Shown one piece after another: positions 1-64,000 of a DNA stretch of 64,000 nt. The stretch comes from Bispira polyomma (Eukaryota). Made by a program: the position numbers and the translations under genes. Each line of letters begins with the position of its first letter. Position 1 is the first letter of the stretch. Below the pieces are notes generated by a model. That model was not told the origin of the DNA. It saw only the letters and a list, made by a program, of their open reading frames with translations, and searched no databases. The stretch is taken from contig OZ287753.1 of assembly GCA_965649765.1 (NCBI GenBank), positions 49,848,001 through 49,912,000 of the forward strand. Reading direction: 5' to 3'.

Positions 1-204
1 GACATAGAATTACAATATTATAAGTGTTTCTCTGGAATAGTGAACCATCTTTTACAAACAAAAATGTCTGTGGTATGTTTGTATCGTGTTAAAAGTTTTG
101 TTCTGATAGAATCTGAGAAGATCTAAATGTGTTTAAATATAGACATTTCCAATGTTAAAAGATAACCAAATTAAGGACAATTAAGTAGGTTTTTTCATCT
201 GTAG

Positions 205-3200
205 TATGTAGTATTGTTGATGTCTTTCAGTGGCACTCTGTACAGTGCTGGTATTCCTGGTGTGGACATAAGAAGTTGGTCACCAGGGGAAACTCAAATC
301 ATCGAGGATGGGGTTACAGTGAGTCTTGTTCCTGGGACATATGAGGTAATGTGTTGTTTTGACCAAGAAATCTATGGATTGATAGAATTATCGATATGGA
401 CATTGTAAATGACTTTCAAGAACAGAGTATCAATTTAAAAATATTTATATATGAAAAGTTGTCTAGGTGCCCTCCATACTGATATTGTGCACACGGTTTC
501 TTTAAAAGAATATAGAATCTGTGGCCTATTATATATCACAATGGCACACTTGGACGATAGCATCGGTTTGATATTAGTCTGACGCTCCTAGGAACACACA
601 GAGACGTCAATCTTTTTCATCCTTTCAATCTTCCCCTAAATTGTTTGAAAATTCATCCCGATTTATCTTTTCATCACAAAGATAGGTCGGGGGCCATTAC
701 AAGTTATCCTTCAACCCCCAGAGTTATTGTGACATTTGTCAAAGATAGATCTATTGATAGAAAAGATAACTTAGGGGAAACAAAGGATGAGCCGTTTAGG
801 AACAATTATTTCATCTACGATTCTATAATTCTACAGACAGAGATTATTTTTGAGATTATTATTGAGAATAGGACTTTGTTTTTTTTTTAGAATAAAATAT
901 TACAGTTGAAAAAATTTAAGCATCATGGGACCAAATAGAAAGACCAGGAAGAGGAGGATGGAGGAGCATGTGGAGGCACAGGATGATAAGAACCGACAAT
1001 TTGATGTGGGAATGCCCCTTGTCATCCCTAAGACACAGCTTTCTCACCGTTCACAGAACCTGGTGATTGAGCAGGAGAGGAACCCAGGAGGATGAGGGTG
1101 ATACAGCATGGGATGGAGAGTTGGCTTCCATATTAAGGAAACAGAAGAAGGAAAGAAGGATATGTTCAGTGACGCAGAGGAAAAGGCACTGGTGGACTTT
1201 CCGCGTGACCATGAATGGCTATACAACAAGAGAGACCGAAGATACAAAGACACCCAGGCTAATGACATGTTGTGGCTGGAGTTCTGCTCGGAAAAGGAAA
1301 TTGACATTAAATAAGTGGTTCCAATCACAGAGGACTATCTAAGGCAAGATGAGCACCAGGAAGTCCAGCCAGGCACTACCTGAGTTGACAAAGAGGGAGC
1401 ACTGAATCAAGAACACCTTTGACTTTTTGAAAGCTCACATCATACAACATTTCTTGAGAACCGCTGGCTTCAGACCTGTTGTATCCGTCTCTTTGTCCTT
1501 GGCTCCAGGAGAATCACCAACTTTCAGGGTGGGTCCCAGTCAGACACATACCAGGGTGCTGACACAGAGATAGAGTCTTCCTTGCTGGTAGCATTCCCTG
1601 GGAGTGCCTCGAAAAAGTCTTCTGTCTGTGCCAGATAAACTCCGAACCTCAAGGCAGCACTGTCTATTGAGCTGAGGGATACGCTGGCCAAGATGCAGGA
1701 CACCATCTCAGGCTTCTTCAAGGACACCATCAAGCTCAAGGCTGAGGGACTCAGGTGGACATTTCTTAACTGGTTGGTTTGGAGGGCGAGAAATTGCCAA
1801 ATGAACATTTCAACCACTTTAAAAGGGAGGCATTCAACCTTCTGAACACTATCCAGGACGGGGTGGCCAGATCACAAGCAGTGCCACAGTTCCAGCAGCA
1901 TCAGCAGTACCAGGCCAGATGGGTCCACCTAAATATGTACCTTGACAGCAACCACCACGGTACATGTACCAGCAACCCCAGCCAAGAGTGCCATGACCTA
2001 TTCAGCCCTCACATGTCAGACTGCAGTCAACAGTCCAGGAACCACACACAGCACCATATATTTTATCATCTGGAAGAGCCGCAACCAGCACCAGCCACCA
2101 GTACACAAACCCATCTTCAGTGGAAGGAGTATCAGACATACTGAATGCCTCGACAGCCTCATCGCTCCTCAGATGTTTTGAGTCAGTGACTGACAATCTC
2201 AGCTACCAGAACATAGATACTCCTGATTAGTTCACATGTCTTAATCCAGATCCAGAGCTAACGGATTCTACCCTGAACACTCCAACCAAAGTCATCCATA
2301 GTACTGAGCTACAAGCAAGCACAACAACCACTGATGTGTAGCCGCCTGCCTCTCCTCCTTCTGCTTCTTCATCAACACTAGCAGGCCCTTTTCAGGGCCA
2401 CCCAAAACATCCAAGAACAATGTTTTCAGCTGTTGTTGAAAAATACATAAAAAACTCACACGACAAGAAGCATACTGTCCCCATGAATATCTTTGATCCA
2501 TGAGTAATGTGTAGTGTCCATAGCCTTCCCTTTCCCTGAGCCATGGCTTGATCTAGAACCTTGGCCTTTCCCTTCGTCTTCTGGCCACCTGGACATGAGC
2601 CTGAGACTGATGCTGTACATTCAGTGCTTCCCAATTGTGCTTGCATATAGGCAATTACAGTCCTAAGTCCATTTGTTAGATTTATTATTCTTTGTAGGAT
2701 CATGTTAACTTTATAGTTTGAACCCATATTTAACGTCCACTCTAGTACCTGTTTAGGTTATATTGGGACGGGTAGTTGGAAATGCTGAAGGAAACACTGC
2801 ATGCAGTTGATCAAGATTCCTCACTGAAACCAGCGGCCCACAGTAAGAAACTACCACCTTTCCCACATAGGCATCGACGGGAGTCGAATTCACCCCGTCC
2901 AGAGGTGAAAGACCAGTGATTGTGAAGCGCAATGCTTGCAAACCACTAGGCCACCGCATTGTGAAAGGCGAATCTCAGTTTTCAGTTTGTATTCATGCCA
3001 GAAGACCATACCTTCTAATCTTATATACAAATTGCATTTCATATATTTTCAGGTACTTCTGGCTCTAAAACCTGACAGTGAATTCCAAACCAGTCAATTT
3101 TCAGACTACAACATCCTGATGGCCAATCTCCAGGTTCCTGAATACACCACTGGTCTGAACAGTTTACTTCATACTATCCAGGTACTGTTGCTTGTGATAC

Positions 3201-6200
3201 TTGTATGACCTAGACTAGAATTAGACATTGCTGCAGTAGCTTTGTATGTCACTCAACACTCTCCCCGTACTGTGGTGATTGTGATACTTGTATGACCTGG
3301 AATATAATTAGACATTGCAACAGTATGTCACTCAAAATAGACAGTGGATAAAAAAAGGTCTGGGATGTTCTGATTGTGGATCAAGGAAAATCAGTTCTAA
3401 CATGTCTAATATTTTCTAGATAATGACTCATACATCACTGGTACCATGAGGATTTTTATATATGGTGAATTACCTCAAACTTGAGTACTTCTTAAAGGCA
3501 TTGTTTATGTCAGCTGATAAATTTACTGAAATAAGTTTTTTCAAAACTTACATTTATTTACAACCTTGCAGTGAACGTTTAACAATTCCATTCTTGTTTT
3601 TAACATTACGAGGACATTTAGGAATTCCTTGTAAACTATTTAAAAATGATTCTAAATTTAGTAGCCAGCTTCAATTTTTTTTACTTTTTGTTGTTCTTAG
3701 TCATGTACCTGATCTAAAGTTTTGTGTATCTGTATTCCAGATAACAAGTAAGCAAAAGTCTCAACGTTGTAACAGTTTACAGTGTCCAGACCTGGTGGAG
3801 AGTCCACCACAAGTTGACAGTGTTTATGATCGACGCTATTGTGGCTGGGGTGAATGTAAGTTTCCTCTGATATTTTAATCGCTTTGTCTTTCTTTCTAAA
3901 TTCTGAATATATAAATAGAAAGGTTTGGGTTATGCAGTTGGTCGGGTGATTTGAGTATCATGTTCATAATGTCTTTAGTATCATGTCCAAGGGTATCATA
4001 ATAGTCTTCACTAACATATAAATTGTATTTTCTATGATTTCTCAGGAAAAAAGTTCTTTTGATAGAATTTCACTCAATAAATATCAGGTAGCTATCTGCT
4101 ATTTGCTTTAAATTCTGTTGAATCAAAATCGCAGATAGGTTGAGTCATTGAGGTTATTTTATTTTTCAGTTTAGGCAATGGGGTCTCATTACAGCTATCT
4201 CAAGCACATGTTTTGTATTTCAAAGTGTCTTTGTTACCCACTAGACCACAGTAGCAGATAACAACTTTTAAACTGTTTCAGGCCAAGGCGTAGGCTGTAG
4301 TAACTTCCCCATCTTAAACCCCTCCTTTGAGGCTATTGGAAACTGGGAGAGTCATGGAGATGGGGGGTTTGAGTACACAACAGAGACAGCCTCACATGGA
4401 GTCCAGTCTGTGAAGATTATCAATGGAGGGGCTCGGCAAGTGTTTACCTTTGATCAAGGGTAAGGATTGTTCATGCAAAGCCTTTATTTTTTGGGGTTGT
4501 ATTTATTATTTTAAGCATATAGTATGTCACCAATTTTGTCATGACATACTAGCTCCTAACCTCTTTAAATATGCTTGTAATAAAGCCTAATGTTTAAGCA
4601 ACCGATAAAATAACACTCTTACCAAAATACTTGACACACTGTGCACCAGCCATCAATAAAAGTGTCCGACTTTCTCCTCCACAAGCATGGTTAACCAAGC
4701 CATTTCTGACGCCAAACGCTGTAAGTGAAAGTAAGTAAATACAAAAGGGCGGCCAATCATTTTAATGGCTTTATGTCCAAGACTCATAAGGATCACTATG
4801 ATTCTCTTATCTCTGAAAATGATGACTGCACTAAAAAGCTATGGAACACAGTCAATTGCATTCTTCACAGAAAATTCACTACCAGATCACCATTGTATCA
4901 ATTTTCTGGCTAACCGAAAAATCTTTTATTGATCAAATTGGAAAGATCTGCCTTTGGCCATGTAAACAACTTTATTCAAGCACCCCCAGTCCCCTCTGTT
5001 TTTAAACTAAATCACTTCTCGACCATGTTTGAACCTGGTGTCCTTAAACTAATTACCTCTTTTCTCACATCTTGTGACTTAGATCTTATCCCTGCCTCTG
5101 TTATTTCTAAATGCTTTGACATCATTATTACACCAATCACCAACATAGTAAATTTATTACTTTTTGAAGGTAATTTTGCAGCCTGTTTCAAAACTGCGTT
5201 TGTCTCCCCTCTACTTTAGAAATCCAAATGTTGATAAAAACACACTTAAACACTTCCGACCAGTTTCAAACCTTAGCACTATTTCTAAAATTATTGAAAA
5301 ACCTGTTGCTAAGCAGATTAGTAAACATGTTCAAAAACAACAAGCAGCCAACCTTCATCGGTCTGCCTACAGAATACAACACTTAACGCAGAGTGCTGTT
5401 GCATGGACTCCATCCAAGATTGGATAATCTCTGCCAAACTCAAACTGAAATCTCACAAAACTGAATTTATACTAATTAGCACTTACAATGACCGGGATAA
5501 ACTCAAATCATTGTTTCCAAGAATCCAGATGGTGGATTTGACCCCTTTTTTTCTTTTGATGATCATATTTCTAGTATACATCGTTCCTGATATTATTATA
5601 TTGTGAAATCAAGAGAAACAGAAAACACCTATTCCGTTAAACTGCCATGGTCATAGCCAATGCAATTGTTAGCAGCCAATTGGACAACTGCATTTCACCC
5701 CATTTTTGACTTAAAATTACCAGTTGCAAAGGCTTACAGTCAATCCTGAATCACTTGTACATACTTGTGTGCCATGTGGGATCTGATATTCCTTGAAAGG
5801 CTTCACTGGCTTTCAATGTCACTACATATAAGACTGTCAATCTTAGTCACCCCCCCATATCTCATTGCTGTCTTAGAACAGACTTAGATGGGGAAATCGA
5901 ATTTCAATCTCTAATACCAGAACCAATAAACGTATTTTATCTGATGCCTTCTCTGTTGCAGCACCAATGCTGTGGAACAATTTACCAGTTAATATCAGAT
6001 CCCAGTGTACCCTCGCTGGTTTCAGAAACCCTCTTAAACCAACCTCCTAAGCTTGCTGGGGGCCACGTTGTCCTAGTGATCAGCAAGCATTGCTCTTCAC
6101 AATCACTGGTCTCTCACCTCTGGGCAGCGTGAGTTTGAATCCTGTCGATGCCTATGTGGGAAAGGTAGTAGTTTCTTACTGTGGACCACTGGTTTCAGTG

Positions 6201-7672
6201 CAGAACCTTGATCAACTGTATGCAGTGTTTCCTTCAGCATTTCCAATTACCCGTCCCAATATAACCTAAACAGGTTCTAGAGTGGACGTTTAACATCCAA
6301 ATTCAAATTTCTATGCTTGCTTACCCTCTGTAGAACTTGTCCTCTACAATATCAAACTTTCATTATTAAGGACAATGGTTGTCACCATGTCATTAGTGTT
6401 TTTACGCTTAGGAAGATGACTGGCAATTGGGTGCATTAAAAAACTATAACATCATATCTTATCAAAAAGGTATGTTAAAAATTTTAAAAACTATTGCACA
6501 ACAATAAAACATAAAGTATTCACTATTTTCAGAACTCGAGAGTTTACTGTAGAAGCTGACAGTAAAAATGAAGGTGTAAGTGGGGAGGATGGAAGTCTCT
6601 ACAGTATCTACTGTGATGTTAAGGTAAATATCTATAATCATATATTTTTTATCTTTAATATGTATGTCATAGTGAATACTACCATTAAGGTTAATCTCCA
6701 ATTCCCCTGATGAAAAATGTAACAATTTTTGGGGCAGACAACATCCAGCATCTCACAACAGCAAAACGTATTCAGTATTCATACTGGGCATATAATTTGT
6801 TCATGATTTTTGTGATATATTTTTTCATGTCACAGTTATGAAAGTCAAATTTTAAGCAATAACGTATTTACAATTCTCTCTGAAAATCTTTTTCATGATG
6901 CGCCAGATTCAGAAAAGTCCCTGATTCCCCTAATACAAATGCTTGATCCATGGGTTAGGGTTGAAATGCATTGCAACTTGGCAATTCCTCTGGATCAGGC
7001 TTTCTACTGCAACATAAATATTGTAACTTGTAGCATTTAGAGTGAATAGACACTTTATAAACTGCCCAGATAGTGTTTTTGTTCTTGTTTCCTCCCTAGC
7101 TTGTTGATGAGTCCTGGATGTATGGAGAGACTGCCAACTTTGAAGTGGGAAACTCTGAGTGGCACACAAAACTATTACAAGTGACTGCTGACCAGGTACA
7201 GATTTAAAACTATGGTTGTAATTAAACACAAGAAGTGTGCTAAAACTATTTTGTAATGTATTTAATATAAAGTACTCCATGCGAGTCCATTGTTGAAAAC
7301 TCTATTAAAATTAACAATAACATTGCAAGCATTATTTAAAGACTTCTAGTTATGTGAGACCTTATTTTGACATCAAAATGGTTCATACATTAATTGTTTA
7401 TTGCACTGTCCCCGCTTTTAAAAGGTGGCTGCTTACATGATATTTTATATGCCCTATAGTTATATTTCTATATTGTAGTATAACTACTCTTAGCACTCTG
7501 TGCACCATATTGTTGATCCCATTACTCATCAACAGTTCTTAGAATCTGTGGATATAATCTCACAAACATTTTCTATTCGCAGGACATAGAAGAAGGTTGG
7601 TGTTATGCCATGTTCGAGGGTTATTCAGAGGGAACTGCTTACTTTGACCACTTTAGGGTCACCAGCTGTTAA
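205..7672 (+). CDS. 3' part (7 exons) of a DUF4832-like (putative glycoside-hydrolase-associated) protein with a C-terminal CBM4/9-like domain; exons 205-345, 3053-3181, 3741-3855, 4282-4459, 6533-6623, 7100-7195, 7583-7672; 5' part outside window
   Basis: All junctions are GT-AG with compatible phases (0,0,1,2,0,0), giving 279 aa plus TAA. DIRSWSPG...PGTYEVLLAL...YNILMAN...TGLNSLLHTIQ resembles the DUF4832 C-terminus. ILNPSFE...W...HGVQSVKI...YSIYCDV...GTAYFDHFRV resembles a CBM4/9-like jelly roll. AATAAA at 7787. Confidence 0.82.
925..2300 (+). pseudogene. Degenerate MADF/Myb-SANT DNA-binding ORF of a PIF/Harbinger transposon (intronic)
   Basis: FSDAEEKALVDF..DHEWLYNKRDRRYKDTQANDMLW...WFQSQRT.*GK...REH*IKNTFDFLKAHI; multiple stops and frameshifts. 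Confidence 0.75.
2498..2595 (-). pseudogene. N-terminal remnant of a Harbinger (HARBI1-like) transposase, convergent with the MADF ORF
   Basis: Minus strand reads ARRRRERPRF*IKPWLREREGYGHYTLLM, matching the R-rich W..PWL..R..G.Y..L start of Harbinger transposases. Confidence 0.6.
2718..2957 (-). mobile_element. tRNA-derived SINE (family 1)
   Basis: A box TGGCCTAGTGG, B-box-like ATTCGACTCC, 3' end GTGGACGTTAAA; homologous to 6058-6310 and 47144-47259. Confidence 0.85.
4530..6450 (+). mobile_element. Degenerate L2/CR1-group LINE, interrupted by a SINE
   Basis: SCDLDLIP, FKTAFVSPLL, FRPVSNLSTISKIIEK, LKLKSHKTEFILI, AFSVAAPMLWNNLP, with frameshifts. Confidence 0.85.
6058..6310 (+). mobile_element. 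tRNA-derived SINE (family 1) with ~11-bp target-site duplication
   Basis: Full-length homolog of 2718-2957; flanks CTAAGCTTGCT (6047-6057) and CTATGCTTGCT (6311-6321). Confidence 0.85.
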
Positions 7673-8044
7673 TATTATACTGATTCTAGCACCGAAACAT
7701 TGCACCAACGTTACGTGTGTAATAATGCATTGTTGTTTCTTATTGTAAAAAGTCCTTATAAACTGAAATAGCTGGAATTACATTGTAATAAAGAATTATA
7801 CATTATAAGTTGAAACTATAATCGCCAGAGACACAGATTCGAATTTTAACAAAGGTCATGACGATGTAAAGCCATAATTGAACTGTTATAATAAATATGT
7901 GCATTATGACATGCATATACAAAATACCTTATTGCATGCATTGTGAGACTATATCTCCTTGTTTTATTATACATACACATGGCCATTGTTTGTTCAATGC
8001 TTCAAACTTGCGAAATTAGGAGATATATTTTACATTCTGAGCTG

Positions 8045-8582
8045 GTACTATAGGAATTGTAAGTGGTGTAGGTTCTAAAACATCTAGATGCTGATAGTAT
8101 AGGGCTTGGAAGTGGAGTATGTACAAACACATTCAGAGAACCAAGTCCCGGGAAATTGATAGTATAGAGATTAGAAGTGGTATAAGTCCAAACACATTCA
8201 GAGGACACAGTTCTCAGAGACTAGTAGTACAGAGATTGGATGTTATGTAGGTCCAAACACATTCAGAGGTCCAAGTCACCAGGGTTTGGTAGTAGAGATT
8301 TTGGAAGTGGGTGGTTCCAAACAATTCAGAGGTCCAAGTCCCCTGAGACTGATAGTATAGAGATTGTAAGTGGTACAGGTCGAAACACGTTCAGATGTCC
8401 AAGTCCCCAGGGGCTAATAGTATAGATATTGGAAGTGGTGTAGGTATAAACACATTTAGAGGTCCAAACACATTCAGAGGTCCAAGTCCCCAGGATCTGG
8501 TAATATAGATATTGGAAGTGGTGTTGGTCCAAACACGTTCAAAGGTCCAAGTCCCCAGGGGCTTGGTGTATAGAGATTGGAA
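8045..8582. repeat. Minisatellite, ~63-bp unit, about 8-9 diverged copies
   Basis: Recurring TAGTATAGAGATTGGAAGTGGTGTAGGTCCAAACACATTCAGAGGTCCAAGTCCCCAGGG. Confidence 0.9.
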
Positions 8583-9109
8583 ACTATCAAGGCAGATGAT
8601 TTCAAATATGCCTGACAATTTTATAACTGTTAATAAAAACAGCATCACAATAAACACAATTAAGGCATACTGACAACGGTTTCAGCAACCCACTTTCTTA
8701 TATACCCTTAGCCCAGCAAACAGCGTGGAAATATACTGGGAAAAACAGCCTGGTGTAAAATATGGCACTACATCGGCAATATCTTTGAGGTTGACATTCA
8801 GGGCCAGCAAAGTGACCTCGAATGCAGCCTTCTGAGAGATTTATTGGTCCCACTGGTCAAGACTATTAAATTTCAGTACCAAAGCTCTGTGGCTTTTGTT
8901 TTTGTCCTTGACATATTATGGATTTTAATTGGTTGTTTACTTTGTTTGGAATTCTTGACCTGGTTTTGAACTATTGAACTTTGCTGTTGGGTCCCTTGTA
9001 ACCTTTTCTGTAGTATGTTTGGTATAATCTTAGCAACACTGGCCTCATTATTTGTTTCTGTACTATTTTAAAATTTAGTTACGATTTCTGGCACAGTTTC
9101 ACTGGTTTA

Positions 9110-9830
9110 AGGTTTTAACCTGTCAAAATGTAGAACCTTGGACTTGCTCTGGGCACTTGTTTTTGCTTCAAAAAGGATATCACTTAGTTTTTAAACAACA
9201 ACACATGGCCATTTCCATATATCTGGCTTCAATTTTGGACTTTTTCTATCTTTTTATGTACTGTCAAGATAATAAACATGGTCACCTACTTTATATTTGC
9301 TTGTACTAATTCTTGGATCACAGTCTTTCTTTAGCAACTTCATCTTGTAGGAACTTGAGTTGTAAGAACAAGTTGTAAAATACTATGCATTTTATTCTTC
9401 ATATCTGAAACATACTCACACTCATCTGTTCTTATTCGTGGCTCAGCAGTAGTACCAAATACCAATTCTATAGGCAAATTACCTACCTAACATCACTTCT
9501 GTATGCTGCTGTTAACACAGGTGAACAATTATCCCAGTATGTTTGATTTTGATTGGTATACACTACCATCGTGGTCAAATAGTATTCTGTTGAACCTTTT
9601 AATCATTCCATTTAACAGTGAATGATGACAGGGTGATGACCTGATACTTCCTTAAAAGGTGAAGCCTCATAATTACGACCTTGATCTGGATGCAAGTCAA
9701 ATGGCATACCTAACCAGGAGAAATACTCAAACTAACTTTTGAGCTACCAAGAACTTTGATATTGCATAAGCTTCGCTATCCATCTGGTGAAATAGTCACC
9801 CACCAGCAAGATGTTTTTATTGCGATAAAT
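9110..9830 (-). mobile_element. Gypsy-type LTR retrotransposon integrase remnant
   Basis: Frameshifted NKNILLVGDYFTRW, GMPFDLHPDQGRNYE, NGMIKRFNR, AAYRS, VLHFDRLKP. Confidence 0.8.
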
Positions 9831-9834
9831 ACTC

Positions 9835-11400
9835 TTACCTTATCCTCACTAATGCCTTTTAATTGGTTCACCTAAATATCCGACCATAAAATCACTCGAG
9901 TCTTTTTTTCAAAGACTTTTCTTGTGATTATATTTAAGTTTCCTTGCTAAACCTCACTGCGCATGTGCAGGTTCCGATCCCAGGTCTCATCCTCGAGAAA
10001 CCCTTCGCAATTAATTTCATCGCCGTGGTGTAAACACCTAATTCATTGGATCGTTTTTTTTTTCAAGCTACTGACTCCTGTCTTCAAGCCATTATGGCTT
10101 AGCTAACAACCATTTCTGATTGGCTATCAAAAGTCGAGTCAGGTAATGTGTTGAGTGTGGCTCCAGATACAGCTAAAGAGGGTGAAGTGTCGCCTTGCTT
10201 GCAGGGTAGGACTAGCACCAGAAAGAAGGTGAGGTCTGATTCGCCCCAGAGTATGGACGTTGATAAAGATACAGACAAAGTGGATCCCACTCACAGACAG
10301 TTGTTGGCAAAAGTGCGCCAGGTGCTAGATTTAGAGACTGTTATGAGTCTAATGATCAGCCTGCAAAGATTTTTGGGTATGGAAAATCCTAAAAGCCTAC
10401 TATCCTACCTATGAGCCTACCACCTGTGGATGAAGTGGTGCAAAGAAGTGGTTGAAGTGGTGCAAAGAAGTTTTATGAGTCTGTGGTAAGCCAAATGCTT
10501 AGAAGCCACAAGTTTTGGGGTCAACTTCACTTAATAAAGGGGAGTTTTTGACTTACAAACGCCCAAAGATGAAGCTTTGTAGATCATATAGAATCTTTTG
10601 CCATTACTGCTCCTAAGTGTCAAGATGACTTTAAGGGTCAGGCTAAGGTTCAGGGACTACCAACAACTTACCCTTTGCCAGGTCGTCATATTATGAATAT
10701 GGAAACTGTGATGAGGGGGAATGTCCAGGTTCTTTCTTTTGTCAGCCATTTTGTTAGGACAATTAATAAATCTCTGAGTGAAGGTGCTGCTAGCTTGGGT
10801 TCTTTCGTTGAAAAATTAGATTCAGAATCTCAAAGAAATGACTTAAATGCTGCTACTAGTCATCTACAAGTGGTTCAGCCTGTTTTGACATCTATGGACA
10901 AGGCGTTAGAAACTACAGTAGACTCATCTATAGCAATGGCTGGCAACTTGCATATAACCAGGAATGATGCTATTCTCAAGTACAATGCTCCACATTTGAC
11001 AAATCATGAGGCCAATCGTTCAAGGAGGACAGGATTTTTGGGGCAGGATCGGTTTACTCCAGGGCCTTTAAACGAAATTGAGAAAAAAGTATCAAAGTCC
11101 AGGTCGCACAAGAAACTAGGTTTGATTCTTCATCTTATCAGAAGTCTGGTAACAACAAATCTTACTCGCAGAATTCACAGTATAATGTTCCCCAGGCTAA
11201 GTAGTCGTCTTATAGAGGTGGACACAATCAGAGTTACAGCACACACAAGTCCAGCTCATTCTCATCTACCCGTACAGCTCATGGGGGAAGGGGACATCGT
11301 AGGTGACGAATACAGAGAAGGGAGACATGGAGGCCGCTTGCGCGGCTACTGGCAGGTATGGGAGCAGTCAAAATGTCACCCTCGAGTTGTGCTGATTCTG
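9835..11400 (+). mobile_element. DIRS1-type retrotransposon 5' fragment (gag plus start of RT)
   Basis: ORF 10675-11547 has gag-like NL..TRNDAIL...FLGQD.F, then GGRLRGYWQVW...PRVVLIL typical of the DIRS pol start; truncated against an Ngaro fragment. Confidence 0.65.
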
Positions 11401-13650
11401 AAGCTCCCTAAGCATGATGCTCAGGGAAGAGATAGGAAGGAAGGACCCCCACCACACGGCTGGATTTGCATTCACATGTTTACTCTTGTTTTGCTGGGGT
11501 TAAAATGGCAGATTGTATGTGAGGGGACACACAAGCCAATTGATTGAGATGTGTTAAATGCTGATTAGTCAGTGTTCAGTTCATGATGGACAGAGTGTGT
11601 AATAAGAATAGTTTTAAAGATGTGTTTTTGGAACTGACACATTAGCTCTCTAAAGTGTGCTTGCTAGTCACAGTTCCCTATTCTGAGTGAGCATGAAGAT
11701 ATGTGGAATTAACCATTAAAAATGGATAAAAATGAATAAAAAATAAATTTTAAAATAAACCCAAACCCAACTAGAGAGAAGAGGGTATGATGGTGGATAA
11801 TGTAGAGGGGACTACAGCAGCTGCTTGTGAAGTGGATTAGAGGTATGTCCATATGGCTGAACTATGCCAGAGGCCATGTGCCATAATGTTCTAGAGTGAT
11901 ACATTATTGTTAAAAGCTGCTGTAGCACCCGATCTGTGAAAAGTATGAAAACTGTGGAATGATGGGTCAATTCCAAGGTGTTGTAGTATTTGTCTGAGTG
12001 CAGATCGGATGTGTGAATCAATTATGGGGTAATGTGGCAAAATGGACACAGCAAAAAAAGCAGCAGAAGAAGAAGTGTGTCTACAGTTAATGAGTGTTGT
12101 AAGGGCCAGCACTGGGTACATGTGTGGAACAGAAATTACAGGAAGTTAAATCACATGGGATGATGACCTATCTTGCATATTTTTGACCCACTTGATAATC
12201 ATGTGAGCACCCGGGGGGGCAAAAATGACATCTTGTCGTAGCAAGCGACGTGTTGGGTCAAATTTGGCCCTGGAGTGTGGTACAATGTTGGACATCCGTA
12301 AAAACCATAAAAAGCACTTAGAAAGATTGATCTGTATAGGATAGGGTCTTGTAGCATTTCACAGGCTTGTGATATGAGAGACATGTGTTTAATTGTGAAA
12401 ACATCCTTTGGTGTTGACCTGAATTAGGAGTTGTGTGTAAGACTCCTGATTAATAGGGAAATAGTATTATGGTGAAATATATCAGGAAGGATGTTGTACT
12501 TTTGGGTTATGAACTTCAATGCTGCTAAATAGTTCTTTACCACTCTTGGTGAGAGATTATTTTGTACTGATTATTCCATAAACGCCAAAATAGAGTGAAT
12601 GGAGATTTCTTGTGTCTGTACATAATGCAGAAAAGCTAGGAATGTCTTGAACTGTGATGTATATGCTGAAGTAGTTGATAGCCTGAGTGCTGACTGTAGC
12701 CTTTGGATGGCAGCGATTGCCAGAGAAGAAGATGCTGCTGTTGAACCTGTAATTATATATGAGAATCTAAGTTGTAGTATTGAATAGGCACGACTTTACG
12801 TGTACACTTACTAAGGGAGTGTAGTATTTCTTTACTAGGTATATGTTCAGAATATATACGCCATAAATAGTCAGCATATATATTGGCCTTACCCCTTATG
12901 TGTTGGATTTGTATAGTTATGTCGTGTATGGCACTAAGCAGCCAAAAACTTTTAACACAGGCAGCAAGGAAGGAATCTTTGGTCCTACAGGTCTTGACGA
13001 CCTGTATAACTGCCATGTTGTCACAGTTAATGATGACACGATGGTGTTCCCAGTCCTTACCCCATACTCTCAAAGCGACAACTACATTAAGCATTTCTAA
13101 TTGGCTAATGGCTAGTTTTTGACCATACAGGTCACACAGTTTAACAAAACCTTCCTTGTCTTTGGCCCTTGGGCATGCACATAAATAATTACCTATGTAG
13201 CAGTGTTAAGTGTAACCTAGTTTCTTCATGTGGGTCAGCTAATATGTCAGAACAGCGCTGGAAGACCGCACTTCCGTGGGCACAGCCAAACGCCACCGCA
13301 GGATCCAGGTAATATTTGTCATCCCATTTTATGCCAAATTTGACTACATCTACTGGGTCGACGCGCAAATTTCTAAAGGCCCTGGCAACGTCGACCTTGA
13401 ATAGTAATAGGTTTTTAGTGTTGTTTATTGTGTCAGTGATGTCATCTATGTTGGGAAATTTTAACTCTCATTAAAAGTTTCTAAGACATGGTCATTAACT
13501 GATGTCCCTGTGGATGTGACAAGTTTAACATTATACGTCTGTCACTGACATCCTTAGGCCTTATAAGGAGGGATGAGCAATGGTAGTGTGCATTTGGAAT
13601 GTTGGAAACAGGGCCTATGATGGTTGGTTGTGATGTAATAGTTTAATCAG
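11400..13650 (-). mobile_element. Ngaro-type YR retrotransposon, degenerate 3' half (RT fragment, RNase H, YR, B1/A2 junction)
   Basis: FKVDVARAFRN-like RT, INCDNMAV...HIRGKANIYAD RNase H, FHTFHRSGATAAF YR; junction hairpin 11630-11677. Confidence 0.88.
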
Positions 13651-13789
13651 GACACCTGTATAATCAGCTGTTTGCATGTAAAATGTTAAAACCGATTTTG
13701 GGACTGAATAAAATATACCTAATGTTACAACCACACTAGTGTGTGTATGTGGCATCATTTCTATCACTAATTGTTATATATTATAATTA

Positions 13790-15474
13790 TAATAGAAGCA
13801 TTTATAAAGTGCAAAATTGATCAAAATCCTCCAATGCGCTGAATTGCAAAAAGGGATTGTCCTTCTTCAAGCGAAGGTTGTTGCCAAATGAGTGCAATCA
13901 GGAAGTAACTAAGGTAGGGGATATACCAGTCTGAACAAGTGAGTCTTTAGCTGGCTACGAATACCTGATAGTGTCTGCTGTGATCTGACATTTTGTGGCA
14001 ACCTGTTCCATTTTCCTGGTGCAGTGACAGTAAAGCTGCGCCTTCCACTTCTCCGTTGAGTGCGAAGTGAAACAAATAGTCTATTTCAACGTGTGAGGCT
14101 GCTGGACTTCATTAAGGAAGATAGGTAGGGAGGTTGGCAATAGTTAATAGCCTTGAAAACTAGCAGGTTGTACTTGAAAAGGATGCGATGTTCAATGGGA
14201 AGCCAGTGGAGTTTTTTAAGGTAAGGGGTGACATGGCTGAATCTGTCAAGCCTGTAAACAATGCGACAGAGAGCATTTTGGACTCTCTAGAATTTGGCTA
14301 TATTAGCCTTACTGACCAAATATAGTAAAGAGTTGCAGTAGTACAAGCGACTACTGACCATAGCATTTTCCACCAGAACTGCAGTATCAGCACTAAGAAA
14401 TCTACGAATTTGTCGCAAGTCATGTAGATGATAGTAACAGGCACAGCAAACCTTGGCAATATGGTTATTAAAGGAGTTGTCTGAGTCAAAGATGACACCC
14501 AGGTTTTTTACCTCTGCTGACGGAGTGATATTGTTTTGGAGTAATGAAATAGGACATTTTGGTGTAAGTGACTCTGTGGTGGGTTTGTTACCTATAATAA
14601 TGAACTCTGTTTTGTCTGGGTTGAGTTTTAATTTTGCACAATCCATCCACTCCTGGAGTCTAGTGTTAAGTATATTTGTGTGTCATCAGCATACAGGTAA
14701 TGGGTAACATTAAACTTTGAAATGACTTGACTGAGGGGGGGTAGTGTACAGGGTAAAAAACAGAGGACCCAAGACAGATCCTTGGGGAACACCGAAGAGG
14801 AGCAGATAGACCCTAGAAAAACTGCTACCAATTTAGATTTTTTGTTTACGGTCTAGGAGGTAGGATTTGATCCACCATAATACAGTCCCATCAATTCCAA
14901 ACTAGTCGGATAAACAGTGATATAAAATGGAGTGATTGATGGTGTCAAAAGCTGCAGAGAGGTCGAGTATTGTAAGGGCCACTGCCTTACCAGAGTCCAC
15001 TGATGTAGCTATATCGTTTTGAATCTTGAGTAGAGTGGTCTCTGTGGAGTGGGAACTCCGGTATGCAGATTGGTTAACATTTGCAATACCTTCTTGGGAG
15101 ATGAATCCATTTAGCTGTTTAGCCACGACCTTCTCAATGAGTTTTGAAATAAAACTGAGATTCGACACCGGTCTGTAGTTCTTTAGAATGTTTCTGTCCT
15201 GACTGGGTTTTTTGAGTAAAGGGGTGACATGAGCAGTCTTATAGCAGTTTAGAAAACTGTCCCCCTTTAGTGAGTAATTAAAAATGTTGGTAATTGGAGT
15301 TATAAGTATGTCAATACACTCATTCACCCGAGAGGTCGGAATGGGGTCAAGGTCACATGATTTAGAGGGGGAGGATTGTAAAATTTGAGCAAGTCCTGCT
15401 CAGATACTGGTGTAAAAGTAGACAAAGTATGTTTTATTAGGTGTGGTCTAGTGATTGCCGATGATAATGAAGAC
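13790..15474 (-). mobile_element. L2/CR1-group LINE RT remnant
   Basis: NYRPVSNLSFISKLIEK, DLSAAFDTINH, GVPQGSVLGP, YADDTQIY, LKLNPDKTEF. Confidence 0.9.
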
Positions 15475-17187
15475 TGTAAGGTGACCTAATCTTGACTATT
15501 ACAACTGCCACCTCAATTGTTTGAATATACAAGGTATTTATACACAACCAAGACCGGTCCCATAAACCTGGCCAACAGTTTAATTTACAAGGCCCTATTC
15601 ACGCCAAACCTTTATTGCACTCTCTTACATCTATGAAAGAAATTTGCACCCATCATGGACTGCAAAGTCAAGAAGTTTCCACTTTTTAAAGGCTTATATG
15701 CTACTATAAATTAACAAAGTTTGAATATCCACCGTGTCTACATTCAACTAATATCTAAATATGCATGTGAAATGACCCGCCATGGAAAGGCTATATCCAT
15801 TCCTTTGTTTTACTGCTTTCAGTGCTTGCCATGGTTTCTCCACACACCACTTTTGTATATAATATATATACCTTTATATTTAGTTAGTCAATAATTTAGG
15901 GTCTTCTTAAAATGTTTACTGTAATGTAAGACTTAAACTGTGGGTTATTTTGTCTTGAAACTTGCATATTTAGTTGGTTATAATTATAAGCTAGCAAATG
16001 TATGCAGTTAAAATCATATTAAGTGTAAATGTTATATTAGTAAACAGGTGCAATGTCTTCATAAGAATATCTGGAGATTCCCTGGGAAGCACCATAATTG
16101 TGTATGTCAACAAGTGTGTTTTTTGCAGGAGAGGAGAGAGTGGCCTAGAGTGTGTTCTAGTATAACTGGTAAACAAACAGTACACCAGGAAATATATACT
16201 GGAAGCTCTTTTTGCCTCAGTAAAATATGGTAAATATTAATTATACTTAGCCCTGTACTTACAGAAGATATTGGGAGACCAGTTCACATTATGGTTTGGT
16301 GGAGCCTGCACCAGTGCACTGGCACTTTTTAGGGCCACCATTAAGTTAGGTGAATGGCATCCCAGTACAAGCTAGTTTGAAGGGTTTAGTTAATGTTTCT
16401 TTGTTTCTTGAATATTTAGGTAAATACTGTTTAGAACTGGTGAGTTATGAGAACTCTGCTAAATTATAAATACATGTAATGATGTTATAAAAGTCTTTAA
16501 ATAAAAGAAGATATATTTTAACTCTATAATTAGTCTTTTAATCTTTTAATTGAGTGTCCAGAAATACAACCAAGTGTCCATTTTATACCAAGCGTGATCG
16601 TAAGAGGCTCTTGTAATACTATGAGAACCTTAGTTGTGGTTACTATAACTTTGAACACAACAAGAGGTCAGGTCAGTTGAACATTTTAGATGCAGTTGTT
16701 GATGTTTTGAACTTGATGCTATACTGAAGGTCACCACAGACACATGTAAGACAGTATAAATTGTAAGATATAAGGAGAAATAGGGGTTGGTGGTGGGAAT
16801 TTTTTATTCATGGGCGTTTACCCTTCAAATGGAATGTACATTTAGGGAGCCAAACGCTAATTAATGAGGGGTTGATTAGTGATTGTTTAATTAGGTATGG
16901 GGGGATAGACAGAAGGGGGAACAACAGTAGTTTTACCAATATTAATATGAACATGTACCACAGTATTATAGCTTTCTACTTGTACACAAGATCAAACAGA
17001 GATCATCTTTTTCGAAAGAGAGTTTGTTACCCAAAAGGTTAAATTGGCAGATAAGGAAAACAATATATATACATATAGCTAATTACTATTGCTTTGATTG
17101 CTGATTTTTGATGACTTGAAATTGTTAGCATAAATTTTAGTCATAAACTTCAACATTTGTATATCATTTTACTACAGGCAGTTTACT

Positions 17188-17745
17188 AATAATCTAATCT
17201 AATCGTACTTTTATAGCGCTTAATCTTTGTACAACAAATTCTAAGGCGCAACTAACCTAAGCATTAATCAAAAAAATCAGAAATGGGGGACGGATGGTGG
17301 TCATAACCAGAGAGACTACCGGGATGGTTGCGATGGCTAAGGTGGAAAGGCCTGTTCGAAAAGGTAGGCCTTCAGTTTACTCCTAAAAGAGGAGAATGTT
17401 TGAGCCAAGCGCACATGATCAGGCAGGCTGTTCCATATGAAGGGGCCATCATGAGCAAGGCAATGATTGAAATGTGCTTTGGATTTGTGGATGCGAGGGT
17501 TGAAAGTGGGAATGTTAAGATATAACTTATCAGGGTAACTGCGCCTAGTCCTGACTGAGCATGTATATTTGGATAGATGGGGGCTGAAATAGGTGGGTGA
17601 TCCAGAATTTAGAAATTTGTATATAATTGTTGCAATTTTGAAAGCAACACAATATTTTATTGGGAGCCAGTGGAGTGACTTAAGTACAGGAGTAATATGA
17701 GAAAATTTAGAAGTTTTGGCAACGATGCGAGCCAGTGAGTGTTGA
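17188..17745 (-). mobile_element. L2-type LINE 3' end with short tandem-repeat tail
   Basis: LHWLPIKY, APSYGTACL-like segment, tail (TTAGA)n at 17188-17205. Confidence 0.7.
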
Positions 17746-17855
17746 ACGTTACTAGTAACAAATTAACAAATACAGATTTCTGAACTGTACTGGCATGCAG
17801 TAATGGAAATGTTCCCCAGATTGAATTGAAAGAACATTATTATTCTTTATTTTAC

Positions 17856-20613
17856 CAACAAGCTCAGGAAGTATTTGGATAAATCCTGCACCATCAGCAG
17901 TACCAAAGTCAGCTATTGTGAATGGTCCCTCAGAGCAATCTGGTTTTCTGGCTTTCTCTGTAAATAGAAGTAAACTGTTAAAACTGACATTGAAGTATTC
18001 AAAAGTCAACCTGTGTCTTAAAGCGTTAACATTGTTACTGTGGTGAATGCCGATACTGCCCTTGTTAATTCACGAGATTTGCGTCTATTTTCGAGAGCTC
18101 CCGTTTTGGTATTTCGACAGCTTATAAAGTTCGAGTTTTAGTCCCCACCATCCATACTAACAGATGTAAACAAATATTTGTAGATTTTAAAAATAGAATT
18201 AGGAGATAACGTAGTGGATTTGGTAAAATTATGATGGGGGTAGTTCTGGATGTGAGTCACGTGGGCAAGCCACCCTGGATCTCTCCCTCATGTTGGAAAC
18301 ATAGGGATTGGATGTGTTTTTGTGTTTAATCTGGATTGAAAGTAACTATAGCTCAATAAAGGTAGGGTTCATGCTTTTTGTATTCATGTTTGAGTAAGTT
18401 GTCTTAACATATTTGGTGGGGATAGGGGAGTTTTTAAGGGGGGTAATTTTAATTATATTAAGACATTAGTTAATCCGATTTTGACCAAATAGTTAGCAAG
18501 CATGGGGATGAAGTTTGACCTAGATATTGGGAGTTGGCTGTCAGTTTGATTAGGCCTACCTTGGTGATAAGTTTCTCCCTTGGTTATTTTCACATTGCTG
18601 TTATTTTATAATATCTTTCATCTCTTTCCTTTAATGATACTCAGAGTATCATTACTCCGAGTATTACTCCTGTAGTGGGTTATAGTACAGAGACATACCT
18701 AAATTTTTTGTTACCTCACCCCATCTGGTGGGGGTAGGAGAGCCATGGGGAAGTATCACTGTCATTTCATCTATTATCAGCAGTTTGAGCCAACACTCTG
18801 TTGGACTACAAGAGCCAAGGAATAGGTTTTTATAATCCCAAGGAGGCAGGTGAGATTCTTAGGGGAGCCAGCTGGGTTACCCCGTATTGGTTGCCTGTGG
18901 TGACAAATAGGCCATGTATTGTAAATGTACTCATTAAAATGTTGACATTTCAATCATCAGGTCATCATTCATATTGGTAGATGGATTGTAACTTTGACCT
19001 TGATCTTTAACTTTGTTGCACCCCTTTGTTTCCCAGTCCCGGTATTTGTTGACCGTACCCATGATGTGGTTGAAAGTTCCAGGGGTTCTGTGTATACATG
19101 GACCATCCCAGGACTTCGCCACATGGTACAGGGAAGCAAATATGGGAGGACAAATGATTGACCTCCTCATTTTAATACCAGATTGGGAAAGGTTTAAGTT
19201 AAACGGTAGGTTGGAGTTAGCATATGCAATATGGGAGTTATGGAGATTTCTGGTAGAGTATCGGGATTTTTGTTATAACTTGTGTTATAGTATAGAGACA
19301 TTTACTAGGCTAGAAATTAAGTAAACTTCATAATTGTAGTGGGTTATAGTATAGAGACATTTAATTAGGTTTGAAAGGAAGTAAACTCAATAATTGTAGT
19401 AATGGTAGAAAAATAATTCTAGGTTGGAAAGTAATATTTCTAGCAATAATTTATAATAGTGAAAATTGACTTTAGTAATGTATAAATATTATTGTTTCTT
19501 TAACTTGCAAATAATTGTTGTATGCAAATGCAAATTTTTTTTTTTAACTTCCTAATTATTGTTGATGCAAATGCATAATTATTCTTTGGCTATGAAATTA
19601 TCTCAGTATTTCAAAATATTTATGGCAATGTGTGGTCCGCGGGAAACTAATGTGTAACTCGTTAGCAGCCGCCTTGACTACTGCAACTCTCTTCGGTTTG
19701 GAGTAAACAAGTCACAGATCAAAAAGCTCTGGTCCATCCAAAACTATCTGTGCAGGGTTATTTTTTGCCTGGGTTGTCGCACAGACGTCACTCCTTACCT
19801 CAAAAAATGACTTTCCTGCCCATTCACTCTTGTATTTTGTTCAAAAATTCACGTTAACACTTTCAAGGCTGTAGTCACTCAACAGCCCTCCTACCTTGCT
19901 TTCCTTCTCTCCTTCAGTAACTGTAAGAAAGGCAACAGACTCTATTTCTTTGGTCAGACCCATAAGGAAGGCGGGATCCAGAGCATTCTCCATTGCAGCT
20001 CCTTTGTTATGGAACAAACTCCCAGTTGACCTCGGATCAGTTGATACACTCATCAGTTATAGGAAAAAGCTTAAACCTATCTTTTTAACTGTGCCTACCC
20101 ACTTTAGTTTTCCTTGTACACGCTCCTACCTCTTTCCTTAAGACTTTGCTATGCCCATGGGCTTTACGATTGGATTAATGATTCTGCTGTTGCACTTTAG
20201 AAGATGCCTACCATCAATAAAGCGAGTTAAAAATTCACAACAATAATAATTTTACAAAGTAACTATTATTAAGGACCTCAACCTATACATCGTTAAATAG
20301 CTATTGCAGATTTAAAGTATCTACGAAATTAATAATAATTTTTTAAAACATTGATTTGTAAACAAGTGTGTATTCCAAGAAAAAAGTATGAGGGTGAACT
20401 TCATAGCTATACATATTATTATCAGGCGTAAATACTTGAAAAACATGCAAGTTTATACTGATTAAACACATACAGAAATGTATTCTTACCTTTCAAGACC
20501 TGTTTGATAAATTCCAGTTCCAAATTTTTTACTTTCGTGGCGTATATATTCCTATTACTTTAACTACTCTGTCCCTCCTCCTCAAAATACATGGTGACAC
20601 TATGATTTGACAT
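17856..20613 (-). pseudogene. SABATH methyltransferase pseudogene (copy C): exon 1 20490-20613, exon 2 17856-17957; exons 3-8 not found
   Basis: MSNHSVTMYFEEEGQSS*SNRNIYATKV... with TAA at 20560-20562; exon 2 GPFTIADFGTADGAGFIQILPELV; exon lengths (124, 102) match copy A. Confidence 0.85.
19655..20270 (+). mobile_element. L2/CR1-group LINE 3' fragment
   Basis: LVSSRLDYCNS, AGSRAFSIAAPLLWNKLP. Confidence 0.85.
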
Positions 20614-21043
20614 TATTTAATGTATTTATGATGTTTCTCAGAAAAAGGTTTAAAACAAGGCACAAAATAGGCCCGTTTGTTTCAAGTCAGTTTTATTCAA
20701 ATCAGAAGCTTCAATTTAACTAGTACTGGTCCAAATGTTGTCTAAATCATAAAAAAGAAATATTTCAGACTATTAGCAAACAGCCCACATAAATCCGACA
20801 CTGCAATGTAGTATTGTGGCTGAGTTTGTTCTCCGTTTCTTTTTTACTACTATGTGTACTTATAAATGCCAGTATCCTATGTTTATGTGTATATGTGTGT
20901 AAATAATCCTTTTTACATATCTCTGTGACATTTATATAATGATATATGTAACGGTATAATGACATTTCTATAAAATATAACCAAAAATCTGTAAAACCAT
21001 ACAAAATCATTAGTACTAAATATAAAAGTTAGTTTATGTACAC

Positions 21044-21170
21044 CTCATTTCCCTTTTTCATGTGTGTGTTATTGTACGAATCAGTTAAACATTGTGTAAT
21101 AACATGTATCATTCTTTCTTTTTACAATAATGTAATAAACTGATTCGTACACATGAAAAAAGAAATGAGA
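21044..21170. mobile_element. Small palindromic MITE-like element
   Basis: CTCATTTCCCTTTTTCATGTGT...GTACGAATCAGTT is mirrored by AACTGATTCGTACACATGAAAAAAGAAATGAG. Confidence 0.55.
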
Positions 21171-21179
21171 TTATTATGA

Positions 21180-22360
21180 TTACAGTGCTGAGAGGATGTA
21201 AAGGGTGAAAAGTAGAAGCCCAAGGAAGGATCCATGGGTACTCCGTATGGTAGGTTTATGGAAGAGGATAGGTTATCATCTAATTTAATTCTTCATGCTC
21301 TAAGAGTAAGGTAGGATCTGATCCATTTAAAGACACTGCCATTTATCCCAAACCACTGTTTGAGAGTGTCGCAGAGCAAGCCATGATCAATAGTGTTGAA
21401 TGCTGCTGAAGATCCAGAAGGGTGAGGGGTACTGTTTGGAATTTTCTGTAAGCAGATTGATGACGAGTTTTAATGTCTTGTCTGTTTAGGTGGTCAGAAA
21501 TTTGTTGTGCTACAGCTTTCTCGGCAACTTTTGAGACGAAGCTGAGGTTTGACACCGGTCTGTAGTTTTTGAGCTGGTTCTTATCCAGTCCTTGTTTTTT
21601 ATCAAGTGAGTTACATTTGCAGTCTTGAAACAGGTGGGAAAAACACCATCCTGAAGGGAAAAATTTAGTTTAGTTAATTATGGGTGTGACTAGAATGTCA
21701 AGGCATTGATTTCAAATAACTGCTGAAATAGGATCTAATTCACAAGATTTATTAGGAGAGGATTTCAGAACTTCCTGCTCAAACAGTGTACTAAAATGAA
21801 ATAGGTTGGAAACCTTATACCCTGGGATGGGAGGACAGAAGTGATACATCTTTACAAAACCGTCACGAATGTTGCTGATTTTATCAATGCAAATTTTTCC
21901 AAATCTATCCGCTAAAAATGTAAAACAGTGATTTAAGAGGAGAACTTTCCTGGATGTTCTAGGCAGATTTTTGTTGATGGAGGCCCATAGCCTTTTGGGA
22001 TTTTCTTGATTGTCACTGATGATGGATACACTAGATATTAGCCTGTTGAAATTGTTTGTGGCTGTGCGGTAGCAACTTCTATCAAAAGAGGATTTTGTAC
22101 CGCGCCATTGACGCTTGAATTTGCATTTGCATCTCTTCGCCTCTGTGAACGCCGCATTGGTCTATTCTTGGGGTTTGTTGAGGGAAGGGTTTTAGATACC
22201 CAAGGAGCATGTTTATCAAGAATGGTAGAAAGGCTTTTGTTGTATTGTTGGCTGAGACTATCAGCGTTTTTGCTTGGATGTTGCATGAGATTTGATTCAA
22301 GGATGTCGTCTCTGAATTTATCAATATTGTTTTTTCTGATGTTTCTGTATTTTATCACAT
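21180..22360 (-). mobile_element. L2/CR1-group LINE remnant
   Basis: LSTILDKHAP, SCELDPI, NYRPVSNLSFVSKVAEK, HQSAYRKF. Confidence 0.85.
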
Positions 22361-23124
22361 AAGGTTTTTTTTAGGCAGGTACGAGCAAATTGTGTGTGAG
22401 AAAAAGTCACATAGCAGAAAGGGAGATGCGAAATTCGCAGAAAAATGGATGCGTGAAAAGGGGTATGTGAGCAATAATAACAGAAAAATAAAATAATTTG
22501 ATAAAGTGTGACAAAAAGATTCACCCACGGCTCGTTGTAGTTGTTATTTTCGAAGTTTGATATTTACCCACTGCTTGTTGCGGTTGTTTCTAAACTTTTT
22601 TAACCAAAAAAAACGGCCAGCAGCAGAACTGTTGGAGTTAGAAAGAGAAAATCTCAAACGATGCAAACTAGAAGTGATACAAAAGATGTTGGAGACCTTA
22701 TACAGAAATACATTAGCCATAGATGACATAAGAGACTTTTCATACAAAAACAAAGACAGCATGTTTATGCCTATCAATATCATAGCTATTTATCATAGCT
22801 CAATGAAATTTGGCATGTAATTTGGTAAGGCAATTTTTTTGGATGCAAGTCACTGTCGAGATCAATCGGATGATAATTGACTGATTGAGGGATGTTTGAA
22901 ATTTTAAGTCATCTGACAAATTTTCAGAAATTTTCCAATTTTTGGCAGCCAGTCTTTTTCAGAAACGTCCCTTATCTTGGAATGAATTGTCAGCCTATGG
23001 AAAACCAGGGTCAGGCAATCTGATGCACTTGTCTCATAAAATGTTACAGTATAACCTCTATGTATCCGAATGTTTCATTTTACAAACTAAATCTCACTCC
23101 CAAATGTATTTTTTGTAAAAGGAT

Positions 23125-23400
23125 ACTATCAAAGTGCATCCCCTTGTAAAAGACTGAGGGAACCACTACAAGAACAAATGATGGCTGACTTGGCAGCAGA
23201 TCATGTTGCACCGAGTGAACCCAATCCATTCATGAGGGCCTGGATTGTGGTCCATAGATATGGTTGCATTTTCCTATGTCTGTCAACTAGGGCTTTACAT
23301 AGTGAAGTGCCATTCACCCTTGACACAGGCAGATTCATAACTGCTTTACAACAACTCATTGCTCGCCTTGGTGAATAAAAAGAAACATGTTCTGACACAC
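23125..23400 (+). mobile_element. BEL/Pao integrase remnant
   Basis: QMMADL...RYGCIFLCLSTRALHSEV...LDTGRFITAL..LIARLG...CSD. Confidence 0.8.
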
Positions 23401-24379
23401 ACTATGCGAAGCCACATTTAGTGAAGTAATCAAGTAAGCTTAATGCTGGTTAACTATATTATGTGAAGCCACTTGCAATCATATAATCAAGGTACTCATG
23501 ACTTTTACTATAAGAAGCCACATTCAGCTATTAAGTGATTAAGTCAGCTTTGTGGTAGTATATACCACAATAAGAAGCCACATTTAATCATCTAGTAATC
23601 TAGTTACCTTTAAAGTAAGCAAATCTTTCTACTAGATCTATGTATGTGTATTGTATATATAAATAGACAGAGTTAGATAGCTAAATTACTTTATTATACT
23701 TGACATTGTGTTTTACATATACAGATATACAAAAGTGTTACAAGTCTTATTAATTGTAACACTCAGCCTTGAGGCATATAAGTCAGTTTAAATATAATAT
23801 TCCAATTCAATGTGTGTATAAAAATATGTGTAAAACTGTACTATTTTGCAAAAATTGTAAAATTCACAATTTATTGAACTTTCTCTATCTCCAGTTGTTT
23901 AAAAATTTAGATTTCCTATGTAAATATATATTTTTTTGTTTTTGGTAATGTAACCACACATGTAAATTAAGATTTGTATGTACAGAAATAGGAAAGATAA
24001 AAATTACTTCAAAAACCCATTCACAGTTTTGAGCTGCTAAAAAATAATAATAGGGTCACTAACTAGATGAATTTCCTATCATATAAAAAAGAAAACCCAT
24101 ATACCACAGTGCCAGCACCGCCACCAACATCAGTGCCACCATCAAAGTATTGTCTGAGTGAGTCAAAACGTTTCCCATCTTCCCAAAGATTTTCCGGGCT
24201 AACAAAAAGGTAATGCTTTGTAGAAAAAGTTTACCAGTGTTGCTTGCCATGTAAAAAGTAATTGATCGCCGCCACTAACACCACAAAAGAGTTGTCCCTG
24301 GACGGTTTTTACAGAGGTCTGAGAGCAAAAGTGATCTCAAATGTGAGATTTAGTCAAAATATGGCTTAGGTGAGACTAA

Positions 24380-24596
24380 GCCTAGGCTTCCTTTCAGCAC
24401 ATTCCGACATCGGCCGATTTGTGAGTGTCCAATAATTTTTTCCCTCCCTGACAGATAAAATTTGTTGGCTCAACAGACTTCAAACTGCTACAAATATGAT
24501 GAAAAGAAGCACTTGGTTATATTAAATAATGACTTATAAAATCGACCAATGTCGGCTGTCGTTTGCGAGAAAAACATGCTGAAAGGAATCATAGGC
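24380..24596. mobile_element. Tourist/Harbinger-type MITE with TAA target-site duplication
   Basis: TIRs GCCTAGGCTTCCTTTCAGCA / TGCTGAAAGGAATCATAGGC, inner inverted repeat CCGACATCGGCCGATTT / AAATCGACCAATGTCGG, flanked by TAA on both sides. Confidence 0.75.
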
Positions 24597-26349
24597 TAAG
24601 CAGAGACCAAATCTCAAGTAAGTAAATGTTCATTTTGTTAAAGGCAGAAATGTTATTCTCTGCCAGCAATGCTACAAAAGATTTGTCCTGTTGAGTAAAA
24701 AAAGTTTGCCAGCTTTGGCGCCACCAAACTTTTTTTTCCCCTGTAAAAACTTATTTGCAGTAACCAATCCCACAAGATTTCAACTGGTGAGTAAAATATT
24801 TATTCCAGCATAACTGCCACCAAGTATTTTCTGCACTGCAAAACAAATCGCCACCAAAAGCTTTGTCCTGATGAATAAAAAAAAATTGCCAGCATCAGCG
24901 ACACCACCAAAGCCACAAAAGATTTAAAATTGATGGTGGTAAGGAAAATCGTTTGTGGTGGCGGTCAAAGGTAGTGATGGTAAACAGGTATAAATAAATA
25001 TGTTTGTTGTGTTTCTGGTTTGACCTTAAAGGCGTGCTGACGCCACTTTGTGGCTCTCAAACAGATATATAATGTCTATTGACATATTTTGGCCTGTCGT
25101 GTCGATATTTGGTGAAAATGGACACTGTAAACTATGGCTATTTTGTAATAATGCAATCTTTATTTACAAGGCTAGTCCTATTATTTTATTTGTAAATTTT
25201 ATTACTAGTATGTTGATGCTAGGGTTAGTCCTATGTTAGATTGTAAAAATTCTACTTCTTTTACTTCTTTTTAAAATTTTAATTATTCACATTACCTATA
25301 TATAACCTGTATGTACAAAAATAAATAACTCAAACTTTTATTTTACTGCTTTCATACCTATAAGCTGTGAACTAACTTACCTTACCATTATCAATGGATT
25401 GAAGGCTTATTAATCACTATCAGAAATCACAGCCAATATTAAAGTTTGGTAAAACTAAATAGAATAGAATTATAAAAATAGTTACATACAGATTACTATA
25501 TATGAACATTTCATCATGTACAATTTTAAATATCTATAAAAATAATGGTACATATATAGATCAAATTAGATATACAACAATTTCTGTTTTTCTGAATCGG
25601 GTTTTTAATATAATTTAGTAAAACTAATAGAATATATTCCATTCAAATCTGTTATGTATATATTTTTGTAATATGTGTACAGCAATCCATATCATAAATC
25701 ACACCAATAGTACAAATAAACTCAAGTCTTCAGAATACTGCTTCTACAACTGTTTTTTAATTATATACATATATACACACATGCACAAAAGAACTATACA
25801 CATGATAAGAATAATGATACTGAAAAAAGATATGGCGACCATTAGCCATATACATTTTGTATGAATTCATAAAAAATCTTTGACAAATAAACCGTATTAC
25901 ACAGTAAAACTGTTAGGTAATGTAATGACTGTATAATGTGTTTCTCTAAAGCCATAGCACTTGCAAAAAAATGGTGTCAACTTAGTTCTGGAATACTTTA
26001 TTAGTTTAACTTAATGATTCATGATTTATTTGATTGAAGTTTAAATATATTTTATTGACATGTATTTGTGGTCTAGTCTGTATGTTCCTGGTGTGGCTTC
26101 ACATACCTTTTATATCTACTGAAGTTAAATGTATCATGCATGTGGTGTTTCTATATCTTATTAACGTATAGATCAATATGAATGTGCTTTAAATATATAT
26201 GTCATGTATATATGACGAGTTGGAACTTATACAAAATCTGAAACTTTACATGTTGGTTACGTTAAACATATATGTTTTGACAATTTATAAGTGGAAATTT
26301 CAACTGGGAAGTAATATTTATTCATATATATGTATATATTATTGAGATG

Positions 26350-27320
26350 TGTCGACTTACGATTTGGACAAGCATACTCAGTAGCAAAGGGCTAAGGTAG
26401 TTGATTGTAGGTGGGCTGACACCCCAACTATTTTCAGTAAGTTTGCTGAAAATGTTGTGTCTTGCACAGACTTTCGCTTTTGTCTTCTCAACATGGGTCC
26501 TGTAGAAGAGGCATCGATCTAGGGTGACAACTAGATAAACTGGGTAATTACAGTGCTCAAGTGGAGTTCCAGACCAGGTGACATTTAGCTTGCATTAATT
26601 GAAAGCACACACCTGTGTATTTAATAGGTTCACACAGAGGTGGTTCTTTTTGTAGTAGGGTGTCAGTTTGCTGAGAGTCATTCTACAACAAGTCAGTGTC
26701 TCGGGTAATTACGCCAAGGTCATCTTCATAGATAAAACGACTGATACCTTAATTTTTTGGTTGATCGTTTGTGTAGATGTTGAACTGAAGTTGTGCAGAA
26801 ACACTTCCCTGTGGTAGGCCATTCTTGAGTCTTCGCCATCTGCTCTTTGTGAGCAAGCATGCTTTCAATCAGTTCTGTTAAGCGATAAGTCCCAGGATCT
26901 TGTGGAGAAGGCATCTGTGGTTAACTGTTTCATAAGCAGCTTGGCTTGGTTGAGTACTTGGCTTTTTTTAGACTTGCCGGGACGGAAACCTGCTTGCATG
27001 TTTGACTCAGAAGTGAGATATGCATGTAGCTCTTGGGAATCAATGCATCTTTTCCAGGTTTCAAGAGTGCTATTACGTGCTCTTAGGAAGCCTGTGTGTA
27101 GTCAAGCAGTGTTTGTACTGGAGCTGCTATTTCTTCGCTACAGGTTTAAAGTTCTTAATCTGCTCTGTTTAGATGTTATCTAGTCCAATAGCTTTTTAAG
27201 GCTTTAGTGTAGACATGCCCTTGCTCCTGTTATTTGCTATTCATCCCTTTCTCACTTGCTTCAGTTGTTTTATCAGTGAAAGGATATTCTTCAAACATAG
27301 TGACAAACTCTTCATATAAT
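26350..27320 (-). mobile_element. I-group (Ingi/Vingi-like) LINE RT remnant
   Basis: QAGFRPGKS, RWRRLKNGLPQGSV, FNIYTNDQP, FIYEDDL, SKLTENSWG...TEYACP. Confidence 0.7.
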
Positions 27321-27892
27321 TCAGAGCTTTCCTTGGAGTGTACTCCATTTTACAGCACAAATATTGTAACTGAATGATATACAAACCGAAGTGGGCATGA
27401 TACAGTAGGGAAAAACACAGAGAGATATGTAAAGTTCACTTAATGGAGAATACGTCCATAATTGATTATGTGGTATTGCCCAATAGGCTAAGCATGATAA
27501 ATTTATATTTTTCACATGTTTGTATTATATGAATAATTATGATATTGTACATTGTGATAACGAAGACACGTACCTATACACTGAACCATTAATACATGAT
27601 ATAAGTTGAATATCTTCGAAATTACATGGGTTCTAAGTGAACAATTTAGGGAAGTTGGGTCAATAAATTTATATTTGCTCCTTCAAGTTACCTAAATGTA
27701 TGCATTACCTTAGAAAAACTTTAAAGCAGAATATCAGGGCTAGAATTGAGATGCCACCTTGATTGTAGAAGATTGTAAATTGTAGAATAAAATGCTATGT
27801 TAAACTAAAACACAAACATGTAATCTAACCTTTTTGTACAAACATATTATCGGTCACTTACTGGTATAGTACTGGTGTCACTACCACATAAG

Positions 27893-28090
27893 CTATCCTG
27901 GATAGAAGAGACATTTGTTAACACAAATTATTATATATCTTGCTTGGTTTACAGTTTTATTTATGTGAGTGGGAGAAGTAGTTATTGTGTACTATCTTGG
28001 ATAGAAGAGACATTTGTTAACACAAATTATTATATATCTTGCTTGGTTTACAATTTTATTTATGTGAGTGGGAGAAGTAGTTATAGTGTA
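27893..28090. repeat. 99-bp tandem duplication
   Basis: Two near-identical units starting at 27893 and 27992. Confidence 0.95.
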
Positions 28091-30216
28091 ATTCTTCTTA
28101 TAGCCCATTTTTAATTGTTTAGAAACCTAGTACAGACGTAGTAGAAGGTAATGCAAAAGTTAGGATCCCTGGTGCATTCGTTTCTGGACGTTGCTTAACA
28201 GATGATATCGTTCAGGAAACGTCTCCGTTTGGTCTGCTACCACGATCATTTCAAACTGCTTACGTACAATCGCCAACATCGTCAGAAAAACGTCACAAAA
28301 CGTCACAATCGACTGCATCTTTGTCAAAATGACATCACTTTCACACTAAACCACCCCGTTTTTAGATATATTGCTTTGCTACGTTGTGGGATAATAGCAC
28401 GTGTAGGTGTGACTGGGCTATAACAGGGGACAACATCATGGCATTGATGATGAGATAAAAGATGCCCAAGAAACATGTACCAAGGTCAATGTGTACATTT
28501 TAGGAAAACAAAAAGGAACAGCTTTTGAGGATGAATACCCTATTATAAATGTCCTCTATTTATGCCGTGTTACCACCTACCTCGTTGTGTGAAGATAACT
28601 GTGATAGAGTGACATTTAATAAAATCTGACTATATATTTGAATTTAGCACTGAAAGTTATAATAAAATACATGGTATAATTTGTATTCACATACATAAGT
28701 TACAAAAACCCTCAGAGTCTTAACCTTGGGTGTCTTTGGATAATGGAGTTGTTTTCACAAGAAAGGTGGCTTCAAATCTTAAATAATAGAACAATGTTAA
28801 ATGTATTATTTTCATGTTCCATTATGTTTATGGTTTTTTTAGTTAAACAACAAACACAACCCTAACACGTTGATATTGTAGTAGTTGAATTTTCATAACA
28901 GAAGTTTGACCTTAAGATTTACTCATGATGTTTAGGTTTTAATATTTAACACAAAGTAAAAAAAATAATTGGGCTTTAATATCAGAGCGTAGCACGCAGT
29001 TATTCGGTATATCAACAATATGACTTAAAGTGGTGATTCCACATTCAAGTTCGATCGGCAAAATGGGCTGGATTTTAAAGTTGGCAAGGTTGGGGCGAAA
29101 AAGGCGGGAAAATGAAAATGTGGGGCGACCTTCCCAATTGAACTGCTTGAGACCTGTTTTGACGGGACACCTACCACGATCGAACTTGAGGTCTGTTAGG
29201 ATCGAACTTACTGGTGATAGGATCTGACTATTGGCCTAAGATCAAACTTATCAGCAATACGATCTGGCCATAAAGATCAAACTTTTAAAAAGTCAAAGTC
29301 GGGACTGTTATGGTAAAATATTTGTCAAAAATTGTTAATTTAGTACCAGTACAAACATTGTAATGTAAGATATCAGCATTTCAATGGATTGGATATCTAC
29401 ATAGACAACAATACCAATAGCATAAAGCATTCATGTTATGAATAATATTAAATATCACAATAAAATATACAGTTATGAACATATGTGCAAATTATAGCTT
29501 TTTTATATTTCCTTAAGCTCTTTTGTCTAAGCACAAAGCTTCCAAGTTCACTCAGTACACAAGATAGCATAATGTACTGTTATTTAAGGTCACATATTGG
29601 GATAATCTGTTGTAAGTTGGTATCATTTGCAATTGGTAGATTTAAAATGGTGCTTACTGTTTACACGATTACAACTACAAGTATTTTGCCCTTTTTGTTT
29701 CTATATTTCGGGGTAGGGAGTAGTAAATGGTATATGGGCGTATGGAGGTAGTTTTCAGTGCTCAAACCCAACAATACAGCTGTATAAAGCTGAGGTTTGC
29801 TTGGACCCAACATCTTCTAAGTACAGTGACCTGACGTCATATCACTATAAGTGTCTTAGAATATAATTATAAGAATTATCTTTGTCTCAGCCAATCAGAT
29901 TCTCTGAAAACATATTTTCATCGCTACCCCTTATTTTGCATACAGTGATCAATTTGTATTGTAAATTAATCGAAATGTGTGTATTTAGGTGCGATTAAGG
30001 AACCGACCAGAATTTATAGCATGCCCTGTGCTGTCATGGATATGGAAATGTAAAAAGATATATTGTTAGATAGTGTTTTATGTATACAAAACTTTTTATA
30101 TATATATACAAAACTTTATATAGTCCAAACCAATCTATTCAATTAATTTCCATAAGGATAACATATTTTTGCTTCTGACTAAAACTTTATCACTTATAAT
30201 ATGAAATTGTTTAATC

Positions 30217-32839
30217 CTATTTTTTTGTTATTAACATGGAGTAATACAAATAATTCATGACATTCTCCAGTGGGTTCTGACTGATGATATACACTAGCTC
30301 TGTGTAATAACTGTCCATGATATCTCGTTTTTCCTTATCAGTCCTTGAGGGATTCAGTCCTCCATACTTGAATGAATAACTCCAACTCTTGATGACGTTG
30401 ACCATTCCTACTGCATACTCCGTCACTGTTTCTTTATCCTCTGTTTAAAATAAAAAAATAATAAAAGAAAAAATGTATTTGTTGTTTTGGGACAAAGGCT
30501 GAAGGACAGTTAATAAGCTAAATATACGCTGGGCCAAATTTATCAAAACGCACTTCCTGACTTGTCTTGGTAAACTAGAATTTCAAGAAATCTGCAACCC
30601 CTGGGCACTGATATACCTGTGAATACATTACTGTGCTCTTAGGGTGATTAAAGTACTAATATTGGAGTCAAGTATAATGTGTGATGCAGAAAACCAAAAG
30701 CTCTGAAGGAGTGTGATTGTACATGGAATTGACAGAAATCTTTAACATATAGCCGGTACAGAGGAAAAATATGTAACTGATATAGGAGGCTAAAATAGTA
30801 CAGACAACAATTTAAAAACTCTCTTGATATTCAGCTGAGTGACTGTAGTGTGGGTATGTTTTCAAGGTTTTCAGTTTTCAAAAGTTTTGCAATGTAATTG
30901 TAATTTTTAGAGAAGATAGATCTTTAAGAAACTGTTAGAAGTAGATAAAGATGTTTTGACATTCTTTTTCTTTGATTGGGATCTTATATTAAAATCTTCG
31001 ACATTGCCTGAATTACACTGCTGATTCACACAACATGTGTTTCATGGATATTAATTTATTTTTATTGATCGCCACTGCTTTGAAATGATGAAAGGTATAT
31101 CAGCTGATTTTGAAATATCAGTGGTTGCTATAATTACCCACAATTAAGCAAATTATCTGCAACACGAAAACTGACAATATGGCCTTAGTTTTTGAATAGG
31201 GCACAATCCAGGAAAGTGAAACAAACTATCAATGACTAAAACACTCACTAGTTTGTGTAAACCTTGTTAACATATCCTCATAAGTAGATGGCTGGAGTAT
31301 GACTTTCTCAATGCTATGCACTCTTAACCCAGATGCTTTTACAGGTGATCCCACTCCTTCAAATGGCTTCAATAAATCATTCTTGGTTCGTAACAGTACA
31401 GGGTAAGTGCATTGTCGCAGCTCTTCCTGAAAACATACAATAGTACTTAAGGTTTAACAAGGTGGTGTAACTGTAAGGTCTACACTTGTGTAAGTCCTGG
31501 CTTTAAGTTACATTTCGATGGTCAAACAACTATTGCAATACAGACATGGTTCCAGTGGTGGTGATTTCATTACTCAGGGATAAAAACACATTTTTGGGGT
31601 GAATCTGTTTTGGAGGATATGAACAGCTGGTGTTTTATGTAAATGGTAGCACATCAACGTAATTATTATTATCGTTATTGAAATATGTATATAACATTCC
31701 ATCAACATTGAAGGTGCTCGTTCTCCATAAGGGATAGTCCTACAATATAGCCTCGGTCACATTATGTCATCCCACCAATGAACCTAAATCATAAAAGCAT
31801 TAGCAGAAGTCAAACAGGGACTTTCTGATCACAAAACCCACTATGTTAGAGGAGACCACATGCAAGTATTTTATGCAGAACACTGTGCACTTCTTTTAGA
31901 TGCATATGTGTATACTATTTAGCTGTAATCAACACATGTTAGTTTCTAGTAATAGTTATTTTTTTCTGTAGTAAAACCTACCTTGGTAATGATGCCTCTT
32001 TTGCTAAAGTCAATCCAAAGGTCACAAACTGTTTTTAACAGGCTGTGATGCCTGACGCACCCTGTGGATCTTGCGTCCTCGTCAATTGCATTAACAAATA
32101 AAACCATAAACCCCCCTACAAAGTTTTAACCAAAGTGAATGGTAACCATATATTAACATATACAGAATAATATTGGAATCATGGAATTATAAACATGTCA
32201 CATGAATGTTGACCCGGCGATCAGATAAACTCCTTGAAACTCAATTCCTATCTAAAATTCACATTTAACATTTACAAAAGAGAAGGCTAATTGGTCCACA
32301 TGCCTCTGTTTGTGTAAACTCGCCAATCACTTTCAATTATTTATTTAGTTTTTAACAGCTTAGTAGGTCAAATCGCAAGGGTCATAACCACTAGCCTACT
32401 TCAAGTACCTGATAAACTTTCCCACATGAAGTGACAAACCCACATTGGTGAGAGGTCAGTGATTGCAAACCGGCACTAAGCATTTTAATTATTACATCAT
32501 AATATATATCGGACACTTGTCTGTTATGTCATGCAAAAACATGGAACTGTAGTATCAGGTTTAATCCTATATAATTGCATACATATTTTGCAACACCAAC
32601 CTGTCCTCAGTTCTTTGGCCCTAAGAAGTAGAAACTTTTCCAAATCCTTCTCTCCTTGTTTTTGAAATGATGTATTTTGAATGTCATCATAGAGGCAGGG
32701 CAAACATGTCTCTGTTAGACAAGGCCTACAGAATCCACAAATAATATTTTGCAACTGTGCTACACTATATTCAGTGATTATTAATGTATAAGGATATAGC
32801 TATACTAGCAATGTAAATTACCTGTTGAATATATAAAAT

Positions 32840-32911
<72 letters not shown>

Positions 32912-35900
32912 TGAAACACCAACAGTATAACAGTAGTGGCATTACATATAAAGGTCAATATAAAATATATGAATAAAATAAACTGCTAAAGTTGCAGACA
33001 TACAACCAAATTAAATTATACATTGTCTAGTTATGGACAATTAAAATGAAAACACAAACAGTGTAACAGTAGTGGTATTAGATATAACGATGAATATGAA
33101 ATGTATGAATAAAATTAACTGCTAAAGTTGCAAACATACAACCAAATTAATTTATGGTTTCAGGAAAAAGCTTCAATCCTATCTTTCCAAACTTGTCTGC
33201 CCCTTAGTTCCTTCCTGTACACCCCCACATCATACGTTACAAACAAGGCTGTGTTTTTTACTTCTCTATTGGTTAATTAATTCTGCTGTTGCACTTTAGA
33301 AAATGATTATCCTCAAAAAGGCACGTTAAAAATTCAAAATACAATACAACAGAGCTAAGTAAATGACAATAGAAAAACAAATACTTTAAAAGCTAAAAGA
33401 AGTTGAAAAATCAACTGTAATAAGATACACAATCTTTGCTTATGAGAACCATACAGATAATAAATTATGCATATGTGGGAGGCAAGTGTATTAACACTAC
33501 ACCACTGAAAGCTGCTGTAGTTTAGAAATATTAAACAACTGCATTATTGTACTTTGCTGCACAAATAAATTGATTGTCGCAAGACTAAAATGTGTTTACA
33601 TAGTTTTTACTTAGTGCATAGATGAAACTTATAACCTATATTTGTGTAGCGAAAAAAAAGAAAAGGAAATGCATATCTTTTGTTTTAAATGTCAAATAAG
33701 AACACCAGAGAAAGAGTATTTCTCTTGGGGATCAAGATAGCGCTTCAGAAAAATCAAAAAGTACCAACCTTTCACTGAGGAAATGCAGTGCAGTAGAACA
33801 ACACACCAGAGAAAGAGTATTATCAGGTAGACATTGTTTATAGAACGATGTCCCAGAGGCAGTCACAAATACGTTGTGCAGAGGTCTACCAGACACAGAG
33901 ACTTTTTCGCCAGACAATGTTTCTGCCAAAAAAGATGTACGAGATGTATGAATATAAAATGTTATAAGCAAAGTCATGTTTCCTAAGCAATATATATGTC
34001 TCCTGACTTATAGTTTTGTAATATTGACAGCATACTGTGAAGAATTTTGGCTGCTCTGCAAACGACCCCCCCTTAAGCAAGTCTATTGCCAACTTTTCCA
34101 CATACATTCAATGGGCAAGATTCAAACCCATGCCTGCATATGTGGGAGGCAAGTGTATTAACACTACACCACTGAAAGCTGCTGTAGTTTAGAAATATTA
34201 AACAACTGCATTATTGTACTTTGCTGCACAAATAAATTGATTGTCGCAAGATAATAATCACTTGTTGAAAACTCCAAATAAAAAAAAAATGAAATAATTT
34301 GGATAACAGGTGTGATTTCTACCTGAAAATGTCCTGAAGATAGACTTGAAGTCATTTTGTGGCATGTCTTCAAACACAACCGATACTTGTTTATCTGGAC
34401 CATAATGGAATCTGATTATCTCTGGAATGTTAAACTACATATATAAACTTGCAGTACAGTTTAGCAGATAAAACGTTGAGGTACAAAGAGACTACTATGT
34501 TAATAGAAACGATTTTAGAATTGAGCTTTAGTTATCAAATCTTAAAATCTTAATTAAATATACTGCCCATAACAAATCCTGCTCACCTGAATATATTTAT
34601 GTTTATAAAAGCAATATAAGTGAAGGGCACATGAAATATTAGATACATCATAGTTTGCTGTTTACAAAGCTACACTGGAATAGTGAGTTGCACCAACAAC
34701 TTTACAATATAGATAACCCGCTTGCTATAATGGTTGAAGGAAAAATTATAATACACTGGGTAACTTATTGTCCTGATTCAGCATTATTCCCAATGTTATA
34801 TGAAATTGTACTGATTTAACGAAACGCTTGTAAGAACACCTGGAAGAAATGCGCAAGCAATAGAAAAATACAGAAATACTTACCAACAATTTCAGGGAGT
34901 ATTTGGATAAATCCCAAACCATCAGCAGTACCAAAGTCAGCTATTGTGAATGGTCCGTCACTGTTCTCTAGCGTTCTTGCTTGCTCTGAAAATTAGAGTG
35001 CTATTTAAATCAACACAAATGGGGGTAATTTAAATTACTACACAAGTGCGATAATTAAATAATTAAATTGCACTCAATGGTGTAATGATTTTACCCACAA
35101 ACCCCCTCCACTGGAGTTGGCATAAAAAAAATTAAGCTACCCTTGCAATTTTATAGTACCCACTGTGTTTTTTACAAAAACATCTGGAATTGCTGCACTT
35201 CGAAAAATATTGTCATCCCAAGGCATTGTTTTACCATAGGAAGTATTTGCTATTAAGTAGTCTATTTATTGAATAAAAGTTTGATTTTCAACTTATCACC
35301 CTCTTTGGGAAAAGCAAATCTGCTACCATTCCTGTTTAAAGTTTAAATTTATTTATGAAATAAGAATAAACTGTTCACCAATGGCAGGTCTGTTTGTAAT
35401 TTTAATTTAGCAGACAGATAAGCACTGAGAAATACACTAAAGCCAAATGCTGAACTTACAGCCAAAATCAAAGTACTCTGTGCACCTACATTCCTGATAG
35501 TTCAATCAGATATATACTTCTAGCCAAACTGGCTAAACAGTACAAACTTCCAAGTTGTTAGCAAACAACTTTAAAATCAATAATAACATTCGCAGTGACA
35601 TAAAATGATTTCTAAATTTTCTTCCCCAGTTCAACGGAGTAACTTTTATCAAGCCTATCGAAATAGATAAAACACATATGATGTATCTCAACGCTTGCTT
35701 AACAGGAACAGAGGCCATTTGGGTGGATCAGGTATATGCTACACCCTTTCATAATATATATAGCCAGGAGATTTCCATTATATATCTGGAGATGGTCGAT
35801 ATAGTAGTGTCGTTCAGCATTTAGGCTGAACATGGGGCTCACTACAAAATTTTCTCTTTTTTTGGCATTTTTCGGGTTCTTCAGGATGTTTAATCTAGCA

Positions 35901-38474
35901 TCTCATCCTACTGCAAAATTTGACCATTCCAGACATTTACTTATAATTATAATTCAGTGGGCCAAGAATCTACAAAATAGAGACCAGGCCCACATTATTT
36001 TAATTCCATATTTAGGCAATTATATTTTATACCCGGTTACAGCACTAAAAAATTGCTAGATACCACAACAGTCTGGACCTACCTTGATTCTACTTGTAAG
36101 GCTGCTTCAGTTTTTCCTGTTATTTTGAAATTTTCCTAGTTTAGTTTGGGGCTTTTAAATTCTTAGTACAATTTATACTCTTGCTAGATTTTTTAGGGCG
36201 CACATAGATTCACTAATATGTATATAATACAATTCTTAAACATTCTTTTACTGTGTTTATCAAACTAATTTGAAACTTGTAAGGCAACAATTTGTAACCC
36301 AAGGTCAAACATCTTACCATTTTGTTAGACCTTTCAACCCACTAGGTCAAAACACTTTCATCTTTTTCAAGTTAAAATTTATTATACGGAACTCAGAGAC
36401 GCCCGGCCATATAGGGGCCTGCTATGTCTGTTTCTAAAAATTTGCTTCCACCTTAAACAATTTAGCTATTGCTGCCCTAGCTAGGCTTTGACATTTCCCC
36501 TCTATATTTAATTGCGGTACTGAAGGTGACACATATAATGAAATAAGCCACCGTCAAATATACATCCAGGTGCCAGTCATGCATGTAGGTTATATTGAGT
36601 GTTTAGTGTGAATATCATATGTAGGGAGAACACGTTGTATCAGAGGTCTGACTCACTATTTAATACGCTACTTGGCAGCAGTTTATTTTTACTTAAACAG
36701 TTACTATAACTATAGGTTCCTAGGGCTAATCAAATTATGGTTGATTTGGGCACAGGACCGTGTGGAAGTGTGGTCCTGTCCTCCATGCTTCCCTCTATCT
36801 CATATAATGCATGCCGGTTTGTGGGACAGGACTGGCCTCTGCTAGGCGATTAGGTACCACAGGTCCTTGGCCCTAATTCATGGCCATATGCATATGACAC
36901 CTTAAAAATTCAGTTTCTAAAATGTTCATTACAAATACACTATTGGGGAAATTCTAAACAGAGGGTACAAATGTGGCAAGCATTGTTGCTATTTTTCTTG
37001 GGTGATGAAATAACTTATTCTTCTCTACGTGTGGTAGCGCCGAATTGCGGAACCTCGATAAATATTTTATATTAACGGTTACTGCTAAGAGTGTTTGAAA
37101 GCGCCGGTTGGTGTATTTGGAGGATGTTGTTTTTGTTGGCACTAAAGCAGAGGTAGTCCAATGTGTTGTTGTGTGGTTCTTTTTTACTTACTAGCTGGGC
37201 CAGAGTTTTTTTTATAAAGCCACGATAATGGAACAGTGGGTTAATTAGCTTAATGATTATGATGGAGATGGTCTTGTGATGGTCTGGTAACAAACGTGAT
37301 TTGCTTGTCAGAAGCAGTTTTGCAGGTTTGTGTGTGTGTGTACAGTGTCATACTGATAGACTGATGAATTTTATCACTGTGATTTGCTTTTTATAATAAA
37401 TATGTTACCAGTGCTTTATATTTTACATGGTGACTTGCATGTTAATAGTGGTGATAATATGTAATGTGTTTTCTGTATCCAAAAGGTGATCATAATTCTA
37501 GTCAGTATTGGATCATGTAGTTAGTTTGTAGTTGTTCAGTAATGGTAAATCTTGCATTTATATTTTATAGTTATATTTTTATAATGTTATATTTTACAAC
37601 TGTTTCTAGTGTTTTGGGTAATATGTTAAATATTTGAAAGTAATGTGTAACAGTATTTGGGTTAGTTATTTAATCTTGTCGGTAGGTTTAACTTAAAATA
37701 ATTAATTGATTACTTAGATTCTTAAATAATTTCAGTATTTTTTTAGGTGTTTTTCCTGTTCTTCCATTGATGTAAATGTGACCGCTGAACCCGTGTGGTT
37801 AGATGGTAGGAAAAAAATATCAAAAAATCTTTTAGTCAAGTTGGTGGTTGTTCTTCAATAGTCAAGACCCTATCAGCTAATCCCTACTTAAGTCCGGCAA
37901 CCTGTAGTCAAGACCAACCCTGATTGCATCTGGCAACATACGTATTATGTTTAATTAATTTTATAACGTGGATATAGACTTGATGTTTAGTTTATGGTGT
38001 CACAGGTTATCATATTATCTAGGATACTAAATTATATTTACACTTGTAAATTTGCTTTTGTTGTGGTTATTTTTTTAATTTAAAGGCTTTGTATGGTATG
38101 TGTATTATGTATTATTTTTCACTGTGTTTTTTCCATCTTGTTACACCTTTGCCCGCACGAGGTCAAAACACTTTCATCTATTTTAACCTAAATGTTTTTA
38201 TTAGGAACTGTAGTAATTAATATATATATATGCAGATATTTGAGAAGAGAATGTAGTATATTTAATATTGCTACTGTTTTGTATAATATATCAATAATAC
38301 AAAAACAAATACTAATACAACAATAAATAATATACCTACCACATACTTACCATGAAGGGCCTGTCTAATATATTTCAGCTCCAATTCATGAACTTGAGTT
38401 GCATATATATTCCTATGGCTATAACTACTAAGACCCTCCTCATCAAAATACATTAAGACACTACGATTTTCCAT
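30217..38474 (-). CDS. SABATH-family (Methyltransf_7) SAM-dependent small-molecule methyltransferase, copy A, intact, 379 aa; exons 38351-38474, 34884-34985, 34323-34421, 33769-33922, 32601-32725, 31982-32115, 31249-31426, 30217-30440
   Basis: All introns GT-AG with consistent phases (1,1,1,2,1,0,1) and no internal stop. Motifs IADFGTADG, EDMPQNDFKSIF, SGTSFYKQCLPDNTL, STALHFLS, DLEKFLLLRAKELRTGGFMV. An upstream in-frame ATG at 38507 (390 aa) is possible, but copy C aligns to 38474. Confidence 0.92.
32842..32904. repeat. (TA)n microsatellite
   Basis: About 30 TA units. Confidence 0.98.
32904..33151. repeat. Diverged ~135-bp tandem duplication (intronic)
   Basis: AATTAAAATGAAA...CTGCTAAAGTTGCA.ACATACAACCAAATTAA occurs twice. 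Confidence 0.85.
33960..34175 (-). mobile_element. tRNA-derived SINE (family 2)
   Basis: A-box-like TGGTGTAGTGTT and B-box-like GGTTTGAATCT, followed by a TGTGGAAAAGTTGGCA body. Confidence 0.6.
35832..38210 (+). mobile_element. Old Ngaro-type 3' remnant (YR fragment, B1-A2-B2) in intron 1 of SABATH copy A
   Basis: FLAFFGFFRMFNL...IQWAKNLQNR YR; direct repeat AGGTCAAAACACTTTCATCT...GGAACT at ~36344 and ~38160; degenerate junction hairpin 36388-36434. Confidence 0.7.
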
Positions 38475-39630
38475 AACAGAAACACAACCTAGTCCAACCG
38501 ATGACATGTATAAACTGAACTATAAGCGCATAGAGTCTACGTGTTGTGCAGAAAAAGCCAAGATTTGCCTAAAAAGTGAAATGTCTGCCTAACCACAAAA
38601 GTGGGAGTTTTTCACTGCTGTGTTTTCTGTGAAACACTTTTATTTCAAGTCAGTTATTATTCACATAAAAAAACTTCAATTACTCTGGTACTGGGAGATT
38701 GGTCCACATGTTGACTATATAATAAATAATAAATATTCTAGATTTCCAGTTATATCTTTATTGACATACACGATCAACATATGTTTTCAAAAGGAACAAT
38801 ATTTAAATTAATTCAATTATTGACTTTTACATAAAGTAATTTATTCAAAGAGTTTATGTACATGCATAAAAAGGGACAATTATCTATATTCAACCAAGAG
38901 GTGTGTTACATCAAGTTATCATGCAATTATAATTGATTATCTAATATATCTTCTTTTGTTCTCTGGTGAAATAATCACACAATCCAAAGCAACTGACAAG
39001 CCTATTGATTTAATGAGCTATCGAACACAGTATTTTGAGGAACAAGTTAGGGTCAAGTTGCAACCAACTCATTCATGAGATTGTTTTGGTTTTGTTTTTT
39101 AAATTTCAAGCAATAATATTTGATTTTATTATTTATTTATTATACTGCCATGCATATGTACATACTAGTTATGCATTTCAAAACATCAGATTACAAGTAC
39201 CCAGCCGTATATGAGCTTATTTTTTTGTCACTACAACACATTAGTCATTTGTCATCGTAAAACTAAAAAAAGGACTTCTACATTCTGTAAAATCGAGTGT
39301 AATTGTGTCGTGTATGCATCACGTTTCAGTAGAAATAAGAAAAAGTGTATTTTCTTCTAGTCCCAAAAGAAATTTAAAGAAATTCAACACTATATATGTA
39401 TGTATGTGTGTATGTGTGTGGTCCTTCGTTTGTTAAAAGTTCAGTACAAACTTGCACCAGCTTGCAAAATTAACTCCTTATTACGTTTGCAAGCAACAGC
39501 TGAGGAAACAGAGTTCACCTAGAGTTATAACTTGTGCTTAGTTGGACAAACTATGTGAAATTCGTTTTTACATGTCAGAGTAGCATTAGTTTTAGATCAC
39601 AAAGGGGTTACTAAAATTGAATAGTCAGAT

Positions 39631-40700
39631 ACACAGCACAACCCTGAAGGGGTCTGCTCATTCAGTTCAAAATAGAAAATTATATATCTTTTCCTTAACT
39701 CTAGGGGACCATTCGAGTACTGTTCAATGGCTTCTCTTTTATTAACCAATGAACCCCAAATTTCCCTTTAAAAATGCTATCCTTCCATATTGAATTTCGT
39801 TTAACAACAGTCAACATCAGATTATTTTATTAGTATTTTAGTTTTTTATATTGAGGGGTTTTAATTTTATATGTGTACTTTTAACTGTGAATTGTATAAA
39901 TTAAATATGAAGAAAGGTATTGATAATGACCTACGGGTGCCGTTCGACCAAGCTCTCAGCTCTCATCAAACTTCTCCTCAAGCGGGATGTTCCACTTTCC
40001 CATCGGCAGACATGACTGGGTTTCACCACCATACTTCTATGCTTACAGGCATGTTGCCTTCATCTCTCCACCATATGTCCCCGGCTGACCCAACCAGCGG
40101 AAGTGCCGAAATATTGACTATATTGAACCTGACTATATTCAACCATCAGGCGCCATGATCCAGCAGGTATTGCTGTCTTTGAAGGATGCTTGGTCGCTTC
40201 CTCAGGAGGTAGTGCATACGGCTTGGACTACTAGTAGATAGGAAGTGAAGGAGGGTCGGCTGACCTGGAGCGATACGACCCAATAGTCGCTTAATAGAAT
40301 CAGCACATTACAGACGGGCATGGCTAACTCTTCACACCCGACCAGTTTGACCAGTTTGCATTCCGGCAGATCCACCATATGTAAACTTTTCAACTTGGGA
40401 AAGTGTTTGCACAAGACCGACCATGGTAACTACAAGCATGCTTGCTGGCATTGCATGACTGTGTTAAACAAAGACTTACCCCATTCTGAGTTTAAATGCT
40501 ACAAAGATAATTCCACAAAACAGATGGAAAATAAAAGTAGTTAGGACCTTGACCGACTACCAGTGAATGGAACATTTGCAGTGAGTTGTAGGGATAGAAT
40601 TGTAGGAAATAAATTACTTAAGATAGAAAATTTGAGCAAAAACTGTACCATAGCATCCCCAAACTGGTTCTACAGTCTGCCAAATCCGACATCCAAAGTA
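39631..40700 (+). mobile_element. Ngaro-type 5' remnant (left terminus plus degenerate gag)
   Basis: Terminal half-hairpin 39631-39669; gag zinc finger CKLFNLGKCLHKTDHGNYKHACWHC...HSEFKC, paralogous to 41850-42404. Confidence 0.8.
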
Positions 40701-41018
40701 TGCACAGCAGGACCCTTTAGGGGCCTGATACTTCAGTCCACTTACAAACCTTTTAACTTTCATCACAACCTTAATTTCGGTTATACCAACAATATATGTA
40801 GCTATTTACTGGGCTACTAGCCAATCACAGCCCACACACTTGTTGTTTAGGCTTCACTTTCCAAATCACCATTTTGAATCTACATTCAAGCTATAAAATT
40901 CAAAGCAACAACAAGTGAAAAATATTTTATGAAATAAATGAATTGTATTTATGTGATTTTATTATTTTAACTTGGTTTTTATGACACATTGTGTGCTACA
41001 TATTGTGAATCAATCGAC

Positions 41019-42404
41019 ATGGGTCGTACTAAGAAAACGCCCACACACAGCTCAGTTAAAAAATCGACCAAGAAACCACTTACAGCAAGAAAGACAAAGG
41101 AAAGGCAAGTAGTTGATTCTCTCGTCTTGGACCTCGACGGTCAATTATCACAGGTAGCGGGCCCCTCTAGTACTGACAATTCTTTTCAACAGATAAATAG
41201 CGATGCCTCGCCAATGATGGCGACTCGGGGGTCCCTACTTAGGCCGGGTTCCGACACAACCAGCAGCCAGAATTCTGACCAAATGCTTGCCATTCTCATG
41301 AGGCTTGAAGCTTCTAACGCCGACTTAGCTGGCCGTTTGCAGAAAGTAGAGCAACAGGCATCGACTAACGCATCCATGTTACCTACCCCATCCCTCCTCG
41401 GGACAGGTCACACACCGGCCATCGGGCAGATGGGAACTACAGCTTCACTTAACGTGCAGGGTACATCTGCATACAACCAACCTGCTACAGGCCACCACGG
41501 TCAGATCGCTGCCGGATCACTACCACAGACGGGTTATCCTCCTCAACAACCAGCACAGGGCAACGCTGCATTCGCGCTTCCCACTCAGTCAGGCAATATT
41601 GCATGAGCTTATATGCAGAACACTAGACCAGACATCCCCGTAGCAACACACACGGGCTACGCGGGTCACGATTACCAACGAGACGGGATCGTACCGAATC
41701 TAGATGCTTTAAGAATCTTACCTCACGTCCAGGCGGAAGTTACCAGACAACTTGCTCAGTATTCAGCACTTGCACAGTGAGATATAACACAAGGTAAGGC
41801 ATCTCTTAAGCATAAATCGGGACGGTTCAATAACACAGACGTCACTTCCATGGATCCCAGGCTAAGGTGGCCTAACGAAGGGTGGGTAGGGGGTTCTTCA
41901 AAGAAGAAGCAAACGTTCGATGAACTCACACTGCCGCAGTGGGCTGCAGGGCAGCTCGCTAACGCGCTATTAGTACCTAACCCTGCTGAAATGAAGGATA
42001 TGGTAAGACAAATAGTATCAGCACTCAGAGATGCTTCATCTCTTCCGTGGCACGTTGTCAGGACAGCCTGGGCTCTCAGTATGCACGAGGTTGAGGAGGG
42101 CCGGCTGTCCTGGCAGAACGACACCCAATGGTCACTGAATAGGCTCAGTGCTTCCCAGGTAGCCATGGTCAACAGTGCAAACGTAGGTATTAGCAACAGC
42201 AATTCTAGCAACGATTCTAAACTTATTTGTAAGTTATATAACAATGGTAAATGTACCCACAAGTCAGATCACGACAAATACAAACACATCTGTTGGCATT
42301 GTAGCCGAACCCTGGGGAAGGACTCCAACCACCCCGAGTTCAAGTGTTACAGATCCAACAGTAAACAGCTGGACACTCAGGTAAACCAAGGAAAGCAAAG
42401 CTAG
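41019..42404 (+). pseudogene. gag: Ngaro gag (two in-frame TGA, at 41604 and 41778)
   Basis: ORFs 40989-41606 and 41850-42404 share a frame; RWPNEG, FDELTLPQWAAGQL, C-terminal Cys/His finger. Confidence 0.85.
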
Positions 42405-42685
42405 GTAATTCTTCAACAACCAGGAGAACGAACTATAGTTAAAGATAATTGCAAAGTAGAAATAAGAGATGAGCATGATAGTAACATTAAAATTGTAAAA
42501 GGTGAGCTTAAATCTAATGATGTTGATAATATACTGTGTTATGGTAATGAGAACAATGAACATATTAATGGAAATGAGAACATAATGCAAAACAATGTGA
42601 ACAAAATGTACTCTAGTAATTTCACAAATGTTTCGAATGAGGGCATGATGACGGAGTACAACTGTTTATCAGAGCATTATGATTT

Positions 42686-45139
42686 TTGTATGACAGTGTG
42701 CAATCCAGATGCAGTGGAAGTAAAATGCAGTACTGCAACAGCGAGTTAGCTGGTTATGTTAATTCCCAATACTATGATGGTAATTCTAAAGAAAGAGAAA
42801 GTAAAAATCAGATAGAAGTAACAGTCACTGTCACCAATTGGCAACATTTTTGTAAAAAATGGTTCGTTTGGGCTCCAATAATATTCTTAAACTGTAGCTG
42901 CAATGAAATTGAAGGGTTTTACTACATATACCATCATAGTGGGGACAATGAAATGAAATACATGCCTGTGTTTAATATACCTCAAGGAGATCTGCAGGTC
43001 ATACACAGATATGTCACAGCCATATATTATGATCTCACAGATAGATGCAAAAAATTACTAAGTAAGGTTAATCAGTGTAATGCTGAGGATATTGAACAGG
43101 CAGCCAATGTTTTCGACAATTTCAGTAAAGATGGAAAGTGTTACAAACAGTATGGCTGCGACTATTCTGAATATATAACGAATATTATTGATATTATGTG
43201 TGATGATAACTGGAAAGTAGATGACAATGCAAGCAGTGCAGACAAATTCAATGTAAATACTGCAGCTGGACACGAGACTCCAAGGAGTGTGCTCTGCGAT
43301 GAAATATACACATGTCCGATTCGCGATTTTTTCTTCAAAACTGATGGGGTCAATGCTGGCACCAGTAAGAACATTAAGGAAAATTGTCATATCGCCCAAT
43401 CAGGAAAATCAGTGGGATTTATTCCATTATCTTCCACAAAATTTCAGTTTATTGGTCCTGATCAGGAGCCAGTAAAAGTTGATTCAGTTGGTAAAATGGA
43501 AAAAATTGCTGCTATAGTTAGAGGCACTAATCTCCCTAATTATAGGCAGGCTAGAATTCCTTTAATTTCGGGATTACACCACACAGCGTGGGAGGAAATG
43601 CTTACTGACTATTCGGATCAGCTATTAATACAATATATAAAATTTGGGTTTCTTCTATCTCTCACAGAACCAGGGAAACTAAATAATTCAAAAACTGTCA
43701 ACCATTACTCTGCTTTGCAATTTACGAAAGAAGTCGGGCAATATCTTGAGAAAGAAAAGTCAATGGGGGCGATGTTAGGCCCAGTTAAGCAAGTGAACTC
43801 ACCACACTATCACTGCTCACCCCTTTTAACCAGACCCAAAGACACAGACAAACGTAGGGTCATTTTAAATCTTTCTTATCCACTGGGGCAGTCACTAAAC
43901 GAGAATGTAGACAAAGCACTGTTCGATGGGGTCAAATTCATATTAAAATTTCCTACTATTGACGACATCACAGAGGCGACTCGGAATACTCATGATCCAG
44001 TGCTGTTCAAGATCGACGTGGCCCGAGCGTTCCGTAACTTGAGAGTTGATCTAGCTGACGCACTGAAACTAGGCATACAATTCGCTGAAGGGCAGTACAT
44101 TGACTCTGCGGTCGCGTTCGGGTGGATACACGGAAGCGCGGCTTTTCAGTGTTGTTCCGATGCCATAGCAGCCTATATGTCGGAACGCGGGTTTAGAGTA
44201 TTTTGCTACATCGATGACTACATATGTGTATGTACTAGAAATAAGGCTGACAAGGGTTTCCGTATTTTGAAAGATTTATTGCTTAGGCTAGGTTTCCCAA
44301 TTAACGATGATAAGCTTACACCTCCCACAACTCGCCTTACATGCCTAGGCATAGACTTTGATATTACTGCCGGCACTATTAGCATACAGGAAGAAAAACT
44401 TATAAGCATAATTAAAATGGTAAATGACACCTCTCAAAAATTGCACATTTCACGTACTCAGTTTCAATCTTTATTAGGAAAATTATTATATGTTCACAAG
44501 TGCGTGAAACCTGCCAGAACTTTCATAAATAGATTACTTCAAGGTTTCAGAAGTGATCACAATGCTAAAAAATTCAAAATTTCTTCTGAAATGCGCCATG
44601 ACATCGACTGGTTTCAAAAATTCTTACCTCAATATAACGGGATATCATACATTAACCATAGGGACATTTCCCATATGGACGAGTTACATCTGGACGCCTG
44701 CCTATCAGGTTTAGGAGGTGTCTGGAACAAAGAAGTGTACTCTACACCATATTATAATGTTTATCAAAGAGAGCTTACCATAGTGCATATAGAGATGCTG
44801 AACATTGTCCTGGCTTTAAAAATTTAGGGTGAAAAATGGGCTCACAGTAGACTAATAATTCACTGTGACAACATGGCCGTCGTACTGGTTGTTGAAAGTC
44901 AGAAGACGAAAGACGAATTTCTAGCATTATGCTTAAGGAACATTTGGCTACTTATAGCCACATATGACATTAATATTAGCATTAAGCACATTCCAGGCAA
45001 GGAAAACATAATAGCAGATGCCCTTTCTAGAATTTATTGCAAAACTCCTCCCAGCAGGGACATGTTATATAATTTATACAACAATTATGTTTGGAATCCA
45101 GTACTCATACAACATTTTGACCTAGATTTTTTAATATAA
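42686..45139 (+). pseudogene. pol: Ngaro RT/RNase H (one in-frame TAG at 44825)
   Basis: NHYSA, SPLLTRPK, RRVILNLSYP, KIDVARAFRNL, FGWIHG, YIDD, LDACLSGLGG, HCDNMAV, HIPGKENIIADALSR. Confidence 0.92.
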
Positions 45140-45145
45140 TTACAG

Positions 45146-46122
45146 GTGCTACTGCCATTACTCAGAAACTCATCACTTCAGCATGTGGAAGGATTGACAC
45201 AGCACTTAGACCAAAGACTTCTTCTGCTTACGAAAATCAATTTAAAACTTTCCTGGCTTTTAATGAATTTGCAGGCATTTCAAATACTTCGGTTCATTCA
45301 GTACTGGCCTTTTTGGAATATTTGACACAAAATAACATTTCCCCTGCTGCGGTGTCAAACTACCTTTCTGCTCTTAAATTCATGGCTAGAAAGTTCATTT
45401 GGGATTTAGCTCCATTCAATCACAATTCTTTTGCATTATTCGTCAGAAGTATTACAATTAATTCACTATTTCGTCCCAGACACAAGGGATTGTTTGATAT
45501 TGCACAGCTAGCACAGATTTCCATAGCATGTTCTATTCTAGATGACCCAATATTATACAGATCCATATTTATGGTGGCCTATTTTGCTTTTTTGAGATTA
45601 TCCAATATTGCCCCTCACTCAAGGGCCACATTTGATAGATCTAGGCATTTTCTCAGACAGGACTTAATTTTTGGACATCCTGGGGCTCACATCATCCTAA
45701 AATGGGCAAAAAATTTGCAAAATAGGACAGATACACATATAATACAAATTCCAAAACTACAAAATAAGACTATTTGTCCAGTATTGGCATTACAAACCTT
45801 ACTAGCTTCCAGGCCCCTTCCTCCTGCTGCACCACTTTTTGCAGTAGCTGGTACACCACATTACACCATAGTACAAACACATGTAAGGACAGCTCTGGAA
45901 AAAGTCTTGACACACATTGGAATACAATATTCTTCACATGGATTCCATACTTTCAGACGTTCTGGAGCTTCATTTGCATTTAATCATAATGTATCCCTAC
46001 AGAATATAATGGCCCACGGGCTTTGGAGATCATCTTCAGTTTGGGCTTACCTCCAAAAAACCTCCCAGGCAGCATCAGTCGTGCCTCATACCTTTGCCTC
46101 TTCCATTCCTTCTTCTCTCTAG
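45146..46122 (+). CDS. Tyrosine recombinase (YR) of the Ngaro element; open frame with no ATG near its start, beginning at a splice-acceptor-like site
   Basis: ALRPKTSSAY N-terminus; catalytic R (FLRLSN), K (WAKN), HTFRRSGA, HGLWRS, VWAY. Confidence 0.88.
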
Positions 46123-47143
46123 TTGGGCTTGGGGCTTAAAATTTTCTGAATTTTAACCATTTTTACACTTGTTTCTCTGTACATATACCATTAACATGTA
46201 TATATAAAATAAAGCTCAAACTGAACCGTTTTATTTACTTACACAAACATCACACTTGACTTAAAATCCATTACTTAACATCTTGAACCCAACTTACACC
46301 TTATAACTTAAGTGGACTGCAATAAAGTGAACAATCAGTTTTATCGGATTAAAACTCTACCTAGGTGTGTTGAGGCATAGGTAAAGGGTTAACTGACCCT
46401 ATATGCCGGATCAGACCCAACAGTGAGACACCTTATAAGATTTTGTCTTTTCTGACTGGCGTCTGGGTTATCAATAGTACATATAAAAATCAATAACTGG
46501 TTCACTGCATTCCATGCTATTGTGATATCACAAAACATCGAAATGCCTCGTTTAGATATATGGCGATGTTTCACTAGTAATTTTGTTATTTGGGGCAAGT
46601 TATAAACATTTTAGTGGTGATATATATGCATTTTAGTAAAGTTTACAATGTGTATTTCGGTGGGGTTTTAAATAAATTTTATTATTCATTTACATTATAG
46701 ACACATACATCCAGCAGTTGAAAAATCAAGAAAACATCAAAAAAATTAATTTGTGCTGTACAGGTGTGACATTGCCTGGAGCTTTTGGCTTAGTTTTATG
46801 CTAAATTCTACAAATATAATTTGTGAATTATTTCGAGGTTTTTTGTTGTTGTTTTTATGAAATTTTCTTTATCAAATCATATAGTTTAATCCTAGTATGT
46901 ATTGATTTTTATGAAAAAGCACACACAGTAATATTTCACATTATGTAAACCTGAACTATGTATCAAGTTTTGAGTAATCCAGGTATCATGATTTTTCAAA
47001 AACCTCAGAACACCAGAACAATGTTTCACAATTTCATTGTATCTAAATATATAATCCAAGTCACGAACACAACAAACGCAAATAAAGCAATAATACCAAT
47101 AATATTTCAGATAAGTTTCACATGTTATTTTACATACTGGAGG

Positions 47144-47259
47144 AACTACCACCTTTCCAACATAGGCATCAACGAGAGTCGAACTCACGCCGCCCAGAGG
47201 TGAGAGACCAGTGATTGTGAAGCGCAATGCTTGCTAACCACTAGGCCACCGCAGCCCCC
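47144..47259 (-). mobile_element. tRNA-derived SINE (family 1), 5' half
   Basis: GGGGCTGCGGTGGCCTAGTGG...GAGTTCGACTC; homologous to 6058-6175. Confidence 0.85.
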
Positions 47260-48953
47260 TTTGATGCTGTAGTATTCTAAACTATTATTTTCAGCTTAAA
47301 TTTTTATTAAATGCTAGCACATCCTAAAATATAATTTAGTTCAATTTTCGTGGACCAATCTTAATCTGTTTTAATTGAACTTTTAATGTATGAAATTTGT
47401 GCATAAAAGCTTCTACTTAGAAGATTCTACTTTACTTAATAAGAACTTCATCCGTGGGTGTGTTGAGTAAACTACTCGAGTCAGACGAAACAAAAAAATC
47501 ACGAGTCTTGGCATTGCAAATTGCATAGAATTTATCACATGTCGCCTTGAGCTTTTGGTGCACTCACCTTCAATAAAATGTACAAAAATACATGTGAAGA
47601 GCTTAACGCCGTCTGCAGTTCAACCATGTGGCTGAATAGTGGGTCAGGTTAATTGGGGTTCTAAAAGGCTAGTGTGTAATCTTCAGTGTGAAAGCAGCAA
47701 GCAAGGGAGAAACATCTCTATTCCACAGCATGGCGCAGCTTGTCAGGCTTACAATTAAAGCTCCAAATCAGAGAATATCAAGCAAAAAGCAGCGGGAAAT
47801 TCACTGTATTTACCTGCTTATTTTCTGAGTTATAGGTGAGTGGTCTAATCTAAAATAAGGTATTAGATTTTATGAATATTAAACGCAAAGTGTTCATTCA
47901 TTCGTGTCAATGAAAATGTGTTTCTGATAAAACTAATCTGATACAGTGGTTTTTAAAACTGTTTTTGTGTATATATAAAAGATTAAAAATGAGTTGATCT
48001 CACAAAATTTCTGACAAAGTTTTTTTGTGGTATTTTGATAATGTCTAAAACAATGTATTCATCTATTTAGTCATACACAAGGTATAGTATTACGAATAGG
48101 AAATAGATGAATGTTTTTATAACTAGAAACAATGCCATGAAACACTATTTACAGTTGGCAATTACATTTGATTTTATGCAAACCTTCAAACCAAAACATA
48201 CCATAAGGTTTTTATATAGCGTCTTACCAGCCAATGCTGTTCAAGGCGCTTCAAAGTTATGTACATTTATAATGTACACAAACATTCTAATTTCTAACAT
48301 ATAACTCTGTATAATTAAACTTAGTATTATTTCTCTCTTTATTACAAATGAGATCTCTAATATTTCCAGATATTATTTTATTATCTGTGTTATTCTGAGA
48401 GTGAACATACTGATCACTAACATTTTAAATTCATGATGTACCTTAAGACAACATTTATAACTAAAACTGCTTTCCTTTATAATTACATTAATAGTTTTAT
48501 TAACGTTTGAATTACTTACATAAACAGCAAGTTCTACACACTTGTTATCACTGGTCAATATTGTATGTATAAATTTTTTAAATGTTTCTATACAATTGCA
48601 CATTAATTAGGACATTATTACATACTAAATGTATGTATCTACTATGAGTTCTGTTTGGCAGGTTAAATCGTTTTGTTATTGCTTTTCTCTAGCAACTTCA
48701 CACTGAACATAATATTTACAATTGCATTATAATATTCAAAAAATTTAAATCAACGCAATATATTATAATATTATCCTTGTAACATTTCATCCTGATTTTA
48801 TTTTTTGAGAAATGGATGTGTGTCGATACTTTTCACACGTTTATTTCATGAATCAAAAGTGCAACTTAGAACCTCTGTTAACCCTTATGACCCTAATTGA
48901 TACTCCTAGGATCTATGTCTGTGGGCAAGTAGTCAATACACCACAATTATTTT

Positions 48954-49085
48954 ACGTGTATTTTAAAGTTCTCGATATATGATGCACAGAACTTCTTGTT
49001 ATACTAAATGGATCAATAACGTGTATTTTAAAGTTCTCGATATATGATGCACAGAACTTCTTGTTATACTAAATGGATCAATAAC
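48954..49085. repeat. 65-bp perfect tandem duplication
   Basis: Identical units starting at 48954 and 49019. Confidence 0.95.
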
Positions 49086-49199
49086 TCATATATAATACAT
49101 ATATAAGCTTGGTGTTTGATAAATGGGTCATAATTTCAATGTTTATATTGTAACGACATCATATGATATCATATAACCACATTAGTTAGACCTTCGTTA

Positions 49200-52100
49200 C
49201 GACTGAACTTACAAAAACAGTATTAGTACAAACTAAGTAAGGACCAAGATACAGTTTAAGGTATTTATTCTGTACAAAGTTAGTATGTACATACAGGGGG
49301 AGGTAAAAGGTATATTAAAATATTATAAAATATAAGACTTTAATATACGCCAAAACCTAACTAAATAGAGGAAGGGACAATGGATGAGAAGGTAGAGGAA
49401 ACAATGGAAGCAGCTTGAGAAGTGGATTGGAGGTAGGACCACACTGCAGAACTGCGGCAAAGTCCGTGGGCCATAATGTTCCGGAGAGAAATGTTATTGT
49501 TGAAAGCTGCTGTTGTGCCAGATCTGCGGAAAGTATGGAAACCATTGAATGAAAGGTCAATCCCAAGGTGCTGGATAATTTGCCTAAGAGCAGATCTGAT
49601 GTGAGAGTAAATAATGGGAAAATGTGGATTGTTAGCAAAGACAAATAGTGGGGCAGATGGAGGTAAGTCCTTAGAACTCAGAACTGCGGAGAGTGCCCCA
49701 CTGGACATAAGAGAGAGACATTGATGGAGGGAAGTTGTATACCATGGGTGCTAGTTCTGTCTTGCAATTCTTGGCCCACTTAATAATTAAGTGGGCACCA
49801 GGGGAACTAAAAACCATGTCTCGTCGAAGGATGTGCTTGGTGGGGTCAAAATTTGCCCTAGAGTGGGGGGCTATATTAGACATTCTTAAAAAAAGAGGAT
49901 GGGATCCTGTAAAGTCTGACAGGACTGAGAAATGAGAAATAAGTGCTAGATGGTAAACAAACATTTAGGCGCAGGCCTAAACTGTGAATTGTGTACCAGA
50001 CTACGAATGAAAAGTGAGATGGCATGGTGATGTAAAATATCTGACAAAATATTGAATTTCTGAGTCATGAATCTTAAGGCTGCCAGATTGTTGTTAATGA
50101 CTTTAGGAGATTGTGCATTTTGGGTCAAATACGTCAAAGAGGCTAGAATAGAGTGAACAGAAATGTCCCGCATGTTAACGTAATGCAGAAAAGAAAGGAA
50201 TGTTCTAAACTGCGAAGTGAAGTGTAAGCTGCAGTGTTGGAAGGTCTAAGAGCTGTAAAGTCGTCGAATGGCAACCTGTAATTAGATATTGCTATCTAAA
50301 TTATGGTAATGTAAAGTGACATCTCTACATGTGTGATTTCTAAGTGAGAACATGATATGAAGGTCGATAGGGTGTATGGAATATACGAGCGACAACGCAT
50401 CAGTGTATATATTATCCTCACCCCTAATATGCTAGAATTATTATGGTAATATTATAGATGGAAGTAATGAGTCATATATTGCATATGCATGAAGCTAAGA
50501 ATGGACCTATGGTCTTGCAGGTCGTCACAACCAGGACTACTGCTAAATTGCTGCACTTAAAAGTAACGTTATGGTGAGCCCAGCTCTCACCCAACCCTAA
50601 GAAAAATAACAACATTGAGCATGGAGTTAAATAAATTTCCTGACCCCATCAGGCCAATCAAGGTCATGTTTCATGTTGTCGGTAACTTTAAATCTTTTGG
50701 AATTGGGGGAAGCCCTGAGTACGGCTAAAAGCCTGTTGATAAAACACCTTGCGGGTTTCATGGATTTATGGATGTAAACCCCTACCTAACAGTGATTGGA
50801 GCCTAGTATGAGAAAGCCAGGTTTTACTACGGGCTTCCATGCATTCTAAATGTATTTGGTCAATTTTTTCTTTGGTTATACTTATAGTACTAGCAGAGAT
50901 ATCCACATTCATGCCCAAGTAGGTGACCTTAGTAGAAGGGGGGAAATTTTACTAGGATTGATGGGAAGACCCAAATCGTCTAACAATTTACATAATTTTT
51001 CAAAACCATCCTTAGCCTTGTCCTTAGGGCAAATGCAAAGGTAATCATCTATGTAACAATGGAGTCTAAAACCTAAACTAAGCATATGGTCGGCAATAAT
51101 GTCAGAGCACCTCTAGAAGGCAGCGCTTCTCAAAGCCCATAAACATTTTCAACAACAGAATCAGTAATTACATCATCTGCCTTGATGATGTCATCAATGA
51201 CGTTCTGCATGTAAACAGTGTGATCACAATCCCGAGAACACAGGGATTTAATGTCTTTACTGTAGTCAACGGAAATTCTAGTGTGAAAAATGTAAGATAC
51301 ACCAAAAGGGAAACTAGGAATGTCCCAGAACAGGAAGTAAACCATGACGCCGTTATCACAAGTTTAATTTTAAAAACCAGATGCGCTGTTATAATCAGCA
51401 ATGTTCGAAAACATGACAGGGTAACAACCCTAATGGTCTACATATGAAAAATTCAGGACTGGAATACTGCAAACCATATTTCAGACGTCAACACACAAGG
51501 GTGAATTGTTGACATGATCCGAAATAACATCTCTGTCAAAATCATTATGACCCCAATTTTTGTGTGCATTATGAATCCCATTATTTGACCAGCAGTATAA
51601 TTTTATCAAGGGATCCACACGATCAGGACATACATTGTATAACTGATTATCCAAAGAGGAAAACTGATTGTCAACACAATATTTATGAAAACTTTACTAT
51701 GAGTGTCACTGGAACAAAAGTCATTATTAATTAACTTTGCACTATTATTATGAATTATTATGAATTTTTAACACGCTTTATGCTTGGCATCTTCTAAAGC
51801 GCAACAGCAGAATCATTGGTTGACTACTATTAATTACTACACTCTTGGCAGTGTCTGTCAGTGTCTTGACAGTGTCTGTCATGCGTCGTCGAGCACCATC
51901 CTAGCTTGTTTGGCACTATTTACTTTAAGACATTTGCACTTGCGATGATTGTTCTCCTTATTCAAAACCTTGAAACAGTGAGCACATTGATGTTTATATT
52001 GATTATGATCTCCATCGTGGCTGCAAAAGCCAGAGTTGAAGTATTTGCAGATTACCTTGGGTTTCTGCATGGTGTGACCATTCACCAGGGCCAACTGAGA

Positions 52101-53212
52101 CATGCTAAGTCGATATAACGACCACTGTGTAGCATTGATCCAATCAAGCCTGCCCTCTTCCGCCTCCTGCATGTTATGACCCCATGAAGCTCTGAGAGTG
52201 GCCAGGGGAGAGCGTTGGCATCCTGAAACGCATAAATCATCTGATATAACATGGATTTGATAGTAGTGATGTCTGAAACCTAAGCGATGTTGGAGAGCTG
52301 CCCTGCAGCCCACTGGGGCATTGAAAGTTCATCAAATTGTGGCCTCTTGCGTGCCGTGCGCCCCACCCAGCCTTCGTTGGGCCATCTAGTCTGTGGTTCA
52401 GTAAGGCAAATGACTGTAGAATTAAATCCACCAGATTTCTGTCTGGTCGGGGGCTTACCTTGGGACAGATCCTGTTGGCAGCGCTGGTCGCAGGCTGCAA
52501 GGCAAAGATTGATGGCCGCGCTGACCTCAGGAAGATTCCTAAGCACATCGACTTAAGGGACAATGCCGTCGCGCATGTACTCGTGACTGGCCTGCATTTG
52601 ACATGATTCCTGTCTCTGAGGTAAAGTGTTGGCGAGACCCACAGCAGCCTGGAGTCACAGATCCGGACGTCAGAGGTCGGCCATAGTGTTGTTGTGAGAT
52701 GGGTTATGTGGAGAATGGCTATTGGAGAATGGCCATCATTGCACAGACATCTGGTGTGATATTCTCATATGGGATTCTCGTATCTTGTTTGCTAGCTTCC
52801 GAGAGAGGGGCTCTTAAATTTCAGGCAACGGGGTCTGCTGATACTTTACCACTTTTTATAGATTTTGTCTTGGCTGTAGGAGCGCTACTAAGCGTTTTTC
52901 TAGCAGTCCGTCCCATAGTTAAATGTGAACAAGCGTGACTAGTATAAAAAACAAATAAACACTAAAACAAATAAAACTCTGAAAGAAAAAGTTCACAATA
53001 TTTGAAAAAATATAGTGTGCTCACCCTTCAACCATTTAACATTGTGCCTGTGTGGGGGCCAAAATCAGTAGCACATGAAGTATGGGTGGGTGATTGGACA
53101 ATAGCTAATGAGGGATAGACAGAACAGGGAACAAGAATAGTTTTCTTTTAAAAGGAAGGCGAGGAGGATTAGGAGCTGAGACAGCAGGTCCCCTAAAGGG
53201 GTCGTTCTAGTA
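49200..53212 (-). mobile_element. Degenerate Ngaro-type retrotransposon (gag ATG at 52916, deleted RT/RNase H, YR 49361-50275)
   Basis: MGRTARK start, RWPNEGW...FDELSMPQWAAGQL, CYIDDY, FHTFRRSG...HGL.RSSAVWSY; left half-hairpin 53172-53212. Confidence 0.88.
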
Positions 53213-53416
53213 ATACTCCACTTTCCAGGTTCATTTTTTCTAGGTTCATTTTTTTCATTAGATTCCTTAATCATTCTTTTGTTTTCAAATATAAAAATGA
53301 TGTATTATATCTTTTTGAACAGCTATTTAAAAAAACTGCAAGAGTCAAAAATGCGATTGTATTATTTCTCATTCTATATCTTTTCCCTTCACTCTAAACA
53401 CATGGCATATGTATTG

Positions 53417-54790
53417 CAGTCCAGGTGATAAGTTATAAGTGAAGTTAAGGCCAAAATGGAAGTTGAGGTAAGTGTGTGGAAGACAATAAAAGATTTCTAT
53501 TGAGGTTTTATTTTACAAGTTAGTATTTATGTACAGGTTAACAATAATAAAATAAGTTATAATTTCATGTAAATAAAAATTTCAAGCCCATACAGGCTAC
53601 ATACATAACAGGAAATCATCCTGAATAATCAAAACAAGGACTAGCCATAAGAACAACATTAAAAGCCTAGTACAGACCACATAGTCATACATCACTTTAA
53701 GTTAACAACCATCCACCCCAGAATACTGGCAGTGAAGAAGTAATTATATAGTATGCATAAATTTAACGTAAAATAAAACTAATATCACTAGAATCAGTAC
53801 GTGATCGTTTCATTACATAAGCAATACAGGATCACTAATTATCCATCATATACATAGTCATTCTAAGGTGTGATCGTATATCCACAACAGACAATTTGCT
53901 AACATTACCTATGCACCTATCATAAATGGCACATAAACGTACATACACCAGCAATATAATAAATCCTACAGTGGACTTAACACGCCCATAAATGTTCAAA
54001 TCCCGTGATACTCGTTTACTCCTGACATTGTAACTCAACCGACTACCCGGTCCACTTAGTGCACATTTCCCTACGACAGCTCTCAGCCTGCCATCATACA
54101 TGTTAACCAAGCAACGTGTCTAACTTGACTAACAATGCCCACAGGGCATAGTGACCCTAGAGGGACACTCAGGCTCCCAGAGCCAACTAATTTGAAGGTA
54201 TCTCAAAAATAACATCAGGCCACAAGCCAAGCAATTTGTTGAAAATATTAAATATTAAGCTTAAATGACCACATGTAAGTGGTGGAAGAAAGGGGAGGTG
54301 GTGGGTTAGAATTTTCTAAAGACCTGTTCACAGGGCAAATTATAATTTCAATATGGAGGGAAGCTACTGGCCAAGCCTGTCAGTGGTCAGTATCTAGGAT
54401 GGACAGATGGAGGGATTATGCCATAGCATTCGCTAGGGGTTAAGGTAGCAATTAATTAAGTGAAGGGGGAGTTGGACTGAACTAGCAGTGTCCTATAGTA
54501 GACTTGCTATGCACAGTCCAGGTGATAAGTTATAAGTGACGTTAAGGCCAAAATGGAAGTTGAGGTAAGTGTGTGGAAGACAATAAAAGATTTCTATTGA
54601 GGTTTTATTTTACAAGTTAGTATTTATGTACAGGTTAACAATAATAAAAGAAGTTAAAATTTCATGTAAATAAAAATTTTAAGCCCCAAGCCCAACTAGA
54701 AAGGGGGGATAGCCGCAGCAAAGGTGAGAGGCACCACTGAGGCAGCTTGGGAGGTCTGCTGTAGGTAAGTCCATACAGCAGAAGACCTCC
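53417..54790 (-). mobile_element. 5'-truncated Ngaro 3' end (last ~31 YR codons, B1-A2-B2) flanked by a 19-bp direct repeat
   Basis: WRSSAVWTYLQQTSQAASVVPLTF; 173-bp repeats 54514-54686 and 53417-53589 (about 4 mismatches); ACACATGGCATATGTATTG at 53398-53416 and 54791-54809. Confidence 0.88.
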
Positions 54791-54826
54791 ACACATGGCA
54801 TATGTATTGTATTCCCATTTGTAATC

Positions 54827-57800
54827 CTATTCTTTTGTTATCAGCAAAGAGTAAAATAAGTAATCTAACACATATGATAGTGGATCCTTTATCACAATAC
54901 TCCGCAGTTCTGCAAAGTACATCTCCAGGATATCTTGCCTTTCATCTTCAGACCTGGAAGGATTTAATGCCCTGTACTGTGTTACATAACTCCAGGATTT
55001 GACGCTGTTGATCAGAATTACTGCATACTCACTGATCGCCTTGTTATTTTCTGTTTGTATGGAAATAGCAAATATATACATGGGGTTAATAGCTAATAGG
55101 CTTTTACAATTGATTGGCAATATAGTATCCAGTTCTGATAGCTAAGTCAATCTATGTGGTAAAATGGCATTGTCAGGTAGTCAGTCTAAAGTAAGCAACA
55201 GTATTACATATCTGTCTGTCAATCACTCACCAGCCTGTATATAACTCTTTACCAGATGGTCATATGTAGGTGACTGGAGTATGACTTTCTCAATGCTGTG
55301 CAGTCTCAGACCTGATGCTTGCACAGCCGATTCCTCTCCCTCAAATGGCTTCAGCAAGTCTTCCTTGCTACGGAAAGTAACAGGGTAAGTACTTTGTCTC
55401 ACCTCTTCCTGAGCAGGAAAGAATAAATCAATGGTATTACTACTTATGTTTTTGGCTCAATCCATATTTAAAAAATATGTGTTTACGGAGGTGTCTATAT
55501 GCCTTAGCACAGACAAGTTATGTATCCTCTAAATAAAGAACTGAAACCGGGTTTAAAAAAACCAATAAGATACGCACCCACAAACATTTAAAAAATTATA
55601 TCTGTACTCTGAGACAAAGCGTCCTATATGAATGTGGGTTCTATAACATAGTTATTATCTATAACTGTGTTAGTTACTAGATGTCTCAAATATTGCTACC
55701 AGTTATGAGTTATCTATTTATGTGAAAACCATGCAGTGCCTGTTCGTACAGATCTTTGGCTATATATGACCTTCGAGCATGATAGAGTTTGTCACGTTAC
55801 ATATGATACCACGGTACATAAAATAATAATATCAGGTAACAATGCCTAATTAATATAAGCTTTACTCAAATATGTCATTATTAGTGTCCGAAATACTATG
55901 AATCAGATCCTTTTCTAACTATGTGTTATGTCAGATTCATAAAGCCCTTTTTGCAATAATTGTGCCTCAACCTGGCACATTATCTCAGATGTACAGTAAA
56001 CTGAATCGAAGATAACCTGGACTATGAGGATTGCTAAATGCTTTTTAGGTTTAAGTCACTCTTTAAGTGGTGACAAGAAGGGTTGACTAATCATGATGAC
56101 TGCAGAGAAGGATACACCTGCAACCACTCCGCCTGTGCATAGTCTGCACTAAATAAGTCTCACAGGCCCTTCTTTTCCGGATATTTTGTACCCTTTGGGG
56201 TAAGGAGCCTCTACCACCCTTTCTCATTGATTAGGCTTGGTGTCATTGAAATTAACATCAACTATTCAATACACATATTTTAACATGTACAAGGTTTCAA
56301 TAAACTTGCAAATATCCATTTCACTGCCTTTTAATTTCAGTCTGACCTCAAGGTCATGCATCCTCTGGCTTTTGTGTCTAACCTTTTAACTTCACAGTCC
56401 TAAGAATCCTAAAGAGCATTTGTCTAAGTTCTTTGTTGTGTGCTCTGTTTGACATTGTACATATAACTACTACATGGGAACAGTGTTATGTCTATTTCTT
56501 AATTTAAATTTCCCTTTAGTCTGGTATTTACGGGTCATCTGGTAATACATAAAACTCAGGTAAATGTTTTACCTTGGTGATGATTCCTCTTTTGCAAAAT
56601 TCAATCCACAAATCAAAAATTGTTTTAGTTATATTTTTCTGCCTGGTATTTCCTGTATATCTTCCCTGCTCATCATGTCCAATAATAAATAACACCATAA
56701 GTCCTCCTGGAAATGTGAAACGATTTGAAATATGAGAAGATGTATATGATGTATTTTTGTGGTGTACTTTACTGTAATAAAATTGATAAAATTTCGGTCT
56801 GTCTTTGTGCCTCAAGGACCGCAAACTATGACTGTACCATATTCTCTGAATTCAATTAAAATTTGTACTCAGCATAGCATTGTATGTTGCTGTTTTCTGT
56901 CACTTAAAATCCCTAATTACCTCTTTAGACTGCAAGTATAGTCCGCTATTAACTATCACTAATAAAAAGTCCTTGAATTAAGTGATTTGAAAAATTTACT
57001 AATTTTGTCAATATGTCCAATAATACTAATAATACCACTGTAAATGTCTCTGTGTAACTGTTCTTATTATCTTTACTGTATTATAATGTCTTTTTGTAGA
57101 AATAAAAAGACAAAAATTATCACTAACCCAATGACAAAGGATCAACATAAAGAGAATGATTACACCATCACCTTAACTTAAAACAAATTACCCTGCTTGA
57201 ATTAACGTTAAATGACAATGATCATATTTTTTCTTTGATAAATTGATCAAATTATTAAGATTTCTTAGATATGTCTGTATAGCATGGATAGCATGCTTAC
57301 CGCCACATATTTAGACTGTGTCTATTAGCTCTTTAATTTGTCTGTTGAACTAGCAGGTTGTAAGGTATAATGTTTTTCCAATGAATGTGAGGTAGCTATG
57401 TGGTCAGTATAAAAAATTATTATAAATTTAATTTAATCTTTAGATACATAAGCACGTACTTTGAAGTTGATAGTGTTAGTCAGCAGAACGTAAGCTTTAT
57501 TGAACTTTAAAACTGTATGAAAACTGTTGAAGAGCCAAACACTTACTATTNNNNNNNNNNNNNNNNNNNNNNNNNNNNNNNNNNNNNNNNNNNNNNNNNN
57601 NNNNNNNNNNNNNNNNNNNNNNNNNNNNNNNNNNNNNNNNNNNNNNNNNNNNNNNNNNNNNNNNNNNNNNNNNNNNNNNNNNNNNNNNNNNNNNNNNNNN
57701 NNNNTTGAGACAGGACTAAAAGTAGAGTAGAAGGGGTAGAAGAGCTTGTTTTGTGGTGGATAACTTCCGGTATTTTGGGCTGCTGTCCCCCACCGGAAGT

Positions 57801-60800
57801 ATGTAAATAATATCCAATAATGTATACACTCATTAGTGTAAACCAATGTATATATTGTGTGTATATATTTGCCATGTACTTAAATACAATAAACAACCAG
57901 TGATTATGTCTGCCAGTTTAATAAACTGGCCATTTCAATCCATCACAGTGGTTTCCTTTTGTTGTTGTACACTCTGGCGCTGGGTAGCTATAAATATACA
58001 TATATATTAACTGTGCTCTTATAAATAGTTTCTTTCTTTCCTACTGTGTCAGTTCTTTTTAAGTTTGTCATACATTTATTTACTGAGTATGAAAAAAATA
58101 TCATTATTATTATTCAGCACTTTTGGTATGTTTGGTTATAGGTATCAAAAAAAAATATTCCGTTGTGTTTTCAGGGAGATAGGATATGACAATCCAAACA
58201 CAATTTTAAGGTCCCACCATACCTTTTGTGTGACAACTTGCCTTAAATGGTTACATGTGTGATAAATTTGAGGAAATTTTGTGACTGAATGATAGAATAC
58301 TTAATCAAAGTCAAATCATGCAGGTGTTTAAAAAATAAACTTAAAAATTAAAATCATGCTTTTCCCTGGGTAATGTAAAATCGATTTTTACATTATTGAT
58401 GGTTAATCTAAAATCACTTTTAAATTAATGGGGCTAAGCTAAAACGGGGATAATTTATAACTACTGTTTTTTTAAATTGTCGTTTGAGCCACTATGCTGT
58501 TATAATATGGAAAATCCAGACTGTGTTTGGAATGAAGCTCTCAGTGGTCCTCGGCAAGTGTATACCCACTAGGTTACAGTGGAAGGTTATTGTTCACAGC
58601 TTTCAATAGGGTAATTTAAAGTTGTTCTGGGAGGGCAAATCACATTAAAACTTTTAGAGAAAAGATAGACATCCTATATAACTGATTTGGTGTAAGTGGA
58701 CCACAATTCCTCTTTGTAAAAATAATGAAATTACATCTATATCAGACTGAATATGTTGAGAAATAGGAATCGAGATATGGCACGTCAGCATTTAACCATA
58801 TCGTGCAAAATTTTAGGATCAATATTGGAAGTACTAATTCGATTAAAACTATTTTCTCATATGTGTTTCTGCGTGGTAGGTTTCTTATATGTGTGAGTGC
58901 ATGAACACACTAGGTCCTATTCACATATAAGGTGGATTTTCATAAGAAATTATTCTAGTTATAGGTATTTCAGCTGTGATATGCATAGATAGTAAGTATT
59001 AATTCTAACCTGTCTTTAGTTCCTTGGCCTTGTGAAGAAGAAAGGTTTCCAAAATTCCTCTTTATAGAATCATTACATTTATATCAGACTGAATATGTTA
59101 ATAAATAAAAACATACATATGCCACGTCAGCATTTAACCATATCTACTTTCTCATATGTTTTTCTACGTGACAGGTGTCTTATATATATAAATGCATGTA
59201 CACATTCGGTCCTATTCCCATATAAGCGGAGATTTTATTTGAAATTATTTTAGTTTAATTATTTCAGCATAGATATGCATAGATAGTAATTTTTAATTCC
59301 AACCTGGCTTTAGTTCTTTGGCTCTTTGAAGAAGAAAGGTTTCCAAATCTTTCTCTCCTTGCTTTACAAATAATTCTTTGCTATTATCCTCATCATAAAC
59401 CCAGGGACACATACCATCTATGAGACACGGCCTATACAAAGAACCATTAAAAACATAAACTATACACATTTAAGCAACTATAATATCAAACGAGCTGCAT
59501 CACTTTCACTGTGCAGTAAGAAACTTTGTAATAATAACAAAGGTCATTAGCTGTCCTTGATTGGTATTACAGTGTTTAATCAAAATGGAGTCATCAAGAC
59601 AAATTCAAAAGTTTTACCCAAAAGGTACTGCAAAAAAAGGTTATGACTCCTTAATTACAGTACTTGTAATATTGTAATACAATATTGTAATTGTAATATA
59701 TATTAAAATTTCAATTGTTTGTCGACCTTTCAGAAAATAACATTGAGAAAGAAAATTATATTTTAAAAATTACATGTTTGTACAACTTTACTTAGTACAT
59801 CGCATTATTATATTCTTAAATTAGTTTTACCACACTCTACAACTATGCTAATATGGTTGTAGGACAGATTAAAGACATTGCCAGGGTATGTCTGTTAGTC
59901 AGGCACTAACCTTTTGCTGAGGTACTGCAATGAGGTAGAGCTACAGGCCAGGGACAGAGTATTATCAGGTAAACACTGCCTATAGAAAGATGTTCCTGAG
60001 GCACTCACAAACACGTCCCTCAGTTCCTGGGTAGCTTGACAAGGGATATTTTGCTCAGATGGTGTCTCTGTTGTGAATGGATAGAATTCCTTAGCTGTGA
60101 CTGTAAGTATCAAAGGTCTTAAACTTATCATCACAATAATCTCAAAATACTTTCTCCTGTATCTTTGTGTACAAGAAAGATATCTAGATTATTTAAGTTT
60201 CTTATAAAAAGGACCTAACTCTTTAAGACCAGCAGGCAATGGGCCTAACTTAACAAATAAACTTTACAATGATTGCAACATATATATATGTTACAGTGAA
60301 TATGTGTAATATATGTGGATTCCCTGTTTTGGTCAGGGAATACGCGTATTCCCTGAAATTATTAAATAGTTTTCACACAGGGATAAAAATAATTTTCACA
60401 TCAAATTAATGTAACAATATGCACATATAATGGTTTATGAATTCTTTTAATTAAATGAAATTAATTAATATCAGGAACAAGTATAATTGTTCAGTTTTAC
60501 ACATCTCATTCATGTTTAAGGGATCAAAGTCATTTTTACATTAAATTAATGCAAAAATATGCACATGTCAAGGTTCATTGATTCTTTTTAATAAAATTTA
60601 TTAATTTTAGATACAAGGTTGACTGTTATCTGATTAATATGTACAATTTTCGCATGAGCAATTATACATATAGTGTATTAATATAAATAGGATAAACATT
60701 TTTCAATAATTTGACAACAATAAAGTTACAACCCTCATTGGCTTCCAATGATACCCTAGGATTTTTTTTTAAATATTTCTTTAATGTTCCAAAATAATCT

Positions 60801-62128
60801 AATGTCTCCTTATAATTAAATGATAACTTGCAATCAAGAGATTAACACAAAAAGGTAAAAATAATTATTATTATGCACAGTTAATTCTCAGGATTATAAA
60901 GCTGATACGATTGCTTGAAGTATCAAGCCAAGTATTTAGAATACAGTAGGCTCTTTCAGATGTATATTTAATTGTAATGGCTTCTCGGCGAAATATTCTT
61001 TCTGGTGTTTCTTTTCTTTCAAACAAACATCAAATATCATTCAATGTAAAAGGATAAATTTCAAAAGACTTTTGAATTATAATTAGTCGCAGTTATGTGA
61101 AGGCCTGACATATTGTGGTTGATATATAAGCTAACTGTTTCATTTATGTTCATTCCTGATTTAATAATCAGTACCATGCCTCAATCAATTAAATATCAAT
61201 TAAAAGATTAAAAAAATTTCAAAATTGCCAAATTTAAAAACAAATCATGTATACTCTTTGACAAAGTAAGTATGTTTTAAACCGGTCAGAATTACAAAAG
61301 TAACTTCACATTTGCTTTTGAAAATTTGTACATTTACTCAAATACTTTTAAAAGTTTGACTTTGTACAAATTAATCAAATTCAGATCTTATATAATAATG
61401 TTTAATTGTTACATTGCGATTACTTTCGTAAAACTGGAATTTTTTTAGACTTATTTTAATGAGAATATTAATTTCTGCAAAACAAAATTAGAATTGTTTT
61501 TTTACTTCAAAAATTCAATATTGTTTTAAACATTAAAATAACTTTGTTAAACTTAATTCAGTGCATTCGCATATTCCCTAATGCTCAAAAATAATTAATA
61601 GAAGTTTTAGGGAATGTATATTGAATTTTTTACACATTACACATATTTACTGTAACATATACATATTTCATCTAATCATGAAAGGCAATTTCTTAGTCTT
61701 AATCTAATGTAACACCAAAGTTTTTACATACACAAGTCACACTACTATTTAGATATATTACTTGGTATTGTAGTTGCAGCTTTGATACAGTTACAAATTT
61801 TAATTCAATAAACTGTGTGATGCCCCTTACATATAGTCATGTTAAACATGTGAATTACACTATTTTGGGATAAAATAAATGCCCACTGGCTCACATTAAG
61901 ATGACAAAAACTGCTAGTGATATGAATCTCTTGGCTGCTTTGAATAGAAGCAAATATGAAAGTATGTCTATAAATTTGTATGCATACATACTTGAAAACT
62001 CCTTTGTATAAAAGATGTGAGATTCTTACCTGAAAAGTTCCTAAAGATGGATTTGAAGTCATTTTCTGGACCATCTTCAAACACAACCGATACTTGTTTG
62101 TCTGGACCATAGTGAGATCTGATTATCT
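54827..62128 (-). CDS. SABATH-family methyltransferase copy B, exons 3-8: 62030-62128, 59911-60067, 59304-59431, 56573-56706, 55231-55408, 54827-55050; exons 1-2 presumably beyond window
   Basis: Same intron positions and phases as copy A, open frame; EDGPENDFKSIF, SGTSFYRQCLPDNTL, STSLQYLS, DLETFLLQRAKELKPGGLMV. Confidence 0.9.
57551..57704. other. Assembly gap (154 N) inside intron 5 of copy B
   Basis: Run of N. Confidence 1.
58707..59346. repeat. Diverged tandem duplication that includes the 3' end of SABATH exon 5 and its donor
   Basis: Units start ATTCCTCTTT at ~58707 and ~59054; pseudo-exon LETFLLHKAKELKTG|GT at ~59010-59052. Confidence 0.85.
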
Positions 62129-62299
62129 CTGAATAAAGAAAGCAACTGTGTATCAACTTATAGAGTTAATGAACTTGGTGTAAGTGGTTCTTTGATTTCT
62201 AGTTAAATATACCTTATATATATCAGTTGTAGTTTATATTTCGACCTGAGTACGTGGTTAAAGGTCTCATTAGATGATGATGTGATATTGAATTTAAGA

Positions 62300-63960
62300 A
62301 TTATTCTTAGGCCTCAAAGACCTCATCAATAACCCTGAGATTGTTAAAAAAAGCTGACAAAGGCTCAGCAGTGGTAGTCCTCAACAGCACGGATTACTGG
62401 AGAGAAGGCTACAGATAACTCTCAGATTCTAACTTTTATGTTAAACAGCAAACTGCAATAAGTGATAAAATCACTGACCAAGTCACCGAGACCTTTACCA
62501 AGCTTAAGAATTTTAAGTTGATCACAGATGATAACTTTTAGTACTCAGCCCCTCAAAACTGTACTGAAGGCAGGTTTTATCTCCTGCCTAAAATTCACAA
62601 AAAAAGATGTACGTGTCAGACCTATATGCAGTTCTGTCAATCATACAACCTGTAGAATCTACAAATTGGTTGATGAACATACATGTATTACAAAATATGT
62701 TCCACTCACCAAATCCTACATTAGAGATACACAAGACTTTATTTATAAAAAAGGGAACTTGCACTAATCCCTCAAGGGAGTATGAATTTTGAATTTAATG
62801 AGGAACACTTTCTTCAAGTTGGAGGTACTGCAATGGGAACAGCCTTGGCCCCTGACTATGCAAACATATTTATAGACAGGTTTGAAACTAAAACCATAAA
62901 CGGCTTCCATCACAAAACTTTAGTTTGGAAAAGATTTACTGATGACATGATTTGGACACATGGAGACAATTCACCCATGCAATTTTTTGGGGGGACCTAA
63001 ACTCCATTCACCTAACTATTAAGTTTACTTATGAACACAGTCACCACACCATCAATTTCTTGGACACCAGGGTTAAATTTGGCCCCCAAAGGGACCTCCT
63101 TACAACTTTATATACTAAGACTACTGACACCCACCTGCACCCGGGATCAAGATTTTCAGAAATATGCTGAAAATCCTAATAGATTCTACCTCCAGAGAGG
63201 CTACTCCAAGAAGAATTTAATCAAACACCACAAAAGAGCATCTAAATTCTCACCAGATGAACTGCTCAAAAACAACAACAGGTAATCCTGTTATGGTCAC
63301 TCAGTAGAAAAACCCCAACATCAGAGAAATCATGAATAAAAACTGGAATATTATCCAGAACATCTGTGGTCTCGCCAACATTTTCACCAAATCACCACTA
63401 ATTGGTTAGAGAAGACTACAAAATCTCAGAGACCAATTATCCAGTTGTAAGTTTTGTTTTCCACCAGATCCTCATCTTACCAAACGAAATAAAATCACAC
63501 CCACAGTGTGTACCAGACTGGAAAAATCTACATACTGTCCATTAATTAAAAAGATAGACTCTATTTTGAGTCACCCCACTAAGAAGCAGTTCAAATGCAT
63601 AGCCCTTTCTCCAAACCGAGATTTACTTGTGAACTCAAGAATGCCATTTATGTAATCACCTGTAAGAAATGTGGATTACAATATATTGGGGAAACAAAAA
63701 GACCCGTTAGAAATTGAATACATGAAGATAGAGCTAGTGTCATAAAACCTGGTCAGAATAAGGTGACCCCTGTCTCCAGACACTACAACACAGATCACCA
63801 TTCTGTCAAAGACATGAAGTTTAGTGTACTGCTGTGGTGTACTGCTGTGGTTTGGACACACATTCAGAAAGTACAAACAGACGCAAATGTCGAGAATTGT
63901 ACTATATCTGGGCCGTTCCCACAATTACCCCTACAGGTATTTACCTACATATATAATTTA
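62300..63960 (+). mobile_element. Penelope-like element remnant (RT plus GIY-YIG endonuclease) in intron 2 of copy B
   Basis: ADKGSAVVV, FYLLPKIHK, YIRDTQDFI, GTAMGTALAPDYAN, WKRFTDD, INFLDT, NAIYVITCKKCGLQYIGET. Confidence 0.9.
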
Positions 63961-64000
63961 CAGCTCTCTATTGTATTAGCTGATACCCCTAATAACCCCT

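Follow-up and report, generated by a model that had tools for sequence, protein, structure and literature searches.

Conserved splice signals suggest a spliced Gag–recombinase fusion in a Ngaro-like retrotransposon family of Bispira polyomma

Results

The window analyzed here is a stretch of 64,000 nucleotides from Bispira polyomma (contig OZ287753.1, positions 49,848,001 to 49,912,000), and all coordinates refer to it. Its plus strand carries at ~40701–46321 a tyrosine recombinase (YR) retrotransposon, copy A, in which a 5′ region, gag, pol, YR, and a 3′ region were recognized from open reading frames and domains and whose ends were set by end motifs common to copies C and D (see below) plus depth steps. 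A putative promoter with CCAAT and TATA-like boxes, assigned purely by motif match, lies at 40821–40897; the order of CCAAT and TATA-like boxes is alike 5′ of the gag of copy C. The gag-like open reading frame (41019–42404) comprises a basic N-terminus, a heptad-like stretch, a conserved helix with the motif P-x4-LR, a WP..E domain, and C-terminal Cys/His motifs. Pfam gave no match to this gag, which was assigned by its position and the Cys/His motifs. The pol region (42405–45139) codes for a reverse transcriptase (RT; Pfam RVT_1, E 2e-10) and an RNase H (RVT_3, E 1e-5), has a long and unconserved N-terminal stretch, and ends ~37 codons past the DALSR motif of RNase H. The YR coding region (45146–46122), the predicted second exon, contains a core-binding and a catalytic domain according to Pfam, a structural model, and a fold search, and its catalytic motifs RLSN, KWAK, HTFRRSG, HGLW, and AYL are intact. 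The 3′ non-coding region (46123–46321) is the equivalent of a B repeat, harbors AATAAA at position 46208, and is 73% identical to the 3′ region of copy D. The gag, RT/RNase H, and YR frames are all co-oriented with YR downstream, and by its sequence the family of copy A is a Ngaro-like YR retrotransposon. Neither an internal long repeat nor a second set of split repeats was found in copy A, and Rfam did not match between 40000 and 55500.

The other copies in the window lie on the minus strand. Copy B (11727–15399), recognized by its open reading frames and domains, consists of a decayed pol and YR, and no gag remnant was detected in it. Copy C (49350–53230; open reading frames and shared end motifs) is also decayed and the 5′ part of its pol is deleted. 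Copy D (53417–54848; repeat and end-motif comparison) is a 3′ end in which the YR tail is followed by repeats: two 173-nt direct repeats (98%) around ~920 nt correspond to a B1-A2-B2 layout. Outside the window four related loci (L001–L004) were found in metagenome contigs, and none were found in viral contigs and genome contigs. For these relatives the identity is 26–32% in gag and 34–43% in YR, and in a 39-row YR tree, whose rows include one long-branch fish model, the DNA-checked elements split over three separate clades. L003 has A1/A2 repeats of 211 nt; the four repeats of the arrangement A1-ORFs-B1-A2-B2 occur together in no single element, and the arrangement is partial in copy D and L003.

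The original prediction placed a splice donor, CAAG/GTAAG, at the same gag position in both copies that retain gag, and we could confirm it after position 41793 in copy A and after 52459 on the minus strand in copy C. In copy A the predicted donor AAG/GTAAGG (41791–41799, plus strand) follows 775 nt counted from the gag ATG at 41019 and is thus in phase 1; it is kept in copy C, L001, L003, and L004. A phase-1 G/GTAA is present in all five gags 24–29 codons past the invariant Arg of the P-x4-LR motif. The donor Gly was chosen by eye within a gappy linker; a MAFFT alignment spreads the five over more than one column, and in L004 another Gly, without a donor, stands three codons upstream. The donors lie 137–258 codons inside gag. 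Phase-1 G/GTAA occurs at nine of 1620 gag codons, four of the nine being the target donors, and in the gag of L004 the target donor is the sole such site. By a simple consensus score the donor of copy A is joint best of the 197 GT sites from the gag start to the acceptor; L003 and L004 have weak donors, whose scores are equaled by 18 of 255 GT sites in L003 and by 15 of 98 in L004.

On the 3′ side the pol stop TAA (45137–45139) of copy A is joined to a predicted phase-1 acceptor, TTACAG/GT (45137–45147, plus strand), with 45145 as the last intron base in phase 1 of the YR frame 45121–46122. Such a fusion of stop and acceptor had been proposed for three diverged copies and is indeed found in A, B, and C; copies B and C have the same sequence, TAATTACAG/GT, at 12755–12745 and 50284–50274 of the minus strand, respectively. 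It holds, however, for the clade of the window only: in L001 and L003 spacers of 334 and 253 nt with stops in all three frames separate the pol stop from the acceptor. A phase-1 YAG/G acceptor is present in all six elements (A, B, C, L001, L002, and L003) and lies 20–21 codons 5′ of the YR motif RP in five of them, the sixth having a frame break. The codon before the acceptor Gly is ACA in copies A, B, and C and GTA, GCA, and CCA in L001, L002, and L003, so that the amino acid varies (T, V, A, P) while YAG/G stays. At the protein level, 36 of 270 YR representatives extend far enough upstream, and one of S, T, P, A, V, L, or I followed by G or D stands at the exact acceptor offset in 22 of the 35 usable ones, compared with 0–9 at ten other offsets. 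The pyrimidine tracts are modest (T/C 0.48–0.67), and no motif resembling a branch point was found at the usual distance in copy B or L001. The T-rich tract of copy A also includes a heptamer, T TTT TTA, read in the pol frame (45127–45133, plus strand).

The YR frame of copy A has, as the original prediction stated, no ATG near its start; counting from the acceptor Gly, the first Met is codon 80, and the SAM-like domain is located 5′ of this Met. The model of the region after the acceptor has a pLDDT of 85 and aligns with Cre across ~328 columns (E 2e-9, TM 0.67, 16% identity). The acceptor is predicted to fall at the first helix of a Cre-like fold that is complete with both domains and extends over the whole predicted second exon, as in Cre recombinase (PDB 1pvr and others). 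Cre, a phage protein, differs from the predicted fusion protein in standing alone and having a start of its own.

Both sites are in phase 1, and removal of 41794–45145 would join the two predicted exons in frame, as had been claimed. The predicted intron of 3352 nt spans the second half of gag together with the entire pol, and the predicted first coding exon, Gag(N), covers 41019–41793 by arithmetic (258 codons plus 1 nt). Each of the three complete elements gives a closed Gag(N)–YR frame (583 aa in copy A, 458 and 511 aa in the others), and the equivalent intron spans 3441 nt in L001 and 3108 nt in L003. Overlooked at first were in-frame stops at 41604–41606 and 41778–41780 in the first predicted exon of copy A, and its pol has a further in-frame stop (44825–44827) plus one frame break. 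Because of the two stops in the gag exon copy A itself is unable to make the fusion; in contigs of other copies both stop positions have a different letter. The contigs come from three sequencing runs of one study, none recorded as RNA, and they cover the non-coding flanks. The donor–acceptor joint is absent from the 15 listed of 51 joints, in contigs that are DNA-like and from which rare variants have been dropped. An intron-less genomic copy was not seen in this analysis.

Four GenBank models of the fish Cirrhinus mrigala (KAL0150992.1, KAL0193293.1, KAL0153043.1, and KAL0197541.1) join an N-terminus of ~400 aa to a YR with one shared junction sequence. They are gene predictions and lend weak support to Gag–YR splicing; in a profile comparison their N-terminus had no similarity to the gags of copy A's family. 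The top ESM Atlas cluster for a fish model (593 aa, 133 members, most commonly Mollusca, 29% Phage_integrase) is a lead only, and the Gag(N) of L001 had no usable hit in the ESM Atlas. Searches for longer relatives returned two proteins for YR and none for gag, and ten cluster look-ups yielded no names. Among the fetched proteins none matches the gags studied and none joins such a gag to YR; one candidate fusion, P0001, was rejected, as it is pol joined to YR without the N-terminal part and reads as a deletion copy.

Discussion

The conservation of the splice signals in copies A, B, and C is, judged from the sequences, more than descent or chance would give, because fourfold-degenerate sites are near saturation: in all 17 pairs they share the third base in 0.20–0.44, the saturation expectation being ~0.3, and the same range holds among copies A, B, and C. 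That the motifs should be conserved beyond coding constraint had been set as a test, and the previously unseen metagenome relatives have the donor in three of three and the acceptor in three of three cases. With amino acids held fixed, codon use gives a chance of ~0.036 × 0.034 = 0.001 for these out-of-sample relatives alone. It is true that donor and acceptor both lie on Gly codons and that Gly is most often encoded by GGT (0.33), as would be expected if the motifs were by-products of coding constraint (Gly-Lys/Asn and Ile-x-Gly) in AT-rich sequence. But the amino acids near the acceptor vary under a constant YAG/G, the 5′ side of the acceptor of L001 and L003 lies in a spacer outside pol, and the saturation and the small chance value just given also argue against such a by-product, which we regard as extremely unlikely. 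We suggest that splicing probably provides a Gag(N)–YR mRNA from which the YR is made.

Other routes to the recombinase have to be considered. According to the proposal of Poulter and Butler (2015), as quoted in PMC13003380, the YR would be expressed by a programmed −1 frameshift, which here would occur in the short pol/YR overlap and yield a Gag–Pol–YR polyprotein. Copy A matches this description, as its YR frame is −1 to pol with an overlap of 19 nt (45121–45139) that holds the T TTT TTA heptamer mentioned above; heptamers occur at five of 818 pol codons, and the chance of one within the six-codon overlap is ~4%. On the contrary, the heptamer is absent from copies B and C and from L003, a stable fold 3′ of the heptamer of copy A was not found (z +0.94; 163 of 200 shuffles fold equally well), and the conserved in-phase donor in gag is left unexplained. 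In addition L001 and L003 have no pol/YR overlap, and their closed spacers (253–334 nt) exclude the published frameshift model in these two elements. We therefore consider frameshifting improbable as the general explanation; it could be a minor second route in the clade of the window.

Translation of YR from unspliced or internal RNA could begin by termination–reinitiation at the end of pol or at a close-by start codon, be it ATG or another. Such a route would agree with the pol stop adjoining the YR start in copies A, B, and C, with an in-frame ATG 14 codons upstream of the acceptor in L003, and with the start that the gene caller set in 15 of 36 representatives three codons upstream of the acceptor Gly; this start, known from protein records only, would fit an ATG overlapping a TGA stop. 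At this very position, however, copies A, B, and C carry ATA, ATA, and CTA, the called Met could stand for TTG or GTG, the nine open upstream codons of L001 include no ATG and its pol stop is 334 nt away, and again the gag donor is not accounted for; we give this route very little credence. Slightly different in kind is the proposal that the acceptor is real but is joined to some other donor, be it at another place in gag or after read-through, to give a different fusion. The gag of copy A contains a second phase-1 G/GTAA at 42246, a phase-1 donor of equal strength follows position 42501 of this copy, and L001 and L003 contain one and three further phase-1 gag sites. Nevertheless, the site 24–29 codons past P-x4-LR is the only one common to all five gags, and the gag of L004 offers no alternative, which makes another donor quite unlikely.

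In the spliced Gag(N)–YR model host splicing would excise pol along with the 3′ half of gag and thereby join ~258 gag codons in frame to the start-less YR. The unspliced RNA would act both as the genome and as the message for Gag and Gag–Pol, and the efficiency of splicing would set the dose of recombinase. Gag–Pol would likely be made by stop read-through, which is preferred since the gag frame stays open beyond its stop and the YAG sites in pol are unshared; splicing of the gag donor to a pol acceptor was considered and rejected, as phase-1 YAG sites are present near the conserved pol start but at no shared place. Most speculatively, the start of Gag(N), which is basic or a zinc finger, its heptad stretch, and its conserved helix might allow Gag(N)–YR to co-assemble with Gag, or Gag(N) might instead bring the YR to the nucleus and the target chromatin. 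A complex prediction for three copies of residues 55–137 of the Gag(N) of L001 reached 0.26 against a mark of 0.32. Gag-linked target choice has been discussed for Cafeteria Ngaros in PMC8547959. It is possible, but doubtful, that spliced Gag(N)–YR is general to Ngaro elements from the invertebrate-like clade to fish, with a Gag(N) module that takes the YR along into particles or guides it to target chromatin, one RNA giving three products by splicing and read-through, and target choice linked to Gag through the fusion.

The expression strategy can be compared with that of other retroelements. Retroviral env and foamy-virus pol are expressed from spliced subgenomic mRNAs, one donor and a distal acceptor removing most of the genome RNA to express the 3′ gene, and retroviruses make their integrating enzyme inside Pol. 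A single donor and a distal acceptor are predicted to express the 3′ gene here as well. The term env-like, used in the original prediction, is apt as an analogy only: with a donor 137–258 codons inside gag the predicted product is a fusion protein that keeps a large part of Gag on the enzyme rather than a separate protein, and the integrating enzyme is what the 3′ gene encodes. In Ty1/Copia elements, as described in PMC5580714, a spliced short gag RNA with early termination yields Gag alone; host splicing there likewise sets the ratio of structural to catalytic protein, whereas the product predicted here is the recombinase with a Gag fragment attached.

In the Ngaro reports (PMC4157794, PMC8547959, PMC9210276, PMC3783388, and PMC3266345) gag, RT/RNase H, and YR have one orientation with YR last, as in the family described here. 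Further likenesses to these elements of the order DIRS are a YR that, in the clade of the window, overlaps pol slightly in the −1 frame, the lack of a methyltransferase, and, in part, the split-repeat layout of copy D and L003. Differences are that copy A has no A2-B2 repeats, that no hydrolase ORF was seen, and that YR is predicted to arise from a spliced mRNA instead of the frameshift put forward in the review quoted by PMC13003380. DIRS1-like and PAT-like elements also combine a YR integrase with RT/RNase H, and PAT-like elements have split direct repeats too. Both encode a methyltransferase, whereas Pfam scans of pol from copy A, L001, and L003 revealed no methylase family. DIRS1-like elements have inverted terminal repeats along with an internal complementary region, and no such repeats were found here.

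We found no description of a spliced gag–YR product in the openly accessible literature. How the start-less YR frame is expressed has so far been left to guess, namely programmed frameshifting in the review as quoted by PMC13003380, and the conserved splice pair offers a different and directly testable answer with exact coordinates. If it is true, the YR proteins of such elements in the databases would be N-terminally incomplete, and Gag(N)–YR would be the form to use in the biochemistry of these eukaryotic Cre-like integrases. Moreover, the dose of recombinase would be under the control of host splicing, and intron-less, non-autonomous daughter copies would be predicted.

Results

Copy A, the Ngaro-like element on the forward strand of the window with gag, pol and YR (tyrosine recombinase) in this order, has its gag ATG at 41019 and a donor AAG|GTAAGG after 41793, 775 nt from the ATG and in phase 1. 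The pol stop TAA (45137–45139) runs into the acceptor TTACAG|GT, and the junction 45145|45146 splits the YR frame (45121–46122) in phase 1. By computation, removal of 41794–45145 (3352 nt) yields a closed frame of 583 codons. Donor, acceptor, phase and intron are as described in the original prediction, in which pol is removed as an intron and gag is joined to YR. As noted there, the YR frame also lacks an ATG near its start, the first Met being codon 80 from the acceptor Gly. The in-frame stops of copy A, two in the predicted first exon and one in pol, had been missed. At both gag stops the contigs of other copies have a different letter across all read depth, and therefore these stops look private to copy A. 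On the minus strand the acceptor TAATTACAG|GT is found in the diverged copies B (12755–12745) and C (50284–50274), and copy C has a donor CAAG|GTAAG after 52459; a search of the window for a gag remnant of copy B gave none. The T/C fraction of the pyrimidine tracts is 0.48–0.67 in the elements scored, and at the usual distance copy B and the metagenome relative L001 show no motif resembling a branch point. Another strong donor-like site in phase 1, AAG|GTGAGC, is present at 42499–42507 (+), 32 codons past the gag stop, with the same consensus score as the main donor.

A metagenome scan gave four loci (L001–L004, from 92 pattern matches) with an identity to copy A of 26–32% in gag, 38–40% in pol and 34–43% in YR. 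The original prediction had set motif conservation beyond coding constraint as its test, and in these relatives a phase-1 G|GTAA is present in 3/3 gags (CAAG|GTAATT in L001, GAAG|GTAAAA in L003, AATG|GTAACG in L004) and a phase-1 YAG|G in 3/3 YR starts (TTTGTAG|G in L001, TTTGCAG|G in L002, TTTCCAG|G in L003), with diverged synonymous sites. In fact third-base agreement at fourfold codons is only 0.20–0.44 in 17/17 pairs, A, B and C included; thus descent does not explain the match of the splice sites. By hand count the donor of A, C and the new gags lies 24–29 codons past the invariant Arg of P-x4-LR and 7–34 before KSG, thus at the end of the conserved helix and the start of the variable linker; the donor Gly was picked by eye in a gappy region, where in L004 a further Gly precedes it by three codons. 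Of 1620 gag codons, 9 carry a phase-1 G|GTRA, and four of the nine are these donor sites. The donors of L003 and L004 are only moderate, as 18/255 and 15/98 GT sites score equally well. From the acceptor to the RP motif there are 21, 21 and 20 codons in the new relatives and 21 in A and B, and the residue preceding the acceptor Gly is T, T, T, V, A or P, every one with an NYA codon. For L001–L004 alone and with fixed amino acids, the chance is 0.33^3 × (0.29 × 0.33 × 0.36), about 0.001 (hand calculation from measured codon use). The DNA-checked elements are spread over three clades of a 39-row YR tree, and the frames also close in L001 (458 aa, 3441-nt intron) and L003 (511 aa, 3108-nt intron). 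As judged from sequence, the splice signals are real, conserved and phase-matched.

An indirect footprint of the acceptor is seen in proteins as well. Among 270 representative YR relatives 36 reach far enough upstream, the others starting later or having no anchor. In 22/35 relatives the acceptor offset is occupied by [STPAVLI] and then G or D (0–9 at ten neighbouring offsets); these are the residue pairs that NYA-G permits, as read from proteins and not from DNA. In 15/36 relatives the gene caller placed the start three codons before the acceptor Gly; this start may be an ATG that overlaps a pol stop TGA, or else a start codon other than ATG.

The structural model of the region from 45148 has a mean pLDDT of 85 and is helical from the very start. 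The predicted second exon resembles Cre recombinase in its fold (1pvr; ~328 columns, E 2e-9, TM 0.67). The SAM-like core-binding domain is located upstream of the first Met, and therefore a start at this Met would lose the domain. According to this model, the acceptor would mark the start of the whole protein, and translation has to enter the frame there or slightly upstream.

Four GenBank models from Cirrhinus mrigala join a Pro-rich N-terminus of ~400 aa to YR via the shared junction IRTQILAEIQIAG; for the same YR, a RefSeq model from Labeo rohita is marked as partial. This N-terminus may be a fish Ngaro gag, with a splice falling somewhere within it. A profile comparison with the gags of the window family and its relatives gave no similarity. 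These predicted models weakly support a spliced gag-YR fusion.

Copy A extends from about 40701 to 46321, as judged from read-depth steps and from end motifs that it shares with copies C and D. It starts with TGCACAGC (40701–40720) and finishes in GGACTGCA (46300–46321). Pfam scans found RT, RNase H and integrase domains and no methyltransferase domain, and a search for a long internal repeat in copy A gave none; the A2-B2 repeats are absent from it. In copy D, a 3′ end only (54848–53417, −), two repeats of 173 nt come after the YR tail, and in L003 repeats of 211 nt lie ahead of gag and behind YR. The repeat junction of copy D reads GGACTG-TGCATAGC, with related positions at 54530–54505 (−) and 53430–53410 (−), and its sequence suggests a conserved end-to-end joint. 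Across these elements the layout resembles that described for Ngaro in PMC4157794 and PMC8547959, the full set of four split repeats being seen in no single element, and by layout we file the element as Ngaro-like. In run X1 the element contigs are ~15–25 times deeper than the flank contigs, a depth which is no copy number and which suggests a young multi-copy family.

Other pieces of the family in the window are a fragment with RNase H joined to mid-YR and the acceptor region deleted (35561–36059, +) and, immediately before copy A, a piece of the gag C-terminus (40152–40535, +). From the gag stop of copy A to the conserved pol start there are ~330 Asn/Cys-rich, unconserved codons (42405–43400, +); the stretches after the gag stop in L001, L003 and L004 are similarly long and open but unrelated. 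In L004 (635–1474) a gag begins 840 nt after the end of a YR; this is either a tandem arrangement or the result of an assembly path that runs through the split repeat. The window also holds a 324-codon ORF without significant Pfam match (10573–11547, +), whose end may resemble a DIRS1-type element in its gag-to-pol region, and an array of diverged 65/83-nt repeat units without a long open frame on either strand (8041–8615). A dispersed 113–231-nt repeat in both orientations (2726–2956, 6066–6296 and 47141–47259; 87–92% identity) is likely a short mobile element, and a run of 154 N (57551–57704) is an assembly gap.

Discussion

According to Poulter and Butler (2015), as quoted in PMC13003380, the YR ORF is in the −1 frame with an overlap to the RT/RH ORF, and YR is probably made by programmed frameshifting. 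The geometry of copy A fits such an overlap, with T TTT TTA in the pol frame at 45127–45133, and as heptamers of this kind occur at 5/818 pol codons this is mild but real support for frameshifting in copy A. However, a stable structure after this heptamer is absent, as is the heptamer itself from copies B and C, and the pol stop is separated from the acceptor by 334 nt (L001) and 253 nt (L003) that contain stops in every frame. Since these spacers are closed in every frame, frameshifting cannot be the general route; moreover, it leaves the gag donor unexplained. Reinitiation at or near the pol stop is possible for L003, which has an ATG 14 codons upstream of the acceptor, but not for L001, and the overlap position reads ATA, ATA and CTA in copies A, B and C. 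A spliced mRNA for Gag(N)-YR, Gag(N) being the part of gag upstream of the donor, is the best explanation and is quite probable.

We suggest that one putative promoter, with motif matches for CCAAT (40821, +) and a TATA-like box (40892, +), would yield a full-length RNA serving as genome and Gag mRNA, and that the spliced form of this RNA would encode Gag(N)-YR. Pol is likely reached by read-through of the gag stop, because a long open in-frame stretch follows this stop in L001, L003 and L004 and 92 open codons follow it in copy A. The gag stop is TGA in L001 (1122–1124), L003 (1562–1564) and L004 (2566–2568) and TAG in copy A, where the stop and the open stretch after it cover 42402–42682 (+), with a frame break near 42681 that is absent from some other copies. 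The retained Gag(N) begins with basic or Cys/His sequence, contains the conserved helix and does not include the C-terminal Cys/His motifs; by a crude score a heptad-like stretch is present in A, L001 and L003. It is plausible that Gag(N)-YR co-assembles with Gag or goes to the nucleus, and splicing may serve dose control and tethering of YR.

Retroviral env and foamy pol are expressed by splicing. Spliceosomal introns in some YR retrotransposons were reportedly mentioned by Goodwin and Poulter in 2004, so a prior mention of the idea is possible. We found no description of a gag-YR product made by splicing in the available parts of PMC7192593, PMC4157794, PMC6681497, PMC3783388, PMC2632668, PMC9341512, PMC12477816, PMC4495291, PMC8547959, PMC9210276, PMC3266345, PMC13003380, PMC3212892, PMC9940879 and PMC5580714, whose supplements could hold element annotations; "splic" does not occur in the main text of PMC3783388, PMC8547959, PMC9210276 and PMC3266345. 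Splicing as such is a known strategy of retroelements, and it is the predicted Gag(N)-YR product and its proposed role that, for Ngaro elements, would depart from the printed model.

Follow-up and report, generated by a model that had tools for sequence, protein, structure and literature searches.

Retrotransposons of the Ngaro type, which carry a tyrosine recombinase (YR), end in a set of split direct repeats, B1-A2-B2, that follows the YR open reading frame (ORF) (PMC9210276). Integration of DIRS-type elements is described as leaving no target duplication (PMC3266345), and one account of the DIRS order states that, as of 2020, the specificity and chemistry of its recombinases had not been tested (PMC7192593). 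By the same account, both terminal repeats are largely missing from DIRS-1 transcripts and are restored in the cDNA, which is mostly linear and single-stranded. YR sites usually have a spacer of 6-8 bp (PMC3212892). Short non-coding derivatives of the 3′ repeats of YR elements are also on record, as SIRE and solo AB repeats (PMC6681497, PMC8547959). Outside this group, L1 is known to mobilise HERV-W RNA (PMC5016936) and, in the primate retro-DNAs, the RNA of DNA transposons (PMC11195612), giving copies that often lack their 5′ part and have a longer target-site duplication (TSD). Mutants of ASLV ends, and HIV-1 under strand-transfer inhibitors, give integrations with one precise, enzyme-made end and one truncated, host-made end at which host DNA is duplicated (PMC5041404). 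In the Drosophila P{wa} assay, aborted SDSA leaves a partial copy that runs from one end of the element and is sealed by end joining (PMC8951532). Integron integrases act on a folded site, of which they exchange one strand, and replication then resolves the product (PMC3458562). A literature search of titles, abstracts and passages returned no report of truncated Ngaro or DIRS copies flanked by a TSD, and none that describes a motif at Ngaro target sites or the folding of a Ngaro junction.

The locus described here lies in a 64,000-nucleotide stretch of the Bispira polyomma assembly GCA_965649765.1 (contig OZ287753.1, positions 49,848,001 to 49,912,000), which we call the window and to which all coordinates refer. 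On the minus strand, a Ngaro fragment of 1,374 bp (53417-54790) stands between two exact copies of a 19-mer, one on the 3′ (B2) side of the element (53398-53416, starting with CAATA on that strand) and one on its truncated 5′ side (54791-54809). As the earlier note had stated, the insert starts in the last YR codons and ends at the B2 terminus. Read along the minus strand, it consists of the last 31 codons and stop of the YR ORF (54696-54791), cut off at an invariant Trp codon, followed by B1 (54514-54686, 173 bp), A2 (53590-54513, 924 bp) and B2 (53417-53589, 173 bp, terminus GGACTG), the order that is found in Ngaro. B1 and B2 are identical at 169 of 173 positions and differ at four. The first 74 nt of A2 align to the start of another Ngaro in the window, at 40701 (66%, E 0.008), and A2 holds no ORF longer than 94 aa. 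Up to 24 of the 31 residues of the YR tail are identical to those of database relatives, and the tail contains a putative catalytic tyrosine, so labelled from YR motifs. A1, ORF1, RT/RH and about 90% of YR are missing; what remains is non-coding and dead. In being short and without coding capacity it resembles SIRE and solo AB repeats, which also derive from the 3′ repeats of YR elements; they comprise A-B only, whereas the insert retains B1 and the YR tail as well and is flanked by a long duplication. The 19 bp also set it apart from the DIRS-type integrations described without target duplication, and from a canonical YR insertion, in which both ends are precise and no long duplication is made.

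The element at 40701 is a near-complete Ngaro of another family (40701-46319, plus strand) with A1, ORF1, RT/RH, YR and one B repeat, and with stop codons in ORF1 and RT/RH. It matches the RVT_1, RVT_3 and phage integrase profiles and has no methyltransferase match. The combination of a gag-like ORF, RT/RH and YR without the DIRS methyltransferase domain is thus seen on this element, and the insert holds only the YR tail of it; on repeat structure and domains, the insert would be labelled a piece of a Ngaro-like YR retrotransposon. The 40701-46319 element has no long TSD, the longest word common to its two ends being 5 nt. It lacks A2-B2, as expected from recombination between B1 and B2 or from a shortened circle, and is nested in an older Ngaro that starts near 39630. 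Four more decayed Ngaro copies, all of other families, lie at 11.7-13.6 kb (minus strand), 35.5-38.2 kb (plus), 39.6-40.7 kb (plus) and 49.2-53.2 kb (minus); a 324-aa open frame without a Pfam match is found at 10573-11547 (plus), and the A1 of the 53.2 kb copy starts only about 180 bp from the insertion site. Origin of the insert from a neighbouring Ngaro in the window was considered and rejected, with a best match of 73%, and no second copy of its family is present within the 64 kb. Pattern scans of a collection of genome contigs that excludes eukaryote genomes gave 59 and 76 pattern matches, of which none was confirmed.

The 19-mer occurs exactly twice in the window, with no third match at up to three mismatches. 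Two matches were reached in none of 100 shuffles, and the chance of a match at one given position is 7e-12. The bases outside the two copies differ, so the repeat is exactly 19 bp, and the perfect duplication proposed in the earlier note stands. It had also been asked there whether the 19-mer might belong to the element consensus. This is ruled out: the invariant Trp could be placed in 110 of the 120 YR relatives listed, the six residues preceding it read I-M-A/S-H-G-L in 101-110 of them per position, and the insert has QYICHV instead; the element therefore stops at the Trp codon, and the 19-mer is host DNA. In tblastn, homology to YR ran past the junction to 54848; this was dismissed as a chance extension, as the stretch in question belongs to the last exon and untranslated region (UTR) of the host gene. 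One base, 54791, belongs both to the Trp codon, as its first, and to the 19-mer, as its last, a feature that the first reading had not included. Microhomology at the 5′ junction amounts to 1 nt for certain, and would amount to 3 nt had the missing Leu codon had TG as its last two bases. At the divergence of B1 from B2, a 19-mer stays perfect 64% of the time, so both clocks agree. The insert is a real, aberrant, single insertion at one locus.

At the other end, the last base of B2 is also the one at which B1 and the B repeat of the 40701-46319 element stop, and B2 abuts the 19-mer with zero added bases, that is, with no poly(A) or repeat tail. CAATA follows both the B2 end of the insert and the B end of the 40701-46319 element, as had been noticed before, and the match extends further than that, with an empty site reading TA/CAATA (the slash marks the cut) at the insert and at this TSD-less element of a different family. 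The 7-mer TACAATA has a frequency per position of 2.5e-4 and CAATA one of 2.0e-3, figures to be read for a motif that was noticed after the fact in two insertions. Of the three B-end junctions readable in the window, two continue with CAATA; the third, that of the old 35.5-38.2 kb element, whose B copies are about 79% alike, continues with TAGTA and matches at three of five positions. Likewise, two of three readable left flanks end in TA, that of the 39630 element ends in GA, and the 53.2 kb start is too decayed to be placed. An alternative register, with a shared TGCA core at the 40701-46319 element, was weighed; CAATA is common to both registers, and the one used is favoured because it gives hairpin spacings of 33 versus 34, rather than 31.

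AATAAA precedes the B end by 90 nt in the insert (53512-53507) and by 107 nt in the 40701-46319 element, and a third family has the signal too. From the position of AATAAA, and by analogy with DIRS-1, we consider that the mRNA of a Ngaro should stop short of the terminus. The donor was then probably finished DNA, and not mRNA, because the full B2 terminus was carried along.

The earlier note put forward, as its lead inference, a retroposition of Ngaro RNA in trans by a LINE or Penelope element. Such target-primed reverse transcription, starting from a nick, fits these ends poorly, and we consider it unlikely. It would account for a 5′ truncation with 1-3 nt of microhomology, and the 19-bp duplication is near the TSD range of L1 (7-18 bp; 7-15 bp for RTE), just outside the majority range quoted (PMC6007223); ZfL2-1 makes TSDs of 5 bp (PMC4245944). 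The mobilisation of HERV-W and DNA-transposon RNA by L1 is a precedent for such a transfer. Remnants of LINE reverse transcriptase are present in the window, and, of two SINE copies tested, one is flanked by an 11-bp repeat with one mismatch, which 7 of 300 random pairs also reached. Read-through RNA that included the donor's own CAATA flank could even prime by microhomology. Against this, LTR/HERV-W copies moved by L1 end at the RNA end (U3-R), with poly(A), at TT/AAAA (PMC5016936), and retro-DNAs have the same tail and motif (PMC11195612), whereas the insert is tail-less, ends at a DNA terminus 90 nt past AATAAA, the RNA end itself being inferred, and sits at a site like that of a YR insertion. 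The site TA/CAAT matches TT/AAAA at only three of six positions, the upstream flank is A/G-rich and without the T-stretch about 10 nt upstream that RTE would lead one to expect, and the B end has no match to LINE tails within the window. Most LINEs, moreover, are of the stringent type (PMC4176376), and the route predicts neither the left-hand TA match nor a junction exactly at the terminus.

The LINE remnants lie at 13.8-15.4 kb, 17.2-17.5 kb, 20.0-20.2 kb and 21.2-22.2 kb; some have short repeat tails and look L2/CR1-like by eye, and RVT_1 was confirmed at 14902-15396. The 13.8-15.4 kb copy is directly upstream of the 11.7-13.6 kb Ngaro remnant. The SINE-like repeat has three copies (6058-6296, 2726-2958 and 47141-47259), the 6 kb copy being the one with the flank repeat; the head of the SINE-like repeat resembles a tRNA by eye, and ARAGORN finds no tRNA in it.

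One feature not included in the first reading is the position of the insert, within a host gene's 3′ UTR. A gene for a SABATH-like methyltransferase occupies 54827-62128 on the minus strand, with six GT-AG exons that splice to an open frame of 303-316 aa and a TAG stop at 54829-54827. It matches the Pfam profile Methyltransf_7 (E 8e-8); its first exon was not found in the 64-kb window, and its last exon found no homologue in the search. The first 17 nt of the 3′ UTR (54810-54826, minus strand) end in the TA that forms the left half of the target, which places the cut 17 nt into the UTR, on the strand of the insert. An in-frame fusion of the host protein with the YR tail is ruled out, the host stop being 36 nt before the insert. 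Genes of this kind are arranged in tandem, all on the minus strand, with paralogs at 30.2-35.0 kb and 54.8-62.1 kb and a lone first exon of a third at 17851-17964.

The earlier note had proposed that an empty allele with a single 19-mer be found, and this could be approached through a paralog, whose last exon and 3′ UTR (30080-30444, minus strand) served as a stand-in for the allele. A single-copy model of the empty site, anchored at the stop codon, is colinear with the paralogous UTR across the site, with a 2-nt gap. Over the 100 nt beyond the 19-mer the score is 64, as against 36.5 +/- 6.4 in shuffles, none of which in 1000 did as well; for the first 60 nt, 8 of 1000 were as good. The YR tail, as a control, scored -3 (863/1000 shuffles). 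The 19-mer itself is at chance level (523 of 1000 shuffles score as well), and the likeness resides in spacing and flanks. Colinearity thus supports a single-copy empty site, in so far as a paralog can stand for an allele, and the 19-mer adds nothing to it. The insertion may also have had an effect on the gene. The AATAAA of B1 (54609-54604) is 218 nt after the host stop codon, and the empty-site model has neither AATAAA nor ATTAAA within about 830 nt. Supplying the methyltransferase gene with a new poly(A) signal would be the one likely effect of the insert, and the mRNA may plausibly end elsewhere as a result.

An assembly artefact would be another way to such a structure. At a heterozygous site, a contig of the empty allele reaching 19 bases past the site could be butted to a contig of the filled allele that ends where the multi-copy YR collapses. 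The scaffold has a 154-N gap 2.7 kb away (57551-57704), other perfect duplications (67 and 117 bp) are present, and the break is at the edge of the coding sequence common to the copies. Assemblers usually leave N at contig joins of this kind, and the junction contains no N; B1 and B2 were resolved with their four differences, and the other perfect repeats (17, 19, 21, 67 and 117 bp) have no common length. We regard an artefact as quite improbable.

The account that we put first, tentatively and by judgement and not by computation, is a one-ended Ngaro integration that was finished by host repair. This was the option named last in the earlier note, and it fits best among the routes. As the colinear model shows, the element met an intact host site with the 19 bases in single copy. 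Its YR would then have cut the target at TA/CAATA and joined to it, with the precision of a normal insertion, the B2 end of a completed DNA donor. At A1 a second joining would have failed, and the free donor end would have been broken or trimmed back to the last YR codons. Some 19 nt beyond the cut, this end would have paired by microhomology of 1-3 nt and been extended or end-joined, so that the 19 host bases were copied a second time, with replication fixing the product. This account is favoured because of the exact B2 terminus, TA/CAATA, the missing tail and the colinear empty site. The anatomy of one normal end, one truncated end and host duplication at the aberrant end is a matter of structure, from which the order of events has been inferred, and it resembles that of the aberrant retroviral integrations. 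These are made by a DDE integrase on linear double-stranded DNA, whereas the insert comes from a YR element, and their duplications are usually hundreds to thousands of bp, which counts against the 19 bp seen here (PMC5041404). The product of a one-ended integration would mimic a LINE insertion with no need of a LINE.

Aborted copying from a full-length allele, a route absent from the earlier reading, gives the same product. A full-length YR insertion would have come first; in a heterozygote, the empty allele would later have broken some 19 nt beyond the site. Its end would have invaded the filled allele and been extended across the 19 bases, B2, A2, B1 and the YR tail, until synthesis stopped prematurely at about 1.4 kb and the product was closed by end joining. 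Template switching from one allele to the other is a variant with the same outcome. All the features seen are predicted, including a YR-type 3′ junction and microhomology, and aborted SDSA closed by end joining is documented in the P{wa} assay (PMC8951532), in which the partial copy likewise runs from one end. The Drosophila events start at a gap made by transposase, whereas break and donor allele are hypothetical here, and the route requires that a break arose independently, no more than about 20 bp from an insertion that was still polymorphic, and that the new allele then spread. Local duplication of short stretches is frequent in the window, which counts for either route. Besides the 19-mer pair, five isolated exact direct repeats, 17-117 bp long, were counted after the rows of an AT microsatellite had been left out, whereas 20 simulations gave an expectation of 0.05; this suggests that short local copying is common there. 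We hold inter-allelic copying to be a possible, less favoured course of events. In the sequence, it and one-ended integration yield one and the same product. For the two combined, that is, for a 3′ junction made by the YR, we judge the case to be reasonably good, again without computation.

Some of the repeats in the window have features of their own. A perfect 117-bp direct repeat (33468-33584 and 34135-34251) flanks 550 bp with a methyltransferase exon, from recent local copying or as an assembly quirk, and another exact 19-bp repeat (33702-33720 and 33803-33821), in an exon and the next intron, resembles a templated repair insertion. There are tandem duplications of 65 bp (perfect, 48954-49085) and 99 bp (97%, 27893-28090), and a 65-bp minisatellite at 8091-8582.

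A linear piece of Ngaro cDNA could also have been taken up by end joining where an unrelated break had left staggered ends, without any part for a recombinase, an idea that the first reading had likewise raised. The mostly linear, single-stranded cDNA of DIRS-1 would provide such pieces (PMC7192593), and the microhomology at the 5′ junction is in keeping with it. The exact B2 terminus and the TA/CAATA match are both left to chance, and we think capture of this kind very unlikely.

The B terminus has a structural feature that also counts for one-ended integration. In the 40701-46319 element, the last 11 nt of B (46309-46319) have a perfect inverted complement 33 nt into A1 (40734-40744), which fixes the A1 start of that element. 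In the insert, the B terminus has an inverted complement of 7 bp at offset 34 in A, and the junction of B1 with A2 can be drawn as a hairpin (54473-54520, minus strand) with a 7-bp arm at 54520-54514, its inverted complement at 54479-54473 in A2 and an inner stem. Folded as single-stranded DNA, a modelled circle junction has a z of -5.3 (0/500 shuffles), and the natural junction of the insert one of -2.6 on the sense strand (4/500) and -1.8 on the other (24/500), in windows picked after the stem was seen. The last 90 nt of B have no structure (z -0.09), and the arm is absent from the old 35.5-38.2 kb element. The 7-nt core of the arm is identical in both families, which is conservation and not covariation. 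For the inner hairpin at the start of A, covariation is weak, with a compensatory change in two of ten pairs among five copies, and single-copy z values are -0.7 to -1.9, the insert junction apart. The inverted pair shows, as far as these repeats go, that the B terminus is a working end and a real boundary in two families.

Arms 33-34 nt apart are far from a spacer of 6-8 bp, which makes a fold-back substrate the simpler reading. An attC site has an outer stem, an unpaired spacer, an inner stem and a loop. The modelled Ngaro junction is likewise predicted to fold into an outer stem, a short unpaired spacer, an inner stem and a loop, a likeness of layout; the arms are shorter in the family of the insert. 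A bold extension, which we offer as speculative and rather unlikely, is that Ngaro integrates like an integron cassette. A single-stranded cDNA circle would fold at its B-A junction into an attC-like hairpin, the recombinase would exchange one strand at a preferred TA/CAATA, replication would resolve the product, and the present locus would be a trapped half-reaction. If this were true, Ngaro 3′ ends that are flanked by a TSD and look like the work of a LINE would be the genomic footprint of integron-like half-reactions.

The locus is a warning that 5′ truncation together with a long TSD is no proof of LINE action. As a single dead fragment it has modest weight, and it becomes important only if the structure recurs genome-wide. 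It offers three testable leads, in the motif at the target, the folding of the junction and the product of a failed reaction, and it is probably a rare misfire that hints at how a little-studied class of elements inserts.
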